Shown one piece after another: positions 1 to 64,000 of a DNA stretch of 64,000 nt. The notes beneath the pieces were generated by a model. The model saw nothing but the letters and a program-made list of their open reading frames with translations. It did not search any database and was not told the origin of the DNA. Origin of the DNA: Escherichia phage tuntematon; sequence record NC_052660.1. One strand, 5' to 3'. Position 1 is the stretch's first letter. Each line of letters opens with the position of its first letter. The translations under genes and the position numbers were made by a program.

Positions 1-7
1 AGATATT

Positions 8-475
8 TTGGCATTCACACTGCCACCTGGCAAAGAAGATGCTCCTTTGGGGCATCCTAATGGGAAGTTTTATGTTGCCAGTGCCGAGCAATCATTCTTG
101 CAAATGGAAAAGGATGGCTACGAGTTTATCGCTGGTCATCCCTACATGGCCCTGACACCATGTTACCGCACAGAGGAAGTGTTGGATGATTCTCACTTCA
201 ACATCTTCTTGAAGCTGGAGTTGATTGAGTTCTATCCCAGCTTTGGTGAAGTGAAAGAGTATGCCGAAGAAATGCGATACTTCTTCTGGACCTACTACAA
301 AGTCCAAACAAGAATTGTAGAAACAGAAATAGGGCTTGACGTGGAAGACATGAATGGTTTAGAATTAGGGTCATTCGGAACAAGATTGTCCCCACAAGGT
401 CATCCATATATTTATGCAACAGCCATAGCCGAACCTCGTGCATCTATGGCAATTAACAGGAGGAATCATGATTAA
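8..475 (+). CDS. hypothetical protein, probably 5'-partial
   Basis: Reading frame is open from position 2 to the window edge, so the true start is likely upstream; stop at 473-475. No motif recognised. Confidence 0.4.
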   Translation: MAFTLPPGKEDAPLGHPNGKFYVASAEQSFLQMEKDGYEFIAGHPYMALTPCYRTEEVLDDSHFNIFLKLELIEFYPSFGEVKEYAEEMRYFFWTYYKVQTRIVETEIGLDVEDMNGLELGSFGTRLSPQGHPYIYATAIAEPRASMAINRRNHD

Positions 476-1856
476 TAAATTTGCCCGTAAACAGGAAGTT
501 GCTGAAGCAGCACGTCGCGCTGGTGTGTATGACAAATTGTGTGAAGGTATTGTGAAGGTGTATGGCTGGGAGGGAGAAGATGATCCAACCTGTTCAGGTG
601 ATTTTGCAATGAACGATATGACCTTCCCATATATTTCCTACAATGCCTCCACTGGTGAAATAAACGGTGTAACCAGCACCAGTGTTGATCGTTATCCAGA
701 CGCAGAACAAACCACAGGAGGTTACATGTTAGATCTGATTCTTAAGAAATCAGGGTTATTGGGAATCGAAGACGTTTTCGTAGATGCAGATAGTTTATCA
801 TTAGGAGATGTTGTTAAACTACTGGTAGACTTTAGATTTGCAACAGGTAAAAGCTTCTGGAAGCCAGAAGATGCTGAACGTTTGAAGACAATCGACCCAA
901 GTATGTATGAACTGCCACAATATAAAGATAAACAATTCCGCAAGGTTATCTTCTTTGATCGTCAAGCAGGTTTAGATGCAATGCATATTGAAGTTGGGGA
1001 TTTACCACGCCCACACTCTGCTGCTACTGGTGATCGCAGCCTTGTAGAAGTCACGGCCCAAGAATTTAAAAATATGTTTGCTGCGAAATACGATGAAGCT
1101 GCGCCTGTGCCAAGTATTGAGGAGCAAGAGGAAGAACAGTTTGTAGCGGAAGATACTGCATTTGAATATCTGCCGAACACAGGTGTTATGCCTTCAGAAG
1201 ATTTCGTGCAGGTTCGCTTCAACAATGGTCAAACAGATGTTGCTAAGGGAACAGTATTCACTTGGAATATCGACAATCTGGAAGAGTGGGCGATTAAAGA
1301 ATACTTCATTCTCCCGCGCACGGCAAAATACAACTATAATAATGGTGGACACCGCCCTTGTGGTGGTCACGTAGAAGTTCTCTTTCGTGACGGAACTACG
1401 GATAGTGGATCGGCTACGCATTTCACTTGGGGTCATGTTGGATATGATCGGGATATTGTTGGTTGGCTTCCAACTAACAACCCTAAACCACGTTACCGTA
1501 AGCCTCGTAAGAAGCCGCCAGTAGGTAAGAAGAGTGTTGTTCGTGTCCTTTACACTACACAGCAGACATACACATTTAAAAATGTGGTAGACGTGCAAGT
1601 GACCGAGGAGCGAGTTTATATCCAATATGATCGTGAAGTTACAGAGGGTATTAAAGAATCGGTTACTACCGAAATTGAAAATAAGCTTGTTATGGCAATC
1701 ATTGTTGAAGAAAGTAAAGTAGAGAACGGTAAAGCCTACACTGTTCGTGATAGCTTCTTGCGTAACATTGATGGAACTTGGGATTATAATGGACACGATG
1801 GGACCGCTGTAAAGAACGGTAAGATCATGGGAAGACAATTCCTCTCCAAACGATAA
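468..1856 (+). CDS. hypothetical protein (~462 aa)
   Basis: ATG at 468 preceded by AGGAGG (458-463); long ORF ending just before a strong intrinsic terminator. No motif recognised. Confidence 0.55.
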   Translation: MINKFARKQEVAEAARRAGVYDKLCEGIVKVYGWEGEDDPTCSGDFAMNDMTFPYISYNASTGEINGVTSTSVDRYPDAEQTTGGYMLDLILKKSGLLGIEDVFVDADSLSLGDVVKLLVDFRFATGKSFWKPEDAERLKTIDPSMYELPQYKDKQFRKVIFFDRQAGLDAMHIEVGDLPRPHSAATGDRSLVEVTAQEFKNMFAAKYDEAAPVPSIEEQEEEQFVAEDTAFEYLPNTGVMPSEDFVQVRFNNGQTDVAKGTVFTWNIDNLEEWAIKEYFILPRTAKYNYNNGGHRPCGGHVEVLFRDGTTDSGSATHFTWGHVGYDRDIVGWLPTNNPKPRYRKPRKKPPVGKKSVVRVLYTTQQTYTFKNVVDVQVTEERVYIQYDREVTEGIKESVTTEIENKLVMAIIVEESKVENGKAYTVRDSFLRNIDGTWDYNGHDGTAVKNGKIMGRQFLSKR

Positions 1857-1862
1857 AACTTA

Positions 1863-1886
1863 AAGGCGCACTTTGCGCCTTTTTTG
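1863..1886 (+). terminator. rho-independent terminator
   Basis: GC-rich hairpin AAGGCGCA-ctt-TGCGCCTT followed by TTTTTT, directly after the stop of the 468-1856 ORF. Confidence 0.65.
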
Positions 1887-1956
1887 ATTTTCCTCAAAGC
1901 TTTTTTCGGTTAGAAGAGGTAGAATAATAGTTCTACTCACAAAATAAGGATTAATA

Positions 1957-3771
1957 ATGAAAGATTTGTACCAAGATGTTTTTTCTTTTTTAGATCGCAC
2001 TTCAGAAACATACACTAGAGAGAATGCAAACAAACCTTCCCACCTCGTTAACACGCATAGGGATCTCTTGGCGGGGATTTTAAGCAAACATATGGCAATG
2101 ATACAGATACTGCCAAAAAACTTGTCAGAATGGCATACAGAAGGTTTTGGACATATTCACGACTTGGATTATCTGCTCTCTCCTCTTACAAACTGTTGTC
2201 TTGTTAATTATCAAGATATGTTAGAAAATGGTTTTAAGATCGGTGCTGCACAGATAGAAAAACCAAAATCTATTGGAGTAGCTACCACAGTGCTAACTCA
2301 AATCATCCAAGCTGTTGCCTCCAGTCAGTATGGAGGTCAAACGTGTGCACACATTGATAAAGGGCTTAGTCCTTATGTTGAAGCTAGTTTCCTTAAAAAC
2401 ATGGAGATAACCAAACGTCGCTACGGTTGTTATGCAAGGAAAGAAGCCCTAGAAATGACAGAACAAGATGTATATGATGCTATGCAAACTCTCTTGTATC
2501 AGGTTAATACTTTAATGAGTGTTAATGGACAATCTCCTTTTATTACAATCAGTATGGGTCTGGATACCTCTGTTTTTGGCAGAATGATCACAGCCAACTA
2601 TCTTAAAGTGCATAGTAACGGTCTAGGCAAAGATCATGTAACGCCTGTATTCCCTAAAGTTATTTTCTTTTTACAAGAAGGTGTTAACATGAAACCTAGT
2701 GATCCTAACTATGACCTTAAGCAACAAGCTTTGGCATGTTGTGCTGATCGTATTTATCCAGATTTTATTTCTGTTCCTTTGAACAAAGAAGTTACGGGAT
2801 CAGCAGATGGTACTGTTACGAGTATGGGTTGTCGTTCCTTTTTGTCGTACTATGCCACCGAACAAGGAGAAAAATATGATGGACGATTCAACCTTGGAGT
2901 AGTTTCTATCAACTTGCCTCTGATTGCTGCGGAAGCGAGAAGTAAAGGAGAATCTTTCACCTACCTCCTTAATAAACATATGGAGATAGCCTACGATGCT
3001 CACATGCTACGTGTAAACCGTATTAGACATACCAAAGCATCTGAAAACCCTATTCTTTTCATGGAAGGGGCTTTAGCGCGTTTAAATGCCAATGATGAAA
3101 TTGGTGTTTTGTTTGAAGATGGTTATGCTTCTATTAGTATTGGTTATGTAGGTCTTGCCGAAGCTTTGGAAATCCTTTATCCAGAAGAAAAAGATAAAAA
3201 GGAACTTGGTAAAAGCATTCTGCAACATATGAAAGATGTGTGTGCTGTGTTTAAAGAACGATCTAAGCTGGCGTTTAGTCTCTATGGAACTCCAGCAGAA
3301 TCCTTGTGCTATAAGTTTGCAACAGCTTTAAATAAAAAATACCCAGGTTTGGTAGAAAGAGACTATCTTACTAACTCTTTTCATCAACCTGTATGGTTGG
3401 TAACAAATCCTTTTGAAAAATGGGATTATGAAGCAGGTTTTGCACAGATTAGTAATGGTGGTAACATAAGTTATGTCGAAACACCAAACTTAAAGAATAA
3501 CTTAGAAGCTTTGGAGACTTTAGTAGACTACGCTTATGAACATATTCACTATTTTGGTATTAATCAGCCCGTGGATCAATGCTTTAAGTGTGGTTTTCAT
3601 GGAGAATTTAAGGCAACGGCTAAAGGGTTTGAGTGTCCTGATTGTGGCAACCATGAAGAAGAAACTATTTCTGTAGTTAGACGTGTATCAGGGTATCTTT
3701 CTGCCCCTAATTCACGGCCTTACAACAAAGGTAAAATGCAGGAAGTTTTGCAAAGGGAGAAACATCTTTGA
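1957..3771 (+). CDS. nrdD: anaerobic ribonucleoside-triphosphate reductase (class III RNR)
   Basis: 604 aa; C-terminal Cys4 zinc ribbon (CFKCGF...CPDCGN) followed by a glycyl-radical motif (RRVSGYLS), both typical of NrdD. Confidence 0.9.
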   Translation: MKDLYQDVFSFLDRTSETYTRENANKPSHLVNTHRDLLAGILSKHMAMIQILPKNLSEWHTEGFGHIHDLDYLLSPLTNCCLVNYQDMLENGFKIGAAQIEKPKSIGVATTVLTQIIQAVASSQYGGQTCAHIDKGLSPYVEASFLKNMEITKRRYGCYARKEALEMTEQDVYDAMQTLLYQVNTLMSVNGQSPFITISMGLDTSVFGRMITANYLKVHSNGLGKDHVTPVFPKVIFFLQEGVNMKPSDPNYDLKQQALACCADRIYPDFISVPLNKEVTGSADGTVTSMGCRSFLSYYATEQGEKYDGRFNLGVVSINLPLIAAEARSKGESFTYLLNKHMEIAYDAHMLRVNRIRHTKASENPILFMEGALARLNANDEIGVLFEDGYASISIGYVGLAEALEILYPEEKDKKELGKSILQHMKDVCAVFKERSKLAFSLYGTPAESLCYKFATALNKKYPGLVERDYLTNSFHQPVWLVTNPFEKWDYEAGFAQISNGGNISYVETPNLKNNLEALETLVDYAYEHIHYFGINQPVDQCFKCGFHGEFKATAKGFECPDCGNHEEETISVVRRVSGYLSAPNSRPYNKGKMQEVLQREKHL

Positions 3772-4238
3772 ATTTTGCAGGATATGAACCTGTAGATCTT
3801 ATTAATGGTGAGGGAGTTAGGTGCTCCCTCTGGGTTAGTGGTTGTAGCCACGGTTGTCGTGGCTGTTTTAACCAAAAAGCCTGGTCTTATTCTTATGGGA
3901 AACCGTTCACTCACGAAAATGTAGAGCAAGTTTTAAAAGATTTGTCAAGACCGTTTGTAAAAGGTTTAACAATTTTAGGAGGAGAGCCATTAGATCCACA
4001 GAATATTTACAATGTTAAAAACCTTATAGAAAAGGTTAGAGACGTTTATGGGTCAAGCAAAGATATAATGGTGTATACAGGGTATACTTTTGAGGAAGTG
4101 CCTTTGTATATTAAAAATCTTGTTGACATTATTGTAGACGGAAAGTATGAAATAAACAATCCAACTACAAAACCTTTCAGAGGGTCAGATAATCAAAGAT
4201 TATGGACCAAAACGGCAAGTGGTTGGCAATCAGATTAA
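3768..4238 (+). CDS. nrdG: anaerobic RNR activating protein (radical SAM)
   Basis: 156 aa; N-terminal RCSLWVSGCSHGCRGCFNQKAW closely matches the NrdG CxxxCxxC cluster; TTG start overlaps the nrdD stop (TTGA). Confidence 0.9.
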   Translation: MNFAGYEPVDLINGEGVRCSLWVSGCSHGCRGCFNQKAWSYSYGKPFTHENVEQVLKDLSRPFVKGLTILGGEPLDPQNIYNVKNLIEKVRDVYGSSKDIMVYTGYTFEEVPLYIKNLVDIIVDGKYEINNPTTKPFRGSDNQRLWTKTASGWQSD

Positions 4239-4251
4239 CTTAGGAGGTTTC

Positions 4252-4443
4252 ATGGTTACATATTTTGCTGTAGGAGATAGAGTAGGGACGGCAGGAGAAC
4301 TTTTGAAGAACAGTGATCGGGACGTTAAGGACATTCTTGCAACCCTTGTGGATATTTTACAAAGAAAAGAGTTGCTTTCTGATCGAGATGTTGCTAAATT
4401 ACTTGATATCGGAGGAGATGAACTTCAAAGACTTCCATTTTAA
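4252..4443 (+). CDS. hypothetical small protein
   Basis: ATG at 4252 after TAGGAGG; same frame as track ORF 4219-4443. Confidence 0.35.
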   Translation: MVTYFAVGDRVGTAGELLKNSDRDVKDILATLVDILQRKELLSDRDVAKLLDIGGDELQRLPF

Positions 4444-4458
4444 GTGAGGAGATAAGTA

Positions 4459-5064
4459 ATGCAACATAGTGTAGTAGTCAACATGCCGAATAGTGGGGAT
4501 AAATCTTTTGGTGTTCCTGCTAAAAAAGTGTGGAAAGCCCATTTTCATCTTACTTTATCTAACGTTAGTTCTGAAGAGTTGATGAAAGCAGCTAAGATTA
4601 TTGGTGCCAAATGCACAACAATTGATTTACATCGGGATACAAAGTCTCAACGTGATCGTATGTTAACAAAGTATCAAAGCGATCTCGACACTACTTTAAT
4701 GTTGCAGTGTGTAGAAAAACTTGAGAATGCAGGTTTCAATGTTGTTCGTTACAAACTGGAACGAATGTTTAAACATGTTGCCTGTGTTCTTTTCATGGAT
4801 CTAAGTAAAGAAAATTACGGAGAAGTTCACATTAAGACTTCAGCAAGTGATCCCGAAGTAGAAACAAACTTCTTCCGTATTTCTTCTAATGCTGAAGAAA
4901 TTGATTACCGATTTTATAATGCTCGCTTATATTCCGCAGAAGATAAGTTGCGTTTCAATGAAGCGTATGATATGCTCTTGAACAGTGGGATACAGATAAA
5001 AGGCTACCACATAGAACAAGTGGTAGTGGACAGTAATCTTAACTTAGACGCATGGTGGGCTTAA
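4459..5064 (+). CDS. hypothetical protein (single HxTx motif; weak 2H-phosphoesterase resemblance)
   Basis: 201 aa; AHFHLTL contains one H-x-T-x motif; no convincing second motif. Confidence 0.45.
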   Translation: MQHSVVVNMPNSGDKSFGVPAKKVWKAHFHLTLSNVSSEELMKAAKIIGAKCTTIDLHRDTKSQRDRMLTKYQSDLDTTLMLQCVEKLENAGFNVVRYKLERMFKHVACVLFMDLSKENYGEVHIKTSASDPEVETNFFRISSNAEEIDYRFYNARLYSAEDKLRFNEAYDMLLNSGIQIKGYHIEQVVVDSNLNLDAWWA

Positions 5065-5065
5065 T

Positions 5066-5722
5066 ATGACTATTAAACATATCTCTTTTGATGTATGGAA
5101 CACACTGATCACAGCAAACTCCAATTACGCAGACATGCGAGCCTGGACTATCGCAAAATATGGAGATATTACGGAAGTTGAAGCAAGAGCAGCTTATAAA
5201 AAAATCAAAAAGGAACTGGATAATGCAGCACTTCAAGGCAAAGCCGAGTGTGCAGCATACGCCTGGGAAAGACTCGGTTCTGAACTTGGGATAACGCCTT
5301 GGAAGTCTGCAAAGCTTCGTTTCGAGTGTGAACAGTGGTTCCTTAAGTTTCCACCACACGTAGCCGTAGATCTGCCGATGTACTTGCTGTATCTTTCTGG
5401 GCGTTATGATTTGAGTATTAAGAGCAATACCAACTTCATATCAGGGGATATTCTGCGTCGTGCTTGTAAGTTTGATAGTTGGAATTGTTTTGAGTTCACC
5501 CATTTCTCGGATGAAGCTTTACTTTGTAAACCAGATCCGCGATTCTTTGCTCGCACGCTCACGTATTCTCCGATCCCTCTGTTAGGGCACGAAGTATTGC
5601 ACGTAGGCGATAGTGAAGAATATGATGGAAAATGTGTTGACTTAGGATTTAACTTCTGTCATATTAAGAACCCTAACGACTTACTAGAGAAACTTAAAAG
5701 AGGAGAAATTGTAAATGCGTAA
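5066..5722 (+). CDS. HAD-superfamily hydrolase/phosphatase
   Basis: N-terminal ISFDVWNTLI (HAD motif I, haloacid-dehalogenase-like DxxxTL variant), KPDPRFF (motif III lysine) and HVGDSEEYDG (motif IV). Confidence 0.65.
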   Translation: MTIKHISFDVWNTLITANSNYADMRAWTIAKYGDITEVEARAAYKKIKKELDNAALQGKAECAAYAWERLGSELGITPWKSAKLRFECEQWFLKFPPHVAVDLPMYLLYLSGRYDLSIKSNTNFISGDILRRACKFDSWNCFEFTHFSDEALLCKPDPRFFARTLTYSPIPLLGHEVLHVGDSEEYDGKCVDLGFNFCHIKNPNDLLEKLKRGEIVNA

Positions 5723-6542
5723 TCAAACTCAAATTTTTGCAAATAAATTTGATGACCTGGAAACTGCTACTTTTGATATCCAAGATTATTCAAAATTGAA
5801 ATTTGGTAGTAACCAAGCCGCGCGTCGTATGGGTAAAGAATTGGCACTTCAGTTTTTTGCTCAAGTGGCAATGAAACATATTGGGGAACAATTTGTTATC
5901 ATTCCTTCTCCTTACAACCATGTGCATAATGCTGCAACAATGATGACAGATCATTTTATTAATTACTTTAATATGTTGCAAGCACAATATGATCAAGGTC
6001 GTTCAGCAGAACTGGACATTATTCATCGTAAAGTTAGCTATATCAACGATTATGGTTTCTTGGATAAAGCTAGTCGTAAGAAACTTATTGATGGGGATAC
6101 ATTCTACTGTAACAAAGAATTCTGGGGGGATAAGAAGCTTGTATTCATTGATGATGTAAATATCACTGGAACGCATGAAGACAAACTGATTGAGATCCTT
6201 AATGAAAATCAAGTTAAAAATGATGTTTACTTCCTGTATTTTGCAAAATATGAAGGTAATCAAGCAGATACCGAAGCTAAACTGAATTTTAACTACATTA
6301 ATACACCGGAAGCGTTTGTTAAAATGATTAATGAAGAACGTGATGCACAGTGTCTTGTTCGTCCTATTAAGTATCTTATGGGCCAAAATCATGAAGACTT
6401 CAAAATCATTCTTAGCCAATTGCCACATTACTATGTAGAGCAACTTTTCTTTGGATGCTTGGGAGAAGGTTACAACCGAATTTCAAAGTATGCTGAAAAC
6501 TTTGAATTCTTGGATCGTTACACAAAACAACACATTCTGTAA
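5715..6542 (+). CDS. type I phosphoribosyltransferase (PRPP-binding) family protein
   Basis: KLVFIDDVNITGTHE fits the classical PRPP-binding signature (hydrophobic run, DD, then TG-T); start overlaps the upstream stop. Confidence 0.65.
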   Translation: MRNQTQIFANKFDDLETATFDIQDYSKLKFGSNQAARRMGKELALQFFAQVAMKHIGEQFVIIPSPYNHVHNAATMMTDHFINYFNMLQAQYDQGRSAELDIIHRKVSYINDYGFLDKASRKKLIDGDTFYCNKEFWGDKKLVFIDDVNITGTHEDKLIEILNENQVKNDVYFLYFAKYEGNQADTEAKLNFNYINTPEAFVKMINEERDAQCLVRPIKYLMGQNHEDFKIILSQLPHYYVEQLFFGCLGEGYNRISKYAENFEFLDRYTKQHIL

Positions 6543-6555
6543 TAAGGAGCTAAAA

Positions 6556-7029
6556 ATGCTTAAAATGAAAACAGGTAATCTTATTGATGCCGCTAAAGCA
6601 GGTGAAGTAACTGTTATTGCTCATTGTTGCAACTGTATGTGTAATATGGGGGCAGGTATTGCCCCACAAATCAAACGAGCATTTCCTTACGCATATGCAG
6701 CAGACTTAGACACAATGGCTGGTGATCAAAGTAAACTAGGTTGTTTTAGTTTAGGGGTGCCAGACGAACAATCAGACCCTTTGGTATATAATCTATACGG
6801 GCAATACCGTTACGGATACAATGCTAAAGGTCGTCAGTTGGACTATGATGCACTTTACGATGCACTAATAGCTATGGCTAACGATTTGCTTCTCCGTGAC
6901 CAAAAATGTAAGATCGGCTTACCTATGATTGGCGCTGGACATGCTGGAGGTAATTGGGCTATCATCCAAGTGATGATTGAAGAAACTTTAGTAAAAACAG
7001 GTCACGATGTGACTATTTATAAACTTTAA
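6556..7029 (+). CDS. macro domain (ADP-ribose-binding/processing) protein
   Basis: VIAHCCNCMCNMGAGIAPQIKRAFP resembles the macro-domain N-x6-GGGV-x2-AI motif; C-terminal IGLPMIGAGHAGGNW resembles the second glycine-rich phosphate-binding loop; AAGGAG RBS before the ATG at 6556. Confidence 0.6.
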   Translation: MLKMKTGNLIDAAKAGEVTVIAHCCNCMCNMGAGIAPQIKRAFPYAYAADLDTMAGDQSKLGCFSLGVPDEQSDPLVYNLYGQYRYGYNAKGRQLDYDALYDALIAMANDLLLRDQKCKIGLPMIGAGHAGGNWAIIQVMIEETLVKTGHDVTIYKL

Positions 7030-7041
7030 GAGGAGATTAGT

Positions 7042-7263
7042 ATGGGTGTTTTTGCAGGTATTGTTGCAGTGGTAAGCTTTTTTGTTATTGCTTTTATGCT
7101 TAGTTTGATTCCAGCTTGGTTACTGTTGCTGGCTTACAACTATGTTGCTGAAGTTATGGGTCATGCAGATATCACTGTCCCAGTAACCTTCTGGACCGTG
7201 GTTTGTGTTTCGTTTATTCTGGCTGTATTACGAGGAATCTTTTCCTCTCATTCAACAAAATAA
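7042..7263 (+). CDS. small membrane protein (two predicted TM helices)
   Basis: 73 aa, strongly hydrophobic; GAGGAG RBS. Confidence 0.5.
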   Translation: MGVFAGIVAVVSFFVIAFMLSLIPAWLLLLAYNYVAEVMGHADITVPVTFWTVVCVSFILAVLRGIFSSHSTK

Positions 7264-7265
7264 GT

Positions 7266-7293
7266 GTTGACATAGTTCTTAAAAAGAGTAAGA
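7266..7293 (+). promoter_or_regulatory. sigma70-like promoter upstream of the TerC-like gene
   Basis: TTGACA (7266-7271), 16-nt spacer, TAAGAT. Confidence 0.4.
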
Positions 7294-7306
7294 TATATCA
7301 CATGAA

Positions 7307-7325
7307 GCGGGGAATAGTTCCCCGC
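7307..7325 (+). promoter_or_regulatory. 5'-UTR stem-loop upstream of the TerC-like gene
   Basis: GCGGGGA-atagt-TCCCCGC hairpin between the promoter and the RBS; no downstream U-tract. Confidence 0.4.
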
Positions 7326-7342
7326 AAAGAGAGGAGAAAAGA

Positions 7343-8317
7343 ATGCAACTTGGTTTCCCAATTATTGATGTAGTTGTTTTAGTTGGTATTTTAGCATTGT
7401 CTATTGGTATTGATTTCTTTGGTCACAAAGAAAATAAAGAAATTTCATTCAAATCCGCAGTTGGTTGGTCGATCTTTTGGATTGGTGTATCATTAGCTTA
7501 TTATGGTTTTGTATACTTCCAACATGGTGCCGATTTTGCTAACTTGTTTTTAAGTGGATATGTGTTGGAAAAATCTTTGTCGGTAGATAACTTGGTAGTA
7601 TTTGTAGCAGTATTCGCAAGTTTTGGTATTAAAAGCACACACTTGCAGCACAAGATTCTACTTTGGGGTATTGCAGGTGCGATTGTCTTCCGAGGTGTGT
7701 TTGTAGCAGTAGGCACTTACTTGTTAAGTTTGGGCTGGTATGTTAATATCTTCTTCGGTGCGGTCATCCTTTTCTGTGCAGCTAAAATGGTATTTGCTGG
7801 AGATAATGACGCAGAAGTTGATTACTCTAAACACTGGGCTACCCGTATTGTTCGTAAACTGTTCCCTGTATCTAATAAAATGGATGGGGAGAAGTTCTTC
7901 ACAATCGAAAATGGTGTTCGTGTAGCAACTCCAGCTTTGGTTTGCGTATTCGTGATGGAAATGGTGGATGTAATCTTTGCAGTAGATTCGGTTCCAGCGG
8001 TGATCGCAGTGACACAAGAACCCCTGCTTGTATTCTCTTCGATGTTATGTGCAATCTTAGGTCTACGTGCTCTGTTCTTTGTTCTTAGTGTCGCACTGAA
8101 GTATCTGGTTCACTTGGAGAAAGCAGTTATTGTGGTTCTGGTGTTTGTAGGCGTTAAACTGATGTATCACCCGTTTGCAGAAACATTGCATGAGAAAATC
8201 AGTTTCCTGCCAGCACATATTGATCCAACTGTTAGTATGTATATCGTGCTTGGTACTTTGGCCCTTGGTGTTATTGCAAGCTTTATCTTCCCTGAAAAAG
8301 AAGAAGCTACTGTTTAA
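7343..8317 (+). CDS. terC: TerC-family integral membrane protein
   Basis: 324 aa polytopic membrane protein carrying both TerC hallmark motifs: EKSLSVDN and FAVDSVPAVIAVTQEP...AILGLRALFF. Confidence 0.88.
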   Translation: MQLGFPIIDVVVLVGILALSIGIDFFGHKENKEISFKSAVGWSIFWIGVSLAYYGFVYFQHGADFANLFLSGYVLEKSLSVDNLVVFVAVFASFGIKSTHLQHKILLWGIAGAIVFRGVFVAVGTYLLSLGWYVNIFFGAVILFCAAKMVFAGDNDAEVDYSKHWATRIVRKLFPVSNKMDGEKFFTIENGVRVATPALVCVFVMEMVDVIFAVDSVPAVIAVTQEPLLVFSSMLCAILGLRALFFVLSVALKYLVHLEKAVIVVLVFVGVKLMYHPFAETLHEKISFLPAHIDPTVSMYIVLGTLALGVIASFIFPEKEEATV

Positions 8318-8323
8318 TAAATG

Positions 8324-8348
8324 AGCCTCCTTCGGGAGGCTATTTTAT
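8324..8348 (+). terminator. rho-independent terminator after the TerC-like gene
   Basis: AGCCTCC-ttcg-GGAGGCT hairpin followed by ATTTTAT. Confidence 0.6.
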
Positions 8349-8359
8349 AGGAGAGACTT

Positions 8360-8710
8360 ATGAGTAATTTTGATGAAATTCAAGAACTTGTTTGGGATTT
8401 ATCTGGTGATGTGGATTACATTTCAGATTATCTTTCAAAAGTTTACCCTGGGGTAAGCGTTATGATTGTGACCAAAGATCCAATTAATTTGCCTCCTAAT
8501 GTTGTAGCTTGTTGTGGAAGTGGTTCAGGAGAAGTAGAGCCTGTATCTCGTTGGGAATTAACTAAAGCTGTTTCAAAACGAAACGGTGAAGTTTTGAATA
8601 TTGATATTGAGCAAATATGGACTTCTCCAGCAGCCAAATGGAATGATCCAAATGGTTGGGATTTGTTCTTCTGGGATAATGAGACTGATGATGAGGTGTT
8701 TTTAAAATGA
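8360..8710 (+). CDS. hypothetical protein
   Basis: 116 aa ORF after the terminator; no motif recognised. Confidence 0.45.
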   Translation: MSNFDEIQELVWDLSGDVDYISDYLSKVYPGVSVMIVTKDPINLPPNVVACCGSGSGEVEPVSRWELTKAVSKRNGEVLNIDIEQIWTSPAAKWNDPNGWDLFFWDNETDDEVFLK

Positions 8711-8775
8711 AATACTTGTTGGTTGTGTTTGAAAATATCTGTTTTGCAATAGGGTTGTTTGTTGTAATTTTTGTA

Positions 8776-8804
8776 TTGACAAGCGTAATCAACGGCAGTA
8801 AAGT
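8776..8804 (+). promoter_or_regulatory. sigma70-like promoter
   Basis: TTGACA, 17-nt spacer, TAAAGT, about 90 nt upstream of the lipoprotein ORF. Confidence 0.4.
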
Positions 8805-8893
8805 GAGTTTATACCGAGATGGAGAGCAACTTTATTGCTTCTCTGGAGATTTCAAACACAGATGTATTAATAGCCAAAACGAGGAAAGCAAAT

Positions 8894-9331
8894 ATGAAAA
8901 AACTAGCCCTGATTTTAATTGGTTGTATCTTTTTAACAGCTTGCGAGGATGAAACAAATCCTGCACAATACCAACAACCTCCTCAACAATACGCTCAACA
9001 AGGATCTGACGGAGATACAACTATTATCAACAATGGTGGCGGTTCTAGTAGTAGCGGTGTTGGTGAGTTTGCTACAGGTATGTTGTTAGGGCATATGATG
9101 AGTGGCGGTAGTAATCGTAACAGTGGGGATTATAACGATAACAGAACGATTATTAATAAGCATTATAATACACCTAAACCGAAAACTAATTTTTATGGTA
9201 AGCCTAAACAAGAGATAAAAACTTATGAAAAGCCGAGACAAACTTTTAAAACAAATAGTAGCTATACAACTCGTAAATCTTACAATAGCCCTTTAAGTAA
9301 AAAGAGTTCATCTCGTAGCAAGCGACGTTAA
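8894..9331 (+). CDS. putative lipoprotein
   Basis: MKKLALILIGCIFLTAC has a signal peptide with lipobox (LTAC); Gly/Ser-rich and basic KPK repeats follow; GAGGA RBS. Confidence 0.55.
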   Translation: MKKLALILIGCIFLTACEDETNPAQYQQPPQQYAQQGSDGDTTIINNGGGSSSSGVGEFATGMLLGHMMSGGSNRNSGDYNDNRTIINKHYNTPKPKTNFYGKPKQEIKTYEKPRQTFKTNSSYTTRKSYNSPLSKKSSSRSKRR

Positions 9332-9345
9332 TAAGGAGAAAAACA

Positions 9346-9939
9346 ATGACAATTTCTATTCGTACTTCCATCGTAGGTGTTAAAAGGTTGCCTAATGCTT
9401 TGCAAATCACACGCGCTTTGAGGGATACATTCTCTGCTGTGGACGAGCATAAGATGCTTGATAATCTTTCAAATTGGCCCTATTTCCATTATTTTAAAAA
9501 TGAAGATGACGAGTTTATAGACGCTGTTTCTTATGGTTATGATTTCGGTAAGGAGGTTTCTGCTGAAGAATTTGTAGCTATGGTGTTCCCAAACGGTTTG
9601 CCTACTCGCAGTAAACGTAAAAAAGGACCAAAAAACAAGAAACGTGCTACTAATAAAGCTACCATTTTCTTTACTGATGGCACACAATATACGATTAAAG
9701 ATTTTGAAGAGGTATCTTATACAGCAGGTGGGAATCTTTCTTTCTACACCATCAAAAAACAAAACTCTACGTTCAGCCATGTTTCTAACATGATTGAAAT
9801 GTTAGTAGAAGATATTGAAAGCGTAGCTGTGTTAGGTATGCATAAAAGCTTTTTAATTACAAATATTTCAGATTTCAGTGCAAGTTTATCTGGCCCTGAT
9901 TTTGAAGCCACGACCACACATTTCGCTTTTAAGGTGTAA
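9346..9939 (+). CDS. hypothetical protein
   Basis: 197 aa ORF with AGGAG RBS; no motif recognised. Confidence 0.45.
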   Translation: MTISIRTSIVGVKRLPNALQITRALRDTFSAVDEHKMLDNLSNWPYFHYFKNEDDEFIDAVSYGYDFGKEVSAEEFVAMVFPNGLPTRSKRKKGPKNKKRATNKATIFFTDGTQYTIKDFEEVSYTAGGNLSFYTIKKQNSTFSHVSNMIEMLVEDIESVAVLGMHKSFLITNISDFSASLSGPDFEATTTHFAFKV

Positions 9940-9942
9940 GTT

Positions 9943-10533
9943 ATGCATACCGAGAGAGACTTGCAACTCTTGTGGTGGGAAGTGATGCAGGAAATAAAAG
10001 AAGATTTTCCTGTTTACTACAACATGTTACGTGAAGCAGGATATAAAGCTTGTGTTAGAAACAAAGTGAATAACTCTTTCGGTTGGTGCAACTACCGAGA
10101 TAAAATTGTTGTTGTAAATTGGCACTTGCATAAGAACTCCACAAGAGATATGATCGTGGATACAATGAAGCACGAAATTGCTCATGCTATTGATGGTTGT
10201 ATGGGTAAGTTTAGTAGGCACGGTGCTCATTGGCAAAAACTGGCAGCAGAATTAGGGGCTAATCCTAAAGCCACTTCCAAAGAGCCGTTGAACCACGAAT
10301 ATAAATATGTTCTTGTTCTGGTAGATAGGTTTGCGACAAGATGTGTTAGAGGTTATAATCGTAAACCTAATCGCATGTACCCAGGTAAGCAACCTAATAT
10401 GTGGTTGAAATCAGATAAAGAAGGGACCGAAGGAAAATTATGGTTGTATAAATGGGACGATTGGGTTAAAGTAGCTAAAGAGTACGGTGTTTCACCATAT
10501 ATAAGAGATGCAGAAGAGGAGAATGAAGAATGA
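9943..10533 (+). CDS. SprT-like zinc metallopeptidase-domain protein
   Basis: HEIAHAIDG...HGAHWQKLAAELG matches the SprT-like HExxH...HG..W pattern. Confidence 0.6.
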   Translation: MHTERDLQLLWWEVMQEIKEDFPVYYNMLREAGYKACVRNKVNNSFGWCNYRDKIVVVNWHLHKNSTRDMIVDTMKHEIAHAIDGCMGKFSRHGAHWQKLAAELGANPKATSKEPLNHEYKYVLVLVDRFATRCVRGYNRKPNRMYPGKQPNMWLKSDKEGTEGKLWLYKWDDWVKVAKEYGVSPYIRDAEEENEE

Positions 10534-11642
10534 CAAGTCCATTTTTAAAAGCAGCTACTGGTGGTCAGAAGAAGCCTGAAATGAGCGTATTTGCTGCAAC
10601 AACAGATGCAAGTAAATCTGTATTCGCTCCAAGCGTGTTAGATGCCAGTCCTGTTTATGCACCAGCGGCACCGCAAGAAGTTCCAGTTTTGCCTTCTATG
10701 ACCCGACAAGAGATCGAAGAGATTGGGGCAGAGGCAGGAACAACCTTGCGTTCCTTGAATGCCGAGGTATTAAAACATCAACGTAGTAATCAAGGCGATC
10801 AGATGAGTGAACGACTCACAGCTTTGATTAAACAGGCAAAACAACTTGATCCAAACTCTATTAAACAAAGCAAGGGTATTACTAAACTCATTAAAAAAGT
10901 TATGGGTATGAAAGAAGACCTGTTTGGGGAGTTTGATAATGTTAATAACCGTATTGAAGAGTTGGTAAAGAACCTTCAAATGGATATTCGCAAAGAAGAA
11001 GATTCCTTGGTATATCTTGAAAAGCTACATCAAGCTATTGGACAGTATGCTGCAAGTTTGAACCGAGATATGCAGCTTCTAACAGCAACCTATGAAAAAG
11101 AAGAACAAGCTTTGGCTGCTCTTCCAGAAGATGCAGTAGAACAGCGACAAGTGATCCGAGATACTTTGGATCTTCTGGAGATTCGTATTGCAGATTTAAA
11201 AGCATTGCGCCTACTGTGTGTCCAAATGGGACCGCGTGTACAAGGTATGCAAAAAGTTTCTGCAAGCTTAATGCGATCTGCGCGTAACATAGTAAATAAT
11301 GTTATTCCTGCTTACTCTGCTAACTTCTCAATGTATATCGAGAGCTTACGTCAAATGAAAGCAGCAGAGACGCAGAATAACGTTCTTGATGAATTTAACC
11401 TGGCAATTAAACTGGGTAGCGATCTTGCCACACAGAATCAGATCGAAGCAGCAGCACTGGCTAACCGTCAAGTGTTGGATATTGAAACTCTGCGTCACGA
11501 TCAGGAAAACTTGGTTAAGATGTTGGAAGAAACTAACCGCATCAATACGGAAGCCCGTGCTGCTCGTGTTGATTATATTAATGAAGTTCAATCTCTGGAA
11601 GACGGGATGGTAGCTGCTGTGAAACGAGGGCTTGGTAAATGA
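10530..11642 (+). CDS. coiled-coil protein, possible TelA-like (toxic anion resistance) protein
   Basis: 370 aa, largely helical with a low-complexity N-terminus; size and position between TerC and TerD genes fit TelA, but no diagnostic motif could be confirmed by eye. Confidence 0.3.
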   Translation: MTSPFLKAATGGQKKPEMSVFAATTDASKSVFAPSVLDASPVYAPAAPQEVPVLPSMTRQEIEEIGAEAGTTLRSLNAEVLKHQRSNQGDQMSERLTALIKQAKQLDPNSIKQSKGITKLIKKVMGMKEDLFGEFDNVNNRIEELVKNLQMDIRKEEDSLVYLEKLHQAIGQYAASLNRDMQLLTATYEKEEQALAALPEDAVEQRQVIRDTLDLLEIRIADLKALRLLCVQMGPRVQGMQKVSASLMRSARNIVNNVIPAYSANFSMYIESLRQMKAAETQNNVLDEFNLAIKLGSDLATQNQIEAAALANRQVLDIETLRHDQENLVKMLEETNRINTEARAARVDYINEVQSLEDGMVAAVKRGLGK

Positions 11643-11833
11643 GAATCCGTATCTATATAATTGATGAAGACATTGGTGTCCGTTATGATGACGAAAAACG
11701 ATTCGCACCGATGGGAGGTATATATCCCCCAAGTGTTCTAGCAGTTTGTCGTGATTGTTATATTTATGAAGGTTGTCGTAACTTCCGTAAATTCGAACTC
11801 CTTGCAGATATTGACTTCAATGAGGAGGAGTAA
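11639..11833 (+). CDS. hypothetical small Cys-containing protein
   Basis: 64 aa; start overlaps the upstream stop. Confidence 0.35.
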   Translation: MRIRIYIIDEDIGVRYDDEKRFAPMGGIYPPSVLAVCRDCYIYEGCRNFRKFELLADIDFNEEE

Positions 11834-12006
11834 TGAAAATATTACGAGTGAATATTGAAACTGCTTGGTGTGGATGCAATGAGGTTGTGGATATCGAAAT
11901 TGAAGATGATATGTCTCAAGAGGATATAGAAGATCTTGCACACGAAACCTTTCAGGATTATTGTAATTACGGGTTCCATATTTTAGAGGAGGAAGAAGAT
12001 GTATAA
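11833..12006 (+). CDS. hypothetical small acidic protein (57 aa, absent from ORF track)
   Basis: ATG at 11833 after GGAGGAG; fills an otherwise empty gap; its stop overlaps the start of the next ORF. Confidence 0.3.
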   Translation: MKILRVNIETAWCGCNEVVDIEIEDDMSQEDIEDLAHETFQDYCNYGFHILEEEEDV

Positions 12007-12397
12007 TCCAACAGGTATTCTTTTAAAACTTACAGTAACAGACCCTACTCTTTTCACCAAGTTAGCAAGTGGTGAAGTTTATGAAGTAATGAAAGATGAT
12101 GACGGTTGGTGTTATCTTTGTGGCTACTTCCTCTGTGATGCAGAAGAGTTAGAATCCATTGTAACTAAAGGTTTTTATGAAGAACCAGGGTTCCGTGTGG
12201 AAACTACGCAGAAACCTGATACCATTACGTTGACTCGACAGGAACTGATCACAATCATTGAAGATGCTTTTATTGATGGCTGGAATACACAAGATAATGA
12301 CTGGGGTGGACCCGAAGCTTTTCTGGAACATCATAAAGCTTATGGAGAATTTTGTGAAACCACTGTAGCTCTTGATAATCTGAAGGAGGGTTTGTAA
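11999..12397 (+). CDS. hypothetical protein
   Basis: 132 aa ORF with GGAGGAAG RBS. Confidence 0.45.
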   Translation: MYNPTGILLKLTVTDPTLFTKLASGEVYEVMKDDDGWCYLCGYFLCDAEELESIVTKGFYEEPGFRVETTQKPDTITLTRQELITIIEDAFIDGWNTQDNDWGGPEAFLEHHKAYGEFCETTVALDNLKEGL

Positions 12398-12960
12398 TGG
12401 GTTGTTTTAGTTTTTTGTGCAAAGAATCGGGCAAAGCTGCCCTTTCTACTTCTTTCGACGGATCGCCTTGCTACCTCTTTCTTTTGAAGGACGGTGTTGT
12501 TATTGAAGAGATGTATGGCAACTATGATAGTTATGGTTGTGTTTTCTCTGGAAAGGAGGATGAAAATGGTGTTCGTGAACGATTTGAATGGGCTATGGAT
12601 TGGAGTAAGGTTTGTGATTTGATGCATTCCTCAAATCCAAGGGACGGTATCGCTATGGTGCTGGAAGAGTACTTTACAGGTGAAATCCCTACAGAACAAT
12701 CTGACGGAGATCCTAACCAAGGTTGGGGTGATGGTGAAGAAGATCCAGATTGTTTTTTCAGCACAGAAAAGAATAAGTTTAAACGTGTTGACAACCCTTA
12801 TCACAAAGTGCATAATACTCTCATTGAAACAGAAGATGACAAGATGGAAATTGAAGAAGATGATCCTCTTGTAACACTTCCTATAAGTGAGTTACAAAAG
12901 ATCACTAAGGAAGCTTACGATTTGGGCTTCAAAATTGGTAGAGGAGGTATGCGTGTTTAG
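12397..12960 (+). CDS. hypothetical protein
   Basis: 187 aa ORF; acidic C-terminal half. Confidence 0.45.
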   Translation: MGCFSFLCKESGKAALSTSFDGSPCYLFLLKDGVVIEEMYGNYDSYGCVFSGKEDENGVRERFEWAMDWSKVCDLMHSSNPRDGIAMVLEEYFTGEIPTEQSDGDPNQGWGDGEEDPDCFFSTEKNKFKRVDNPYHKVHNTLIETEDDKMEIEEDDPLVTLPISELQKITKEAYDLGFKIGRGGMRV

Positions 12961-13231
12961 ATTCAATATTCAAGAAGAAAAAAGTCAGGATTTACCTATT
13001 GCTTTCGAAGATCTTGACGTAGGGGCCACATTCATGTATTATGATGCCTATGAAGACGCAGGGTTGGATACCTACCGTAACTTGGTGTTCATTAAAAATT
13101 CCACAAACAGTGCGATCTGTATTAATGGATCACTAGCACAACGAGGCTATACTCATTGCATCCCACCAGATACAAATATGGTGGAAGTAGATTTAGAAGT
13201 TACCAATATTACACTTAAGAAGGAGAAATAA
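12953..13231 (+). CDS. small protein, paralog of 14253-14522
   Basis: GTG at 12953 after GGAGG; shares DLDVGxTF...GLD and a C-terminal LEVTxITLKK with the ORF at 14253. Confidence 0.45.
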   Translation: MFRFNIQEEKSQDLPIAFEDLDVGATFMYYDAYEDAGLDTYRNLVFIKNSTNSAICINGSLAQRGYTHCIPPDTNMVEVDLEVTNITLKKEK

Positions 13232-13232
13232 T

Positions 13233-14027
13233 ATGTCCGAGAAAATCAGCCTGAAAAAACGTCAAGAAAACCTTGCTTTCTCTCTGAAAAAGAATAAGAA
13301 CCTGAATGAAGGTAAGATTGTTCTTCGTGTAGCATGTGCTCTAGATATTTCTGGTAGTATGCATGGTCTATATTCTAGTGGGGTAGTGAGTGATTTTGTA
13401 GGTAAACTGCTTCCTTTTGGTATGCTGTTCGACGATAATCAACAAATTGATATGTGGGCCTTCAATACGAGTTCCCAAGAGCTTACTCCAGCAACAGCAG
13501 ATGTTTACGATGACTATGTTGGTAAATGTATGCGTAATGTTCGTATCGGAGGTGGAACAAATTACGCCCCTGTAATGGCAGATATCTACGATGAGTATTT
13601 TGGCACTGTTACCAAATATATTACCACTAAACAAGTGGTACAAGAGGAGGCTCCAAAGAAAGGCTTCTTTAATCGTCTGCTTGGTAAAACTGAAACAGTA
13701 TCTGTAGAGCGTGAAAAGGTTGTAGCTGTATCTGAACCAGGTGCTGACGTTACCCCTGGTGTTGTATTCTTCCAGACAGACGGTGAGAATGGTGATCCTA
13801 GTGCTGTTCGTCGTCTTATTGAAGAGAATAAGAATAAACCTATTTATTGGTTCATGGTTGGCGTTGGTAATGAGAAGTTTGGCTTCCTGAAAGAACTGGC
13901 AAATGCTTATGATAATGTTGGTTTTATTGGCATTAAAGATTTAGACTTGACAGATTCAGAGCTTTATGACAAACTCTTATCTGAAGAGTTCGGAGAGTGG
14001 GTTGTTAAAGTAGGTGCTAAAAAATGA
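13233..14027 (+). CDS. von Willebrand factor A domain protein (TerF/TerY-like)
   Basis: MIDAS motif VACALDISGSM and FFQTDGENGD; N-terminus MSEKISLKK...FSLKK resembles TerD-family N-termini. Confidence 0.75.
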   Translation: MSEKISLKKRQENLAFSLKKNKNLNEGKIVLRVACALDISGSMHGLYSSGVVSDFVGKLLPFGMLFDDNQQIDMWAFNTSSQELTPATADVYDDYVGKCMRNVRIGGGTNYAPVMADIYDEYFGTVTKYITTKQVVQEEAPKKGFFNRLLGKTETVSVEREKVVAVSEPGADVTPGVVFFQTDGENGDPSAVRRLIEENKNKPIYWFMVGVGNEKFGFLKELANAYDNVGFIGIKDLDLTDSELYDKLLSEEFGEWVVKVGAKK

Positions 14028-14272
14028 TCGACGAGCTTGCCTCTCAAGTCATAGAAAATTATTGGCGCGAGAGAGAAGCTTTCATTATGCGCAGTCTCAA
14101 AGAGTATTTCATTGGGACTGTGCGAATGGAAGATATTGTAAGTAGAGTAGAGATTCATGTATGGCCCGATTATGAAGAATGGGTTGACAAAGAAAATGAA
14201 AATGCTATAATTCTTCGTATATACAAACCGGAGATAACATTAGGAGGAAGAAGTGTTAAACTTCGAAATTGA
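14024..14272 (+). CDS. hypothetical small protein
   Basis: 82 aa ORF; start overlaps the upstream stop. Confidence 0.4.
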   Translation: MIDELASQVIENYWREREAFIMRSLKEYFIGTVRMEDIVSRVEIHVWPDYEEWVDKENENAIILRIYKPEITLGGRSVKLRN

Positions 14273-14522
14273 TGAGCAAAAAGTAAATAAACGATGCCTT
14301 ACCATTAAAGATTTGGATGTAGGAGATACTTTCGTCTATGAAAATGCATTTGACGAAAATGGTTTAGACCTTAGTGAAATCATTGTTTATTTAAAAGTAG
14401 ATGATGGGGAAAATGATTATTCTGCTGTAGAACTAAACCATCATGCACAATTAGTATCAATCCAAAACACATCTAAGCTTTTGGAAGTAGAATTGACTGT
14501 AACTGGTATTACACTTAAATAA
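14253..14522 (+). CDS. small protein, paralog of 12953-13231
   Basis: GTG at 14253 after AGGAGG; same conserved blocks as the ORF at 12953. Confidence 0.45.
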   Translation: MLNFEIDEQKVNKRCLTIKDLDVGDTFVYENAFDENGLDLSEIIVYLKVDDGENDYSAVELNHHAQLVSIQNTSKLLEVELTVTGITLK

Positions 14523-14537
14523 TAGAGGAGACAAAAG

Positions 14538-15140
14538 ATGACTGATAAAATTTCCCTGAAAAAAGGCTCTAGCGAAAAAATTTCCCTGAAGAAGGTTGCT
14601 CCGGCTCTGAAAGAACTGCGCCTGGAATTCTCTTGGAAGTCTGATTCTAAACTGGATCTGGATGTAAGTGCACTGGTTTGTCGTCACAATGCCGCTGGCA
14701 ATCCTGAAATGCTGTCTGCACGTCATCTTGTTTGCTATGCTAACAAGTTTGATCCTGAACGTTCTACCTTCGCTGGTGACGATGTTCGTGATGGCACTGG
14801 CAGCATGGAGCAGATTGATATTACTCTGGCTAAAATCTCTCCTGATGCACAAGAGATTGCCTTTGTTCTGACCATTGATGATGATACAGGTCTGAAACGT
14901 TTTGGTCATGCTTCTGAAGGTATGCTTAAAATCTTCGACTCCGAGCGCAATGTGGAAATTCTGGATTTTGACTTCCTGGCTCCTGAAGTAGCTGGTAACA
15001 CAATCTGCCACGTGGCTTCCTTGGTTCGTGAAGATGGAGAATGGAAGCTGAAAGCATATGGTGTAGGTAAAGCTGGTCTGGATATTTGTGATGTGGTGAT
15101 GGCCTTCGGTGGTAAAAAAGAATGGTATGAATGTCCGTAA
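14538..15140 (+). CDS. terD: TerD-family stress protein
   Basis: 200 aa; N-terminal duplicated KISLKKG..KISLKK and acidic GDDVRDGTGSMEQIDITLAKISPDAQEIAFVLTI segment match the TerD domain. Confidence 0.85.
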   Translation: MTDKISLKKGSSEKISLKKVAPALKELRLEFSWKSDSKLDLDVSALVCRHNAAGNPEMLSARHLVCYANKFDPERSTFAGDDVRDGTGSMEQIDITLAKISPDAQEIAFVLTIDDDTGLKRFGHASEGMLKIFDSERNVEILDFDFLAPEVAGNTICHVASLVREDGEWKLKAYGVGKAGLDICDVVMAFGGKKEWYECP

Positions 15141-15158
15141 TAATTAACAAATGATTTT

Positions 15159-15178
15159 GAGGGGGAGAAATCCCCCTC
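15159..15178 (+). terminator. stem-loop after the TerD-like gene (terminator-like, weak U-tract)
   Basis: GAGGGGGA-gaaa-TCCCCCTC perfect 8-bp hairpin immediately after the stop. Confidence 0.45.
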
Positions 15179-15207
15179 TTGCAATAAAGCCTCTATCGTG
15201 TTATACT
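15179..15207 (+). promoter_or_regulatory. sigma70-like promoter
   Basis: TTGCAA, 17-nt spacer, TATACT, followed by AGGAGG RBS. Confidence 0.5.
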
Positions 15208-15239
15208 AGAAATTCGTTAACTTAAAAAGGAGGCAAAAT

Positions 15240-15761
15240 TTGCTGATAAAAAACTTTGTAACAGTTGCGTTACTATCCTTAACTGCTTTTACATTTACAC
15301 CTGTTGTGGCGAAAGCCGAAGCTGCAAACGTAAAAACCGCTAAAGTAGTTCACAAATGTACAAAGCAATATAATGATAAAATTCTATTAGCTTGTGCAAT
15401 TTACGCAGAAGGTCGCGGTCTGGGTAAAAAAGGAATGAATGCCGTTGGGAATGTGGTAATCAACAGAAGAAATGATACCTACTTCCCTAACACAGTCAGA
15501 GGAGTCTTGTTCCAGAAAGGGCAATTCTCATATGCGAAAACTTTTAACGTAACAGAGAAAGATAAGTGGCAGGAAGCAAAAGCAATAGCGGAGCGTTTAC
15601 TTTATTTAGAGAAACATTTTCCTGAATTGCGGTCTGTTTTAGATGTTACTAAAGGTGCTCTATACTTCAAGAAACGGAATATAAGAACACACTGGGAACG
15701 TGATATGCGTCTTGTTTATCGAGATAAAGTGCATGGTTTCTATCTACCAAAGGGGAGTTAA
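15240..15761 (+). CDS. secreted cell-wall hydrolase (SleB/CwlJ-like Hydrolase_2 family)
   Basis: TTG start after AGGAGG; N-terminal signal peptide; CAIYAEGRG...NVVINRR...FQKGQFSY resembles the SleB-type domain. Confidence 0.5.
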   Translation: MLIKNFVTVALLSLTAFTFTPVVAKAEAANVKTAKVVHKCTKQYNDKILLACAIYAEGRGLGKKGMNAVGNVVINRRNDTYFPNTVRGVLFQKGQFSYAKTFNVTEKDKWQEAKAIAERLLYLEKHFPELRSVLDVTKGALYFKKRNIRTHWERDMRLVYRDKVHGFYLPKGS

Positions 15762-15762
15762 A

Positions 15763-16047
15763 ATGCAAGAAGATAATACTGTTGTTGTAGCAAGTTACCT
15801 GGTTGTCGGTCTTACTGAAGAGGATGTATACTACACCCGTAAGCATTTAGAAGCATACGCTACTTTGTTTATGGAAGATGAAAAGGATGTAGATAAATAT
15901 AGCATTGACATGATCAACGACAGTATTTATCCTTGTATGGTTCTTAAAGTAGATGCTGTGTTGTGGGAGCGTTTTGCAAGGACTCATGATGCTGTAGAAT
16001 GCTCCGCAGTAATGTCTCAAAACAACATTTTAGGGGAGATTCACTGA
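15763..16047 (+). CDS. hypothetical protein
   Basis: ATG at 15763 after AGGGGAG; same frame as track ORF 15700-16047. Confidence 0.4.
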   Translation: MQEDNTVVVASYLVVGLTEEDVYYTRKHLEAYATLFMEDEKDVDKYSIDMINDSIYPCMVLKVDAVLWERFARTHDAVECSAVMSQNNILGEIH

Positions 16048-16277
16048 TGGGAGAAGTCATTGAAGTCAATTTTCGCACTAAACAGAAAGTGCAAAAATAT
16101 GTCGTTATTAAAAACATTTGCGTTGTCTGCTTCAATACAGTAATATACGACTCACGACGCGGAGAAAACGAAAATGAACCTTACATTGAAATTTCTAAGA
16201 ACAAAGGTCAATGTATTTGTAAGAACTGTGCAGTAGCTATTAAGGAGGTTGTAAATGAAAACGCTTGGGACCAATGA
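16047..16277 (+). CDS. hypothetical small protein with CxxC...CxxC (zinc-ribbon-like)
   Basis: ATG at 16047 overlaps the upstream stop (TGATG); two Cys pairs. Confidence 0.4.
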   Translation: MGEVIEVNFRTKQKVQKYVVIKNICVVCFNTVIYDSRRGENENEPYIEISKNKGQCICKNCAVAIKEVVNENAWDQ

Positions 16278-16446
16278 AACTGGCGAGATCTCTCTTCAAG
16301 AAGTGACAAACGACAAACTGATTAAACTACGGGACGTAGCCCGTGACCATCTCCAAGAATCTTTTAAAGAATATATGGAAGCACGAGATCGTGTGATCCA
16401 AATCCAACAAGAAATGATTAAACGTGGGATTGTAGCCGACAGTTAA
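16255..16446 (+). CDS. hypothetical small protein
   Basis: 63 aa ORF overlapping the upstream 3' end. Confidence 0.35.
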   Translation: MKTLGTNETGEISLQEVTNDKLIKLRDVARDHLQESFKEYMEARDRVIQIQQEMIKRGIVADS

Positions 16447-16462
16447 TATAACGGAGGGGAGA

Positions 16463-17026
16463 ATGATTTATTATATTACTCCCTATCTGACAGGAAATAT
16501 CGGCAAGGCTATCAATGAAGCCATTGCCGTTCTTCCAGATGATAGTTGGGTGTGTTTAAGAGATACCGATACAATGTTCCTCCTACCTGATCAACCATCT
16601 ATGCTTGAAGAGCTTGTTATGTCAAACCCGCCTTTTGATGTAATAGGTGCAACTTGTAACAGGTTAGGCAGTGGTTATCAGCTTTTCTCTAACCAAATTA
16701 ACGATGATCCAGATATTCTAAACCATATAGAATATGCTAAGATTGCAAGAGAATATCATAAAGTAAATGTTGAAGAAGTTCCTTTCGGAACACCTCTGGC
16801 AGGTTTCTTTTTGCTTTTTAGAAAATCATTGTGGAATGAAATTCCTTTTGAAGAAAAATCTATCCAATTCGACTTAATTTTCTCTCGCACTTTACATGAA
16901 AAAGGAAAGAGGTTAGGATTGATGCGGGGAATGTATCTGTTTCACATTTACAGATTAGGTCAAACAAATCCTCAACGGTCTATACATCATTTATTACACT
17001 GTCATGATCACAGTAAAACTATTTAG
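16463..17026 (+). CDS. hypothetical protein, possibly GT-A-like glycosyltransferase
   Basis: 187 aa; CLRDTD could be a DxD-type motif; weak. Confidence 0.3.
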   Translation: MIYYITPYLTGNIGKAINEAIAVLPDDSWVCLRDTDTMFLLPDQPSMLEELVMSNPPFDVIGATCNRLGSGYQLFSNQINDDPDILNHIEYAKIAREYHKVNVEEVPFGTPLAGFFLLFRKSLWNEIPFEEKSIQFDLIFSRTLHEKGKRLGLMRGMYLFHIYRLGQTNPQRSIHHLLHCHDHSKTI

Positions 17027-17034
17027 GAGAGAAA

Positions 17035-17718
17035 ATGGAAAATATTAAAATCGGAGTGGGTGTTATCACTGTAGGTGTCCGTCCACTTAAAGACTACCTT
17101 GTAACAGATCCACGTGCAGATTTTCGAGTATTCAACGATCCAGATCGTAAAGGTGTAGCTTATGCCAGGAATGAACTTATGCACCAGTTTTATGAAGAAG
17201 GTTATGATTATTGGTTTATTTTTGACGACGATTGCTACCCAGTCATGGAGGGATGGGAAACATATTTTGTAGATCAAGCTGTCTCTGGAGGATGGGATTT
17301 CTTTGGTATGCCGGAGTACTTCAAAGATAAAGTTGTTGGAAGCAAAGGAGAAGTTATTCTCTGGGAACTTGCAATGTGTCAATTTGCAATGTATTCTCGT
17401 GCTGTTGTTGAGAAGATGGGTTATTTCCGTCCTTACACTCACGGTTATGGTTTTGAAGATGCTGAATGGGGACACCGTTTGCAAGCTGCTGGTTTGAATC
17501 ATGGTATTCAGGCAACACCTTGTCCACTTCGTATCATGGCTTATATCCACCCAGACGATGTTTTTGGAAACAATCCTATGCCTTTTGCTAACCTGACAAA
17601 AGAAGAGAAAGAGGCTGCTATTGGGATTAACTGGGAAGAATATAAAGCATCTTTAGAGGATATTAAAAATGGGAAAATCCGAATTTCCTATGAGGAGGCA
17701 CTAGCACATGTCAAATAA
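17035..17718 (+). CDS. glycosyltransferase (GT-A fold, DxD type)
   Basis: WFIFDDDCYP and later YGFEDAEWGHRL are typical of family-2-like nucleotide-sugar transferases. Confidence 0.55.
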   Translation: MENIKIGVGVITVGVRPLKDYLVTDPRADFRVFNDPDRKGVAYARNELMHQFYEEGYDYWFIFDDDCYPVMEGWETYFVDQAVSGGWDFFGMPEYFKDKVVGSKGEVILWELAMCQFAMYSRAVVEKMGYFRPYTHGYGFEDAEWGHRLQAAGLNHGIQATPCPLRIMAYIHPDDVFGNNPMPFANLTKEEKEAAIGINWEEYKASLEDIKNGKIRISYEEALAHVK

Positions 17719-18655
17719 AAAATGGTCTAAACTAAAAATTGATGCAAAACCTCACAGCGGTTGTGACTATCATCGTATTGTTATACCATTTAACAACAAT
17801 AATATTCAACCTAAGAAAGATGTTGTTGTGTTTAACCGTATCCACTCTAAAGGTGCAGAATACGTTTTATCTTTGAAACGTCAAGGTGTTAAGGTTGTTG
17901 TAGACTTAGATGATTTTTACCAACTTAATCCAGAACATTATTTAGCAAGCCTATACGAGTCAAACACTCATGCTATTGTAGCTATGGTTAAGCTTGCTGA
18001 TGTGGTTATTGTGACTACGGAATATTTGGCATATAAGATCCGTCACTTAAATAGGAATGTTGTTGTGATCCGAAATGCACTTCCTTTTGATAGCGGACAA
18101 TTCACTTTGTCAAATGATCGTTCATCCGGTACCCCTGTTGTATGGGCTGGCGGTGCTAGTCACGAACCAGACTTACGACTAGTCTCTAATACTTTCGATG
18201 ATGAACTTCTTACTATTGCGGGATATGAAGCATCACAAAGCATCACGGGACAAGAGTGGATTAAGATTCGCAGAAATTTACCAAATGCCAAATATAAAGC
18301 CGCTGTAAAAGATTTAGATAATTACATGAGTGTTTACGAAAGTCATGCTATTGCTATAGCTCCTTTGGTAGATAATGATTTTAATAATTGTAAAAGTAAT
18401 CTCAAAATCCTGGAAGCTGGAGCAAAAGGTATTCCAATTGTTTGTTCTAAGGTATTACCTTATTTTAACCCTGTAGATGCTCGCGCTGTTGCTTACGCAG
18501 AGAATAAAGCAGAATGGCATTACGAAATTGTTAAGCTTCTTCGCAATCCAAACTATCGGGAAGATCGTGGCTTGTTCTTGGCTGAACATGTTCGAACACA
18601 TTATAATCTGGCAGATGCAAACGAGTTGCGACGCCAGGTTATTGAAAGTTTGTAG
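17708..18655 (+). CDS. glycosyltransferase-like protein (GT-B-like), tandem paralog A
   Basis: 315 aa; C-terminal KSNLKILEAGAKGIPIV resembles the GT1 E-x7-E region; clear similarity to the next ORF. Confidence 0.5.
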   Translation: MSNKKWSKLKIDAKPHSGCDYHRIVIPFNNNNIQPKKDVVVFNRIHSKGAEYVLSLKRQGVKVVVDLDDFYQLNPEHYLASLYESNTHAIVAMVKLADVVIVTTEYLAYKIRHLNRNVVVIRNALPFDSGQFTLSNDRSSGTPVVWAGGASHEPDLRLVSNTFDDELLTIAGYEASQSITGQEWIKIRRNLPNAKYKAAVKDLDNYMSVYESHAIAIAPLVDNDFNNCKSNLKILEAGAKGIPIVCSKVLPYFNPVDARAVAYAENKAEWHYEIVKLLRNPNYREDRGLFLAEHVRTHYNLADANELRRQVIESL

Positions 18656-18662
18656 GTGAAGT

Positions 18663-19607
18663 ATGGGACAAATAATTCTTGACAATCGTAACGGAATCAA
18701 TTATAGTGTCTGCGATTTCCATAGGGTAGTGCTGCCTTACTCAAGGCAGTTCTCTTCACAACCTAAACACAACGTTTTCGTTTTTAACGGAGTGCCAACA
18801 AAAGGTAAAGAGGGCTTTTTAGCCCTTAAAAACCTAGGCTTTAAAATGGTTATGGATTTGGATGACTCTTTAGTTATTCCAAAAGGACACATGTTAGAAG
18901 GTATTTTTGAATCAGGTATTCGTGAACATTTAAAATGGTTTTTAGAGCACAGCGATCTTGTTACAACTACGACACCTGCTTTGCAAGTTGAACTTTCACA
19001 ATACAATGATAATGTGCACATAATCCCTAATGGTCTTCCTTACGATGAAGGTCAATTTGTGTTGACCCGTGATCGCTACTCCAAAACTCCATTAGTCTGG
19101 GCTGGAAGTGAAACACATAAACAAGATTTGGCTATCTTGCCCGATTTTGGTAAAAATCTTACAATATGTGGTTTTCGTAGGGATTCTGAAGTTTTAAGTA
19201 GTCGTGAATGGTCTGTGATCAGAGAAAATGTAGCACCAACTTGTGTTTATGAAGGTGTAAGACCATATGCCAACTACATGGAATCTTACGATGGTCATCA
19301 AATCAGTCTTGCGCCATTGCTTGATAACGTGTTTAATAATGCAAAAAGCAATCTTAAAATTCTTGAGGCAGGTGCTAAGGGTTTACCTTTGATCTGTTCT
19401 CCTCGTGAGAATTATCATACACAAGAGTTTAAAGATTTGTTATTCTTTGCTGAAACACCTTCCGAGTGGAAAGATATTACGGAATACTTATTAAGTGCTC
19501 CCGATGTTTGCATGGAGAAAGGATTAGCATTAGCTAAGTATGTCAGGACTCATTATCACATTGATGTGTTGAATGAGCGTCGTAGACTTTTATTTGAGGA
19601 GCTATAA
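18663..19607 (+). CDS. glycosyltransferase-like protein (GT-B-like), tandem paralog B
   Basis: 314 aa; shares CDFHRVVLP, VMDLDD, PLVWAG and NNAKSNLKILEAGAKGLPLICS blocks with the preceding ORF. Confidence 0.5.
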   Translation: MGQIILDNRNGINYSVCDFHRVVLPYSRQFSSQPKHNVFVFNGVPTKGKEGFLALKNLGFKMVMDLDDSLVIPKGHMLEGIFESGIREHLKWFLEHSDLVTTTTPALQVELSQYNDNVHIIPNGLPYDEGQFVLTRDRYSKTPLVWAGSETHKQDLAILPDFGKNLTICGFRRDSEVLSSREWSVIRENVAPTCVYEGVRPYANYMESYDGHQISLAPLLDNVFNNAKSNLKILEAGAKGLPLICSPRENYHTQEFKDLLFFAETPSEWKDITEYLLSAPDVCMEKGLALAKYVRTHYHIDVLNERRRLLFEEL

Positions 19608-19885
19608 TGATTAACACTTTTGATTTTGAATACACCACTCGTAACGGGAAAGCCTTAGTCGTGGAGGTGGATTACTATTATGAAGAGCCTAACCCGCTTT
19701 CTCGTGAAAGTGATTGGGATTACCACGGAGGGCTTTTAATCGACGGTATTCGTTTTTATGAAGGCTCTACAGAAGTTTTTGAAAAAGATTTAAATGTAAC
19801 TGTAGCAGAAATTGCTTTCCAATTTAGAAAGCACATGGAAGAACTAGAAGCAGAATATATGATGGAGACTAACGAACCATTTTAA
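19607..19885 (+). CDS. hypothetical protein
   Basis: 92 aa ORF; start overlaps the upstream stop (TAATG). Confidence 0.4.
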   Translation: MINTFDFEYTTRNGKALVVEVDYYYEEPNPLSRESDWDYHGGLLIDGIRFYEGSTEVFEKDLNVTVAEIAFQFRKHMEELEAEYMMETNEPF

Positions 19886-19897
19886 CAGGAGAACAAA

Positions 19898-21676
19898 GTG
19901 TCGCACATTATAACTAAATATGGATTTGATGTTGATCTTAGCAAGGAAGGGCATACAGGTTGTCCGCGCTGCATGAAAAATGGCAAGGATCGCTCTCGTA
20001 ATAACCTGATGGTTTATGGATTAGATTCTAATGGAGAGCATAAAGGTGCTAAGTGCTTTGCGTGTGAATACACTATTCCTAGCGTAGAATGGTTACGAGA
20101 AAATGGTGAAGTTTTAGAAGAAGAGGAGGAGATTGTGGGTTCGGAATTTAATAAACAGATTCATCGTAAAATTGTTCAAGAAACATCAACCAACCCACGT
20201 GGTTATCGAGGCATTAAAGAAAAAGTTTCATCTTTCTATGGTGTTCGTTATGAATACCGTCAGGAAGGGGATCAGATGGTAGTAGAAAGTTGTTTATATC
20301 CAACTACTATCGGTAAAGAGTTGGTTGGTTTTAAGCGTCGTATTCATCCTAAAGATTTCAGTAAACCTATTGGTCAAGTAGGTAAAGATGTAGATCTTTT
20401 TGGACAAATTCGTTTTGCAGACCGTTCTCATACTGTGGTAATTACAGGTGGTGAACACGATGCTCTGGCAGCTTATCAAATGCTGTCTGAAAACTTGGAC
20501 AACAAATATGAACTTCCAGCAGTAGTTAGTGGCACAACTGGTGAAACCAGTATGTATAAACAAGTTCAGGCACAATATCCTTTCTTTGAAAAATTTAAGA
20601 AGATTATTGTTTGCATGGATAATGACAAAGCTGGTAATGAGGCATTTGAAAATATTGTTAAGGTGCTGCCTCGTAACAAAGTCTACCGTATGCAGATGGA
20701 TCTTAAGGATGCCAATCAGTATCTGGAAGAAGGTCGTGCAAAAGATTTCGTAAAAGCTTTTTGGAGTGCTCGTCTATACACCCCAGCAGGTGTTTATGCT
20801 TCTAATGTCTTGTATGAAGCTGCATTAGAATGCTTGGAATCCAAGATGATTACCTTGCCTCCTTTTATGCGTGTTGCTGCAAATATGCTGGGTGGTGGTT
20901 TAGTAGAGGAAGAGATTACAGTTATCCTGGCAAAGACCAGTATCGGTAAAACTTTGATGGTGAACGAGATCACCAAACATATTATTGTTGCGCACCCAGA
21001 ACATACCCTAGGTATTCTGTCCTTGGAAGCAACTTATAAGAAATATTCTCGTAACCTGTTGTCCTCGTTCCTGCATATTCCTCTACACAGGAAAACACCG
21101 GAAGAGAAATTTCAAATCTTGGAAGAGAATAAAGAAAAAATCCTAGATTTTTACGAAAGAGAAGATGGATCACCACGTTTTTATGTGTGTGATGATCGTG
21201 GAGCAGATGTGGAGTCTATCAAAGAAAAAGTTTTGGAGATGATCATCTATTTTGGAGTAACAATTCTTGTTATCGACCCTTATTCTGATTTGCTTTCTGG
21301 TATGGATGTTCAAGCCCAGGAAGAGTTAGCAACATGGTTGAAGCGCATCATGAAAGAGTATGCTATAACCATTATCGTCATCTCACACGTTAAGAAGTCG
21401 GCTAATGGTGGCAATGAACACTTAACAGAGGACGATGCAATGGGTAGTAGTTTCTTGGCTAAAGGTGCTGGTATTACCTTGGCTTTGGAACGAGATAAAG
21501 CCGCTGAAGACCCTGTAGAACGCAATACGACTCATTGCTTTATCCTAAAAAACCGTGAGTTCTCGGAAACTGGTCCGGCAGGGCAGTTTTACTATGACAT
21601 TAGAACTGCAACTCTGCATGACAAAGAGCAGTATTTCAACAATCCTGCTAATTTGCCTACGGATAGCAACTATTAA
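19898..21676 (+). CDS. bifunctional primase-helicase (T7 gp4-like)
   Basis: GTG start after AGGAG; N-terminal Cys4 zinc ribbon (CPRC...CFAC), central TOPRIM-like region, C-terminal DnaB-like helicase with Walker A (AKTSIGKT) and Walker B (ILVIDPYSD). Confidence 0.85.
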   Translation: MSHIITKYGFDVDLSKEGHTGCPRCMKNGKDRSRNNLMVYGLDSNGEHKGAKCFACEYTIPSVEWLRENGEVLEEEEEIVGSEFNKQIHRKIVQETSTNPRGYRGIKEKVSSFYGVRYEYRQEGDQMVVESCLYPTTIGKELVGFKRRIHPKDFSKPIGQVGKDVDLFGQIRFADRSHTVVITGGEHDALAAYQMLSENLDNKYELPAVVSGTTGETSMYKQVQAQYPFFEKFKKIIVCMDNDKAGNEAFENIVKVLPRNKVYRMQMDLKDANQYLEEGRAKDFVKAFWSARLYTPAGVYASNVLYEAALECLESKMITLPPFMRVAANMLGGGLVEEEITVILAKTSIGKTLMVNEITKHIIVAHPEHTLGILSLEATYKKYSRNLLSSFLHIPLHRKTPEEKFQILEENKEKILDFYEREDGSPRFYVCDDRGADVESIKEKVLEMIIYFGVTILVIDPYSDLLSGMDVQAQEELATWLKRIMKEYAITIIVISHVKKSANGGNEHLTEDDAMGSSFLAKGAGITLALERDKAAEDPVERNTTHCFILKNREFSETGPAGQFYYDIRTATLHDKEQYFNNPANLPTDSNY

Positions 21677-21697
21677 GGGCTTCGGCCCTTTTATTAA
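21675..21697 (+). terminator. rho-independent terminator after the primase-helicase gene
   Basis: GGGCTTCGGCCC hairpin followed by TTTTATT. Confidence 0.6.
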
Positions 21698-21706
21698 AAA
21701 TACCTG

Positions 21707-21735
21707 TTGACAACTTTACGGAAGGGACTTATACT
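21707..21735 (+). promoter_or_regulatory. strong sigma70-like promoter
   Basis: TTGACA (21707-21712), 17-nt spacer, TATACT (21730-21735). Confidence 0.55.
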
Positions 21736-21768
21736 TGTCTCATCAACCAAACAAGAGGAGAAGTAAAA

Positions 21769-22200
21769 ATGCGTATGACAATCGATCTGAATGCAAAAGT
21801 TAAAGCTGCTGGTGCTCTGGGTGCTGGTGTTATTAAACACAAACAAGCGTTGGCATTTGCCATCCCACATATGATTGTTGAGGATCATCCTGAAGAGTTT
21901 GCTGTAAAAGTTGTTGAGAACAATGTCTCTGTTATTGAACATCTTCCAACTGGACGTTCTTACCGTGTTGTTTCTTCTAAAGGTTTCCGTTTCGATGTAA
22001 GCCCTTCTTTCACAAAAGGTGCTGGTCGTAGTAAAGTGGGTATTCTTTCTTACAAATATTATATCGATAAAGTTGCAGATGGTGTCGCATTCTGTCGTGT
22101 AAGTGAAGGTAAAGTAGATATCATCTTTAAAAATACCAAAAACATGGTTATTTCTGACGATGGTAAAGTTGACCTCACTATTGAGTTCGCTAACAACTAA
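21769..22200 (+). CDS. hypothetical protein (own promoter)
   Basis: 143 aa ORF with AGGAGAAG RBS; no motif recognised. Confidence 0.5.
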   Translation: MRMTIDLNAKVKAAGALGAGVIKHKQALAFAIPHMIVEDHPEEFAVKVVENNVSVIEHLPTGRSYRVVSSKGFRFDVSPSFTKGAGRSKVGILSYKYYIDKVADGVAFCRVSEGKVDIIFKNTKNMVISDDGKVDLTIEFANN

Positions 22201-22209
22201 GGAGGACTA

Positions 22210-23004
22210 TTGAGCAAGTTGAATACACTTGATCAATATTACACTAACCCCGCTTATGCGGGGTTCTTATGTGATAAGATCAAAGAAATTTTTGGAGAGG
22301 AAGCTAACTACGTAGAACCATCTGCGGGAGAAGGAGCTTTCTCTTTTTGTTTTAAAAACATAACTTCTTTTGATATTGACCCTAAGTTTGAAGATTGTAT
22401 TGAGGCAGATTTTTTAGCTCAATCTGTTGAGTCTGTTGGCAGTGTAACTGCTTTTGTCGGTAATCCTCCGTTTGGAAAAAATGCCAGTCTTGCCATTAAG
22501 TTCTTTAACCATTGTGCTGAAATGTTGGATAACGAAGGTGGTATTTGTTTTATCTTGCCTCGCACATTTCAAAAAATCTTTTTTGCACACAAACTAAATC
22601 CCCACATGCATCTTCTTTACGAAGAAGAATGTCCAAAAGGATCTTTTATTCTTCATGGAGAACCTTGGGATGTTCCTTGTGTATTCCAGATATGGATTAA
22701 ACGCAACGAGAAGCGTTCTCCCGTTGTTTTAGGAGAGAATCGACTGTTCGTATTAGGTAACAGTAAAGACTACGATATAGCCGTTAGGAGAGCGGGAGCA
22801 AGTGCAGGTAAAGTGTTATCAGAAGAAGATTCTTTATCTGAAGCATCTACCTACTTTTTAAAAGCCTTGACTTCTGATCTTAAAACACGTATCATTGAGG
22901 CTTACCCGTTACTTAAAGCTGAAGCTAGTAAAACTGCGGGAGTAAGAAGTTTAAGTTTAAAAGAACTTCAGTGGGTTCTGGAGAACATTAGAAAGGAGGA
23001 ATAG
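22210..23004 (+). CDS. N6-adenine DNA methyltransferase
   Basis: TTG start after AAGGAGG; motif I (VEPSAGEGAF) followed by catalytic NPPF (VGNPPFG). Confidence 0.8.
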   Translation: MSKLNTLDQYYTNPAYAGFLCDKIKEIFGEEANYVEPSAGEGAFSFCFKNITSFDIDPKFEDCIEADFLAQSVESVGSVTAFVGNPPFGKNASLAIKFFNHCAEMLDNEGGICFILPRTFQKIFFAHKLNPHMHLLYEEECPKGSFILHGEPWDVPCVFQIWIKRNEKRSPVVLGENRLFVLGNSKDYDIAVRRAGASAGKVLSEEDSLSEASTYFLKALTSDLKTRIIEAYPLLKAEASKTAGVRSLSLKELQWVLENIRKEE

Positions 23005-25601
23005 TGAGTAAGTTTACATGGGATATTGAAGCAAACGGATTGTTGAATAATGACACTATTGATTATTTAGCTAGTCCTTATCGTCTCAAAGACACATTTC
23101 AAATGCACTGTATTGTCTTAGAGAACCATGAAACAGGAGAAATAGTAGCTTTCCACGATGGCCCTAAATACATCTTTGATGGGCGTCCTTATGAAGAGTC
23201 AGATGGTAAATACACATATGTTCTTAAAGAGTATGTGGCGCAAGATTACACACATTTTCAACTAAAAGATTTCCCAGATTTTATTAATCATGAAGGTTAT
23301 TTTAAAGACAAGCCTGAATATCTGGTTGAAATGGCTGTGGCTCACAACGGTATCAACTACGACTGGTTGGCTACAAAACTGTTTTATGGATTAGATTACA
23401 GTGTTAAATATAATACGTGGGGCAAAAATAAGGTAAAACTTATTGACTCCTTGATTTTGAGTAAAGTGTTAAACCCAGATCGAAAGATTGAGGGCAAATC
23501 AGGACATAGCTTGGCAGCACTTTCTCGAAAAGCAGGTGGTGATGTAAAAATAGATTTCCGTAAAGAGATTCCAGAAGAAGATCGATTTAAGACTTTTGCT
23601 GCGGATATGCTTTATTACTGTATCTATGACAACAAAGCCAATACGAGCGTATATAATTACCTTATGGAAGAATGGGGTGATTATGATAAATGGGAAGGTC
23701 CATTTGAACTTGAACAACGTGTAGCAGACATTATTACACGTCAGGAACACCGTGGATTTGCTTTTAACATGAAACAAGCAGAAGAGAACCTTGCTTTTTT
23801 GGATGCAGAAATGGAGCGTCTTCGTTTACTCGTTGAGCCTATTTTGCCACCTAAACCAGCAACAAAAGGTTATCTTAAGGCTTTTATTCCACCTAAGTTG
23901 CAAATTAAAAAGAACTTAGAGCCAACTAACCATATGATCAATTTTGCTAAGAAACATGATGGTCATTTGGAAGAGAGGGATGGCGATTGGTGGTTAGTTA
24001 TGTTGGGGAAAGAGTGGAAACTGCCAGTTGCAGCAGATGAACCTCTATGTGATCCTAACATTCCTGCAACATTGAACGATACAACCCATATTAAAAACTG
24101 GCTTGTAGGATTAGGTTGGGTACCATCTGAATATAAAGATAAAGACTTGACTCTTAAATCTGGCACCAAGATTAAAAAGAGCGAGGAAGAACTTCAGAAA
24201 GGTATTCGAGCTTACGTTGAGCAAACTCTATCTTCTAATTTTTGTCAGGATCGTTGTGATCATCTGGAGTGCACACCGGAAACCCTGGAAAGGAAGATTC
24301 AAGAGCGTATAGCAAAAGGTAAAGGTCGCGGTCTTAAAGTATTGACTAACCCATGTTTTACCAAAGGTCAGGAAAAAGAAATTTGTCCTAACCTGCAAGC
24401 TTTGGGTGAGAAGTTTCCTTATGCTACACAGATTGTAGAATACTTAACGTATAAGCATCGTAGGAACTCTATTTTAGGTGGCGGTGCTGATTGGGAAGAA
24501 GATGAAGAAGATCAAGAATACGATAAAGGTTTCTTAGCCGCAGTAAGGGCGGATGGGCGTATTCCTACCCCAGCCGCTACATGTGATGCTGCAACCTCTC
24601 GTATGAAGCATAGATCTGTAGCTAATATTCCTCGTGTCACATCTTTGTTTGGATGGGAGATGCGTAACTTGTTTGGTGTAGAGGTTCCTAAATACTTCCA
24701 GATCGGCTACGATTTCGACTCTTTGGAAGCAAAAATTGAATCACACTACTGTTGGCGGTACGAGCCGGAGCCACACGAATATTGTAACGCTCTGTTGTTA
24801 GAGAAACCTAACGATGTTCACACAATGATGGCAAAACGTATCACTGAAACTATTGGACGTAAATTTGAACGTAGTCCTGCTAAATCTGTTAAGTATGGTA
24901 TTACCTATGGTGCACAAGCCGACAAGGTTGCTAAAACAATTGGTAGCGATAAGTTTACAGGTCAATTGGTGTTTGATGCTTTCTGGGAAGCTGCATTCCC
25001 ATTGGCGCGTCTTAAAGAACGTTTAAACGATTTCTGGGTTAAGACTGGTAAACAATATGTTTTGGGTATTGACGGTCGTAAGGTTCCTACTCGTTCTGCT
25101 CACGCGATTCTTAACTCTCTATTCCAAAGCGGCGGGGTTATCTGTGCTAAACGTGCAATGGTTATTTATGACGACATGATCGAAGAAGAAGGGCTAAGTG
25201 TTGACTTCTTTAAAGATGACTGGAAGAATAAAGACTTCGTGCAACAAATGATCGCATATCACGATGAAGCCCAGCTTGAAGTTTCTCGTAACCTTGTAGA
25301 ATTTAAATGGTTTTCACCTGAATCATTAGGTTGGAAGAAAGTAGACGATCCTGAAGAACAAAAGAAAATTGATAAAGAATGCCTTGCTAAAGTTGAAGAA
25401 TGGAAGCATAATAAGGAAAAAGAGACGGGACAAATTTGGGCTAACATTCATGAATCTCCCAAAGGTGGATGGTTTACAGCCTATAGTCGGGCAGGTGAAC
25501 TTGCTGCTTTAGCTGTTACTAAGGCTGGAGAATTTTACAATCTTAATGTTCAGCTTACTGCCGGATATGATGTGGGTAACTCCTGGGCGTCCTGTCACTA
25601 G
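23004..25601 (+). CDS. DNA polymerase, family A, with 3'-5' exonuclease domain
   Basis: 865 aa; Exo I (FTWDIEANGL); Pol A motif A-like (DFDSLEAKI), motif B (RSPAKSVKYGITYGA) and motif C (AYHDEAQLEV). Confidence 0.88.
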   Translation: MSKFTWDIEANGLLNNDTIDYLASPYRLKDTFQMHCIVLENHETGEIVAFHDGPKYIFDGRPYEESDGKYTYVLKEYVAQDYTHFQLKDFPDFINHEGYFKDKPEYLVEMAVAHNGINYDWLATKLFYGLDYSVKYNTWGKNKVKLIDSLILSKVLNPDRKIEGKSGHSLAALSRKAGGDVKIDFRKEIPEEDRFKTFAADMLYYCIYDNKANTSVYNYLMEEWGDYDKWEGPFELEQRVADIITRQEHRGFAFNMKQAEENLAFLDAEMERLRLLVEPILPPKPATKGYLKAFIPPKLQIKKNLEPTNHMINFAKKHDGHLEERDGDWWLVMLGKEWKLPVAADEPLCDPNIPATLNDTTHIKNWLVGLGWVPSEYKDKDLTLKSGTKIKKSEEELQKGIRAYVEQTLSSNFCQDRCDHLECTPETLERKIQERIAKGKGRGLKVLTNPCFTKGQEKEICPNLQALGEKFPYATQIVEYLTYKHRRNSILGGGADWEEDEEDQEYDKGFLAAVRADGRIPTPAATCDAATSRMKHRSVANIPRVTSLFGWEMRNLFGVEVPKYFQIGYDFDSLEAKIESHYCWRYEPEPHEYCNALLLEKPNDVHTMMAKRITETIGRKFERSPAKSVKYGITYGAQADKVAKTIGSDKFTGQLVFDAFWEAAFPLARLKERLNDFWVKTGKQYVLGIDGRKVPTRSAHAILNSLFQSGGVICAKRAMVIYDDMIEEEGLSVDFFKDDWKNKDFVQQMIAYHDEAQLEVSRNLVEFKWFSPESLGWKKVDDPEEQKKIDKECLAKVEEWKHNKEKETGQIWANIHESPKGGWFTAYSRAGELAALAVTKAGEFYNLNVQLTAGYDVGNSWASCH

Positions 25602-25618
25602 TTAACTCATTGTTTTAT

Positions 25619-25640
25619 AAGGGGCTTCTGCCCCTTTATA
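25619..25640 (+). terminator. terminator-like hairpin after the DNA polymerase gene
   Basis: AAGGGGC-ttct-GCCCCTT followed by TATA; U-tract weak. Confidence 0.45.
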
Positions 25641-25649
25641 GGAGGAGAT

Positions 25650-25841
25650 ATGCATTACGATTTAGATTGTCTTGGTATGCCTTACCTACCAGATGAATTT
25701 GAAGGTGAAGAAGAACGTGAATGGGACGATGGGGATATCCGTTGTTGGTCTTGTGGTAAAGATATGTCTTATGAACAACATATGCACAATGATGGTTTCT
25801 GCATACATTGTTATAATGAAATTGATCTGGAGGAAGATTAA
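25650..25841 (+). CDS. hypothetical small Cys/His-rich protein
   Basis: 63 aa with CWSC...CIHC; AGGAGGAG RBS. Confidence 0.4.
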   Translation: MHYDLDCLGMPYLPDEFEGEEEREWDDGDIRCWSCGKDMSYEQHMHNDGFCIHCYNEIDLEED

Positions 25842-26008
25842 TGGGAAATGGTATCATGATTTGCTATAAAATTGTGCGTATTGTCGGAGACGAAGTTACC
25901 ACTCGGTATTTTATGATAGAGTCTCAAGCCGATGAGGTTTACAATGACTGGCTTGAAAAAGGTGGATACGATTTTGTATCTAAAGAAACTTTCCGTTTAG
26001 AGGTATAA
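25841..26008 (+). CDS. hypothetical small protein (55 aa, absent from ORF track)
   Basis: ATG at 25841 overlaps the upstream stop (TAATG) and follows GGAGGAAG; fills the gap to 26019. Confidence 0.3.
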   Translation: MGNGIMICYKIVRIVGDEVTTRYFMIESQADEVYNDWLEKGGYDFVSKETFRLEV

Positions 26009-26018
26009 GGAGAAAACA

Positions 26019-26237
26019 ATGCGTAAACTAGTGAGCTTTAATGTTTCAATTCTTATTGATGAACAAAATGAAGATGTTATTAAAGGTCTTGCAAATAAGA
26101 TTGCAGGTGGAATGACGGAAGCTGAAGTGTGGGAAGAATGTGCTCGACTTTATGAGGAAGGTGTTATTGAGGTCTTGGGGGATGAGATTAATATGGACGA
26201 TGTTGTAAAAGTAACTGTGGAGCGTATCAATGACTAA
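26019..26237 (+). CDS. hypothetical small acidic protein
   Basis: 72 aa ORF with AAGGAG RBS. Confidence 0.4.
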   Translation: MRKLVSFNVSILIDEQNEDVIKGLANKIAGGMTEAEVWEECARLYEEGVIEVLGDEINMDDVVKVTVERIND

Positions 26238-26823
26238 ATCAAAACAAATCAATATTGCCAAAGAAATTCTTACCGTATTAAAGATCGCTGATCCTAATTC
26301 TGTCTTGGCTGGCGGTGCTGTTCGTGATTGGCGTATTCTTGATATTGCTGGACGTGATCTGGATTTCTATACATCCCTTCCTGCACATCGGACTGAAGAA
26401 CAAATACAAGGATTAATTGCATCTGCTTTAATGGGAACCAATATTCGTAAACTAGGAAACAAAGAGGCTTCTGACAATTATGAAGGTGTTACTGGTCTTA
26501 AACACGTTTTTGAGTTTGAACGTGATGGTCAGCTTTGCAACCTTATGATTATGGAACCAAGCGTAATGACAACCTTTCTAAATGAGTTCGATCTGTCCAT
26601 CTGCCAGGCTGCATTTGATGGGAAGGACTGTTATTATTCTAAAGATTTTGAAACAACCTTGGAAACAGGGATCTGCTTCTTGCACAAAGATGTTAGAGAA
26701 GATGCCAAACACGTTATTAAAATTGCTACACGTTTCCCATATCTTCGTTTTGTGAAAGAGGTTAAGGTTCCACGTCCACCTCAAGTAGATACCAGATTGG
26801 AAGAAGATGATATTCCTTGGTAA
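26230..26823 (+). CDS. pol-beta superfamily nucleotidyltransferase (tRNA CCA-adding / poly(A) polymerase head-domain-like)
   Basis: LAGGAVRDWRILDIAGRDLDFY matches the GGAVRD...DxD signature of tRNA nucleotidyltransferase head domains; only 197 aa (no HD domain); C-terminus EEDDIPW. Confidence 0.55.
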   Translation: MTKSKQINIAKEILTVLKIADPNSVLAGGAVRDWRILDIAGRDLDFYTSLPAHRTEEQIQGLIASALMGTNIRKLGNKEASDNYEGVTGLKHVFEFERDGQLCNLMIMEPSVMTTFLNEFDLSICQAAFDGKDCYYSKDFETTLETGICFLHKDVREDAKHVIKIATRFPYLRFVKEVKVPRPPQVDTRLEEDDIPW

Positions 26824-26868
26824 TTAAAGCTTGACAATATTAAACATTTTATGATAGGATAGCATTCA

Positions 26869-27261
26869 ATGACTGAACGTTCTAAGATAGCTGTTGAAAC
26901 TGTTTATGGAAACTATACCAGTTTGACACTAGTTGAGAAAAATGTTGTAGGTCTTGACAACTCTTTTTATTTTCAAATTTTGGTTATTCAAGGTGGAAAC
27001 AAGAAGCTAACTGCTCGTGTTGAAACATCTGAAATAATTGAAACCACTGTTACAAACAAAGAATTCATTTCACTGCAAGATACAATCCGAAACGTTATAG
27101 ACGAAGAAGGCAAAGCTGCCACAATTAAACTCGGAGGTTTCCCAGTGCAAATAGTTCATTTTCCTAATGGTGAAATTGGAGTTGGAATAGGTAAAGGTAA
27201 ATACCTGTTAGAGCAAGATGATATGGAAAGACTCCGCTCTTTCTGTGCAAAATTAATGTAA
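26869..27261 (+). CDS. hypothetical protein
   Basis: 130 aa ORF after a TTGACA-containing promoter-like stretch (26831-26860). Confidence 0.45.
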   Translation: MTERSKIAVETVYGNYTSLTLVEKNVVGLDNSFYFQILVIQGGNKKLTARVETSEIIETTVTNKEFISLQDTIRNVIDEEGKAATIKLGGFPVQIVHFPNGEIGVGIGKGKYLLEQDDMERLRSFCAKLM

Positions 27262-27277
27262 TGTAGAGGAGATAATA

Positions 27278-28165
27278 ATGTCCGTAATTAATACTGAAAC
27301 TGATCGTAAAGGCAAAACTGTAACTTATGCAACTGGTATCGTAGACTACGTTAAACTGGATAAATTCGCTGAACCTAAAACTTTTCATTGGGAAGGAAAA
27401 ACGATTGTTTCAACTCACCGAGCTTCTCTTGTTCTGAAAGAGAAAGGTGCTAAACCAGATGAGAAAGGTGTTTGGATTTCTCTTGGTGACATTGAACTGA
27501 AAGAAGGTTATGAAAACCTACAAGTCAAAGAAGGTGATAACTGGATCACTATTGAAAAAGGTGTAGAAGTAAGTATTGATATTGATCGCGTTGATAATAA
27601 AGGCGGTAAAACTTACTACAATACTAAAAAATCTCGTATTACAGTATTGTCTACCGATGGTGTTCAGAAGTCTAACAAATCTTCTGGCAATAAGGGGTCC
27701 AACGATGCGGCTCCTAAACAATCCTATAAAAAACGTGATACTGTAGGTCTGGAAACTGGTCACGCAGTAAATGGTGCACTGGAACTGATTCGTAATGGTG
27801 TTAAAGGTGATGCTTTCGATATCGCTGGGGTTGTTCAATCTGCAACTGTCACACTGAAATCGGAAATTGCTGAATCTCGTGGCGTTGATATTAATGATTA
27901 TGATCTTGGGGCATCTGTTGGTCACGCTATCCTCAATGCTTGTAAAGACCATACCATTAAGACTGTATCTGTAGAAGATCTGATTGATTCTGCTCGTAAA
28001 GTTCTGGCTCTGTCTGATAAAGTTGCTGCTGCCATTCGTGGTTCCGCAGAACAACCTAAGAAAGAAGAGAAGAAAGAAGTTAAGAAACCTGAACCACAAC
28101 CAGAACCAACTCCAAGTAATCAAGAAGAACCTCCAATGGACTTCGACGATGATATTCCATTCTGA
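27278..28165 (+). CDS. single-stranded DNA-binding protein-like, with SSB-type acidic C-terminal tip
   Basis: Last residues EEPPMDFDDDIPF reproduce the canonical bacterial SSB tip (PPMDFDDDIPF); Pro/Glu/Lys-rich linker precedes it; N-terminal domain not recognisable by eye. Confidence 0.6.
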   Translation: MSVINTETDRKGKTVTYATGIVDYVKLDKFAEPKTFHWEGKTIVSTHRASLVLKEKGAKPDEKGVWISLGDIELKEGYENLQVKEGDNWITIEKGVEVSIDIDRVDNKGGKTYYNTKKSRITVLSTDGVQKSNKSSGNKGSNDAAPKQSYKKRDTVGLETGHAVNGALELIRNGVKGDAFDIAGVVQSATVTLKSEIAESRGVDINDYDLGASVGHAILNACKDHTIKTVSVEDLIDSARKVLALSDKVAAAIRGSAEQPKKEEKKEVKKPEPQPEPTPSNQEEPPMDFDDDIPF

Positions 28166-28189
28166 TCTTATTGATTTATAAAGAGTTTT

Positions 28190-28228
28190 TATAAAAGAAA
28201 GGAGCCATTTGGCTCCTTTTCTTATTTA
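28190..28228. terminator. bidirectional rho-independent terminator at the convergence of the two arms
   Basis: AAAGGAGCC-attt-GGCTCCTTT hairpin flanked by T-runs on both strands, between the + strand SSB-like gene and the - strand fibre gene. Confidence 0.7.
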
Positions 28229-30894
28229 TAATTGGAAGGAATGTTGTTATAATCTGAAAGTTTTGTGCAATACCTGAATAGGTAACTATTAGCTACTCCG
28301 CCTAATGTATTTGTTAATGTTGTTCCTGTTCCTGTAAGATTTGTGCATCCACTAAAGAAAGAAGATAATGCTCCACGTTTACCACAAACAGTTAACCCTG
28401 GGTTGTCATTAAAGATTTTATTAAAATCTGTAAGTGCTAAACAACCTTGGAATGTAGCTGTTAAAGAGGTCACTTTCGTTGGAATATTATCAAACATTCC
28501 TGCTGGAACTTCTGCAAGAGAGGTGCAATCTTTAAAGGTGTAAGAATATCTTGTAACTTTTGATAGATTCTTAAATAAATCTGAAGGAATAGATGTTAAA
28601 GATGTACAACCTTCAAACGTGCTTGACATTGTTGTCAGCGAAGGAAATAAAGCATCACTGAATAATCCTTCAGGGATAGCTGTCAAACTTGTACAGCCAG
28701 AGAAGATACCACTTATAGATGTTCCGGTGTAAGATGTGTTACTAAAACAATCAGAAGTTATTCGTCTTAAGTTAGCACAACCTTTTAAGAATTGTGAGGC
28801 TGGGCTTGTAGAATAACCAATTCTGTTGCCGCCCCATAATTCTAAAAGATTTGGATTTGCTTCCATAGACACATCAACACTATTCACTACTGAAGCACTT
28901 GCAAATTCAATAGCCAGTCTATATTCTCCTGTTGGATAACTATCCACTGTAGAGAAAGCTTTATTTCTAAATATTACTTTATTTGAAGGTATTACAACGT
29001 CATCCACCTTAACTACAAAGTTAGCTGGTGTGACAGTACCCGATAAAATTGGGAACGTAATTGCCCCATCTGCCGAGTGGTTGAAATATCCGTTTAGAAC
29101 CGTTAAGCTACTACTAGGAGATGGAGCTAACTCCTTTCCCGCAACAGCATTCACCGTTAAATAAGAACTATCAGAAGCGGTAACAACACCTTGATACGTA
29201 GCTGTGCAACCAATCCTACAACCACCATCACCAACACCAGTTATTACACCAGTTGTAGGATCTACTGTAGCAACATTAGGATCTGTAGTTGTATACTCAA
29301 CAACCATACCAGGTAAGCTTGCTGCCCCTGTTGGCGTTATTTCTGCTACCATTGTTTGTGTTGTTCCTACATCCATTGCAGATAAGCTAGGGGTGTAAAC
29401 GCTCAATGTTGAAGCATATCCTCCAGAGGTATCTGATAAAGTTGTTCCTTCAGCGTTTAAGGCTGTCATACCTGCATCAAAACCACCTTCTGCATGGAAA
29501 GTCATTAAACCAGTAGATGATATTGTCATGTTTGCAGGGGCAGAAGAAGTGTATTTAATATCGAAAAGTTTACCTCCTTCTGGGCTAACAGAATGTGTCA
29601 ACTGTTTAGTTCCACCTACAATACAAATTCCTAAAGAATCTGTAGTTAAGCCAGTTGCCAGAATATCACCCGTAATCACGGAGCTTGCTATTGGTGTGAA
29701 TTTATTATAGTTTAGACCACTATTGAACAGATACGAGGCTTTCCCATCTTTCCAAATACCGGAATAATACATATCTCCATTATAAACGAAAAAGGTTCCT
29801 TGATAACCTAATTGGTTAGTAACATCCATATTCAGCGTATGAACGCTTGTGAGCTTGTTTATATCCCAAGAACCCACTCCTTCAGGTTTAACTGGTTTCC
29901 CCACTTGGAGTGGATCTCCGCTCGCAGAATCATACCCCAAACCTAAGTTTGCAGTGTAGTTCTTACCAATAGCCCACAAGGAATTATTGATCCCAACGAA
30001 AAAAGAGTGGCGGCTTGGTGGAAACTTCCATGTTGAGAAACCTGCTGCAAAGGTATCCAGTTTAGTGTAGGTTGTTTCTGTATTAGATCTAACATATAAG
30101 TAGTTTACTGTACCCGTGCCACCGGAGGTATCTCCTACAACTATTGTCTGGGAAACTGTATTGATGTAATCTTTGACATACACTGTTTCAGTAGCGGATA
30201 TCTTGGCATTGACAAAAGCTGTTGTTGTGTTATTATTACCTGCTAAACCTTTACTAGCTCCACAAACACGCAAGGTTCCCACATTGTTGACATAAGAGCA
30301 TTGGTTGTAACCTGCATCAAAAGCAACTGCTGCACTTGTTATCTGACGAGGAGTAGAAACTTCGTTAGTAGTACTTGCACCTAAACTACCTACTGTGTTT
30401 TGACCTGATCCATAAAGAACACCACTATTCATTAACCAGAGAGTGTTATTATATCCTCCCTTAACCTCTTTAAGATTAGCTAAAGAGATAGTCCCTGTTA
30501 TTACAGATGGAAAGCTGGTCCAAGTAGTTACACATGCGTCCGTACCACCTGCTGCTATAGATCCTACCAATCCTGCTGTCAATCCTGAATATTGCCATCC
30601 ACCACTGTTAGTTTTAATAACAAAACAACGATCTGCGGTAAACACATCCGCTACTACAGTAGAAGCTAAGTGGAAATTATTGAATCGTGCACTACGAGTT
30701 CCATCTGCAATCTCACCAAAGAGGTTTGCGCCTTGAGTAAACAATCTACCATCATTAAGCAAAATTGCTAAACTGCTGTTAGAATTACCAGCATTATCTG
30801 GGTAATCTAAAGCGATTACTTTTTTAACAATACCTGCTGGCAGAGGAACGACACCAGTGCTGGTCATAATAGTAAATATTGGAATTGGAAACAT
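28222..30894 (-). CDS. tail fibre/spike protein with C-terminal BspA-type leucine-rich repeats
   Basis: 890 aa; C-terminal repeats FSGCTSLTAIPEGLF / FEGCTSLTSIPSDLF / FKDCTSLAEVPAGMF / FQGCLALTDF / FSGCTNLTG; Gly/Thr/Ser-rich N-terminal part. Confidence 0.55.
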   Translation of the reverse strand: MFPIPIFTIMTSTGVVPLPAGIVKKVIALDYPDNAGNSNSSLAILLNDGRLFTQGANLFGEIADGTRSARFNNFHLASTVVADVFTADRCFVIKTNSGGWQYSGLTAGLVGSIAAGGTDACVTTWTSFPSVITGTISLANLKEVKGGYNNTLWLMNSGVLYGSGQNTVGSLGASTTNEVSTPRQITSAAVAFDAGYNQCSYVNNVGTLRVCGASKGLAGNNNTTTAFVNAKISATETVYVKDYINTVSQTIVVGDTSGGTGTVNYLYVRSNTETTYTKLDTFAAGFSTWKFPPSRHSFFVGINNSLWAIGKNYTANLGLGYDSASGDPLQVGKPVKPEGVGSWDINKLTSVHTLNMDVTNQLGYQGTFFVYNGDMYYSGIWKDGKASYLFNSGLNYNKFTPIASSVITGDILATGLTTDSLGICIVGGTKQLTHSVSPEGGKLFDIKYTSSAPANMTISSTGLMTFHAEGGFDAGMTALNAEGTTLSDTSGGYASTLSVYTPSLSAMDVGTTQTMVAEITPTGAASLPGMVVEYTTTDPNVATVDPTTGVITGVGDGGCRIGCTATYQGVVTASDSSYLTVNAVAGKELAPSPSSSLTVLNGYFNHSADGAITFPILSGTVTPANFVVKVDDVVIPSNKVIFRNKAFSTVDSYPTGEYRLAIEFASASVVNSVDVSMEANPNLLELWGGNRIGYSTSPASQFLKGCANLRRITSDCFSNTSYTGTSISGIFSGCTSLTAIPEGLFSDALFPSLTTMSSTFEGCTSLTSIPSDLFKNLSKVTRYSYTFKDCTSLAEVPAGMFDNIPTKVTSLTATFQGCLALTDFNKIFNDNPGLTVCGKRGALSSFFSGCTNLTGTGTTLTNTLGGVANSYLFRYCTKLSDYNNIPSNYK

Positions 30895-30904
30895 TTAAAC
30901 CCTC

Positions 30905-30932
30905 CATAAAAAGAAAGCCCCTTTCGGGGCTT
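30905..30932 (-). terminator. rho-independent terminator (- strand)
   Basis: On the - strand, GAAGCCCCGAAAGGGGCTTTC hairpin followed by TTTCTTTTTAT. Confidence 0.6.
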
Positions 30933-30935
30933 CTG

Positions 30936-32960
30936 TTATCGTGTTACAACAACCATGTCCACGATATCACCCACACCAGGATACGTTAATTGCAAAATTG
31001 TTACTGCGTTAGCAGTAGTTGCTATTTCTGTATCATTTAGTGCTCCATAAGACGCATCTAGTGTAACCGTGTGTCCCGTTGTATCTTGAATCAAATAAAT
31101 CATTGCTGAAAACGCTTTAGGTTTTGTAGAGCCAGTGACACCAGGCCATGCTCCAACTGTCAGAGCGTCAGTTACTGTAACAACATACATATTGGAAGTT
31201 CCAGAAGGAGTCCAAGATGCTCCAGAGTTGGCAGTAGTTGTTTCAAGTTCCATGAAACCTGCTGTAACTTTAGTTGGTGTTATAGCTTCCGTAGGATCTG
31301 ATCCTGATATTTCGATCCAGTTTCCATCAGAACGACCATACGTCAAGCCGTCTTGAGGGGCTTCTGGTATACTAGGAAGAGTTCCTATAAGTGTCCACGT
31401 AGAAGAATCTGTTTTCTTAAACACTGCTCCAGTGGTAGTATTGAAGGCGTAATCATTGATAACACCGTCTCCTGCGACTGGATTAGTTGTTGCTACAAAC
31501 CATTGTGCGCCGTCCTTACCGTTGGTCCCATTAGTACCATTGGTTCCGTTTGCTCCTGGATCACCTTTCTCACCTTTATCTCCCTTCTCGCCTTTGTCAC
31601 CTTTAATACTCCCCATGTCAACAAAAGATGCGGAATTGGTGTCTTGATCATAAGTATAGATGTAAAGATTACTGGTGTCTTCAGTTAAATAAGCATCGCC
31701 ATAGTTATTATAAACGGGGAGAGCTTCTCCATTTGCAACATGACCTTTAGCTGTAATAGATCTACCACCCAAACTACCCACATTGAGCCACGTTTGATTG
31801 TCGTCGATCCACACGTAAAGGTCATTTTTTACAATGTAGGCATCACCAACCTCCGCTACAGACGGTAGTTCTGAAACATCTGACAATTCGCCATTTACAG
31901 AAAGACCTGCACCAACCGGACCTTGGATACCTTGAACACCCTGTTCACCTTGTGGACCAGGATCTCCCTTATCTCCTTTGTCCCCCTTCTCTCCTTTTAA
32001 GGAAGCAACAAAATCTACTTCTGTCCCTTCATTACCAGCATCCAGCCAACTTTGATATGCAGATTTCCCTTCGTCTCCATCTGTTCCATCTAGACCGTCT
32101 TTACCTGCCTCACCTTGTGGACCTTGAGGACCAACAATATTACCCATGTTGACCCAAGCTGTCCCATTAGAGACATAAAGATTGCCATTGATAGAATAAG
32201 CTTGGCTTACGTTTTCAGAGTTAGGTTGTGGTAAGTTACTTGTAGAAGGCAAATCCCCACGATAATCAAAACCGTTGGCGTTAACACCAGGTGCTCCCTG
32301 TGGCCCTGTAGGACCAACATCGCCTTTATCGCCTTTTATAGAGGTAAGAAAATCATAAACAGACCCTGTATTACCATCTGCCAACCATACCTCGTAAGCT
32401 GATTTACCTTCTGGCCCAAGAGAAGAAATAAGTTTCCAAACAGAACCATCCCAAGCGTAAATCACATCACCTACAATATAACCATCCCCTGCAACGTTAC
32501 CTGTAGATGGTAGTTCACTAGTGCTTGCTAATGATCCTTTAATATTAAGTTGAGCACCAGTATCCCCTTTCAAAGAGGCAAGCCATTGTGCTTCTGTTCC
32601 AACAAAACCATTATCAAGTGCGATCTGATAAGCCGATTTACCAGCTTCAGGTATTGTTTCCGACAGATCATCAATCTGTTGCTGCACTGCCGTAAACTTG
32701 GCATTGATAATTGCTATATCATCAGCGGTCCCAACACTTTGCCATGCAAGGGAAGAAATACCACCTGTGGTGGCTGGCGTAGAGTTTGCTGGAACTACTT
32801 TAGGAAAAGTTCCTTTCCATTGGTAATAATTCCCTTCTGCTGCTAACAGCAAAACTTCACGGGAATTACGTAATGTAAAACCTGCCTCAAAGCTGCGACG
32901 TTTTCGATAAGTAGCTTCTACCAGATCGGCTATCGCACTATTAGGTCTTGTTAAATTCAT
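30936..32960 (-). CDS. tail fibre protein with collagen-like G-X-Y blocks and phage tail-fibre repeats
   Basis: 674 aa; several G-X-Y runs (e.g. GEKGDKGDKGDPGPQGEQGVQGIQGPVG) interleaved with three copies of a KSAY[QE]xWL..GN.G....F..S.KG module typical of phage tail-fibre repeats. Confidence 0.7.
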   Translation of the reverse strand: MNLTRPNSAIADLVEATYRKRRSFEAGFTLRNSREVLLLAAEGNYYQWKGTFPKVVPANSTPATTGGISSLAWQSVGTADDIAIINAKFTAVQQQIDDLSETIPEAGKSAYQIALDNGFVGTEAQWLASLKGDTGAQLNIKGSLASTSELPSTGNVAGDGYIVGDVIYAWDGSVWKLISSLGPEGKSAYEVWLADGNTGSVYDFLTSIKGDKGDVGPTGPQGAPGVNANGFDYRGDLPSTSNLPQPNSENVSQAYSINGNLYVSNGTAWVNMGNIVGPQGPQGEAGKDGLDGTDGDEGKSAYQSWLDAGNEGTEVDFVASLKGEKGDKGDKGDPGPQGEQGVQGIQGPVGAGLSVNGELSDVSELPSVAEVGDAYIVKNDLYVWIDDNQTWLNVGSLGGRSITAKGHVANGEALPVYNNYGDAYLTEDTSNLYIYTYDQDTNSASFVDMGSIKGDKGEKGDKGEKGDPGANGTNGTNGTNGKDGAQWFVATTNPVAGDGVINDYAFNTTTGAVFKKTDSSTWTLIGTLPSIPEAPQDGLTYGRSDGNWIEISGSDPTEAITPTKVTAGFMELETTTANSGASWTPSGTSNMYVVTVTDALTVGAWPGVTGSTKPKAFSAMIYLIQDTTGHTVTLDASYGALNDTEIATTANAVTILQLTYPGVGDIVDMVVVTR
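31510..32350 (-). repeat. collagen-like triplet-repeat coding blocks (four G-X-Y runs)
   Basis: Nucleotide-level 9-bp periodic repeats encoding G-X-Y triplets at roughly 31510-31610, 31915-32000, 32070-32150 and 32285-32350. Confidence 0.6.
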
Positions 32961-32996
32961 TTATCTCTCCTATCATTAGACCATTCTATTGGAAGA

Positions 32997-33016
32997 AGAG
33001 GGGGGAATCCCCCTCT
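32997..33016 (-). terminator. GC-rich stem-loop (terminator-like, weak U-tract)
   Basis: AGAGGGGG-gaat-CCCCCTCT perfect hairpin between the two fibre genes. Confidence 0.35.
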
Positions 33017-33022
33017 ATTCCA

Positions 33023-36000
33023 TTAGGTTGTTGGCACATCTACTACTGGCGTTGGGCGAATAACCGCAGTATTACCTACAGAAACATTACTGGAATCATT
33101 AGGTATGGTTTTAATTCTAACTCCAGCACTTGTAGGCGTTACAATTGGATCTGCAATGTCTATTTTAACTGGGTTAGTCCACGTATCATTATCTTGATAA
33201 GGTGCACGAGTAATAACTGTGTCCAAATCTGCTCCACCTACGCCAGCACCAGGAATACGGATACGTGTCCCTGCTGATAGAGGGTAATGATACAACCAAG
33301 AAGCATTTGTTGCTGTCCCGTTAGGAGTCAAGTTCTGTGTCAGGAAGGTATCTCCTGCCTGTGTAGCTCGAATACCGAAAGCTGGGATATCTGGAATATA
33401 TGCCCCACTTGTTGTTACAAGGAAGAACGTATTATCCGCCTTGACTATCATATCACCTTTGTCAAACTCTTTCCCTGTTGGGAAATGCATTCCATCAATG
33501 TTTCGACTAGGATTAGGCTCTAAGTAATAAACTTTGCCCGTTGTCCCTACAATAGCTCCAATACCACCTGCGATATTGGTATACATATTAGCTTCAACAT
33601 TACAGTTGACACGATGAATATCCGAGTAACGGCAACGGCTCCACTGTGGACGACCAGTAACCATCGTCTTGCCATCTGGGTAACAGTTTACGTTAACCAT
33701 TTCAAGAACAGATTTTTCTCTACGGAAGAATCCATCATAAAATGTCCCTGGACCAGATTCAGGTTGACCAACACAATCGAAGATATTACAGGTGATGTTA
33801 GACATTGAAAGCCAAGAAGCTATACCGAACAACTGCAATGCAGCGCAACGAATATTTTCAAAGCTAACTCTGTTTTCATAACCTGGCCCAGCGGAAACTC
33901 CTGCAAAAACACGCCCAGTTTTGGTGTGAATGTTACGAACAGAATAGTTAAAGCATGGGTTTGAAGGTCTACCCTGTGCCGGAACTACCGGATTACCCTC
34001 TTCGTCCAGAACTGCGTTAGTTCCCCACTCCAAATAAATCATACGGATATTACTTGCAAGTGTGCTACCGTCTGTTTTAGGTTCTCCATAAACACCGTCA
34101 ATCGTAAAATCTTTACTTCCATACATTACAACTGCGCCAGTTGCCAAACCTGTTCCAACAGATACGGTTTGATCTGGATCGCCATGAATGTTTTCGATAG
34201 AAATATTACGACCAACTTCTACGTGGACAATCTGACGGCAACGTTTTGCAAAAACGTTACGAATTGTAATATTCTTGCAATATTGATCATCAGAGATTCC
34301 GTAACCATATGGTCCTTTACCAGCTACACCGATACCGATACCCCAGTTGGACAGAGGAATAGGAGCGTTAGTCCCATCGATATTAGACAGGTAAATATTC
34401 TCAATCACACAACCATCGTCATAATGTTTATTGATGACGTTCAGTTCTATTGCATCACCTTGCATGTCCATGAAGGTAAGGTTACGGAAGACACCGCGTG
34501 TTACTGGCTCCCCTGTCCCTTGTTGAAGGATGCCATATAACCCGTTTTTAAAAGTACAATTATCAATTTCAAAAGTACCTGATATTGGGTTGCCTTGGAA
34601 TACCAAGCTACCAACTTGACCTGCGCGAGGAGCACCGTCCCACAAACAATCGAACATGCGCACAGCACCACCCCAATACATAACACGAGAGTTACGGAAA
34701 GTTGTGCCTTCTACTGTAGCATTCTGCACACGATAGTCGCGTTGACCACGGAACACACCCCCACGCAAAGTGATACCTTGAATATCAAAAGAGCTTGTCG
34801 TGAAAGTCATATCGCAACCGTAAGCATCGAGAATCTTACTTTTCGAAGCTTTTGCTGCTAACAGTGCCGCCTGGAAAGCTGCTTCTGGTGTGGTATAGGT
34901 GGTTGTATTGTTAGCAAATTCTGACAAGTAGACAACATCGAATAAATCATTGTATGTTCCACCGCGAGGGGTTAACAGTCCTTCTGTATTAGTTAGAACC
35001 CATGCGTTTGGACCTAATCCACCGCTTGTCTCCAATGTGTCAGAGGCCAAAATACTTTTTGGTAAACTCCCCGCCCAACGATAACGACCAGCACCACGTC
35101 CAATCGTCTGATTTTTAGCTGTCAGAGTTACATTATTACCAAAGCTTGTAGGCAAATGAACAAACTGTCCACGTTCAACAGCCAGTGCAGAAAGATCTAC
35201 AGATCCCCCAGAGTAAGTCATTACTCCAGAAACAGACAGGGATGTTAAAGTTCCTGTAATGTTAGGAGGTAGTGTGTAGGAAGACTGTGCTACCGGATCA
35301 TATAGGGCTTTAATACCTGTTAAAGACTGTCCTGCTGTAGCATAAGCTACCTCATCATCTAACAAACCATACTTACGAGCAATGGTTTGCAGCGGAACTT
35401 TATCCATGCTTTCTGTCAGTTCTTCAGTTTTTGTTTCTAAACTGACAAGACGGTTCTCTAAGTTAGGATCTGTATCTGCGGAAGCTACAATTTTACCAAT
35501 GTAAGCAAAAAGCTTGTTTGGTAATCCTGTTGCAGGATCATGCCCCAAAGGTTCAGATAAAATGATTTTACTATCTTCTATGCGGAAAGCTTCTCCCAAA
35601 ACCTGAATAACACCATTGATCGTAACAATAGCACTATCAAAGATGTAGGGTGGACTGATTACTGTTTCATAACCAGTTGCACCAGAATATACCCAAGGGG
35701 TGACTTCTGTTGCCAATTGTTCTGTCTTCAGTCCCCACAATACCCAGTTGTTATCTCCTACTGGAGTCCCTTGCATAGGGATTGGGTTAACCAATGTAGC
35801 GTTAGGAGCATAGTAATAACCGCTCAATACCCCATTCTGGAAATAACGAAGTTGGTTAAAAACTGTTTCGTTTGTGCCTTGCGCCCAATCTAATGGGCTT
35901 TTAAAGAAAAAGTTGTCAACAAGGGCTTTTCTCAGGGTTGGTATCAACCCTGATTCTGTTTCAATACTCTCTGTAGCACTTCCATTAATAACATCATGGA

Positions 36001-36076
36001 GTTGGTTAGATGAGAAAATAACCAGGTCTACGCCCTGTTCGAGAGACGTTGCTGGATATGTTGGGAATGTTGCCAT
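33023..36076 (-). CDS. tailspike/tail-fibre protein, possible beta-helix depolymerase domain
   Basis: 1017 aa; central region has recurring short N/G/I/V-rich strand-like segments (e.g. NITIRNVFAKRCRQIVHVEVGRNISIENIHG) suggestive of a parallel beta-helix. Confidence 0.4.
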   Translation of the reverse strand: MATFPTYPATSLEQGVDLVIFSSNQLHDVINGSATESIETESGLIPTLRKALVDNFFFKSPLDWAQGTNETVFNQLRYFQNGVLSGYYYAPNATLVNPIPMQGTPVGDNNWVLWGLKTEQLATEVTPWVYSGATGYETVISPPYIFDSAIVTINGVIQVLGEAFRIEDSKIILSEPLGHDPATGLPNKLFAYIGKIVASADTDPNLENRLVSLETKTEELTESMDKVPLQTIARKYGLLDDEVAYATAGQSLTGIKALYDPVAQSSYTLPPNITGTLTSLSVSGVMTYSGGSVDLSALAVERGQFVHLPTSFGNNVTLTAKNQTIGRGAGRYRWAGSLPKSILASDTLETSGGLGPNAWVLTNTEGLLTPRGGTYNDLFDVVYLSEFANNTTTYTTPEAAFQAALLAAKASKSKILDAYGCDMTFTTSSFDIQGITLRGGVFRGQRDYRVQNATVEGTTFRNSRVMYWGGAVRMFDCLWDGAPRAGQVGSLVFQGNPISGTFEIDNCTFKNGLYGILQQGTGEPVTRGVFRNLTFMDMQGDAIELNVINKHYDDGCVIENIYLSNIDGTNAPIPLSNWGIGIGVAGKGPYGYGISDDQYCKNITIRNVFAKRCRQIVHVEVGRNISIENIHGDPDQTVSVGTGLATGAVVMYGSKDFTIDGVYGEPKTDGSTLASNIRMIYLEWGTNAVLDEEGNPVVPAQGRPSNPCFNYSVRNIHTKTGRVFAGVSAGPGYENRVSFENIRCAALQLFGIASWLSMSNITCNIFDCVGQPESGPGTFYDGFFRREKSVLEMVNVNCYPDGKTMVTGRPQWSRCRYSDIHRVNCNVEANMYTNIAGGIGAIVGTTGKVYYLEPNPSRNIDGMHFPTGKEFDKGDMIVKADNTFFLVTTSGAYIPDIPAFGIRATQAGDTFLTQNLTPNGTATNASWLYHYPLSAGTRIRIPGAGVGGADLDTVITRAPYQDNDTWTNPVKIDIADPIVTPTSAGVRIKTIPNDSSNVSVGNTAVIRPTPVVDVPTT

Positions 36077-36079
36077 TAA

Positions 36080-36415
36080 TTACCCCTTATTCTGTGTACG
36101 TTTAACTATGTCATCTAGCATCATTTGGATAGTCGCATTCTTGAGATCCATAATCTTTTCAATTTTTTGCTCAAGGGTGTTGTTATTTGCCATTAATGTA
36201 GAGTTAATTTGATTTAGCATCTGGGTAAGTTCGGCTTTAGTTGCGTAAGTTGATTCAACAAAGACCAACTTCTTCTCTAGCTCTCGACTTTTCTCCTCCA
36301 TTTCCTCAAGATCAGAGCCGAATTTATCCATTTTTTGTTTGAAAAAGAACCAGATGACTCCGATTAAAGGGATAATTGCATCCTTGGCAAGTCCCCATGC
36401 TTCTTGAAATTCCAT
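36080..36415 (-). CDS. hypothetical protein with N-terminal TM segment and coiled coil
   Basis: 111 aa; hydrophobic IIPLIGVIWFFF followed by a charged helical region. Confidence 0.35.
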   Translation of the reverse strand: MEFQEAWGLAKDAIIPLIGVIWFFFKQKMDKFGSDLEEMEEKSRELEKKLVFVESTYATKAELTQMLNQINSTLMANNNTLEQKIEKIMDLKNATIQMMLDDIVKRTQNKG

Positions 36416-36425
36416 ACTGTATCCC

Positions 36426-36965
36426 TTACTGAGTAGGTCTATCAGGCCACTGAATGTTGTTCAAGTCTTTCAGATCTAATAGAACTAAAGATGCTCGGTA
36501 TAACTTAACAGCTTTTAACCATTTTTCTTGTTCCTCTGACAAACCTTGCAACTCCTGCAAATCTGTCAAAGCACCTATTTGGTTTCCAGCCCACGTCAAT
36601 TCTGTCTCTAGTGTAGTATCCACGTCTTCTTGTGTCCAAGTATTGTGTTTTTCAAAAGTTGTTCCGTTATATCTCCATTGTCTTGGATATTCGGTCATAC
36701 CTTTTGGAACACTATCTGTAACAACAACACGCATATTGTGGGGGAATAATCCTACCGCATCTTCCCCTACACCTAAAACTAAATTATCAGTATTCAAACT
36801 AACAAAATATGCATCAGGATACTTAGCATCCAACTCTTTCGACAAATCGTACCAATCCCTGCCAGACGAATCTCTTAAAAATCCTACCCCTAAACCAATT
36901 AAAAAGAGCGTATCTTCATTAGGTTCTGGAGTATATAGTTCAAAACCATCGTAAACAATGTTCAT
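36426..36965 (-). CDS. hypothetical protein (tail-fibre region)
   Basis: 179 aa ORF between fibre-like genes. Confidence 0.35.
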   Translation of the reverse strand: MNIVYDGFELYTPEPNEDTLFLIGLGVGFLRDSSGRDWYDLSKELDAKYPDAYFVSLNTDNLVLGVGEDAVGLFPHNMRVVVTDSVPKGMTEYPRQWRYNGTTFEKHNTWTQEDVDTTLETELTWAGNQIGALTDLQELQGLSEEQEKWLKAVKLYRASLVLLDLKDLNNIQWPDRPTQ

Positions 36966-36980
36966 TATTTATTCTCCTAC

Positions 36981-38012
36981 TTAGTAGCTTACTGTTACCC
37001 ATCCACCATTTACATAGTACTGCAATGGCCCAGACCAATAAGAAGCACCACGAAGTTCTTTCTTATTACCGAAAGCCCAACCAGTCATAACGTGACCAGC
37101 ATAGTAAGGGGATTCTGATACACCTAACTGAATACGTCCATTAATACGAACTGCCGTTACACGTGCATTCACTTGACTTTGAAGGGAGTTTATTTGATTT
37201 TGTAAGCTGTTTTGCAAATTATCAATACGAGAATTTAAATTGCTATTAACATTATTCAAATTGTTTTGAACACTGTTAATGTTTGTTTGTAATGTATTTT
37301 GAAGAGAGCTTAAACGAGAGTTCAAATAATCTAAGCGGACCAAAGCATTTCCATTTGAAGTGTCTTGTCCATTGTTTGATCTTGGATTATCGATTAGAAC
37401 ATAACCCGCATCATATAAACGAACGCCAGCAGCTACACTACCTGTGCTAGGATTTCTACGATAAATGTAAAGCTGACCACCGCTTTGATACTCAGCAGAA
37501 ATCTCACCATTTGTTTGTCCTGCAAAGTTTTTGAAGAATAGAGTTGCAGGATCTGTTGTGGAAGTGCCATTAACATAGATATCTCCGCCGTAAATAGCAC
37601 CACCTGCGTCACGTTTTACCAATACATTTGGTGTTACTATGGAACTAGTAGCATCTGTAATATTTGCCGACAAGTGATTATGACTGTTATCTAGAACTTG
37701 AATAGATAAAGTAACTTCTTTATCACCATTCCAAGTAGCCTCACCAGTAGCATCACCTGCCATTGTAATCTTAGTTCCAACTAAAGGTAAGTAAGTATTA
37801 GGTAAAGTTGGAAGAAAGTCATCTACCAAATAGCGAATCCATAAACCGATATTATTAAGAATCCAGTTCATTTCTTCGCAAGTCATGATTTGACCATAAT
37901 CCATACCAACTGTGCGGATGGTTTCTTTAGGTCTAATTTTGTTTGTGTTTAAAGTTCCTGGGAGCGTTACAGTTTGTGTAGCCCAGTCAGGATAATATAT
38001 TGGCTTCGCCAT
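36981..38012 (-). CDS. tail fibre-like protein with Asn/Gln-rich heptad repeats
   Basis: 343 aa; LSSLQNTLQTNINSVQNNLNNVNSNLNSRIDNLQNSLQNQINSLQSQVN repeat block. Confidence 0.4.
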   Translation of the reverse strand: MAKPIYYPDWATQTVTLPGTLNTNKIRPKETIRTVGMDYGQIMTCEEMNWILNNIGLWIRYLVDDFLPTLPNTYLPLVGTKITMAGDATGEATWNGDKEVTLSIQVLDNSHNHLSANITDATSSIVTPNVLVKRDAGGAIYGGDIYVNGTSTTDPATLFFKNFAGQTNGEISAEYQSGGQLYIYRRNPSTGSVAAGVRLYDAGYVLIDNPRSNNGQDTSNGNALVRLDYLNSRLSSLQNTLQTNINSVQNNLNNVNSNLNSRIDNLQNSLQNQINSLQSQVNARVTAVRINGRIQLGVSESPYYAGHVMTGWAFGNKKELRGASYWSGPLQYYVNGGWVTVSY

Positions 38013-38021
38013 TTAAACTCC

Positions 38022-38651
38022 TTAATCTATTTGCTTGAGAAGCGTACACATGCGTCCTGTTTCATCCCCAGTAGATTCCATATACAGGGAACCTAAACCA
38101 CCAATACCATGAGGCGGTTTGGTAGCATAATAAGAACTAAAACCAAAAGCTGATCCTGCTTTTGCTCCAAGACGGTAGCTACTAATGATAGGGAAAACAC
38201 TTAGCAACTGTTCTAAAGCTTGATCAGATTGAAGACACAGGTTGTAGAAAAACACATCAAAGGTTTTATTCAAACCTACGTAAGTATTAAGCGTTTCACG
38301 CTCTGTTCCTGTGAAACGGGCGAAGATATCAATTATGTCACCACGAGTCCCCGATGAGGCTACGCGGTAAGCCCTGATTTTTAATATTGTTCTATACTCT
38401 TCATCATCAGAGCCATTACGTTCGATCCCCATTTCTTCTCCTAAGATATCTAGGTATTTGCCTGTGGCTGTGGAGATCAAGCGGTGTTTAGCAAGATAGA
38501 TCATTGCCTGATCTATCTTTTGCTTTTCACTGGATACGATGTAGAGGAGCTTGACAATGTTAGGAGAAGATTTAAAATCTTCAATCAGAAGGTTTTTAAC
38601 GTCTTCATTGATACTGGCCCAAGTTGTTACATGGTCAACACTCACTGCCAT
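38022..38651 (-). CDS. hypothetical structural protein
   Basis: 209 aa ORF in the late operon. Confidence 0.3.
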   Translation of the reverse strand: MAVSVDHVTTWASINEDVKNLLIEDFKSSPNIVKLLYIVSSEKQKIDQAMIYLAKHRLISTATGKYLDILGEEMGIERNGSDDEEYRTILKIRAYRVASSGTRGDIIDIFARFTGTERETLNTYVGLNKTFDVFFYNLCLQSDQALEQLLSVFPIISSYRLGAKAGSAFGFSSYYATKPPHGIGGLGSLYMESTGDETGRMCTLLKQID

Positions 38652-38653
38652 TT

Positions 38654-40141
38654 TTACACTCCATACTCGTAAGAAATGTTATCAAGGTCAAAAGAAGGGA
38701 CAACATTATAAGCAGGAACTATATTATTCTCTGTATATTTACTGTCATCCTCAGTATTAAGTTTAACATAAACACGAAGAGAAGTCAAGCGTCCAAAAGC
38801 AAGTGCTGCATAAATAACACCTTTGATTTGATCGTTCGTTACTGAAGAACCTAATTCAAAGTAAGCTTGCAGGTTTTGTAAAGCTTCTACGATGTTTTGT
38901 TTTTCTGTTCCACTTAAAGTTGTTCCGTTGACAGTTTGATAAACAAGTTTTACAGAATACATAGCAGAAGCACCAGGGGAGAAGCGAATAATTTCTTGTC
39001 CTCCATCTTCTGTTGTAACTGTTATGTTAGTTGTTCCGTGTGTCAAAGTGTTGATTGGTTTGGTTTTATAGATAACATTTGCAATTTCTTCAGCACTCCC
39101 TCCATAAACTATAGTCTGGAAAGTCATAGCTGGAGCATGTTCTTGATCATGTAACGTAGGGTTATCATAAATCTTCACCTTAGTAACACCATCTGTAAGT
39201 AACAGAGCTTTCACAATAGCTGCTCGTGTCCCTGCGTTAGCTTCGTCAACGTTGTCATTGAAACGAGAGCGGAATTCTGCGTCTGTCTCAACATCTCGAC
39301 CAGGGGAAAATGAATAGAAGTTACCACTATCAAGATAACCTGTAAAGGTAGAAGATATCCCTGTAATAGACTCCACACCAACAGGATTGTATCCTTTCTC
39401 TGCTGCAACTACCGGAATCTCACTCCACTTGGTTCCAACCGGAACACTAGCATAAAATTTAATAGGAGTTACCAGCCCCACTGGAGTATCACTGGTTAAA
39501 GAAGTAAAACCAATTGATAAGTTACCTGAATCAGAAAATACAAGACTACGATCAGCTTCTGTTAAATTCGCCTTGATAAAAGTTTCAAGATCGGTTATAA
39601 ATGTAGAAGAACCAGGTGCAAGTGTTTTACTGTTTAGTCCTCCATCCACCGCACTTTGTGCATAAAAAGTAATATTTGGAACACCTGTAGCAGTTGCATT
39701 AGCACGAGAGATTTGATAAGCTGCAATCTTAGCATTCAACATAGTTGGTGTGCTAACATAGTAGTTCATATCACTATCAGAGTTGAAGTAAATATCCGTG
39801 CCTAACTCATAAGTCCAAGCTGCTTTGTTATTACTCTTAACATAGGCATAACCTGTACTTGCTGCTGCCCCTGCTCGATAGAAACCGCGTTTAGAAAAGA
39901 TTTCGTCAAGATAAATACCTTCTGCACCATCCAGTGTTTGAGTATTATAAACACCTTGCATACCTTCCCACAATGTGTAATCTGTGTACGCAATTATTCT
40001 AAACAGTTGTCCGATCACAGTATCTTCCGAAGTGGCTGCATCTGCACCAAATGTGTTTTTTACTGCTGTCATATAATTGTTTAGAACATCGTCAAAAGTC
40101 GGGATTACAAATCCCGCATCTGTCAAACCATATTCGTCCAT
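38654..40141 (-). CDS. hypothetical structural protein (baseplate/tail region)
   Basis: 495 aa ORF in the late operon. Confidence 0.35.
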   Translation of the reverse strand: MDEYGLTDAGFVIPTFDDVLNNYMTAVKNTFGADAATSEDTVIGQLFRIIAYTDYTLWEGMQGVYNTQTLDGAEGIYLDEIFSKRGFYRAGAAASTGYAYVKSNNKAAWTYELGTDIYFNSDSDMNYYVSTPTMLNAKIAAYQISRANATATGVPNITFYAQSAVDGGLNSKTLAPGSSTFITDLETFIKANLTEADRSLVFSDSGNLSIGFTSLTSDTPVGLVTPIKFYASVPVGTKWSEIPVVAAEKGYNPVGVESITGISSTFTGYLDSGNFYSFSPGRDVETDAEFRSRFNDNVDEANAGTRAAIVKALLLTDGVTKVKIYDNPTLHDQEHAPAMTFQTIVYGGSAEEIANVIYKTKPINTLTHGTTNITVTTEDGGQEIIRFSPGASAMYSVKLVYQTVNGTTLSGTEKQNIVEALQNLQAYFELGSSVTNDQIKGVIYAALAFGRLTSLRVYVKLNTEDDSKYTENNIVPAYNVVPSFDLDNISYEYGV

Positions 40142-40383
40142 TAGTCATCCTCTTTGGTAGATTGTGATCTGCCCCAACGTAAATCAATAAGATTTTTCAT
40201 GAGGCGAGAAGGGGTTATCATGAAAACAAAAGCCCAACCCATCCATTCAGGAATTTCTTTTTCTATTCCTAAAAAGATAAACATGCCTGTCATAACCGAC
40301 ATGCCTACAGCGTTCCAGACTTTAGTAGAACTGACTTTATTATCAGGATATGTACAGAACATACCTATTAAAAATTTTCTCAT
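40141..40383 (-). CDS. small membrane protein (holin-like topology)
   Basis: 80 aa with two hydrophobic segments and a charged C-terminus. Confidence 0.3.
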   Translation of the reverse strand: MRKFLIGMFCTYPDNKVSSTKVWNAVGMSVMTGMFIFLGIEKEIPEWMGWAFVFMITPSRLMKNLIDLRWGRSQSTKEDD

Positions 40384-40688
40384 AGTGCGTTCTCATTACT
40401 TTTTAAATCACGAGATACAACTAATTCCCCAAGGTCTACAGAACCCGCTGAATGCACAAATACAGCAGCACTAAGACTAATGGCAGTAGTACCTGGGGCA
40501 ATATCAGCAGGTAGGGAATACGCCCTTTGCGTCTCCTTATCATAGATAACCTTATACCCACCCAAATCCACACCAACTGAGAAGTAAACAACCTCAGATT
40601 GTTTAACTCCAAAGTGACGGGCTACTGCTTGTTTATTGGTTAAGATTCCGGTTGAACCTTTACCACCTTGTGAGAACATTTCGTTCAT
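40380..40688 (-). CDS. hypothetical protein
   Basis: 102 aa ORF; start overlaps the next gene's stop. Confidence 0.35.
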   Translation of the reverse strand: MNEMFSQGGKGSTGILTNKQAVARHFGVKQSEVVYFSVGVDLGGYKVIYDKETQRAYSLPADIAPGTTAISLSAAVFVHSAGSVDLGELVVSRDLKSNENAL

Positions 40689-40700
40689 AACGACCTCTTT

Positions 40701-40731
40701 GTTTTTCTAAAAAACCCCTCCGAAGAGGGGT
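40701..40731 (-). terminator. rho-independent terminator (- strand)
   Basis: On the - strand, CCCCTCTTCGGAGGGG hairpin followed by TTTTTTAGAAAAAC. Confidence 0.65.
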
Positions 40732-40761
40732 GCTTATTAATACTAACAATAGTCGATGTTT

Positions 40762-41043
40762 TCAACAGTCAATACTAGTTGCTGCGTAAGGAGGCGCTAA
40801 TTTTGTGGGAACGTGACGCTGTTCGAAAGCAACGCACGCAGCGGCATACAGTGCATCTATTGCAGGCAACGGAAACATCGACAGTGCACAGGCGTCACGA
40901 AACTCGTTCAGATCAGGCTTATTCCCATAGACTTTAACGGCAATATTTGGTTTAAGGTAAAAACCAGCACTCCACCCATCACCCCGTACTTCAAGAATGG
41001 CAACGCCAACCGCTGTAAATTTTTCAAATTTCATCTTAAACAT
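40762..41043 (-). CDS. hypothetical protein
   Basis: 93 aa ORF. Confidence 0.35.
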   Translation of the reverse strand: MFKMKFEKFTAVGVAILEVRGDGWSAGFYLKPNIAVKVYGNKPDLNEFRDACALSMFPLPAIDALYAAACVAFEQRHVPTKLAPPYAATSIDC

Positions 41044-41194
41044 TCTCCATAGATTCGTTGTTATGAGCAGAATTTTCTCGGTCTAACTCTGTCTGTAATG
41101 CATTCATCGCTACAGTAAAGGCAGGAACTTCCTGCCCAGTTAAATTAACTCTCAGCATAAACTGCATGATATTTTGAATAGTTTGCTTATCCAT
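41036..41194 (-). CDS. hypothetical small protein (52 aa, absent from ORF track)
   Basis: ATG at 41194 (- strand); its stop overlaps the ATG of the downstream gene in an ATGxxTAA arrangement; fills the 41043-41235 gap. Confidence 0.25.
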   Translation of the reverse strand: MDKQTIQNIMQFMLRVNLTGQEVPAFTVAMNALQTELDRENSAHNNESMENV

Positions 41195-41234
41195 GATTAT
41201 TCCTATTAAGTTGGGCCAATAAGACCGTGTGTGA

Positions 41235-42593
41235 TTAGAGCATCAGATAATTTTTTACATATCTGGCCAATTCTACCAGCGTCATTGTTTCGGTATTTTT
41301 GACCGTGCCATCCGCTGTTCCACCTAGCTGGAAAATTCCAGTTTGTCTGACTGAAAGAACTTTAGTGCTGTTTATAGATATGTTCATATTTCTGAAGTTA
41401 AATGCACCTGTCGCATCTTCGTAACCAATCCACTTCGTTACTCCGGCGACCGGACCCCAGTAAATCCTATGGTCTATATCTAAGTTTATTGCATTACTTT
41501 CTTGAAATCTCGCACCAAGAGTGTTCAGACCATATGTGAAGTTGATTCCAGTTCCGTCAGCCCGTGGACCAAGTTTTATTCCTCCATAACGATGAAGGTT
41601 AGACACTGACCCTTCGATTTTCAGCTGTTGAGTATCTTCCAAATAAGCATTTTTCCAATCTCCGGAAGGGAGCACACCACCCCTTCTAAGCCTCATGCCT
41701 ATCCACCAGCCAGACTCTCCTACTGGACGGTTTGAGCCATCTCCAACGTCAATTCCAATACCACAAGCTGAACCACCGTCCGCAGTAGTAACGATAAGAC
41801 CTCGATAAGGCCCCTCCCCTGTGGGAAGGTTTTCCGGATGAGGCTGAGATGAGAATGAATTCACCAGATTTAATTCACATCCGACTAACTGAGAAGAGCG
41901 CACTCCAGAGCCATCATTACCATTCCCTGCCTGACCCCAAAGACCCCAAACCCTCCCGTTTCGTCCTATAGCTTTACCAGAACCATGTACGCCTATAGCG
42001 TCAACTGATTTTCCAGAGGTTAATACATCACCAGCCGAAGATCTTACATAGCCCGAGACACCAATCCCAAAGGCTGACGCCTCCGGTTCAAGGGTTATCG
42101 TTCCCTGCATAGCAACATCAAACCATTTTGTGCCCCCCTCTTCCCTTTTCATCTTGGAGGTTTTTTCTGCCCAGATTAATGGGTAAGGGTTTTCGGCTCC
42201 GGCTCCGGGTAAACCGCGCTTTAATTTGAACCCACCAGAATAGTTCCTAAACGAAGGATATATATTAAACGTTGCATCAACAGTATTGGGCCAATACCCT
42301 TCTGGGACAAGGTAGGTAAGGCCCGTGTTGTTCGCGGCAGTAATAGCTACCGTATTGGATTCGGAATCCCCTTTGGCTCCGCCAGCGAACCCACCCCACG
42401 TAATTGGTTTTGGAATATCACCAATAAGACCAGCCCCACCTGAATCTTTCAACTGGGTGGCTAAAACCACCCCAGTGTCAGTAAGAAAGTTGGAAACTGT
42501 GCTTTTAACAGTCTTATCAGGTTGATCTAAAACCAGGTAATCTGAACCATTAACTTTTGATGTTTCGGGTAAATTAGTAATTGTAGTTGACAT
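41235..42593 (-). CDS. hypothetical structural protein (Gly-rich, fibre/baseplate region)
   Basis: 452 aa ORF in the late operon. Confidence 0.4.
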   Translation of the reverse strand: MSTTITNLPETSKVNGSDYLVLDQPDKTVKSTVSNFLTDTGVVLATQLKDSGGAGLIGDIPKPITWGGFAGGAKGDSESNTVAITAANNTGLTYLVPEGYWPNTVDATFNIYPSFRNYSGGFKLKRGLPGAGAENPYPLIWAEKTSKMKREEGGTKWFDVAMQGTITLEPEASAFGIGVSGYVRSSAGDVLTSGKSVDAIGVHGSGKAIGRNGRVWGLWGQAGNGNDGSGVRSSQLVGCELNLVNSFSSQPHPENLPTGEGPYRGLIVTTADGGSACGIGIDVGDGSNRPVGESGWWIGMRLRRGGVLPSGDWKNAYLEDTQQLKIEGSVSNLHRYGGIKLGPRADGTGINFTYGLNTLGARFQESNAINLDIDHRIYWGPVAGVTKWIGYEDATGAFNFRNMNISINSTKVLSVRQTGIFQLGGTADGTVKNTETMTLVELARYVKNYLML

Positions 42594-42601
42594 TTTTACT
42601 C

Positions 42602-44755
42602 CTATATATAAAATTTTTGTGTTGTTACTAAATCTTCTCCAGATTTAGTGGCTAATGTAATTCCACTTATGGTGGCAATCTCAACATTTACCTGTTTAAG
42701 AGTGATATCCTGTAAATAAACGTTCAAAGGCACGTTACCCATATAGAAAACTTGGGATTGAGAATTAACTACTGTGATAGAATCATGCATTATTTGAGGA
42801 TAGGCCCATATATATTGTGTAAGTCCGTCAAACTTATTGGCGTTCAACACTATGTTACCTATAATCATCTTCCAAAGATATGTGCGGTAGTTTGATTTAG
42901 GATCAAAGCCATACAAAGGTGCAAGAGTAGCATCTGGAACAAAACCTGAAAGGTAGTGAATATCAGAATATTCAAAACCTAATTTTTCATGTGGTATAGT
43001 AATTGCATCAAATGCTTTCATCATCTTACCTTCCAGAAGCCAGTCATAACACTCTGAACAGTAAAAATCAAAAGCTTCAGGAATGTAGTAATCAGACGGG
43101 AAGTTAACTTTCTCCATCAAACCGTTGCCGATAATTGATGGCAAGAACGGAAGCAATGTTACCTTGGCTCCTGGGTAAGTTGCTCTAGTATCTGTTGCAA
43201 ACTTTGTAACTCTTAATCCTAGTTTACGAGACAAAAATGCATAGTATTCGTCAAACGGCGTTCCTGTTTTATAATTATCTATTGTTCCTGCATCTTGTGC
43301 AAATAAACCTGTTTCTGTGTTGAATGCCAGTTTGGTAGTGTAATCATATATGCAAGGCATTTTACTTGCTGTATTATACCACCACCAAGGCTCACCAATT
43401 TGAATGACAACTGGAATATTATTAGCTTGCGAAATAGATGCTATTTTATTAATAACATTTTGCAAATATTCCATACCTTCGTCAATAGTTGGAGACAACA
43501 CATAACTAGGAGGTTTATACCCTGTTGCTGCAAGAGCATCGTTCCAATCATGCTGAACCCATTCTACAGGACAAACTGTGCTCATCAATTCAAAACTTAA
43601 AGAGTTCATTATTGTGTAGCCCTTCTCGTTTGCTATAGAATGGAAGCTGTTAAGCCAAGCTTCTGTAGCCGGATTCAGGAAAACAGATTTATTTAAAGCC
43701 CAAGATGTTCCATTCCATGAGAACTCATAATAGTGAGACATTCCGTTATAATGGTTAATCATCCCACGATAACCTAGTGCATATGTATTATAAATAACTC
43801 TCTCTGGAGTCAGGTTATACATATCATCATAAGATGTGCACATGCGAATATCATGTTCAGGCTGGACAAGGTTGCTGACTTTCATCATACTGTAACCAGA
43901 GGTAGGTTCAAGAAGAGTGAAAGTAAACCAAGCCTCTTGACTGTCAATAGGTACAACCTCTTCTATTTCTTCGTACCTTGCTGTAATCAAAGAGAAGAAA
44001 ATATTATCTACAGCACTCATATCCAAAGGAATATCATTATTAGGGCCAGAAAAGATATTACCAAAATCTAACTTGATTGTAGCTGTTTTACCATCTTCTG
44101 AAATATCTAAAGCGTAGAATCCTAAACTGACATAATGAACACTTTTATCCAGGAGAGTTACAGTCAAAGTCGGCACCAAAGGTTCTTCTTTAAAACCTGG
44201 CATGTTTTGACTAATTTCCATTTTAAACCAAAGTTTCTCTGAACTTAAATCTGTGTGGGGTAAATACCCAACACCTTTATGGTCATATTTGTCAACTGTG
44301 CTCCAGATAACCCCTGCCAAACCTGCTGTTGTTCTGTTTACAAATCTTGCAGTAAAAGAGTCTCCATGAGATACAATAGAACAACTTTCCGTTGCTTGAG
44401 AATCTATTGTCCAATACATAGGAGAGAACATTTTAACGTCTTTTGTAGTCCAAGTTATTGGAGTAGTATTTTCTTGGATAGTAGTTATAATACAATTGAT
44501 GGTTGTTTCAACCATCATATTATTTTGACTAATCCCTGAAACTTGGAGGGAGAAGTTAAGATCTATTGAGTTCTTTGGTCGTTCAAATACTTCAACCACA
44601 ATAGTAGCAGAATCAGCATCATCAGGGAACACAAGTGTTCCCGATTTTGCAATATAATCTCTACCAGCGACTGCTGTTCCGTCAACAGTCGTGTAGTTAA
44701 ATGAACTCGCATTTACTCTCTTGTCTCGCGTGACAGTAAATATAGCTTGTTTCAT
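42602..44755 (-). CDS. hypothetical large structural protein
   Basis: 717 aa ORF. Confidence 0.4.
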   Translation of the reverse strand: MKQAIFTVTRDKRVNASSFNYTTVDGTAVAGRDYIAKSGTLVFPDDADSATIVVEVFERPKNSIDLNFSLQVSGISQNNMMVETTINCIITTIQENTTPITWTTKDVKMFSPMYWTIDSQATESCSIVSHGDSFTARFVNRTTAGLAGVIWSTVDKYDHKGVGYLPHTDLSSEKLWFKMEISQNMPGFKEEPLVPTLTVTLLDKSVHYVSLGFYALDISEDGKTATIKLDFGNIFSGPNNDIPLDMSAVDNIFFSLITARYEEIEEVVPIDSQEAWFTFTLLEPTSGYSMMKVSNLVQPEHDIRMCTSYDDMYNLTPERVIYNTYALGYRGMINHYNGMSHYYEFSWNGTSWALNKSVFLNPATEAWLNSFHSIANEKGYTIMNSLSFELMSTVCPVEWVQHDWNDALAATGYKPPSYVLSPTIDEGMEYLQNVINKIASISQANNIPVVIQIGEPWWWYNTASKMPCIYDYTTKLAFNTETGLFAQDAGTIDNYKTGTPFDEYYAFLSRKLGLRVTKFATDTRATYPGAKVTLLPFLPSIIGNGLMEKVNFPSDYYIPEAFDFYCSECYDWLLEGKMMKAFDAITIPHEKLGFEYSDIHYLSGFVPDATLAPLYGFDPKSNYRTYLWKMIIGNIVLNANKFDGLTQYIWAYPQIMHDSITVVNSQSQVFYMGNVPLNVYLQDITLKQVNVEIATISGITLATKSGEDLVTTQKFYI

Positions 44756-44763
44756 TTTACCCC

Positions 44764-47640
44764 TTACTCGGTAACGTCCACACTAATGTTTGCCATTGTC
44801 AAAACAGTAAGTGCAGGAATATTGCTCGAATCCAAAACAGGTAATGCATTTTGGGGATTAAGTTTTTTGTATAAAGCATACAACCCAAAACCACGTAACA
44901 ACTCTCCAGCGTGGAAGCCAAAGAAGACTCCGTTATCACTGTCTGGTCTAGGAGCAGCACTCCAACAACCATTCATAACGTGATTAGGACCAAGAACAAT
45001 ATAGTTTTCCTGAATAAGTTCAAAACAGCGGTCTGCTACTATTTTAATGTTAGGAATTTCTGAATCATATCCAGCCATCCCCATTATAGCACATCCCGCC
45101 ATAAAGAGCGCAGACATGTGACTTGTAAAGTCATCTACAGGCGCAGCCACTTCTCCGTTGGGATAAAATATTGTTGGTGTTCTTCCTTCGTTGTTATCTT
45201 GGAACCACTTCAGGTAGTTGATCCAGTTTTTACAAACTGTTAAAAGTTTTTCAGGAACTTCGGCTCCTCGTCGCTTTAGTTCGTATACCGTATGACACGC
45301 ACAGAAGAATGCTCGTGCTTCATAACCATCCCAAGCTTTATCGTTCCAATGATACATTGTGAACTCATTTTTGTTTCCATATTTATGAGCATCCCAACGA
45401 TCCCAAACATAAGCTTGTGCCATTGGCCCAGGCATTACAGGGGCAAACTTATTATAAAACCACATTTGTGAATCATATAAAAAGTCTATACTGTTGTTCA
45501 TACGAACCCAGTCAATATCTCTCCCTTTAAAACAATATAAGGATGGGTATTGATAACCTGGGTAAGGAATACCACGCCAACCGTCATATAATGCTGTGTT
45601 AGGATCACTAATATTGGAAAATGGAATGATTCCTGGAGTATAATTCAAACTGTCAAGTTTGTAGTCCAGTATTGTACAATCTCCAAGTTTTGCTGTATAA
45701 GGATTTTCAGATGAAACTGTAACCCTGAAATACATTGTGTAATCATCGCCAGCGGCTGAAGAATACAAAGATGGGATATCGTTAACGCAATAAAAGTCGA
45801 TTGCCCCTGTCAAGCCATTTGCAGGTTCAGAATCCAATGCAATATTGATCTGATCAACAGCAGTCAGGTTTATTGACGAAGGTTTTGCCTCTGTGTCTTC
45901 GTGATTAGGTTGCCAAGTACTTAATTTGAAATCGGCAGGACTTAAAGCTTTAGTAACCCATGCAGAATTTGTTTTTTCTAACATGGCCCACCATCTCCAA
46001 CCTGCGGAATCCGTAATAGTGATGTTAAAATCATCTGCGTATGAACGATACGTAATAGATTTTAAATTGGCTGTTTTAGTTGGTGTTAACCAAAACCCAA
46101 CAGTAAAACCACCATCTGAATCCATATTAGCAGAAACTATCTGATCACTATTTGTCCCAGCAATACCAGTTGCATATTTATATTGTATCACAGTATTGCT
46201 TCCCCAGTCAACAATAATTCTGGGTTCAGCAATAATATATACACCACCTCCAGGAGGTTCGGTGCGCATAAAACTAGATAAAGGTATATCCATCTTAGTC
46301 ATATTAGCTGCACCAAGAGGTAAGCCACAACGATATGTCACTGTGTCTGTTTCACTCTTAGTCTTGCTTAATTCTAACTCTGGACGGAAAAGAACACCTT
46401 CCCCTGCATCATCTACACCTTGAAACTCAATACGCAGTTTTGAATTCTGATCCACTCTGAACCAAACTGCCTGTTGTTCTAGAGTTGTTTGTGCTGAAAC
46501 ATCTTGGCGAATTACTGTGTATCCTAATTCGTCACGAGAATATTTAGGTATTGCTGTAGATGGGTATGAGTAATCATACGAGATACCATCTGTAAAAGGA
46601 ATTATTGCTGTCGTAGATCTACGGAAGAATTTATCAAACATATCGATGTTTGAGTAGTCTTGACACAACAATAAAGAAGATTGCCAGCAAAGCCAGTATT
46701 TTCTCTCTCCTGTGATCTGATACATCAAGTAGTTTGCATCACACCACCACGTTTCAGCATCGGAAGCATTATCTTGATAGCCTAACTCTACCGGAACGTT
46801 CACAGGACGGTTATGCCACATCTCATTACGCTTAAGCAGATATCCACCGTGTTCTACAGGATTGCATGTAGCGTAGTTGAATTTATAGTCCCCGTTCACA
46901 GAAGCATTTTTAAGTTGCACTGTTCCATATTCTGCGAAGCTGTGACCTGTAGATAAAATGTTACCATCCCAATCAACTTTACGTCCTAGACGATCTATAA
47001 TCCATTCAACGTCCCACTGATCTCCATATTCTTTCCAGTTGGTTGAACCATCTGGGTTAGTTGCATACACTGTTGCGTTAACAGAGTTCCAACCAAGATT
47101 ACCATTGAAAGCAAACCAAGCTTTATCTAAGTATTCTCCCCAGTGTGGCGCACCTTTAGGAATAATAGTCCTTCCGTTAATCCAAGTCATCATGCTACCT
47201 TTGAACCCACCGTGCGTAGGATACCCATCATCTGTGAGAGGGTAATGTGCTAAACGTGGTTCTTTACCATTGATGATCCAGTTGGGACGATATTTAGCCG
47301 GAGGATCAGGAATAGGTTGGCCCCCGAAGAAGTGATCTATATAGGCTTGCCAATACTTCTCGGCAGATTCAAGATATTTTTTATCCCCTGTAGCCAAATA
47401 TGCATAAGCAAAACCAGTGATAAGCACAGATTGACCTTCGGTAGTAGCGTCACCGTTTGGTTGCCCTTCCTGCGCTGTCCAGTTAATAAAGTGTCTGTTG
47501 TTCGCCAATACGTTTTGTGGGTTGATAATGTAATGCTGAACCGTAGGATCTATGGTAAGCCCAGTATTTCTTTCCAAAAACTGAACCAACCCTTCAATCA
47601 ACTGAAACGTGTTGTCAATATTGTGCTTAACTCTTGACAT
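44764..47640 (-). CDS. large structural protein, possible polysaccharide-degrading (alpha/alpha toroid-like) domain
   Basis: 958 aa; Trp/Tyr-rich segments (e.g. ITGFAYAYLATGDKKYLESAEKYWQAY) reminiscent of alpha/alpha-toroid glycoside hydrolases/lyases; tentative. Confidence 0.35.
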   Translation of the reverse strand: MSRVKHNIDNTFQLIEGLVQFLERNTGLTIDPTVQHYIINPQNVLANNRHFINWTAQEGQPNGDATTEGQSVLITGFAYAYLATGDKKYLESAEKYWQAYIDHFFGGQPIPDPPAKYRPNWIINGKEPRLAHYPLTDDGYPTHGGFKGSMMTWINGRTIIPKGAPHWGEYLDKAWFAFNGNLGWNSVNATVYATNPDGSTNWKEYGDQWDVEWIIDRLGRKVDWDGNILSTGHSFAEYGTVQLKNASVNGDYKFNYATCNPVEHGGYLLKRNEMWHNRPVNVPVELGYQDNASDAETWWCDANYLMYQITGERKYWLCWQSSLLLCQDYSNIDMFDKFFRRSTTAIIPFTDGISYDYSYPSTAIPKYSRDELGYTVIRQDVSAQTTLEQQAVWFRVDQNSKLRIEFQGVDDAGEGVLFRPELELSKTKSETDTVTYRCGLPLGAANMTKMDIPLSSFMRTEPPGGGVYIIAEPRIIVDWGSNTVIQYKYATGIAGTNSDQIVSANMDSDGGFTVGFWLTPTKTANLKSITYRSYADDFNITITDSAGWRWWAMLEKTNSAWVTKALSPADFKLSTWQPNHEDTEAKPSSINLTAVDQINIALDSEPANGLTGAIDFYCVNDIPSLYSSAAGDDYTMYFRVTVSSENPYTAKLGDCTILDYKLDSLNYTPGIIPFSNISDPNTALYDGWRGIPYPGYQYPSLYCFKGRDIDWVRMNNSIDFLYDSQMWFYNKFAPVMPGPMAQAYVWDRWDAHKYGNKNEFTMYHWNDKAWDGYEARAFFCACHTVYELKRRGAEVPEKLLTVCKNWINYLKWFQDNNEGRTPTIFYPNGEVAAPVDDFTSHMSALFMAGCAIMGMAGYDSEIPNIKIVADRCFELIQENYIVLGPNHVMNGCWSAAPRPDSDNGVFFGFHAGELLRGFGLYALYKKLNPQNALPVLDSSNIPALTVLTMANISVDVTE

Positions 47641-48113
47641 TAAATAACTCCTGCTAAAACTAAGCTACCTGTCCAAGTTGCACCATTATCATAACTGATA
47701 AACTCAAAAGTGTCTGTTGCACCTTGACGATAACTCAAAACTGGGGGACGACCAAAACTCCATTTTACAGAAGAAGGCCATACGACTTTATTTGCACCAC
47801 TTCCTTGACGCAAAGCTAAAGTAAAGTTTAAAACTGCATTTGTTGCTACTGGAATATTAGTAAAACTAATTGTGCACGTTGCAGAAGATAAAGTTGCAGA
47901 AAAATATTCTGCTGAACTAATATCTAATGCCAAGGTGCTGGTTACTGTTCCCCGTGCATTCAGACGGTTTCTAGTTACCCCTGCACCACTCAACAGCACT
48001 TTCAAAGAAGTTTTCTTTGTTATTCCAGCCTGATCTGTTACAAAGAAATCTGTATCAGACACAGAGGTTGTTTGTGTAAGATCAGAAATTTTGATCGTAG
48101 TTAAATCTGCCAT
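47640..48113 (-). CDS. hypothetical structural protein
   Basis: 157 aa ORF; start overlaps the next gene's stop. Confidence 0.35.
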   Translation of the reverse strand: MADLTTIKISDLTQTTSVSDTDFFVTDQAGITKKTSLKVLLSGAGVTRNRLNARGTVTSTLALDISSAEYFSATLSSATCTISFTNIPVATNAVLNFTLALRQGSGANKVVWPSSVKWSFGRPPVLSYRQGATDTFEFISYDNGATWTGSLVLAGVI

Positions 48114-48739
48114 TACTCTTCTACTCCTGTCATAGCTGTTATACCGAAATTATTGTTTGTAGTTAATGCATCACCTTTTTCGTTAACCATGATTCTTTCC
48201 ACTGCTGACTCTGTAGACCATTCATTCCACCAAGTAGAGTAGGTATCACGTGGCAAACCAACAAAGTTGATAAAGCGATAAAGTCTATTCGAATTCTCAA
48301 CAATACTGTAAGCTTCACAAATGATCGCTGCATTGTCTTCACCAGCTTCAGGGTAAATAAACTCTTCAGAAGGTTGAGTATTGAATATAGATGTTACTGT
48401 ATCTGCTCCTACTGTGACCATAACTGTCATTGAGTAATAACGTTGATCCATGTCATAAGCAGATTTATAACTGTTTATTGTATCTATGTAAACGTTTTTG
48501 GCAATCTCTGCTAAAAATATTCTGTCTACAATATCTTTCTTTCTAGCAACACCAATAATCTCTTGTAAGTAAGGAACACCGAAGTTAGTATTTAAAAACC
48601 ACTCCCCACGATACGTGTTCAGAGTTATCCCAAGAGTTTGTGCTGCAATTTCTGTTCTGGTTGTAGTGAGGACCAAATCCCCATCATCCATGATGAGGTC
48701 GTTGTTTGGTCCAAGTTTTAAGTCAAAAGGGATTCCCAT
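48113..48739 (-). CDS. hypothetical baseplate-region protein
   Basis: 208 aa ORF. Confidence 0.35.
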   Translation of the reverse strand: MGIPFDLKLGPNNDLIMDDGDLVLTTTRTEIAAQTLGITLNTYRGEWFLNTNFGVPYLQEIIGVARKKDIVDRIFLAEIAKNVYIDTINSYKSAYDMDQRYYSMTVMVTVGADTVTSIFNTQPSEEFIYPEAGEDNAAIICEAYSIVENSNRLYRFINFVGLPRDTYSTWWNEWSTESAVERIMVNEKGDALTTNNNFGITAMTGVEE

Positions 48740-48740
48740 G

Positions 48741-49475
48741 TTAGGCTCCTGTTGGTTTTAAGGACTCGGCACTTGAGCTACCGCTCTGAATGTTACGAAC
48801 CGTGTGCGTGTGAGTATGGAATCCGATGCCATTACCATCTGTCATCAAACCGTTCTGATCTATTTTAAGACCATTGATATCTGCCACGCCGCCTTTGAAA
48901 GTTAAATTACCACCTTTTAGATCCAAAGTCCCTGTGCCATCTGTAATAGTAATACCGGAGGTAGTAATATCTATTTTCATCCCTTGACTATTCCATATTG
49001 AAATATTACCTGTAGGGTCGAAAGAAGCGTACGTGTTTTTGTTATTAGAAATAACTACCTTTTCAGAATCTACAGCTTCTGTTGAATCTGTTCCTGTAGC
49101 TATTTTGGGAATAAAACAAATAGGGTATAATCCACAAGGCTGCATAAAAGTGGATGATGAAGAGGTTTCTCCACTAGTTTGCAGTGCATTAGAAGGATCT
49201 CTTTCAGAAAATATAACAGTTCCTAAATCGCCAGCTTTAATAGGGAATGAGATTCTTCCTGTCCCACCCCCATTAACCATAAAAGGAACATCTTCAAAAG
49301 TAGGGTAATCTATTTCATCTTCACTAGATCGTGTGTTTTTAACAATAGATTCTAAAGTGACAGTTTTAGCACCATAATTAACGCCAGTCACACGGACTGG
49401 CAGGGCTGTATGGACTTCTGCTAATTGTTCTGTCATTAAGCCACGCATTGCTGTGACAAAATTTAATGCATCCAT
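48741..49475 (-). CDS. hypothetical baseplate-region protein
   Basis: 244 aa ORF. Confidence 0.35.
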   Translation of the reverse strand: MDALNFVTAMRGLMTEQLAEVHTALPVRVTGVNYGAKTVTLESIVKNTRSSEDEIDYPTFEDVPFMVNGGGTGRISFPIKAGDLGTVIFSERDPSNALQTSGETSSSSTFMQPCGLYPICFIPKIATGTDSTEAVDSEKVVISNNKNTYASFDPTGNISIWNSQGMKIDITTSGITITDGTGTLDLKGGNLTFKGGVADINGLKIDQNGLMTDGNGIGFHTHTHTVRNIQSGSSSAESLKPTGA

Positions 49476-50485
49476 TATTTCTCCTTAGTCATTATTTCAG
49501 ACACGGATACACACTCCACTTCAGTAACCCACTCTTTACCCTCTTTATCACCATTGTGAGAAACAGAAACAACTTTAAATGGACCATCATAATCTCGGCT
49601 TTTTAACCAGATTGTTTTTTCTGGTAATATTGCACCATTCATTTGGCATTTGAATTTAACACCATCTGTAGGTTTCTTTGCCTTCTTAGATGACTTGGTA
49701 ACTTTTTTAGTAGGTTTTATATCGTTGTGGAATGGTTCTGGACTTCCTATCAGACCAGTTTCAGGGCTAATGTAGGCGCTACGTGCACTAGACATTTGTG
49801 AACGAGGAGTGACATAAACAGATCCATCTTGTATTGACACATTGTGATCAATACTTTTACAAATATGTTCTAGGTAATGTGAAGTGTTTCCACACATAGC
49901 TGTTGCTGAGGATAAGGTTTGATCATTATCTACGTGTATATTACCTTCTGTAGTTCCTAAATCCTTTACCAAATCTGTCACAACACGTTTGATTTTAGTT
50001 CCTTTTGGATAACTGCGGCTTGTTCTTGCTTCTGCAATGTTAATACCGCCATCCAAACAGTGTAAAGTGGTTTTCCTGTCTACCGAGTCAAAAGTATCAC
50101 TAACCCACTGGATAGTTCCTTTGAAGACCATAACCAACTCTTCACCTTCGTATCCTACCGCTAAAGCAACAGCCAAGTTATTTCGGATACCACGGTTTAT
50201 ATAGTTAACAGTATCATCCGAAAGGTTATAAACTACAATCTCTGCTTGGTTAGGATCTTTGTTATTATCTTTCTTAATACTGAAGGTTATTTGATGGTCT
50301 TGCAACAAATACAAATTAGAAGAGGATTTTTCTGTTGTTCCTAACTTGGTATCCAAATCTACTGTAGATTTAAATGCCGAGTTCTTAGTTCTCTTCTGTA
50401 TTGTGTTTGTGGCAGAACCAATTAATAGTTTGTATGCCCTGTTTAAATTAGGGGCAGGAGCTTTTGTATACTCTCTTTCTGCCAT
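49475..50485 (-). CDS. hypothetical baseplate-region protein
   Basis: 336 aa ORF. Confidence 0.35.
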   Translation of the reverse strand: MAEREYTKAPAPNLNRAYKLLIGSATNTIQKRTKNSAFKSTVDLDTKLGTTEKSSSNLYLLQDHQITFSIKKDNNKDPNQAEIVVYNLSDDTVNYINRGIRNNLAVALAVGYEGEELVMVFKGTIQWVSDTFDSVDRKTTLHCLDGGINIAEARTSRSYPKGTKIKRVVTDLVKDLGTTEGNIHVDNDQTLSSATAMCGNTSHYLEHICKSIDHNVSIQDGSVYVTPRSQMSSARSAYISPETGLIGSPEPFHNDIKPTKKVTKSSKKAKKPTDGVKFKCQMNGAILPEKTIWLKSRDYDGPFKVVSVSHNGDKEGKEWVTEVECVSVSEIMTKEK

Positions 50486-50494
50486 ATTATCTCC

Positions 50495-50908
50495 TTACGC
50501 CTGATTAGGTTTGTTATCAATATAAACCAATACAAAACGTTTATCTCGACCTGTAGTTGTATACCCAGGACGACCATTAATCTTAACTGTATCTACTATA
50601 TACAATTGACCATCTGGCACACTTTCAAGATATTTATAAGGTTTAAGAAGATCTAAACCATTTGTAACTTTGAAACTTATACTTGGATCATCTCCAGATA
50701 ATCCAATCTGACATTGCCAAGACTCGTCCCTAGTGTTCCACCTTAAACGAATGTCATAATCAACCCCATCCAATGTAACTGTATATGTTTGATCAGGATA
50801 CTCTTCAGTTTTCAGATACCATGCAAAATAAGTAGAATGGTCCTCTAGATAAACTGCACTGTAGCCTGTATTACTTGTAGACCTTGTTGTTTTAGAATAA
50901 GTTGTCAC
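50495..50908 (-). CDS. hypothetical tail protein
   Basis: 137 aa ORF. Confidence 0.35.
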   Translation of the reverse strand: MTTYSKTTRSTSNTGYSAVYLEDHSTYFAWYLKTEEYPDQTYTVTLDGVDYDIRLRWNTRDESWQCQIGLSGDDPSISFKVTNGLDLLKPYKYLESVPDGQLYIVDTVKINGRPGYTTTGRDKRFVLVYIDNKPNQA

Positions 50909-50910
50909 TA

Positions 50911-51612
50911 TTAACCTCCGTTGTTTGTTGGGGTATTAGTAGCTTCAGCAGTTCTTACTGTAATATCTGACTTAGGACCATTCGAAGCAACTTGACCTTT
51001 CACATCACCACCAGTCGATTTATTTGGTGCTGTTTTTACAGCAATAGCATTAGTAGTGGCCTTAGAAACGAGACGGATTTGTTCAAACTCTAAATCAAAT
51101 TGCATAGCAAATTCAGATTTATAATCATAAGAGTAGCCTTTGAGAATAACATTTTCAAAAGTCCTATGTTCTGTCAAAAGAACTATTGGTTGTCTTGACT
51201 CAAATATTTGATCTAAATATTCTATTGCTTGAGAAATCCTTGCCCCATTTACACCTGCACTGTATAATTGATCTCGCATAAGCCGAATTGGTGTTTCGGT
51301 AATTATACCTGAAAGTTTAAATCTGTTGTTTTTTATTTGAACGTGGTCACTTACATCCGATCCTGATTCTACTGGAAAACTTGTAACATCTGCCTCACGA
51401 GTTACACCTACTTCAGGGACCGAATCGAAAGTAATTGCTTTAAAGTTTTGAATGTATTGATCACTTGAACTATTATAAACACTTGCTAAAATGCAGAAAC
51501 CATTATCACCCTTTACAGTAGATGCCGAGGTATTTTTATTCTCGGTAGAGTTGATTTCCTGTTCTGCCTTATAGACGGCTCTCACCGACTGTTGTGGAGT
51601 CATTGCTGCCAT
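50911..51612 (-). CDS. hypothetical tail protein
   Basis: 233 aa ORF with its own upstream promoter-like element. Confidence 0.35.
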   Translation of the reverse strand: MAAMTPQQSVRAVYKAEQEINSTENKNTSASTVKGDNGFCILASVYNSSSDQYIQNFKAITFDSVPEVGVTREADVTSFPVESGSDVSDHVQIKNNRFKLSGIITETPIRLMRDQLYSAGVNGARISQAIEYLDQIFESRQPIVLLTEHRTFENVILKGYSYDYKSEFAMQFDLEFEQIRLVSKATTNAIAVKTAPNKSTGGDVKGQVASNGPKSDITVRTAEATNTPTNNGG

Positions 51613-51671
51613 GATAACCTCGTAGTAATGATAATGCCAAAAGGAAGATGCAAGATCTTCCCATATTGATT

Positions 51672-51701
51672 ATTGTAACACATATAGAAACTTCGTGTCA
51701 A
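51672..51701 (-). promoter_or_regulatory. sigma70-like promoter (- strand)
   Basis: On the - strand, TTGACA (51701-51696), 18-nt spacer, TACAAT. Confidence 0.45.
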
Positions 51702-51702
51702 G

Positions 51703-51731
51703 GGAAACGAAAAAACCCCGCCGAAGCGAGG
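51703..51731 (-). terminator. terminator-like hairpin after the tape-measure gene (- strand)
   Basis: Imperfect CCTCGC/GCGGGG stem with CGAA/UUCG-type loop, followed on the - strand by TTTTTTCGTTT. Confidence 0.45.
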
Positions 51732-51738
51732 TATTTTA

Positions 51739-53727
51739 TTAACCACCAGTGTTAGATTGTCCACTTAGAGTTGAAAGAGACAAACGTTGGAAAATGCTAT
51801 TTCCGCTATTTTGAATTCTTGCATCAAGAATATTTCCAAACTCTGAAGAAGGGCTGATCGTAACTTTGATAAGATCACTTGGTATTGCTACCGTATTCTC
51901 AACAACAGGTTGATTACGAGCCAAACTTACGTTAGGTGTATAAGCTGATTCACGTAAATCTTCAAGAGGATTACCAAATCCAAAAGCACGTGTCCTTGTT
52001 TGTTCTCCTCTCCACATACGACCAATATCTTGTGTATCAATACCTGTTAAATTGTACAACCAATCTGCTACAGGATTGCTGTCTCCACTTTGCGTTGCCT
52101 CGTATGCTTTTTGTGCTATAGATTTATTAGGATCTGTGTTGTCTCCGAATGTATCTGGGAATGTTTCTTTAAGCCAATTGGTAAAAGATCCGAAACCATC
52201 TCCCAATTCTTTAGCAAAACCTCCTAATTGAACTGTTGTCTTACCGAGTTCTTCACCTAAATCTTTGGCAAACTGGTCTAGCACTTTAACGTTATCCAAC
52301 CAAGAATCATCTTTAGGTAAGGCTTTCACAAAACCCTCTAAGAAGTGGTTCTGCATACCTTGACCTACAAGCTGAACTGTTGCAGCAAAACGAGTAAACT
52401 CTTTAGAAGCATCTATTTGTTCTTGAGTTAATGTTGCACCTGTTCTTTGAAGCATTTTCAATACTTCATTATACCCTTCGCCGTTTTTACTAAACATACG
52501 TTGGTAGTGCATAAGGTCATCACCAAGGTTTTCAAGAAGTCGCCCGATTTGAGCAGAGTTCATACCTCGACGCTCACCTTCATTAACAGTAGCCTGAATA
52601 AAAGCTAAAGGATCGTTCTGTAAAGGTTTAAGCTGTTCTGGATTCCATCCAAACAAGTTCATAATGTCATTTATGCCATTATCACCGCCTTTCCACTTCC
52701 CTTCTTTCTCATTCCATTTTGAGGCTAAAACTGTATTACCAAGACGTTCACGAACGTCTTTAATATTATCTATTGACTTAATAATATTTGCAGAGTCTAC
52801 ACCGTTCTGTTCACCCCAAGCTGTCATTGCCAAAATAGCGTTGGCGTTTGTCTGAACGTTTTCAGCACCACGACTTACAAGTTTAATTCTTTCGTTAGTA
52901 TTCATCAACGTGTTACCAACTACAGAACCACCTGCAAACAGCCCAGCACCTATTAAAGAGGATGCAATCATGCGTGGATTAAGACCTGCTGCACCTTCTT
53001 TTAATTGTCCATATCGACGATCACGATCACGTTTTTGTTGAGCTAATTCACGCTTACGGTTGCGTTCTATATCTCTAAGTTCACGATTTCGCATACGTAT
53101 ACGCATTTTAGCTTCTGCTTCTAGCTCTCTACGAATACGGCGACGACCGCGAACCTCGTCTTCTATTTCGGCATTCTTTTCACGATGAGATCTGCGTAAG
53201 GCATCTAACTGGTGAGCAAGAGCTTGGTTCATACGTTGAAGAGTTATTTCACCCTTTTTGTATTGCTCTACAGCTTTACCCATAACGTCCCTAGCTTCTT
53301 GCATAGCACCAGGACTGGCTTTACTAAATGCTCTTGCTCTGTAGTTAAAGTTCTGCAAACGAAGATTACCTAAATCTTCCCTACGTGCTGCTGCTTTAGC
53401 TTCGCGTTCAGCAGCTTTACGAGCTTTTTCTTCTTCTCTTCCTTGCGGGGTTTTAGGAGTTCTAGGTCTACCAGATCCTCCTACAGGAGCACCCGCTCCA
53501 GCGTGAGTAGGTGCTCGCATAGGTTTTTGACTTTGAGTTTGAGCTTTCTTAAGTTCACGCTCAATCTCTTTCATTTGTTGTCTAAACTTGGTCATGTTCA
53601 TAGTGGGTTGCATTTTATTTGCAAACTTCTGAACACTCAACACGGCATCTTTTGCTTCCTTGAGACTGTTCTTGTCCACCTTAAACGTAACCACGTTACT
53701 AATTTTGGAGGCGTTAATTTCTAACAA
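51739..53727 (-). CDS. tail tape measure protein (putative)
   Basis: 662 aa; highly charged Arg/Glu-rich helical block, Gly-rich hydrophobic segment (LIGAGLFAGG); sits directly downstream of the chaperone pair. Confidence 0.5.
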   Translation of the reverse strand: MLEINASKISNVVTFKVDKNSLKEAKDAVLSVQKFANKMQPTMNMTKFRQQMKEIERELKKAQTQSQKPMRAPTHAGAGAPVGGSGRPRTPKTPQGREEEKARKAAEREAKAAARREDLGNLRLQNFNYRARAFSKASPGAMQEARDVMGKAVEQYKKGEITLQRMNQALAHQLDALRRSHREKNAEIEDEVRGRRRIRRELEAEAKMRIRMRNRELRDIERNRKRELAQQKRDRDRRYGQLKEGAAGLNPRMIASSLIGAGLFAGGSVVGNTLMNTNERIKLVSRGAENVQTNANAILAMTAWGEQNGVDSANIIKSIDNIKDVRERLGNTVLASKWNEKEGKWKGGDNGINDIMNLFGWNPEQLKPLQNDPLAFIQATVNEGERRGMNSAQIGRLLENLGDDLMHYQRMFSKNGEGYNEVLKMLQRTGATLTQEQIDASKEFTRFAATVQLVGQGMQNHFLEGFVKALPKDDSWLDNVKVLDQFAKDLGEELGKTTVQLGGFAKELGDGFGSFTNWLKETFPDTFGDNTDPNKSIAQKAYEATQSGDSNPVADWLYNLTGIDTQDIGRMWRGEQTRTRAFGFGNPLEDLRESAYTPNVSLARNQPVVENTVAIPSDLIKVTISPSSEFGNILDARIQNSGNSIFQRLSLSTLSGQSNTGG

Positions 53728-53747
53728 AGTATGTTCCTCGTGTTGGA

Positions 53748-53966
53748 TTAAACAAGTTTCTTAAACAAATCTGACATTTTATTTGTCTGGTTTTGATGTT
53801 TTCTCTTTATTGAAGTGTCTTTAACATACATGGCTTCAACATACTCTTCGTATGTTAAATACTCATATAGTTTTAAAAGATAATCTACACCGTAGTTATC
53901 CAATGTTTTCAGTGTTTCCGAGGTATCTTTAACGACTTTGCAAAGAATAACCTCATACCACTTCAA
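53748..53966 (-). CDS. tail assembly chaperone, frameshift extension (GT-like distal ORF)
   Basis: 72 aa ORF whose frame is open upstream and is the -1 frame relative to the 3' end of the 54014-54496 ORF. Confidence 0.4.
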   Translation of the reverse strand: MKWYEVILCKVVKDTSETLKTLDNYGVDYLLKLYEYLTYEEYVEAMYVKDTSIKRKHQNQTNKMSDLFKKLV

Positions 53967-54013
53967 AGTAAGGGTTTTCGTTGCTGTGTCGATAGCATGT
54001 TCAATCGCAGGTG

Positions 54014-54496
54014 TTAATTTGCTGCTAAACTCGTCATCGCCTGAAGCTGTGTGAACAGTTTTCCGAAACCTCGTTTGAAAAAAGGGCCGTAGTTTACCTC
54101 CAGAACTTTAGCAGTAAGATCTAACACTAGTTCTGGGTGAGCCATAAATAATTCATCAAAATTTTCTGCAACGTTATAACCGTCTTGAGTATAAACCTCA
54201 TCTAAAATTTTACGCAAAAAGACCGTTAAATTCTTTTCTTCCAAACCTGCAAAAAGTTGGATCAGTGCCATAGCAATACGTGACTCAAGGTCTTCGTCTG
54301 CGGACATTGTTGCTGTGCTATACATAGTCATAGGAACAACCAGAACACTACCCAATTCTGGAATCCTGTCAAACACTTTAGATGGACTCCACTTCATAAT
54401 ACGGAAAGTAACAGATCTGTTTCCATCTAACGGAATCTCAACTACTTCTTCTGGTCGAGCATATTTTTGAATTGTGTTATCTTGTTCTTGTGACAT
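54014..54496 (-). CDS. tail assembly chaperone (G-like)
   Basis: 160 aa ORF between tube and tape measure; slippery heptamer near its 3' end. Confidence 0.5.
   Translation of the reverse strand: MSQEQDNTIQKYARPEEVVEIPLDGNRSVTFRIMKWSPSKVFDRIPELGSVLVVPMTMYSTATMSADEDLESRIAMALIQLFAGLEEKNLTVFLRKILDEVYTQDGYNVAENFDELFMAHPELVLDLTAKVLEVNYGPFFKRGFGKLFTQLQAMTSLAAN
54077..54083 (-). other. candidate -1 programmed ribosomal frameshift slippery site
   Basis: On the - strand the zero-frame reads CC[T TTT TTC] (heptamer T_TTT_TTC); the -1 frame from here runs without stops into the 53748-53966 ORF. Confidence 0.45.
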
Positions 54497-54507
54497 ATTT
54501 TCCTCTC

Positions 54508-54536
54508 TAATGATAAAAAGGGCATTTCTGCCCTTT
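54508..54536 (-). terminator. rho-independent terminator after the putative tube gene
   Basis: AAGGGCA-gaaa-TGCCCTT hairpin followed on the - strand by TTTTTATCATT. Confidence 0.6.
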
Positions 54537-54541
54537 ATTTA

Positions 54542-55021
54542 TTATTGAATTGTCAGAGCAGAGATTGAGTTAAGGGTGCTCAAACCTACACCAACTTCAT
54601 TACGCAGAAGACTTGCATCTTTAAGACCAATAACCCATTGGTTCTCTGTAATCATTTCGCCAATAGTATCTTCAGGCTGACTTTGAATCCATCCAATCGT
54701 GCTAATGTAATAGCCACGTGGGTCTTCCAAGTAAACACTGAACGCTACTTGACGAGTAGAATACATTGTTTGTGCATATGTTGCAAGCACTTCGTTAGCT
54801 GGAGATGTGCGTTGCAAAGACATTGTGAGTGTTCCCAAACGGTTACGACTCAAAGCTAGTGAAACGTCGCCATCAGTCCCTGAATAAGGGTTGATAATAT
54901 CGTTAGATTTAGCAATAACGATTTTAGTATCAGCCGCAAAACCCCACGGTTCCCAACCACCTAATGAAAGGATAACTTGAGATGGGTCGTAGGCCATTAC
55001 GCCAGTAAGCATTTTATCCAT
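54542..55021 (-). CDS. tail tube protein (putative)
   Basis: 159 aa ORF immediately downstream of the putative sheath gene and upstream of the chaperone/tape-measure genes; assignment by gene order. Confidence 0.45.
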   Translation of the reverse strand: MDKMLTGVMAYDPSQVILSLGGWEPWGFAADTKIVIAKSNDIINPYSGTDGDVSLALSRNRLGTLTMSLQRTSPANEVLATYAQTMYSTRQVAFSVYLEDPRGYYISTIGWIQSQPEDTIGEMITENQWVIGLKDASLLRNEVGVGLSTLNSISALTIQ

Positions 55022-55067
55022 TATAGATCCTCTTTATTTTGATAACGGGGGCTTAACCCCCGCCATA

Positions 55068-56441
55068 TTAGTTTGCAGTACGGTTAGTCAGGACGTTGAC
55101 CTGAACTTTAACGTAATGGAAGAAGCCAGCGTAAACATATTCAATCTTCATCCCATCGACCAGACGAGCATTGATTTGCGCATCAGTCATATCGGCACGA
55201 GAAGGAATATAAACAATAGGTTTCAGATCGACACGCAAACCAGTCTCTTCAGAAGTAACAACTTCATTAGCGATGGAACCGTTGAGGATACCTACTTGGA
55301 TCGGGTTAGCCAGAACAGCTTGTCGAATCAAAGCCAGACCGTTTGAAGTAGCACGAACACCACCACCCAGCATAGACTGTTGTTTAAACAGTGTAAACAG
55401 TGATTCTTCTGTGCGAGCTTTAAACCACAAAGCATGAACAACATAGTCAACAAAGAAACCGCTAACCATCAATCCATCACGATAGAACAGAGTTCCATGC
55501 TCTTTACGATAGATGTTACCGTTCTGTTGAACAATATTGTTTTCCGAAGTCTGATCCAGTTTCTCGATCTCTACACCTACCAGTGTTTTACCGTGAAGAG
55601 TAGTTAAACCAGGTTGACGAGAACAGATTGCACCAACAACTGCTGCTTCTGGGAATACAGAATCTGCATCGGTCATCCACAAAGCAAAGCAAGTGTTATT
55701 ATAACCGAGGTCATTCAGTCGTTCCAGAACGTTATCTTCTGCTTTCGTTTTAATTCCAGGTTCAGAGCTAGAGAAGAAGTAAACTTTATCATTCTCTTCT
55801 ACCCATGCAGCCAAAGCTAGAACATCTTCTGTTTCATGGGAATCTGAAAGGGTCCAGAACCAGCTACTATCAATATCATGCAGAGCAGCGATATCTTCCG
55901 TAATAGCATTAGCATAGACAGTTTCTTGAGTGAAACCTGTGCTGTCAATAGAACCAAACTTACCTTCTACTGGAGTGAAAGTCATTGCAGCGCCGTTGTT
56001 AGCTACTGTAAACAGTGGGCCATAAACAAGATCTGCATTGATCATTTCAGTCAGACCAACTACAATCTCTTGTGCAGTTGCAGTGTCATCAGCAATGAAT
56101 TTAAATTCTTTTTTCTTGGTACCATTTTTGATGGTAATTGTGTAAGTTGCACTATCTTCTACGATTGGAGTTAGAGTAAAGTTTGTAACTTCACGCTTAC
56201 CAACCATGACTTGATCTGGTGGGAACAAACCGTTAAACAGTTTGACTGCCATAATATACGCTGGATCATTTAATCCATAACCTGCTTCCAAAAGTGCATC
56301 GGAAGAAGAGTAATATTGAATCGCTTCGCCAGTTACGTTCTGACCTGTAAGGATCAGGGGAATATCGAACTGGGTTTCACGAATTGATGTAGCACCATAC
56401 AGTAAAGTTACGGTTGCTACCTTTTCACGAAAAGTTGCCAT
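55068..56441 (-). CDS. tail sheath protein (putative)
   Basis: 457 aa ORF preceding the tube gene; size and position typical of contractile-tail sheath; no motif verified. Confidence 0.45.
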   Translation of the reverse strand: MATFREKVATVTLLYGATSIRETQFDIPLILTGQNVTGEAIQYYSSSDALLEAGYGLNDPAYIMAVKLFNGLFPPDQVMVGKREVTNFTLTPIVEDSATYTITIKNGTKKKEFKFIADDTATAQEIVVGLTEMINADLVYGPLFTVANNGAAMTFTPVEGKFGSIDSTGFTQETVYANAITEDIAALHDIDSSWFWTLSDSHETEDVLALAAWVEENDKVYFFSSSEPGIKTKAEDNVLERLNDLGYNNTCFALWMTDADSVFPEAAVVGAICSRQPGLTTLHGKTLVGVEIEKLDQTSENNIVQQNGNIYRKEHGTLFYRDGLMVSGFFVDYVVHALWFKARTEESLFTLFKQQSMLGGGVRATSNGLALIRQAVLANPIQVGILNGSIANEVVTSEETGLRVDLKPIVYIPSRADMTDAQINARLVDGMKIEYVYAGFFHYVKVQVNVLTNRTAN

Positions 56442-56475
56442 TTATGCTCCTGTTAGAAACTTAATTCCAATGAGT

Positions 56476-57135
56476 TTATTCGGTAGGGTTGTTAAATAAT
56501 GATCCATTTTGATTGACTGACGAGTATTCGCCTGGAACCAAAGTAATTGCATAAACCCTGTTTAGAATTAAATCTAAAGGGATAGGATCATTGTAACTAT
56601 CTCTGAATGAACGGATGTGCATGTTGATTGCTTCTATTGGTGTAGTAGCAATATCTTCAATACTCATACGAGTGTTGAACGTCATAACCATACGCGCTCT
56701 TAATTCAGTCTTATCTCCGTCTACAATTGTATTGGCTTGAGCTATATTGGAGGCTCCTAAAAAACCAAGACCTTTAGAATAGAGATGTTTGTATTTTAAT
56801 TCCTCTGCACCACGGAGAGCAGCCAGAACATAGCTCATCAAAGTGGTAGGTCTTCCACGATAGGCTACAAGTTCAATCTCGTAGGTATTATCCATCTCGT
56901 AGGAATACATATCATTTTGAATAGAGCTTCGGTAAGACCAACCTCCAGAATCGCTGGAAGTGATAATATGTAGTGCTAGGTAAGGAGTATCCGGTTTAAT
57001 GAATGGCTTATCCATAACATAGACTGGCAACCCCACTAATTCTTGAAGGAAGCCACCTATATTTAAGTAGATGGCATTTTCGTATGCTTCTATTTGTTGG
57101 TAAATATTAGCCAAAGTTTCCTCCTTCTGTTCCAT
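56476..57135 (-). CDS. hypothetical head-tail joining region protein
   Basis: 219 aa ORF. Confidence 0.35.
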   Translation of the reverse strand: MEQKEETLANIYQQIEAYENAIYLNIGGFLQELVGLPVYVMDKPFIKPDTPYLALHIITSSDSGGWSYRSSIQNDMYSYEMDNTYEIELVAYRGRPTTLMSYVLAALRGAEELKYKHLYSKGLGFLGASNIAQANTIVDGDKTELRARMVMTFNTRMSIEDIATTPIEAINMHIRSFRDSYNDPIPLDLILNRVYAITLVPGEYSSVNQNGSLFNNPTE

Positions 57136-57556
57136 AAGACCAGGAGTTGTTTTGATCGTCTAATATTGCAACACAGTGATGATGGACTAAGAAAGATGTT
57201 CTGGTCCAATCTTTAAGGGAATAAACAGAATACCATTTACCATCTATCAGTATTTGATCTGATAACTGTTCTGTTCCTTGTTGTAACCCCTTCATTTCTG
57301 TTTTAGTCCAGAAACTATATTGAGCCTTAGATCTGTAACCTTCAGGTAGTGCATTCAGTGTTTTACCAGATATCGGTTGTAAGCTTGCCGCTTCAATGGT
57401 AAATGGTTCATATTCTACACTACTTTCTAAGTTAGCAATAACTGAACCAACTGCCTCTTTGTAGACTCGTCTACGACCTTGGTATTCAGTTAGATCAAGG
57501 AGAGTAAATTGATCTAGTAACACTTGTATCTCCTTTTTAGTATACATCAAAAACAA
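57107..57556 (-). CDS. hypothetical head-tail joining region protein
   Basis: 149 aa ORF; 3' end overlaps the next gene. Confidence 0.35.
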   Translation of the reverse strand: MFLMYTKKEIQVLLDQFTLLDLTEYQGRRRVYKEAVGSVIANLESSVEYEPFTIEAASLQPISGKTLNALPEGYRSKAQYSFWTKTEMKGLQQGTEQLSDQILIDGKWYSVYSLKDWTRTSFLVHHHCVAILDDQNNSWSYGTEGGNFG

Positions 57557-57568
57557 AGTTTATGCAAG

Positions 57569-58057
57569 TTATTTTTTAGACTTGCTTTTTGTGATTTTTG
57601 TTTCGATTGCATTTATCATGTGTGCCGTATCTATTAAGATATGATTAGAATAGTTGCCTTTATCTTGTCGTATCTTAATTGTCACAGGAGATAAAGGACG
57701 ATAACGTTGCATTGCAATCGCTTGAGCTATTCCTTCTCTAGAGGCTCTCGCTATAGGCTCAAAAACAGCTAACCCGACATTATTCAGTAAGTAATTTGCA
57801 AACACCTGCTTCATCTTTTTAGCGATATTGTTCTGTGAGATAACAGCACCATCTGTTATAAAAGGGCGAGCAGGTATGTTATTTGTTTCATTACCATATT
57901 GTTGAATAGCTGCTATTGCAGGAATAGTGAGATCTGATTCAGGATGCCTTTTGTTTGTTAAAAAACCAGCCTCGATTTGAACTTGTTCAAGGTCCATCAT
58001 CTTTTTGATAATGGTTTCCCAATCTGTATCGTCACCTGGTAAGATCTCACTTTCCAT
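57569..58057 (-). CDS. hypothetical head-tail joining region protein
   Basis: 162 aa ORF. Confidence 0.35.
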   Translation of the reverse strand: MESEILPGDDTDWETIIKKMMDLEQVQIEAGFLTNKRHPESDLTIPAIAAIQQYGNETNNIPARPFITDGAVISQNNIAKKMKQVFANYLLNNVGLAVFEPIARASREGIAQAIAMQRYRPLSPVTIKIRQDKGNYSNHILIDTAHMINAIETKITKSKSKK

Positions 58058-58605
58058 TATTTGTCCCTACGATAAAAAGAAACAGGTCCGTAATTTCGCA
58101 AATAATTAACGTTGCGTGTATTACGATCAACACTTGCAACATTACCAAGACCATTCACAGAGTTAGGATCGCTGTTTACTCGATCAATCTCACGAGCATC
58201 CACACCACCAATAAGAACTTTACTGGTTGCTCCTCGTCCTGCCGTGCACCCAGGAATGACCATAAGACCATTTAAATAGTTATGATAAATATCTTCCCAC
58301 GGAGATTTATAAGTGACTTGACCGTTGTTAAATTTAACTTCAACTTCGACTTCACCCATCTTTTCTCTGCGGGACATAGCTCCTCCTGTTTGAGTATTGT
58401 TGTTAAGAACATCGTTGTTCCATAAATACTCTAAAACAGAAATCAAGCTGTTCCACAATACTGCACACTTATCCTTATCTTCATTCCCTATAATATCAAT
58501 CCAAGTTTGGATGATCTGAATCAGCATTGCGTCTGGCAATACTTCTTGAGAAGGGTTATAAACAAGGATTCGGATCAGTGGTGCCAACTCTACCGCATTC
58601 AGCAT
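58057..58605 (-). CDS. hypothetical head-tail joining region protein
   Basis: 182 aa ORF. Confidence 0.35.
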   Translation of the reverse strand: MLNAVELAPLIRILVYNPSQEVLPDAMLIQIIQTWIDIIGNEDKDKCAVLWNSLISVLEYLWNNDVLNNNTQTGGAMSRREKMGEVEVEVKFNNGQVTYKSPWEDIYHNYLNGLMVIPGCTAGRGATSKVLIGGVDAREIDRVNSDPNSVNGLGNVASVDRNTRNVNYLRNYGPVSFYRRDK

Positions 58606-58614
58606 AAGCCCACC

Positions 58615-59013
58615 TTATTTTTTACGAAGGGAACGTTTTTTAGCTGGAGTGTCTACCGCTTCTACTTTTAAAACTTCTTCTTTGATTTTTACAGGCGAAT
58701 AGTCTTCATAACTTACAAGATAGTAACCCATGTGTTCTTCACTTGCAAAAGGATGCACAAGAATACCTGTTTCTTCTCTCAAACGCGTGAGGAAGTGAAT
58801 GAAGTTTCCACCTAATGCAATACGACCATCTTTCAGATAGAAAGACATTGGTGGCGCAGATACTAATGTTTTATCAGCATCAATCAGTGGTGAAAGCGAT
58901 TCGAAATCACGAATCATTTCGTGATAACTAAAGTAACGTTTCAATTCTGGGTTTGACATATCAATCTCCTCATTGTAAACTCTTATTGTAAACAGAAAAG
59001 GCTCGCCCATCAC
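58615..59013 (-). CDS. hypothetical head completion-region protein
   Basis: 132 aa ORF. Confidence 0.35.
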   Translation of the reverse strand: MMGEPFLFTIRVYNEEIDMSNPELKRYFSYHEMIRDFESLSPLIDADKTLVSAPPMSFYLKDGRIALGGNFIHFLTRLREETGILVHPFASEEHMGYYLVSYEDYSPVKIKEEVLKVEAVDTPAKKRSLRKK

Positions 59014-59023
59014 GGACGAGCCT
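58986..59023 (-). terminator. rho-independent terminator after the major capsid gene
   Basis: On the - strand, AGGCTCGTCC...GGCGAGCCT hairpin followed by TTTTCTGTTT. Confidence 0.55.
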
Positions 59024-59043
59024 CTAATATTAACAGAGTTCTA

Positions 59044-60045
59044 TTAAGCCGTAGTCAGTTTAACTACCAGTTCTGGACGGGTGTTAACTGCGAGCAGCGA
59101 GAATTCAGACTGAAGCTGAATAGTGCGGTGCTGGCTGATCATGAAGGTATACAGTTCACGAGCCTGGGTGTTAGCCAGTTCTGGAGTATCCGCAGGAGCG
59201 TAGTGTGCCTGGAACATACCTTCGATACCCATAGGCAGAACATATGCTTCACCAGCAGGGATGTTACCGTGGATATCTTCAATGTAAGTTACACCGTTCC
59301 ATTCGAACACCTGAACATCCATGTTACCGCTAAGGCGGTCACGCAGAAGGTTAGGAGTTCCCTGGAAATACTGATATGCCTGGCGAACAAATGGAGAGTT
59401 AACCAGAGATGCGAAAAACTCACGAGAACACAGAGCTACGATACGGGTAGCGGTAGAGCCATCTTGTTTAGTATCGATGATGTAAGCACGAGCTTCTTGT
59501 TCGATAGTGGCTGCTGGAGAAACAGTGGTAGAAGCAAAGTCTACAGCAACAGATTTCTGGGTAGCACCCCATTCGGTATACCAGTTGTATGCAGAGTTAG
59601 CTGCACCACCTACGCCGTTATAGGCACGACCCATAACTGCTTCTGCAAAGATTTTCTCTTTGGTTTTTGCTACGTCACGCAGAATCTGGGACATATAGCG
59701 GTTAACAACTTCAGCGTCTGTGCGCAGAGAGTCATTGATTCCTGCCATTGCAAAGCTACGGAAAGATTGAATATCTTGAGCTTTGATGTTTTTATCCAGA
59801 GGGAAGAACGGAATGCGGAACGCTTTCAGTTCTGGATTTTTCATGGTCAGGAAGTTACGCTCACCACCACGCTCACGAGCGGAGATCAGAGCATCTTCAG
59901 CTTTTTCTTTACCGATTTCAATAGCGGTAGTTGAATGATAGTCAACACTGAACAGATTCAGGCTGGCAATCAGTGTATCAGGGGAATCCTGAAGTTCGAT
60001 CATAGGGCTGAAATCTACAACCTGATCTAAAATTACTGCTGGCAT
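59044..60045 (-). CDS. major capsid protein (lambda gpE-like family)
   Basis: 333 aa; C-terminal VLPMG...NTQARELYTF resembles the lambda gpE region around NTQARGLRTY; follows scaffold and decoration-like genes; strong AGGAG RBS. Confidence 0.65.
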   Translation of the reverse strand: MPAVILDQVVDFSPMIELQDSPDTLIASLNLFSVDYHSTTAIEIGKEKAEDALISARERGGERNFLTMKNPELKAFRIPFFPLDKNIKAQDIQSFRSFAMAGINDSLRTDAEVVNRYMSQILRDVAKTKEKIFAEAVMGRAYNGVGGAANSAYNWYTEWGATQKSVAVDFASTTVSPAATIEQEARAYIIDTKQDGSTATRIVALCSREFFASLVNSPFVRQAYQYFQGTPNLLRDRLSGNMDVQVFEWNGVTYIEDIHGNIPAGEAYVLPMGIEGMFQAHYAPADTPELANTQARELYTFMISQHRTIQLQSEFSLLAVNTRPELVVKLTTA

Positions 60046-60066
60046 TATATTAATCTCCTATTAAAA

Positions 60067-60465
60067 TTAAGAAGTGAAAACGACTTTTTCGGTCAGTTTC
60101 AGATCATGTGTTTCCAGTGCTGCTACGCCAGCGTCATCTACCAGGGAGCCATCTTTGTAGTATACTGCAAAGCGGTTCAGAGTAAGATCACGTACGCCAA
60201 CAACTGCGGTGAAAGTGTCACCTACTGCTACATCGTCAATACCGAACAGAGCATCAGTCCAAAGCAGAACTTTAGCAGCATCGGCAGCTTCAGCTTTAGC
60301 AGCTTCAGTGTTGTCAGCTTTCAGGATAGAACCAATTTTCATGGTTGCTGTTTTAACCAGGTTAACTTCACGTACACAGTGTCCAAGGTCAGAGCTAAAC
60401 ACTCCACCCAGAACCAGGTGTCCGAATTCCTGGCGAGAGTTAGATAAAGTAATTCCTTTAGCCAT
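60067..60465 (-). CDS. head decoration protein (lambda gpD-like, putative)
   Basis: 132 aa ORF immediately upstream of the major capsid gene; assignment mainly by position and size. Confidence 0.45.
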   Translation of the reverse strand: MAKGITLSNSRQEFGHLVLGGVFSSDLGHCVREVNLVKTATMKIGSILKADNTEAAKAEAADAAKVLLWTDALFGIDDVAVGDTFTAVVGVRDLTLNRFAVYYKDGSLVDDAGVAALETHDLKLTEKVVFTS

Positions 60466-60484
60466 TTAATTTAATCTCCTAAGA

Positions 60485-61600
60485 TTATTGTTTCTGGGCT
60501 TTTTTAAGTTCAGCAGCTTTCTGACTAATCAGTTCAGAAGAAGATTTAGCTACAGGTTGAGTATTGATCACATCAACACCACGTTCTGTTCCAAATTCTT
60601 TCTTAACTGCGTCCACTTCTGCACGTGCTTTTTCGAATGCTTTGACGATAGTTTCAGCGATATCTTTATTGTCTACCAGATATTTAACGAGAGCTTCAAC
60701 TTTGTCTTCTTCTACGAAAGAATAGGATTTAACAACAGTTGTATATTCTTCTTCGATACGAGCTTGTTCAGCTTTACGAAGTTCTTCTGCTTCCTGTTCT
60801 GCCTTAGCGATTTTTTCCTGTGCTTCAAGTTCTGCGGCTGCACGTGCATCTGCTGCTGCTTTTTCTACAGCTTCAGCGATCTGTGCTTTCATCAGTTCTT
60901 GGAATTCAGCAGATTTCAGGAATTCTTCTTTGTTGATATTTTCCAAAGGGGTTTCTCCTTTATTGATTCCAGTTGTGTTTGCAGATTTATCACCTGCGGG
61001 GTTAGCCTCTGCATCCACAGAGTTTGTATTAGCTTTAGCGTGAGCTTTCACTAAATAATCTTTAACTTGACTTTGTTTCAAGGAACTCTTAACGAGATTA
61101 CTCAAAGCATCGTCTAAAACGTCCTCAAAGAAATCAATGGAGATCATTACATCACCATCAACAACTTGATAATCAGTAACACGAACAACAGGTTTAGCAA
61201 CCTCTTCAACTTCAACATTCAGTCCGTCAACTTTAAAGCCAACAGAGAACATACCGTTATCTGAACAGAAAATTGCAACGTTCGCATCGAAGTCAGCATC
61301 AATAACGTAAACCCAATCCCAACCAGCTTCAAATTTTTCACGCACTTTTTCAGAAATGCGATCCATCACTTGTTGAATATAGCTTTTACGTAACTCTGTA
61401 ACATCTTCTCCCATTTTAGTGAGAGCTTCTAACTTTTCAAAAGTTATGTCTGGAGATCCGTCTGACTTAAATAAAAGGGGGGTATTATAACCAGATGCCG
61501 CTCCACCTTGAAAATCAAAAGTGTAAGCAATATGAGCACCTAGTGACTCTTCCGTAGCTTTTCCAGAAAAGTCTACGTTAGTTAAATATGTATTTGCCAC
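60485..61600 (-). CDS. scaffolding protein (putative)
   Basis: 371 aa; strongly helical, charged C-terminal half (AEAVEKAAADARAAAELEAQEKIAKAEQEAEELRKAEQARIEEE); located between portal and capsid genes. Confidence 0.5.
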   Translation of the reverse strand: MANTYLTNVDFSGKATEESLGAHIAYTFDFQGGAASGYNTPLLFKSDGSPDITFEKLEALTKMGEDVTELRKSYIQQVMDRISEKVREKFEAGWDWVYVIDADFDANVAIFCSDNGMFSVGFKVDGLNVEVEEVAKPVVRVTDYQVVDGDVMISIDFFEDVLDDALSNLVKSSLKQSQVKDYLVKAHAKANTNSVDAEANPAGDKSANTTGINKGETPLENINKEEFLKSAEFQELMKAQIAEAVEKAAADARAAAELEAQEKIAKAEQEAEELRKAEQARIEEEYTTVVKSYSFVEEDKVEALVKYLVDNKDIAETIVKAFEKARAEVDAVKKEFGTERGVDVINTQPVAKSSSELISQKAAELKKAQKQ

Positions 61601-61602
61601 GA

Positions 61603-62082
61603 TTAGTCCTTCTTGACTTTAACGCCCATTGCGCCTATACTCAAACCTTTAAGAACGCCGTCTTTACGAGCTTGATATAATTCAGGGTCGTTGAATTGGA
61701 TTTTAACGAGGGGAGTTCCTTCCACAACGAGTTCGTCACCAATGTAACAATCGACTTCATTTACCCAAGCTTTAATTGGAGAAAACTTATCGGTGTTCTT
61801 CATGTGACCAAGATTACCACTAATGTTGGTAATATTCTCATTGAAGTTGTCAACCATCTTCCTGATTTCCAAATCAGACATGCGCTCTCCGTGGAGATCG
61901 TCTTCTTCAGGTGGACAATACAAGACCTCAATAACCTGCATCTTTTCTTCATCAAATTTATTTTGTTTGACTAGAGTTTCAGGTTTTTGAGATGGTATAG
62001 AATCTTGTTGGGATTCAGAATTCTCTTTAAAACCAGCGAAGGTTTTGAAGAGTTCCCACAGTGTATCTTTATTGAGTTCCAT
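61603..62082 (-). CDS. hypothetical head morphogenesis protein
   Basis: 159 aa ORF between portal and scaffold genes. Confidence 0.35.
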   Translation of the reverse strand: MELNKDTLWELFKTFAGFKENSESQQDSIPSQKPETLVKQNKFDEEKMQVIEVLYCPPEEDDLHGERMSDLEIRKMVDNFNENITNISGNLGHMKNTDKFSPIKAWVNEVDCYIGDELVVEGTPLVKIQFNDPELYQARKDGVLKGLSIGAMGVKVKKD

Positions 62083-62118
62083 TTGAAACCTCTTAAAAAC
62101 AGATATCCCATAAATCTT

Positions 62119-62147
62119 AGTCTACAGGATATTTGTTGTTTTGTCAA
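62119..62147 (-). promoter_or_regulatory. sigma70-like promoter (- strand)
   Basis: On the - strand, TTGACA (62147-62142), 17-nt spacer, TAGACT. Confidence 0.4.
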
Positions 62148-62175
62148 TAGAAAAATTAAAAAATATTAAATATTT

Positions 62176-63741
62176 TTAATTCGACAGGTTTTGTGCTGAA
62201 GGATCTAAAGCAGAAACAGTATCAGATGTTCCAGTTCCCGCTGTAGCTAAACCGTCTCCTGATCGTGAAGTTTTGTCAGGCATATAGTTATCCATGAATT
62301 CAAAGAATTTCTCTTTATTGGCAACAATATCGTCAGGGATGCGATATTCAAAACCAATTTTTTCAAGGAACTCGTTAATAACTTCTGGGGTTAAAGGTAT
62401 TGCACCAGAGGCTACCAACTGCTGAATAGCTTTAGCATTTACTTCAATATCAGGATCACCCATTTCACCACTGACAAACTTAGGCATATCTTCATCAGAA
62501 AGGAAGATATTGTTTAGTCGTAGTGTTTGAGGGATCAGTTGAGAGTTTATAGCTTCTACAACAATATCTACATCTCGCTCAATAAAATGAGACAATAGTG
62601 TTTGTTTGTTGTCAGAAAGCGCAAAACTTCCTGCATCACCATCACCCATAATCAACACACCCGCACCAAAGCGGTTATAAATATCTAGCTTGCGTTGTTT
62701 GATTAGTGCTTGAGTGTCAAACTGTTTACCCGTGCCATCAACACCTTGGAATACAAGATCGTATTGACGCATCACTGTGCCTTCATAAACGTCTGAAGGC
62801 AATACCATGTAGGCTTGCTCACCAGAGTGCAGGTTAGCGATGTTGGCTTGGAGAACTCGAAGAGATTGTGCTTCATCCCCAGCAGGATCTAAAGATGCCC
62901 TGTTTAGAATGTCACTTGGAACCTTAAGAACTGGCATACCACCTAAATCTTTAGATACCCCAATAACCTCAAATTCCTGAATAAGAGATTTTTCACGCCA
63001 GCTACGATATACAGCTAAAAGCGGACTAACTCCTAGTGGGTTATTCTCTGTAATGTTGCTACCAACAAATAGAACTTTACTGAAAGGAATTTCTTTAATA
63101 CCAGTTTCTAAAGTTGTATTACCTGGAGCTAACATCGTATTGGTGATATTCTGGTTAACAGATAGAATAGAACGTCCGTCTGCCGAATATGTAAAAGGTT
63201 GAGCCATGTGAAGAGTGTCTTGTGGTCTAAAAGCCAGTTTGGTTAATCGCCAATACCCAAAGTAAGGACTTTTAGGATCTTCATCCAACTCATAAACTTT
63301 CTCTGCGAATGCAAAACCATATTGCTTATATGTCAAAAGTGATCTAACATATTGACGTAGAGGGGCTTGCATATTGCGCAACATGTAATCAATAAACTTA
63401 GCAGCTTTTCTTGACTTTGCCGAGTTTACATTGTATTTTATCTTGAAATCAAAGAATGCTCTATCTACAAAGATATATGTAGCGTCAAGAGCAGTAGCTA
63501 CATCAGGGTCTTCACCCATCTCTTTAAAAGTGCGAATACATTCTGGGAAACGAGTCTCATAAGGTTGCATGAAATTCGTAAATGCTTTGATTGAGTTTAA
63601 TCCGATCGTTCCTATTTCAGGTGACAGGAGTAACGTTTTCTCTTTCTCTGCCTCTTTTGTTGGAGAGAGAGCAGCTTTATTTGCAGCACCTTTGTCCCAG
63701 TATTCTGACTTTTTAGTGTACGTTCTTTTTCCTGTTGACAC
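62176..63741 (-). CDS. portal protein (putative)
   Basis: 521 aa; GTG start preceded by GGAGG; first gene downstream of a strong promoter and followed by scaffold/capsid genes; size typical of portals; no motif verified. Confidence 0.55.
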   Translation of the reverse strand: MSTGKRTYTKKSEYWDKGAANKAALSPTKEAEKEKTLLLSPEIGTIGLNSIKAFTNFMQPYETRFPECIRTFKEMGEDPDVATALDATYIFVDRAFFDFKIKYNVNSAKSRKAAKFIDYMLRNMQAPLRQYVRSLLTYKQYGFAFAEKVYELDEDPKSPYFGYWRLTKLAFRPQDTLHMAQPFTYSADGRSILSVNQNITNTMLAPGNTTLETGIKEIPFSKVLFVGSNITENNPLGVSPLLAVYRSWREKSLIQEFEVIGVSKDLGGMPVLKVPSDILNRASLDPAGDEAQSLRVLQANIANLHSGEQAYMVLPSDVYEGTVMRQYDLVFQGVDGTGKQFDTQALIKQRKLDIYNRFGAGVLIMGDGDAGSFALSDNKQTLLSHFIERDVDIVVEAINSQLIPQTLRLNNIFLSDEDMPKFVSGEMGDPDIEVNAKAIQQLVASGAIPLTPEVINEFLEKIGFEYRIPDDIVANKEKFFEFMDNYMPDKTSRSGDGLATAGTGTSDTVSALDPSAQNLSN

Positions 63742-63810
63742 TTGTTCCTCCAGTCAGGTATAAAATCGTTAAGGCAAGGCTGTATTATATACAACCTCAC
63801 CTATCTAGTT

Positions 63811-63839
63811 ATAATACACTTTAAAGTGACTTTTGTCAA
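63811..63839 (-). promoter_or_regulatory. strong sigma70-like promoter driving the late operon (- strand)
   Basis: On the - strand, TTGACA (63839-63834), 17-nt spacer, TATTAT (63816-63811); a second TATAAT-like box lies at 63789-63784. Confidence 0.55.
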
Positions 63840-63842
63840 CAA

Positions 63843-64000
63843 TTATCTTTTACGGACACTATACGGTTGGTGAAATCCGCTGTTCATTCTACTGTATCCT
63901 GTAGGAGCATTTGTTGTTGTAGGGATAGCTACTGCTTTGAAAGTATTCTCTTTTGACAGAGTATTAAAACAAGAGGCAGCAGCATCGGGAATGTCATCTT
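63843..64000 (-). CDS. 3' end of an upstream - strand gene (5'-partial; terminase large subunit only by position)
   Basis: The - strand frame is open from the window edge to a TAA at 63845-63843; location upstream of the portal gene is the only basis for a terminase guess. Confidence 0.3.
   Translation of the reverse strand, partial: DDIPDAAASCFNTLSKENTFKAVAIPTTTNAPTGYSRMNSGFHQPYSVRKR

Follow-up and report, generated by a model that had tools for sequence, protein, structure and literature searches.

A probable host-recognition gene trio with an exchangeable leucine-rich repeat cassette at the end of the tail-fibre operon of a phAPEC8-like coliphage

Analysis of a 64,000-nucleotide stretch of the genome of Escherichia phage tuntematon (NC_052660.1; hereafter the window) shows that it comes from a Phapecoctavirus, a phAPEC8-like myophage of E. 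coli related to phi92. Three of its genes, here called P1, P2 and P3, most probably form the 3' end of the late baseplate/tail-fibre operon and encode three peripheral host-recognition proteins of a phi92-type multi-fibre adsorption apparatus. The original prediction had described three large fibre or spike genes, and all three were recovered as minus-strand open reading frames with exactly the same coordinates, encoding 890, 674 and 1017 aa. Homology identifies P2 as a fibre and P3 as a spike, but this description does not suit P1, which is predicted to be a string of globular domains. The multivalent adsorption proposed for the three proteins is supported by the phi92-type gene set and by their position in the operon. 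The features are collected in Table 1.

Table 1. Features of the three genes and their flanks, with positions in the window and the basis of each assignment
Feature	Position	Strand	Basis
Bidirectional terminator hairpin	28197..28220	.	Terminator scan; convergent junction after P1
P1, 890-aa modular adhesin-like "tail protein", last gene of the operon	28222..30894	-	ORF; phrog_11922 full length
P1 residues 700-890, predicted seven-repeat LRR solenoid, BspA/DUF285 (PARCEL) kind	28225..28797	-	
P1 residues 590-695, predicted beta-sandwich, start of exchangeable C-terminal cassette	28810..29127	-	AF2 models; mosaic boundary
P1 residues 410-585, two predicted Ig-like (Big_2) domains	29140..29667	-	PF02368 in 2 stretches, E 2.6e-9; AF2 model
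P1 residues 1-405, predicted RCC1-like seven-bladed beta-propeller	29680..30894	-	Pfam, AF2 model, Foldseek
Intrinsic-terminator-like hairpin	30914..30933	-	Terminator scan; between P2 stop and P1 ribosome-binding site/start
P2, 674-aa collagen-like fibre, phi92 gp151 ortholog	30936..32960	-	ORF; phrog_15437 full length
P2 residues 528-674, foldon-like hairpin (528-552) and C-terminal tip domain (558-674)	30939..31379	-	PDB and PHROG matches
P2 residues 107-486, shaft: 3 GKSAY repeats, 4 collagen G-X-Y runs, LP...GDAY beta-hairpin motifs	31503..32642	-	Motif counts, Pfam Collagen, PHROG
P2 residues 12-77, Tail_spike_N (PF18668)	32730..32927	-	Pfam and PDB matches
P3, 1017-aa tailspike, phi92 gp150 colanidase counterpart	33023..36076	-	ORF; phrog_6117; PDB 6e0v
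P3 residues 426-1000, colanidase-like putative catalytic body and C-terminal domain	33077..34801	-	6e0v alignment; WcaM; weak PF13229
P3 residues 226-400, internal tailspike N-terminal module including PF18668	34877..35401	-	PDB and Pfam matches
P3 residues 1-215, putative virion (baseplate) anchor region	35432..36076	-	Homology to phi92-like colanidase N-terminus and phiTE fibre

The region is 96-97% identical at the DNA level to about 60 deposited Phapecoctavirus records. The order of the genes (wedge J-like protein, baseplate protein, Mu/P2-type short fibre, assembly protein, small protein, colanidase, fibre and terminal protein) is kept in nepoznato, phAPEC8 and the phi92-like phage alia, and the set corresponds to phi92 gp150, gp151 and a variable terminal gene. 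[quoted passage not shown] The sign of the GC skew flips at the convergent junction that follows P1. P1 follows P2 on the same strand at a distance of 41 bp and has a strong ribosome-binding site. The hairpin between the two genes, GAAGCCCCGAAAGGGGCTTTCTTTTT, is followed by GGAGGG and ATG, and the annotation of phAPEC8 places a terminator at the same spot; a terminator-like structure ahead of P1 suggests that this gene may be expressed at a lower level.

P3 has the same sequence in tuntematon and nieznany and is nearly invariant in Phapecoctavirus (a cluster of 169 members), and in all relatives examined its gene follows the assembly and small proteins and precedes the gp151 ortholog. It matches the "colanic acid degradation" family phrog_6117 (E 4e-282) and the phi92 gp150 structure (6e0v_A, E 2.3e-78; P3 residues 426-1000 to chain residues 95-623). 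Over residues 1-215, the identity to the N-terminus of the phi92-like colanidase is 75%, and residues 11-127 match residues 14-132 of the long tail fibre of phiTE (9cuy_g, E 2.6e-19), a segment that has been placed on the baseplate in the phiTE model (PMC11972413). A precomputed Pfam match, PF26208 (Phage_phiTE_241_N), also marks this anchor, and by homology the first 215 residues or so would fasten the spike to the periphery of the baseplate, as in the phiTE long tail fibre. Behind the anchor, residues 226-399 match 4qnl, 6nw9, 5w6f, 4oj5 and 5w6h in the PDB (E 1e-26 to 1e-30), solved tailspike proteins of CBA120 and G7C, and PF18668 is found at residues 302-361 (E 2e-9). Residues 226-400 do not align to the 804-aa phi92-like protein, in which a short unrelated linker of about 90 aa stands in place of P3 residues 216-454; this extra module may form a neck or provide a place where a second protein docks.

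The putative catalytic body of P3 may fold as a right-handed beta-helix, as suggested by the homology to gp150, by the match of residues 502-662 to the NCBIfam WcaM model (E 1e-24) and by a weak match to PF13229 Beta_helix (E 0.011, 15.8 bits against a cut-off of 25.9). The gp150 protein of phi92 has been shown to hydrolyse colanic acid (Xu et al. 2025, as cited in PMC13450770), and by analogy, given the shared catalytic region, depolymerase activity is plausible for P3. The protein would be a trimeric tailspike whose body hydrolyses an exopolysaccharide, most likely colanic acid as for gp150, opening the way to the outer membrane.

P2, the "TfpM2" of PMC12695924, is 60% identical over its full length (676 aligned positions) to the gene that follows the colanidase in alia. 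Its Tail_spike_N domain scores E 1.2e-19 (3.6e-21 in the alia ortholog) and the same residues match N-terminal domains of tailspikes in the PDB (E 1e-13 to 1e-5); this is probably an attachment or neck domain. The collagen-like runs and the repeats that had been described in this gene are both present. The shaft contains four G-X-Y runs of 6, 8, 10 and 11 triplets, 35 triplets in total, whereas 2000 shuffled sequences gave 4.3 on average and 19 at most; Pfam Collagen (PF01391) matches with E 7.9e-13. Three repeats of the form GKSAY...S[LI]KG start at residues 107, 185 and 298, but they do not match the Pfam family "Phage tail fibre repeat", and this term, used before for them, is therefore a loose name. 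Several PHROG tail-fibre families match the shaft, in three stretches each. Matches to fibritin or foldon are weak (1v1h at residues 503-552, E 0.0029; the foldon fusion 8wtj at residues 530-552, E 0.0084; Fibritin_C in the alia ortholog, E 0.0035). The C-terminal part is related to the long-fibre tip of phiTE (9cuy_g residues 573-790 to P2 residues 450-671, E 6.7e-8), and the tip matches the C-terminus of phrog_4549 (E 1.7e-39). P2 would be a trimeric fibre held together by the G-X-Y runs and the foldon-like hairpins, with a small tip domain that may bind a conserved surface structure. In phi92 itself, neither gp150 nor gp151 could be placed in the fibre II density by cryo-EM (PMC13450770).

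P1 is 100% identical to YP_009986504.1, a "tail protein" of phage tuntematon, and corresponds to the "TfpM1" of PMC12695924. Models and domain searches predict the order propeller, Ig, Ig, sandwich and LRR, all of them folds that are usually monomeric, and we rejected the description of P1 as a fibre or spike in favour of this string of globular domains. The propeller is recognised by PF00415 (23.9 bits against a cut-off of 21.7) and PF25390 (E 7e-11), and Foldseek searches with its model returned UVR8, HERC and RCC1 (E 1e-13 to 1e-8, target TM 0.6-0.7). The Big_2 segment is common to the terminal gene of phi92-like phages. Domain searches detected no known virion-attachment domain in P1.

The BspA-type LRRs that had been predicted at the C-terminus of P1 were borne out. 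Seven tandem repeats, spaced 26-32 aa apart, start at residues 703, 731, 760, 787, 815, 847 and 873; the strict motif proposed originally occurs in two of them (731 and 760), and the relaxed form F.[GDY]C..L in six. The segment itself falls below the cut-offs of DUF285 (PF03382; 15.2 bits against 25, E 0.019) and of TIGR02167 in NCBIfam (17.3 bits against 30, E 0.0028), and LRR_5 (PF13306) does not match it. Among 70 homologs of the segment, LRR_5 (BspA type) is found in 23 and DUF285 in 21; one homolog is named as a BspA family protein (Phocaeicola), and three P1 orthologs (P0021, P0022 and P0025) match DUF285 with E 1e-37 to 1e-43. Structure prediction, proposed both as a check and as a possible refutation of the solenoid, returned one at high confidence, and comparison of the AF2 model with known folds matched it to TpLRR as well as to an LRR_5 protein of Bacteroides.

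A recombining cassette makes up the C-terminal third of P1, with a mosaic boundary at about residue 585-590. An unrelated GTA head-spike-fibre-like module replaces the LRR cassette in about half of the Phapecoctavirus records, and among phage records we counted about 34 with the LRR cassette and about 31 with the GTA-like one. The propeller backbone is 99% identical across alleles that bear the two unrelated cassettes, and the LRR cassette is 90-93% conserved although the backbones that carry it are just 74-86% identical. Both modules are also found elsewhere: the GTA-type cassette closes the terminal gene in phi92-like phages and is also part of siphophage tail proteins, and similar LRR modules are present in the baseplate-position tail protein of P2-like prophages of Klebsiella. 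In a natural in-frame fusion, the LRR cassette is joined directly to the N-terminal anchor of P2. P1 would be a lower-abundance accessory adhesin in which the RCC1-like propeller and two Ig domains precede an exchangeable C-terminal binding cassette, and this cassette, here the beta-sandwich and LRR solenoid, may add or alter host or surface specificity.

Other readings of P3 and P1 were considered. P3 could be a tailspike whose diverged catalytic domain cleaves or binds a conserved glycan other than colanic acid, such as enterobacterial common antigen or another exopolysaccharide. Its catalytic region is just 33% identical to that of the phi92-like ortholog, against 75% for the anchor, so that its substrate may differ from that of gp150. 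Moreover, all tested relatives need wecB, that is, enterobacterial common antigen, the common primary receptor of these phages according to the BASEL data (PMC8594841). However, the homology to gp150 runs from end to end of the catalytic body, the significant similarity to WcaM, whose gene lies in the colanic acid cluster of the host, ties the fold family to colanic acid, and the near-invariance of P3 fits a conserved target such as colanic acid. We consider a different substrate unlikely and favour a colanidase-like P3.

For P1, we infer from sequence that the protein is present in virions and binds a receptor. It could instead be carried on the virion without being a host receptor-binding protein, its Ig-like and LRR domains holding mucus glycoproteins, biofilm matrix or animal-cell surfaces, as has been proposed for Ig-like capsid decorations, and raising the encounter rate rather than setting host range. 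Bacterial surface adhesins indeed have this set of propeller, Big_2 and LRR domains, and many of the relatives are giant proteins with multiple repeats; in-frame deletion variants that lack most of P1 exist in assemblies, as do relatives of 565-573 aa without the cassette, which suggests that P1 is dispensable for infection, and the gene sits behind a terminator-like hairpin. Yet P1 closes a tail-fibre operon, its cassette is swapped between lineages in the manner of receptor-binding tips, and other phages have the alternative cassette in their tail and baseplate proteins. "Wecvirus" groups with the 890-aa and 891-aa forms also differ in secondary receptor dependence, although their other fibres differ too (PMC12695924). 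Non-host binding appears rather improbable to us. The hairpin would equally suit a late-expressed non-structural or released protein, called a tail protein by position only, as would the truncated and fused in-frame forms and the lack of a detectable fibre-attachment domain, and we found no proteomics of Phapecoctavirus in the searchable literature. Against this stand the short distance to P2 on the same strand, the strong ribosome-binding site, the assignment of the matching PHROG families to the tail category and the last-gene position in the fibre module, which is kept across Phapecoctavirus, Seunavirus-like, Vequintavirus and phi92-like phages. In addition, rV5 gp27, which matches P1 residues 1-195, was weakly detected in virions by mass spectrometry (three poor peptides). 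A location outside the virion is very improbable, and P1 as an adhesin on the virion remains the preferred reading.

Comparison with known systems places most of these features in a familiar frame. The operon order is that of phi92 (Justusliebigvirus; gp150, PDB 6E0V/6E0W; gp151; variable terminal gene), with a homologous anchor and catalytic body in P3, from which phi92 differs by lacking the internal module. The 939-aa phi92-like terminal protein has the Big_2 pair in common with P1 and the GTA-like cassette in common with other P1 alleles, but it has neither the RCC1 propeller nor the LRRs, and "TfpM1" has been reported missing from Justusliebigvirus (PMC12695924). In the Pectobacterium myophage phiTE, anchor and tip belong to one 793-aa fibre (9CUY chain g), whereas here they are split over the enzyme-bodied P3 and the collagen-shafted P2. 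The branched tailspikes of Ackermannviridae and G7C-like phages share N-terminal tailspike domains, including PF18668, with P3 residues 226-400 and P2 residues 12-77; in P3, however, a fibre-type anchor precedes the module, which is thus internal, and the catalytic domains are unrelated. The LRRs of P1 follow the consensus F-x-G-C-T-S-L-T-x-I-P-x-x-L-F of the BspA-family/DUF285 (PARCEL, "26-residue repeat") surface proteins of bacteria, but with repeats of 26-32 rather than 23 aa and below the Pfam and NCBIfam thresholds, and they form the C-terminal tip of a phage operon protein, whereas bacterial BspA-type proteins are secreted or anchored. Other phage tail proteins carry the same LRR type in a tail or baseplate context (a 1008-aa protein after baseplate J in Klebsiella Reipivirus, and BspA-family proteins of gut, jumbo and crAss-like phages), but with different N-terminal architectures and an identity of about 33%; such proteins are known from annotation (PMC7765460).

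Since the three genes close the tail-fibre cluster of a known coliphage group, the finding is largely ordinary. Multivalent adsorption has been known since the work on phi92, which with its relatives is the textbook case of a "multivalent adsorption apparatus" or "nanosized Swiss army knife" (PMC8594841, PMC13450770), and it is nothing new for this phage group. The one under-described detail is the swappable LRR module at the end of P1, a type known from bacterial surface adhesins. We tentatively propose, as a possible though somewhat doubtful model, that P1 is a monomeric LRR-tipped accessory receptor-binding protein that docks on the P3/P2 trunk and recognises a protein or non-glycan ligand, the exchange between LRR and GTA-spike-fibre-like cassettes acting as a two-state host-range switch in Phapecoctavirus. 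If this is true, P1 would give coliphages their first LRR-based receptor-binding module with a defined function.

ORF listing recovered three large minus-strand open reading frames with exactly the limits originally predicted (see table; P1, P2 and P3). The sign change of GC skew around 28 kb in the window and a bidirectional terminator hairpin at 28197-28220, detected in a hairpin scan, indicate that P1 is the final gene of the leftward late operon, which converges on the rightward replication genes. About 60 phage genomes on deposit share 96-97% DNA identity with the 7.9-kb region, and almost all belong to the phAPEC8 group of E. coli phages, the genus Phapecoctavirus (Stephanstirmvirinae). 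The P1 sequence agrees completely (100% identity) with YP_009986504.1, the 'tail protein' of Escherichia phage tuntematon, and both tuntematon and nieznany encode a 'colanic acid degradation' protein identical to P3. Among PHROG families, phrog_11922 ('tail protein') and phrog_15437 ('tail fiber protein') span the full length of P1 and P2, respectively, and the match of P3 to phrog_6117 ('colanic acid degradation') takes in residues 186-997. The gene order of colanidase, fibre and variable terminal protein is the same in alia, a phi92-like phage; phi92 belongs to the sister genus, and its 'multivalent adsorption apparatus' serves as the model system for these phages (PMC8594841, PMC13450770). 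The phi92-type gene set and the homologies of P3 and P2 support the original reading of these genes as a multivalent adsorption apparatus, which was essentially right.

Tail genes of the late operon (window positions) and predicted domains of P1 (residues)
Feature	Position	Strand	Size, context or basis
Baseplate J-like wedge protein	38654-40141	-	upstream of P3
Baseplate protein	38022-38651	-	upstream of P3
Mu/P2-type short tail fibre	36981-38012	-	upstream of P3
Tail-fibre assembly protein	36426-36965	-	upstream of P3
Small protein	36080-36415	-	upstream of P3
P3	33023-36076	-	1017 aa
P2	30936-32960	-	674 aa
P1	28222-30894	-	890 aa
RCC1-like seven-bladed propeller	P1 1-405		predicted model; Foldseek to UVR8, HERC and RCC1, E 1e-13
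Two Ig-like domains	P1 410-585		predicted model
Beta-sandwich	P1 598-690		predicted model; followed by the LRR

Judged by its homologies, P3 looks like a long-fibre anchor joined to a complete tailspike. Its residues 11-127 show homology to the phiTE long tail fibre (chain 9cuy_g, residues 14-132; E 2.6e-19), in the part of that fibre modelled on the phiTE baseplate, where the N-terminal bundle of the fibre touches the sheath initiator (PMC11972413). This match is the strongest evidence to hand that P3 would be anchored directly at the baseplate periphery. The stretch that separates anchor from enzyme (residues 226-400) matches N-terminal modules of tailspikes with solved structures (4qnl, 6nw9, 5w6f, 4oj5 and 5w6h; E 1e-26 to 1e-30) and includes a PF18668 domain, whereas the 804-aa colanidase of a phi92-like phage shows no alignment to this module. 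The idea that the module is a proven docking platform was dropped, because it is also the usual N-terminus of free-standing tailspikes, and for the same reason it may be only a retained neck. The catalytic body, residues 426-1000, aligns to the solved structure of phi92 gp150 (6e0v, E 2e-78), which hydrolyses colanic acid according to Xu et al. 2025 as cited in PMC13450770; a review had already pointed out that HHpred matches the near-identical protein of ABPW7 to 6E0V (PMC11126041). The catalytic body also resembles WcaM (E 1e-24), a product of the host's colanic acid gene cluster. Identity to the phi92-like ortholog is 75% in the first 215 residues and 33% in the catalytic body. A weak PF13229 match is the one direct sequence support for the predicted beta-helix.

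A PF18668 domain opens P2 (residues 12-77, E 1e-19), and along its entire length P2 shares 60% identity with the ortholog of phi92 gp151 whose gene comes after the colanidase in phi92-like phages. Four runs holding 35 triplets confirmed its collagen-like G-X-Y character; shuffled sequences held 4.3 triplets on average and at most 19. The three predicted repeat copies are also present (GKSAY...S[LI]KG, at residues 107, 185 and 298), but their family name is loose, since Pfam 'Phage tail fibre repeat' gave no match to them even at E<=5. We also detected recurrent LP...GDAY...W...G hairpin motifs, a weak likeness of residues 528-552 to the T4 fibritin foldon and a match of residues 450-671 to the tip at the C-terminal end of the phiTE long fibre. 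Since P3 has the phiTE anchor and P2 the phiTE tip, a phiTE-type long fibre would here be divided between two proteins.

The propeller, Ig-like, sandwich and LRR domains of P1 are usually monomeric folds. The full-length model (pLDDT 84) and the confident AF2 model of residues 590-890 (pLDDT 91.3, pTM 0.89) thus argue that P1, predicted originally as a fibre or spike gene, is instead an adhesin-like string of domains. Classification of this protein as a classical trimeric fibre or spike was considered and rejected, as every domain is confidently modelled as globular. The predicted leucine-rich repeats are real, with seven copies between residues 703 and 890. Direct assignment of this segment failed, with scores below the curated thresholds of Pfam (DUF285, E 0.019) and NCBIfam (TIGR02167 'PARCEL repeat', E 0.0028), so that its LRR membership rests on homologs and predicted fold. 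A database search with residues 590-890 returned 189 relatives, many of them with LRR_5 (BspA type) or DUF285 and one a named BspA family protein of Phocaeicola; among the aligned relatives of the C-terminal segment, LRR_5 was found in 23 of 70 and DUF285 in 21 of 70. An exhaustive HMMER search at E<=1e-3 yielded 14,157 cluster representatives, a large number of them giant proteins with 10-24 matched stretches each. The same LRR type occurs in tail contexts elsewhere, for example in a 1008-aa protein directly after baseplate J in Klebsiella P2-like prophages and in BspA-family proteins of gut, jumbo and crAss-like phages (PMC7765460).

Comparison of P1 alleles placed a cassette boundary near residue 585-590 and revealed two common cassette forms. 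The sandwich-LRR cassette, present in about 34 phage records, is 90-93% conserved on P1 backbones of only 74-86% identity. The alternative, found in about 31 Phapecoctavirus records, is carried by alleles with a propeller 99% identical to that of the window's P1, which end in an unrelated C-terminal third matching NCBIfam 'phage head spike fiber domain'. The terminal gene of phi92-like phages likewise finishes with this alternative, which occurs as well in tail proteins of siphophages and RcapMu. phAPEC8 lacks the LRR cassette, only the first 584 residues of its protein being aligned, and among more distant orthologs some have clear DUF285 repeats (E 1e-37 to 1e-43) and others are cassette-less forms of 565-573 aa. 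Mosaicism of this kind would be expected if the cassette were an exchangeable tip with a predicted role in binding. A 2025 paper names the protein 'TfpM1 (890 or 891 aa)' and reports, with no domain analysis, that its C-termini differ between phage groups of differing secondary receptor requirements (PMC12695924).

Rearranged forms were also observed. Logan contig 34 of SRR10359460 encodes at 8705-9895 a natural 396-aa in-frame fusion (P0041) of P2 residues 1-73 to P1 residues ~567-890, corresponding to a 3.5-kb deletion (window 29194-32716) across an overlap of ~25 bases. The deletion drops the collagen shaft, propeller and Ig domains, so that the LRR cassette follows immediately after the P2 anchor. 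The junction was found in no deposited phage genome, all matches spanning only residues 73-396. In two further proteins (P0164 and P0169; 610 aa, on contigs of 143-147 kb) P1 is shortened to part of the propeller, one Big_2 domain and the LRR cassette, which suggests that in-frame internal P1 deletions are tolerated or recurrent.

Inside the operon, a terminator-like hairpin lies at 30933-30914 (-), past the P2 stop codon and directly ahead of the P1 ribosome-binding site, and a terminator is annotated at the same place in phAPEC8. This hairpin suggests lower expression of P1 and may attenuate it relative to P2 and P3. Virion proteomics for Phapecoctavirus were not found in the searchable literature. 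In rV5, gp27 occupies the same terminal gene position and shares sequence with P1 residues 1-195; it is represented in virions by three weak peptides only.

Other loci of the window were also noted. The variable tailspike locus (phi92 gp143 position) holds a 452-aa ORF (41235-42593, -) that matches no PHROG, plus two small ORFs, whereas phage nepoznato has one 921-aa tail protein there. A stand-alone 102-aa ORF at the same locus (40380-40688, -) is a tailspike N-terminal anchor only (phrog_18484 residues 1-95, E 1e-45), and a similar split of 102 aa and 552 aa is mentioned for phage BME3 (PMC12210895). The 717-aa protein at 42602-44755 (-), of phrog_6040 and with a Calx-beta-like motif at its start, is probably the conserved sugar-deacetylase fibre component of the BASEL paper, which would make it another part of the adsorption apparatus, outside the reported span. 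The DNA polymerase ORF (23004-25601, +) encodes 865 aa in the window and phAPEC8, 1189 aa in nepoznato and 1110 aa in the Logan contig 34, which suggests that the gene of some relatives carries an inserted element (intein or homing element) or is split differently. Database records bearing non-Escherichia host labels (Campylobacter phage B15, Acinetobacter phage ABPW7 and Pseudomonas phage PsgM04F) are 90-99% identical to E. coli Phapecoctavirus in the P1-P3 genes. These labels are doubtful, and the same concern was already voiced for ABPW7 (PMC11126041).

The region is a known apparatus in a known phage, its proteins having been deposited and annotated before, and the multivalent model goes back to work on phi92 (PMC8594841, PMC13450770). 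Literature searches for LRR or BspA accounts of Stephanstirmvirinae tail proteins, and for any characterised phage LRR receptor-binding protein, returned annotation tables only. The LRR nature of the P1 tip, the clean cassette exchange and the split of the phiTE-type fibre between P3 and P2 are absent from the searchable literature; they are useful annotations, unsurprising, and leave the understanding of the phage group unchanged. Phapecoctavirus host ranges are among the broadest of E. coli phages, AV125 and AV126 covering 84/198 and 65/198 ESBL/AmpC strains, respectively (PMC10844046), and these phages are employed in cocktails. Even for phi92, cryo-EM gave no assignment of gp150 or gp151 to the fibre II density (PMC13450770). 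The practical value of our analysis is a domain-level map, with a phiTE-type anchor on P3, the tip on P2 and a delimited cassette on P1, whose boundary near residue 585-590 is a ready site for engineering or for the comparison of natural isolates.

What the first reader, a model, noticed from the sequence alone, without database searches (positions are those of the whole stretch)
53748..54496. Candidate -1 programmed frameshift joining the two tail-chaperone ORFs
On the - strand the 160-aa ORF (54014-54496) contains, 17 codons before its stop, the heptamer T_TTT_TTC in the zero frame (54083-54077). I translated the -1 frame from that point and it runs without stops straight into the 72-aa ORF (53748-53966). 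This reproduces the conserved G/GT-type chaperone frameshift between tail tube and tape-measure genes of long-tailed phages, and independently supports the tube, chaperone and tape-measure assignment.
Basis: partly seen in the sequence, partly recalled or inferred. Interest (0 to 1): 0.5.

Follow-up and report, generated by a model that had tools for sequence, protein, structure and literature searches.

The report
Tail-chaperone −1 frameshift, unannotated here
The phage's tail-assembly chaperone gene carries a conserved slippery sequence that lets a fraction of ribosomes slip back one base and make a longer chaperone, a classic trick of long-tailed phages; it is real but ordinary, and simply missing from this phage group's database annotations.

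Summary
The window is Escherichia phage nieznany (Phapecoctavirus, 100% identity). On the − strand, the 160-aa tail assembly chaperone ORF (54014-54496; Pfam Phage_TAC_15, E=1e-23) contains T_TTT_TTC in phase at 54083-54077. The −1 frame is open from 54107 to the TAA at 53750-53748, straight through the 72-aa ORF. One detail is wrong: 20 sense codons follow the heptamer, not 17.

Comparison makes the case. All 53 first-round relatives (44 distinct fusion sequences), plus four fetched later, keep T_TTT_TTC in phase at the homologous site. They span Stephanstirmvirinae, Vequintavirinae, Plateaulakevirus and Ounavirinae, down to about 25% chaperone identity. Where not truncated, the −1 ORF runs 78-98 codons.

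The "intergenic" stretch upstream of the TTG start varies like coding sequence in the −1 frame. One homolog (Rheinheimera phage Barba30A) carries lambda's G_GGA_AAG instead.

No downstream RNA structure is conserved. An SD-like GGAGGT lies 9-13 nt upstream and may stimulate the shift.

The same site is already annotated as a joined CDS in Mooglevirus Mordin, and a 2025 paper proposes it for two related families. None of 18 Stephanstirmvirinae or Vequintavirinae records inspected annotates it. Verdict: a new member of a known kind; low interest; useful as an annotation fix.

The parts
54014..54496 (-). Short chaperone ORF (G-like, TAC-N), 160 aa, zero frame; stop TAA at 54016-54014
   Evidence: Pfam Phage_TAC_15 1.3e-23; PHROG 3840 'tail assembly chaperone' 2.8e-55; annotated as tail assembly chaperone in RefSeq NC_052659
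54096..54101 (-). Internal Shine-Dalgarno-like GGAGGT, 9 nt 5' of C_CCT_TTT and 12 nt 5' of T_TTT_TTC (10 and 13 nt counted from GGAGG); candidate 5' stimulator (inferred)
   Evidence: An SD-like match of at least 4 nt with a 10-14 nt spacer is present in 23 of 30 distinct relatives' contexts, against 18% at random window positions. The Glu codon is mostly GAG although GAA is 73% of Glu codons in window genes. The 9-14 nt spacing rule for -1 shifts is from PMC5009743 sect. 36.
54080..54086 (-). First in-phase slippery heptamer, C_CCT_TTT; present only in the Stephanstirmvirinae-like group; gives the same product
   Evidence: C_CC.U_UU.U belongs to the efficient H_HH.U_UU.Y class in E. coli (PMC4066793)
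54077..54083 (-). Main slippery heptamer T_TTT_TTC (codons 138-140, CCT TTT TTC); proposed site of tandem -1 tRNA slippage
   Evidence: Invariant in 53 first-round loci and 4 further relatives. The preceding codon varies (CCT/TGT/AGT) but always ends in T; the codon after the slip varies (CAA/CAC/CGG/CGA) but always starts with C.
54017..54107 (-). Overlap window in which a -1 shift can join the two frames (91 nt); dual-coded
   Evidence: -1 frame stop TAA at 54110-54108 and zero-frame stop at 54016-54014; in this stretch the zero frame dominates the substitution pattern
53748..54077 (-). -1 frame extension (T-like, TAC-C part): 109 codons from 54077 to 53751, then TAA at 53750-53748; base 54077 is read twice. 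GT-like fusion = 54496..54077 + 54077..53748 = 249 aa
   Evidence: Third-codon-position variability is 0.61-0.65 against 0.27-0.40 for positions 1 and 2 across relatives, including the 16 codons upstream of the TTG. PHROGs 16039/10409/8811 'unknown function'.
53748..53966 (-). 72-aa 'ORF' (TTG start): the C-terminal two thirds of the T part, not an independent gene
   Evidence: No SD upstream. The TTG is not conserved (TTA in KP13-16). Annotated starts differ between relatives. Conserved residues TPAIEHAIDTATKTLT lie upstream of it.
51739..53727 (-). Tape measure protein gene, 662 aa, begins 21 nt after the -1 ORF stop
   Evidence: PHROG 16051 'tail length tape measure protein'; RefSeq annotation
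54542..55021 (-). Tail tube gene (159 aa), immediately upstream
   Evidence: Pfam KPP10_Orf10 3e-05, just under the gathering cut-off; PHROG 280; called tail tube in SKA64
55068..56441 (-). Tail sheath gene (457 aa)
   Evidence: Pfam DUF3383 7e-20; RefSeq 'tail sheath'
54517..54536 (-). Terminator-like hairpin between the tube and chaperone genes (context; would lower chaperone and tape-measure transcription relative to sheath and tube)
   Evidence: annotated as a terminator in phAPEC8 and at the same place in Mordin

Best explanation
This is a programmed -1 ribosomal frameshift of the lambda G/GT type in the tail assembly chaperone gene of a contractile-tailed phage (phage nieznany, Phapecoctavirus).

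Most ribosomes translate the 160-aa short chaperone and stop at 54016-54014. A minority slip. With tRNA-Phe on UUU in the P site and tRNA-Phe on UUC in the A site (U_UUU_UUC, 54083-54077), both tRNAs move back one base. In this lineage the slip can alternatively happen one codon earlier, on C_CCU_UUU. Either way the ribosome then reads CAA ACG AGG... in the -1 frame for 109 more codons, to the TAA at 53750-53748. The product is a 249-aa fusion (...VNYGPFF|QTRFRK...).

No 3' RNA structure is involved. An internal Shine-Dalgarno-like GGAGGT 9-13 nt upstream probably raises the otherwise low slip rate.

By analogy with lambda, the shared N-terminal part would coat the tape measure protein. The rarer C-terminal domain would recruit tube subunits, and neither form would end up in the virion.

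What is shown: the site, its phase, the open frame, its conservation, and the coding signature of the -1 extension. What is inferred: that ribosomes rather than RNA polymerase slip, the role of the SD-like element, the efficiency, and the assembly role.
For: Anatomy. Chaperone identity and gene order.

Conservation:
- T_TTT_TTC lies in phase inside the -1 overlap in all 14 GenBank relatives first examined and in all 39 IMG/VR loci. That is 53 loci and 44 distinct fusion sequences.
- It is also present in Acinetobacter phage ABPH49, Aeromonas phage 4L372D, Mooglevirus Mordin and Felixounavirus Alf5.
- Chaperone identity falls to 25-30%, yet the -1 ORF always runs 78-98 codons (68 in one locus cut by its contig end).
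- In the Stephanstirmvirinae, Vequintavirinae and Ounavirinae relatives it ends just before the tape measure gene.

Selection at the nucleotide level:
- The codon before TTT TTC varies (CCT, TGT, AGT) but always ends in T.
- The Phe pair is always TTT-TTC, although only 9 of 50 Phe-Phe pairs in window genes use that pair.
- The base after T6 is always C, although the -1 codon it starts varies.

Coding signature: after the G stop, the -1 frame's third position varies 0.61-0.65 against 0.27-0.40 for positions 1 and 2. This includes the 16 codons upstream of the TTG.

In the overlap the zero frame dominates, so the short form is also under selection.

A different slippery site in a homolog: Rheinheimera phage Barba30A has no T-run but carries lambda's G_GGA_AAG in phase a few codons away, with a homologous -1 domain.

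Motif competence: U_UU.C is the second most shift-prone tetramer, and H_HH.U_UU.Y heptamers are among the most efficient in E. coli (PMC4066793).

SD-like element: spacing fits the 9-14 nt rule (PMC5009743). It is present in 23 of 30 distinct contexts against an 18% baseline.

Against: - There is no protein, ribosome-profiling or reporter evidence for this phage or its subfamily. No paper was found for phAPEC8- or rV5-type phages.
- No downstream stimulatory structure: folding z-scores run from -0.9 to +0.9 and consensus energies are -2.45 and -0.61 kcal/mol. Without stimulators such heptamers shift at well under 1% in E. coli reporters.
- The SD-like element is missing in 7 of 30 contexts. 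It also coincides with a conserved Leu-Glu-Val motif, so its conservation may be protein-driven.
- The relatives share ancestry, so the 50+ loci are not independent observations.
- The IMG/VR scan used a peptide pattern containing FF. That biases towards Phe-Phe, though not towards the codon choice.
- A one-base insertion by RNA polymerase at T6 would give the identical protein.
Confidence: 0.88

Rival explanations
1. Transcriptional slippage. RNA polymerase stutters on the T6 run and adds one extra U to a fraction of the mRNAs. Normal translation of those transcripts then gives the same 249-aa fusion.
For: The slip site is a homopolymer run, and the predicted protein is identical (PFF|QTR), so sequence alone cannot fully separate the two. 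The U7 and A7 runs are depleted in all frames in E. coli genes, possibly because of transcriptional slippage (PMC4066793). Felixounavirus CL1's record carries T7 at this site, which shows the run is indel-prone at some level.
Against: The run is exactly six T followed by C in all 30 distinct contexts, and never longer. Selection for polymerase slippage should favour longer runs. Productive slippage in bacteria is generally described for longer runs (my own knowledge, not tested here). The run is always in the X_XXY_YYZ phase. The homolog in Barba30A has no homopolymer but the classic ribosomal heptamer G_GGA_AAG. A correctly spaced SD-like element matters only for ribosomes.
Confidence: 0.06
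2. There is no recoding. The 72-aa ORF (53748-53966) is an independent small gene started at its TTG, as it is annotated in phAPEC8 and many relatives.
For: It is annotated as a separate hypothetical protein in many records. It forms its own PHROG families (16039 and others). No in-frame natural fusion was found among 41 database homologs.
Against: - No SD precedes the TTG.
- The TTG is not conserved: it is TTA in KP13-16.
- Annotated starts are scattered over about 100 codons between relatives.
- The -1 frame has no start codon between 54107 and 53966, yet it is conserved and shows a coding signature there.
- The -1 frame never acquires a stop between the heptamer and the ORF in 50+ loci.
Confidence: 0.03
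3. Chance or artefact. The heptamer is a coincidental Phe-Phe in an AT-rich genome, or the two frames result from a homopolymer sequencing error in what is really a single gene.
For: Any in-phase heptamer is expected about 0.13 times in a window of this size. T-runs are error-prone, and CL1 shows a one-base length difference at this very site.
Against: The same T6C is found in more than 50 independently sequenced genomes and metagenome contigs. Both halves are found in two frames in 134 records with the nieznany fusion and 352 records with the rV5 fusion. The zero-frame tail after the heptamer is itself conserved as protein.
Confidence: 0.02

Closest known systems
Lambda G/GT tail assembly chaperone frameshift and its counterparts in long-tailed phages (Levin et al. 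1993; Xu, Hendrix & Duda 2004, 2013, 2014, as summarised in PMC5009743)
   Same: Position between the tail tube gene and the tape measure gene. A short abundant product plus a rare -1 extended fusion. [quoted passage not shown] No 3' structure is required. Neither ORF needs sequence similarity to lambda's.
   Different: The heptamer is U_UUU_UUC (plus C_CCU_UUU) rather than G_GGA_AAG. The host virion is a contractile-tailed myovirus of about 145 kb. The chaperone belongs to Pfam Phage_TAC_15, not lambda's family. There is a possible 5' SD-like stimulator. Efficiency and function are untested.
Tape measure chaperone frameshift of FelixO1-like phages (Ounavirinae: Moogle, Mordin) and the 'GTTTTT' -1 site proposed for Andersonviridae and Vandenendeviridae (PMC4319497; PMC12846349)
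   Same: Homologous chaperone and homologous site. Mordin and Alf5 have ...GGAGG-13 nt-T_TTT_TTC... at the aligned (LE.N[YF]G.FF) position, with a homologous -1 domain. Mordin's RefSeq record joins the two parts.
   Different: Those clades are already annotated or published. None of the 18 Stephanstirmvirinae or Vequintavirinae records inspected annotates it. Phapecoctavirus has CCC rather than G before the T-run, which creates a second overlapping heptamer. The T part is 109 aa here, against about 80 aa in Ounavirinae.
E. coli dnaX and IS-element -1 frameshift signals (heptamer + 5' SD + 3' hairpin or pseudoknot)
   Same: A tandem-slippage heptamer of an efficient class. An SD-like sequence lies at the 9-14 nt distance that stimulates -1 shifts. 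U_UU.U_UU.C is itself used by IS elements.
   Different: No 3' hairpin or pseudoknot was detectable. The outcome is a C-terminal extension, not truncation as in dnaX.
T4-like phages' tail chaperones (Vladimirov, Gautam & Davidson 2022, as summarised in PMC10885494)
   Same: The same need for a short and a long chaperone form in a contractile-tailed phage.
   Different: There the two forms are reported to come from separate short and long genes rather than from frameshifting. Here there is a single locus with two overlapping frames.

Membership tests
G/GT-type tail assembly chaperone -1 programmed frameshift | Two overlapping ORFs located between the major tail/tube gene and the tape measure gene | tested here: met
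   Order is sheath 55068-56441, tube 54542-55021, G 54014-54496, -1 ORF to 53748, tape measure 51739-53727
G/GT-type tail assembly chaperone -1 programmed frameshift | The upstream ORF is a tail assembly chaperone | tested here: met
   Pfam PF21822 Phage_TAC_15 1.3e-23 (cut-off 22 bits, score 84.3); PHROG 3840
G/GT-type tail assembly chaperone -1 programmed frameshift | [quoted passage not shown] | tested here: met
   T_TTT_TTC at 54083-54077 and C_CCT_TTT at 54086-54080, within the 54107-54017 overlap, 20 codons before the stop
G/GT-type tail assembly chaperone -1 programmed frameshift | The two-frame arrangement and slip site are conserved among diverged relatives | tested here: met
   53 first-round loci plus ABPH49, 4L372D, Mordin and Alf5 keep T_TTT_TTC; Barba30A has G_GGA_AAG
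G/GT-type tail assembly chaperone -1 programmed frameshift | The downstream frame is coding but has no initiation signals of its own | tested here: met
   Codon-position test; no start codon in the -1 frame between 54107 and 53966; no SD before the TTG; TTG not conserved
G/GT-type tail assembly chaperone -1 programmed frameshift | The fusion protein is actually made, at a low fixed ratio to the short form, and both forms are required for tail assembly | not testable with these tools
   Needs mass spectrometry, a reporter assay and phage genetics; no published data found
dnaX/IS-type stimulated -1 frameshift signal | 5' Shine-Dalgarno-like stimulator 9-14 nt upstream of the shift site | tested here: inconclusive
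   GGAGGT at 54101-54096 has the right spacing and is enriched in relatives (23 of 30 against an 18% baseline). It overlaps a conserved Leu-Glu-Val motif and is absent in 7 contexts. Its function is untested.
dnaX/IS-type stimulated -1 frameshift signal | 3' hairpin or pseudoknot a few nucleotides after the heptamer | tested here: not met
   Folding energy no better than shuffles (z from -0.88 to +0.92); no consensus structure or covariation; no Rfam family. Pseudoknots were not searched explicitly.
Programmed transcriptional slippage | A long homopolymer run whose length, not its reading phase, is what is conserved | tested here: not met
   The run is exactly T6 followed by C in all 30 distinct contexts, always in heptamer phase. 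A homolog uses the non-homopolymeric GGGAAAG. A direct test needs cDNA sequencing.

The most novel reading that the evidence does not exclude
The most novel reading the evidence leaves open concerns the signal rather than the frameshift itself. A double overlapping heptamer (C_CCU_UUU_UUC) combined with an in-ORF Shine-Dalgarno-like sequence, and no 3' structure, would form a distinct, ancient frameshift cassette. It would be shared by Ounavirinae, Vequintavirinae and Stephanstirmvirinae and would set the short-to-long chaperone ratio through rRNA pairing alone. Alternatively, the extra base could be added by RNA polymerase at T6. Either would make this clade a clean natural system for studying stimulator-poor frameshifting.
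Probability: 0.12. Interest if true: 0.35.

Novelty: new member of a known kind. Interest (0 to 1): 0.2.

Why it matters
The main value is practical. In hundreds of phage genomes the long chaperone form is missing or split into a "hypothetical protein", and three PHROG families (16039, 10409, 8811) are labelled "unknown function" when they are the C-terminal domain of the long chaperone. The affected groups are phAPEC8-, phi92-, rV5-, PVP-SE1- and phiTE-like phages, several of which are therapy or biocontrol candidates. tblastn finds both halves in 134 records with the nieznany fusion and 352 with the rV5 fusion.

The finding also confirms the sheath, tube, chaperone and tape-measure assignments in this window.

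The same heptamer sits at the same aligned position from FelixO1-like to phAPEC8-like phages. That adds one more shared, derived character linking these groups.

It does not change what is understood about recoding or tail assembly.

Tried and rejected
- **Downstream stimulator.** I folded 77-107 nt after the heptamer in nieznany and four relatives. Energies were no better than shuffles. Consensus folding of 10 Stephanstirmvirinae-like and 12 Vequintavirinae-like sequences gave -2.45 and -0.61 kcal/mol with no meaningful covariation. The only "helix" pairs the U-run itself with a downstream GAAAA. Rejected.
- **Rfam.** Only two sub-threshold chance hits, both near the terminator.
- **Invariant GGTTTCGG 6-9 nt after the heptamer as an RNA element.** Rejected. 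Its distance from the heptamer differs by 3 nt between subfamilies. It is absent in Ounavirinae, where the -1 peptide is HFQK instead of RFRK. It is explained by dual coding: Gly-Phe-Gly in frame 0 and Arg-Phe-Arg in frame -1.
- **Natural in-frame fusions as independent proof.** None among 41 homologs in the 5.8-billion-protein database; all are 158-175 aa. The one in-frame record (Felixounavirus CL1) differs by a single extra T in the run and is probably a homopolymer error.
- **+1 frame.** It closes within 3 codons of the G stop, so a +1 or -2 shift is excluded.
- **Literature for this specific clade.** Searches for phAPEC8, rV5, Vequintavirinae and phiTE with "frameshift" found nothing specific. 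The Vladimirov 2022 paper is not held.
- **Structure prediction.** Not attempted. A single-sequence model of a 109-aa domain would not have been informative.

Full report
**Identity of the window and the locus**

The stretch 53600-54700 is 100% identical to Escherichia phage nieznany (NC_052659.1; Phapecoctavirus, Stephanstirmvirinae). It is more than 99% identical to 63 phAPEC8-like phage records.

On the − strand the genes run in this order:
- sheath, 55068-56441 (Pfam DUF3383);
- tube, 54542-55021;
- a 160-aa ORF, 54014-54496;
- a 72-aa ORF, 53748-53966;
- a 662-aa tape measure protein, 51739-53727;
- Dit-like, Pam3-gp18-like and hub proteins.

The 160-aa ORF is a tail assembly chaperone (Pfam Phage_TAC_15, E=1.3e-23; PHROG 3840, E=2.8e-55).

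**Checking the observation**

Reading and translating the sequence confirms the heptamer. The codons are GGC CCT TTT TTC AAA, so TTTTTTC at 54083-54077 is phased T_TTT_TTC.

The −1 frame has a TAA at 54110-54108. It is then open from 54107 to the TAA at 53750-53748 and runs through the 72-aa ORF. The joined product is 140 + 109 = 249 aa.

Two corrections and additions:
- Twenty sense codons follow the heptamer, not 17.
- An overlapping in-phase C_CCT_TTT (54086-54080) gives the same product.

Within this genome alone the finding is only suggestive. In-phase heptamers occur at 0.43% of codon positions, so about 0.13 are expected in the overlap. T_TTT_TTC occurs 3 times in 19,384 positions.

**Comparative evidence**

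tblastn with the predicted fusion finds both halves, as two pieces, in 134 phage records. With the rV5 fusion it finds them in 352 records.

I fetched three sets of relatives:
- 14 GenBank loci: phAPEC8, phiWec181, PHB05, KP13-16, rV5, Hena1, K54_rec5, EspYZU14, SSE121, phiTE, W70, ChuuTotoro, Av-05 and nieznany itself;
- 39 IMG/VR loci;
- ABPH49, Aeromonas phage 4L372D, Rheinheimera phage Barba30A, Felixounavirus CL1 and Alf5, and Mooglevirus Mordin.

All 53 loci of the first two sets (44 distinct fusion sequences) carry T_TTT_TTC in the zero-frame phase inside the −1 overlap. So do ABPH49, 4L372D, Mordin and Alf5.

The −1 ORF extends 78-98 codons; it is 68 codons in one locus cut by its contig end. 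In the Stephanstirmvirinae, Vequintavirinae and Ounavirinae relatives it ends just before the tape measure gene. Chaperone identity to nieznany falls to 25-30%.

The signal is conserved at the nucleotide level, not just as Phe-Phe:
- The codon before TTT TTC is CCT, TGT or AGT, always ending in T.
- The Phe pair is always TTT-TTC, although that pair is used for only 9 of 50 Phe-Phe dipeptides in window genes.
- The seventh base is always C, although the −1 codon it starts varies (CAA, CAC, CGG, CGA).

A caveat applies. The loci are related by descent, and the IMG/VR scan used a peptide pattern containing FF.

**Is the −1 frame translated from upstream?**

I built codon alignments of the −1 extension in two groups of 12 sequences. 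After the G stop, third positions vary 0.61-0.65 against 0.27-0.40 for first and second positions. This includes the 16 codons that lie upstream of the TTG "start".

In the dual-coded overlap the pattern is that of the zero frame, so the short form's tail is also under selection.

Several points argue against independent initiation:
- The −1 frame has no ATG, GTG or TTG between 54107 and 53966.
- No SD precedes the TTG.
- The TTG is TTA in KP13-16.
- Annotated starts in relatives are scattered.

Independent initiation is therefore very unlikely.

**Mechanism**

U_UU.C is the second most shift-prone tetramer in E. coli, and H_HH.U_UU.Y heptamers are in the efficient class. U_UU.U_UU.C is also used by IS elements (PMC4066793).

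No 3' stimulator exists. Folding z-scores run from −0.88 to +0.92, consensus energies are −2.45 and −0.61 kcal/mol, and there is no Rfam match. In this respect the site resembles the low-level lambda G-T frameshift.

An SD-like GGAGGT (54101-54096) lies 9 nt before the first heptamer and 12 nt before the second (10 and 13 nt counted from GGAGG). That is inside the 9-14 nt range that stimulates −1 shifts (PMC5009743).

An SD-like match of at least 4 nt at that distance is present in 23 of 30 distinct contexts, against 18% at random positions. Fifteen have a 6-nt match, against 1.4%. The Glu codon there is mostly GAG, although GAA is 73% of Glu codons in window genes.

This is suggestive only, because it coincides with a conserved Leu-Glu-Val motif.

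The main rival is a one-U insertion by RNA polymerase at T6, which would give the identical protein. Three facts argue against it:
- The run is never longer than six.
- It is always in heptamer phase.
- Barba30A has replaced the site by the non-homopolymeric lambda heptamer G_GGA_AAG in phase, followed by a homologous −1 domain.

The assembly role is inferred from lambda (PMC5009743): the shared part coats the tape measure, and the C-terminal domain recruits tube subunits.

**Comparison with what is known**

The general phenomenon was established for lambda and shown to be widespread (Xu et al. 2004).

At the homologous site in FelixO1-like phages:
- Mordin's RefSeq record joins the two parts.
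- Mordin and Alf5 have GGAGG-13 nt-T_TTT_TTC, exactly as in nieznany.

A December 2025 paper proposes a conserved GTTTTT −1 site in Vandenendeviridae and Andersonviridae. It notes their relatedness to Vequintavirinae and Stephanstirmvirinae but does not report the site for those two groups (PMC12846349).

None of the 18 Stephanstirmvirinae or Vequintavirinae records I inspected annotates the fusion. The C-terminal part sits in PHROGs of "unknown function". No paper on phAPEC8- or rV5-type phages mentioning it was found.

**Verdict**

This is a new, unannotated member of a well-known kind, homologous to already annotated cases in a sister clade. Confidence that a −1 frameshift fusion is made is about 0.9. 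That the slip is ribosomal rather than transcriptional is likely but unproven. Interest is low (0.2). The value lies in correcting annotation and in confirming the tail-module assignments.

Noticed in passing
window 54517-54536 (- strand): A terminator-like hairpin (AAAGGGCAGAAATGCCCTTT plus a T-rich tail) lies between the tube gene and the chaperone gene. phAPEC8 annotates a terminator there, and Mordin has one at the same place. It may lower chaperone and tape-measure transcription relative to sheath and tube.
   Followed up: partly
L060 (Escherichia phage CL1, OK040806) 1430-1436: The homologous slip site has T7 instead of T6, so the record carries an in-frame 213-aa 'tape measure chaperone' equal to the long form. 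The other Felixounavirus records listed in that search align over 641 rather than 642 nt. This is either a homopolymer sequencing error or a long-form-only variant.
   Followed up: partly
L059 (Rheinheimera phage Barba30A, MK719749) 1424-1430: This homologous chaperone lacks the Phe-Phe/T6 site. It has lambda's G_GGA_AAG in phase about 5 codons downstream, followed by a homologous -1 domain. The slippery site has been replaced during evolution. A reverse-strand DNA-binding gene is also inserted between the -1 ORF and the tape measure gene.
   Followed up: partly
window 54061-54068 (- strand) and the aligned positions in relatives: GGTTTCGG is nearly invariant across Stephanstirmvirinae and Vequintavirinae, 6 or 9 nt after the heptamer. 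It is best explained by dual coding (Gly-Phe-Gly in frame 0, Arg-Phe-Arg in frame -1). It is absent in Ounavirinae.
   Followed up: yes
window 50911-51612 (- strand): RefSeq names this protein's counterpart 'tail fiber protein', but it matches Pfam Dit_like (PF21821, E=9e-27). This is probably a misannotation.
   Followed up: no
GenBank MG065650, MG065689, MG065661 and similar records: Records named 'Campylobacter phage', with host C. jejuni, show about 99.6% nucleotide identity to E. coli Phapecoctavirus here. Others have chaperone matches identical in score to Justusliebigvirus or rV5-like phages. The host labels look doubtful.
   Followed up: no
L011 (Pectobacterium phage phiTE, NC_020201) 2124-3181: In phiTE the -1 ORF is followed by an annotated terminator and two extra ORFs, not directly by the tape measure gene. 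This looks like an insertion within the tail module.
   Followed up: no
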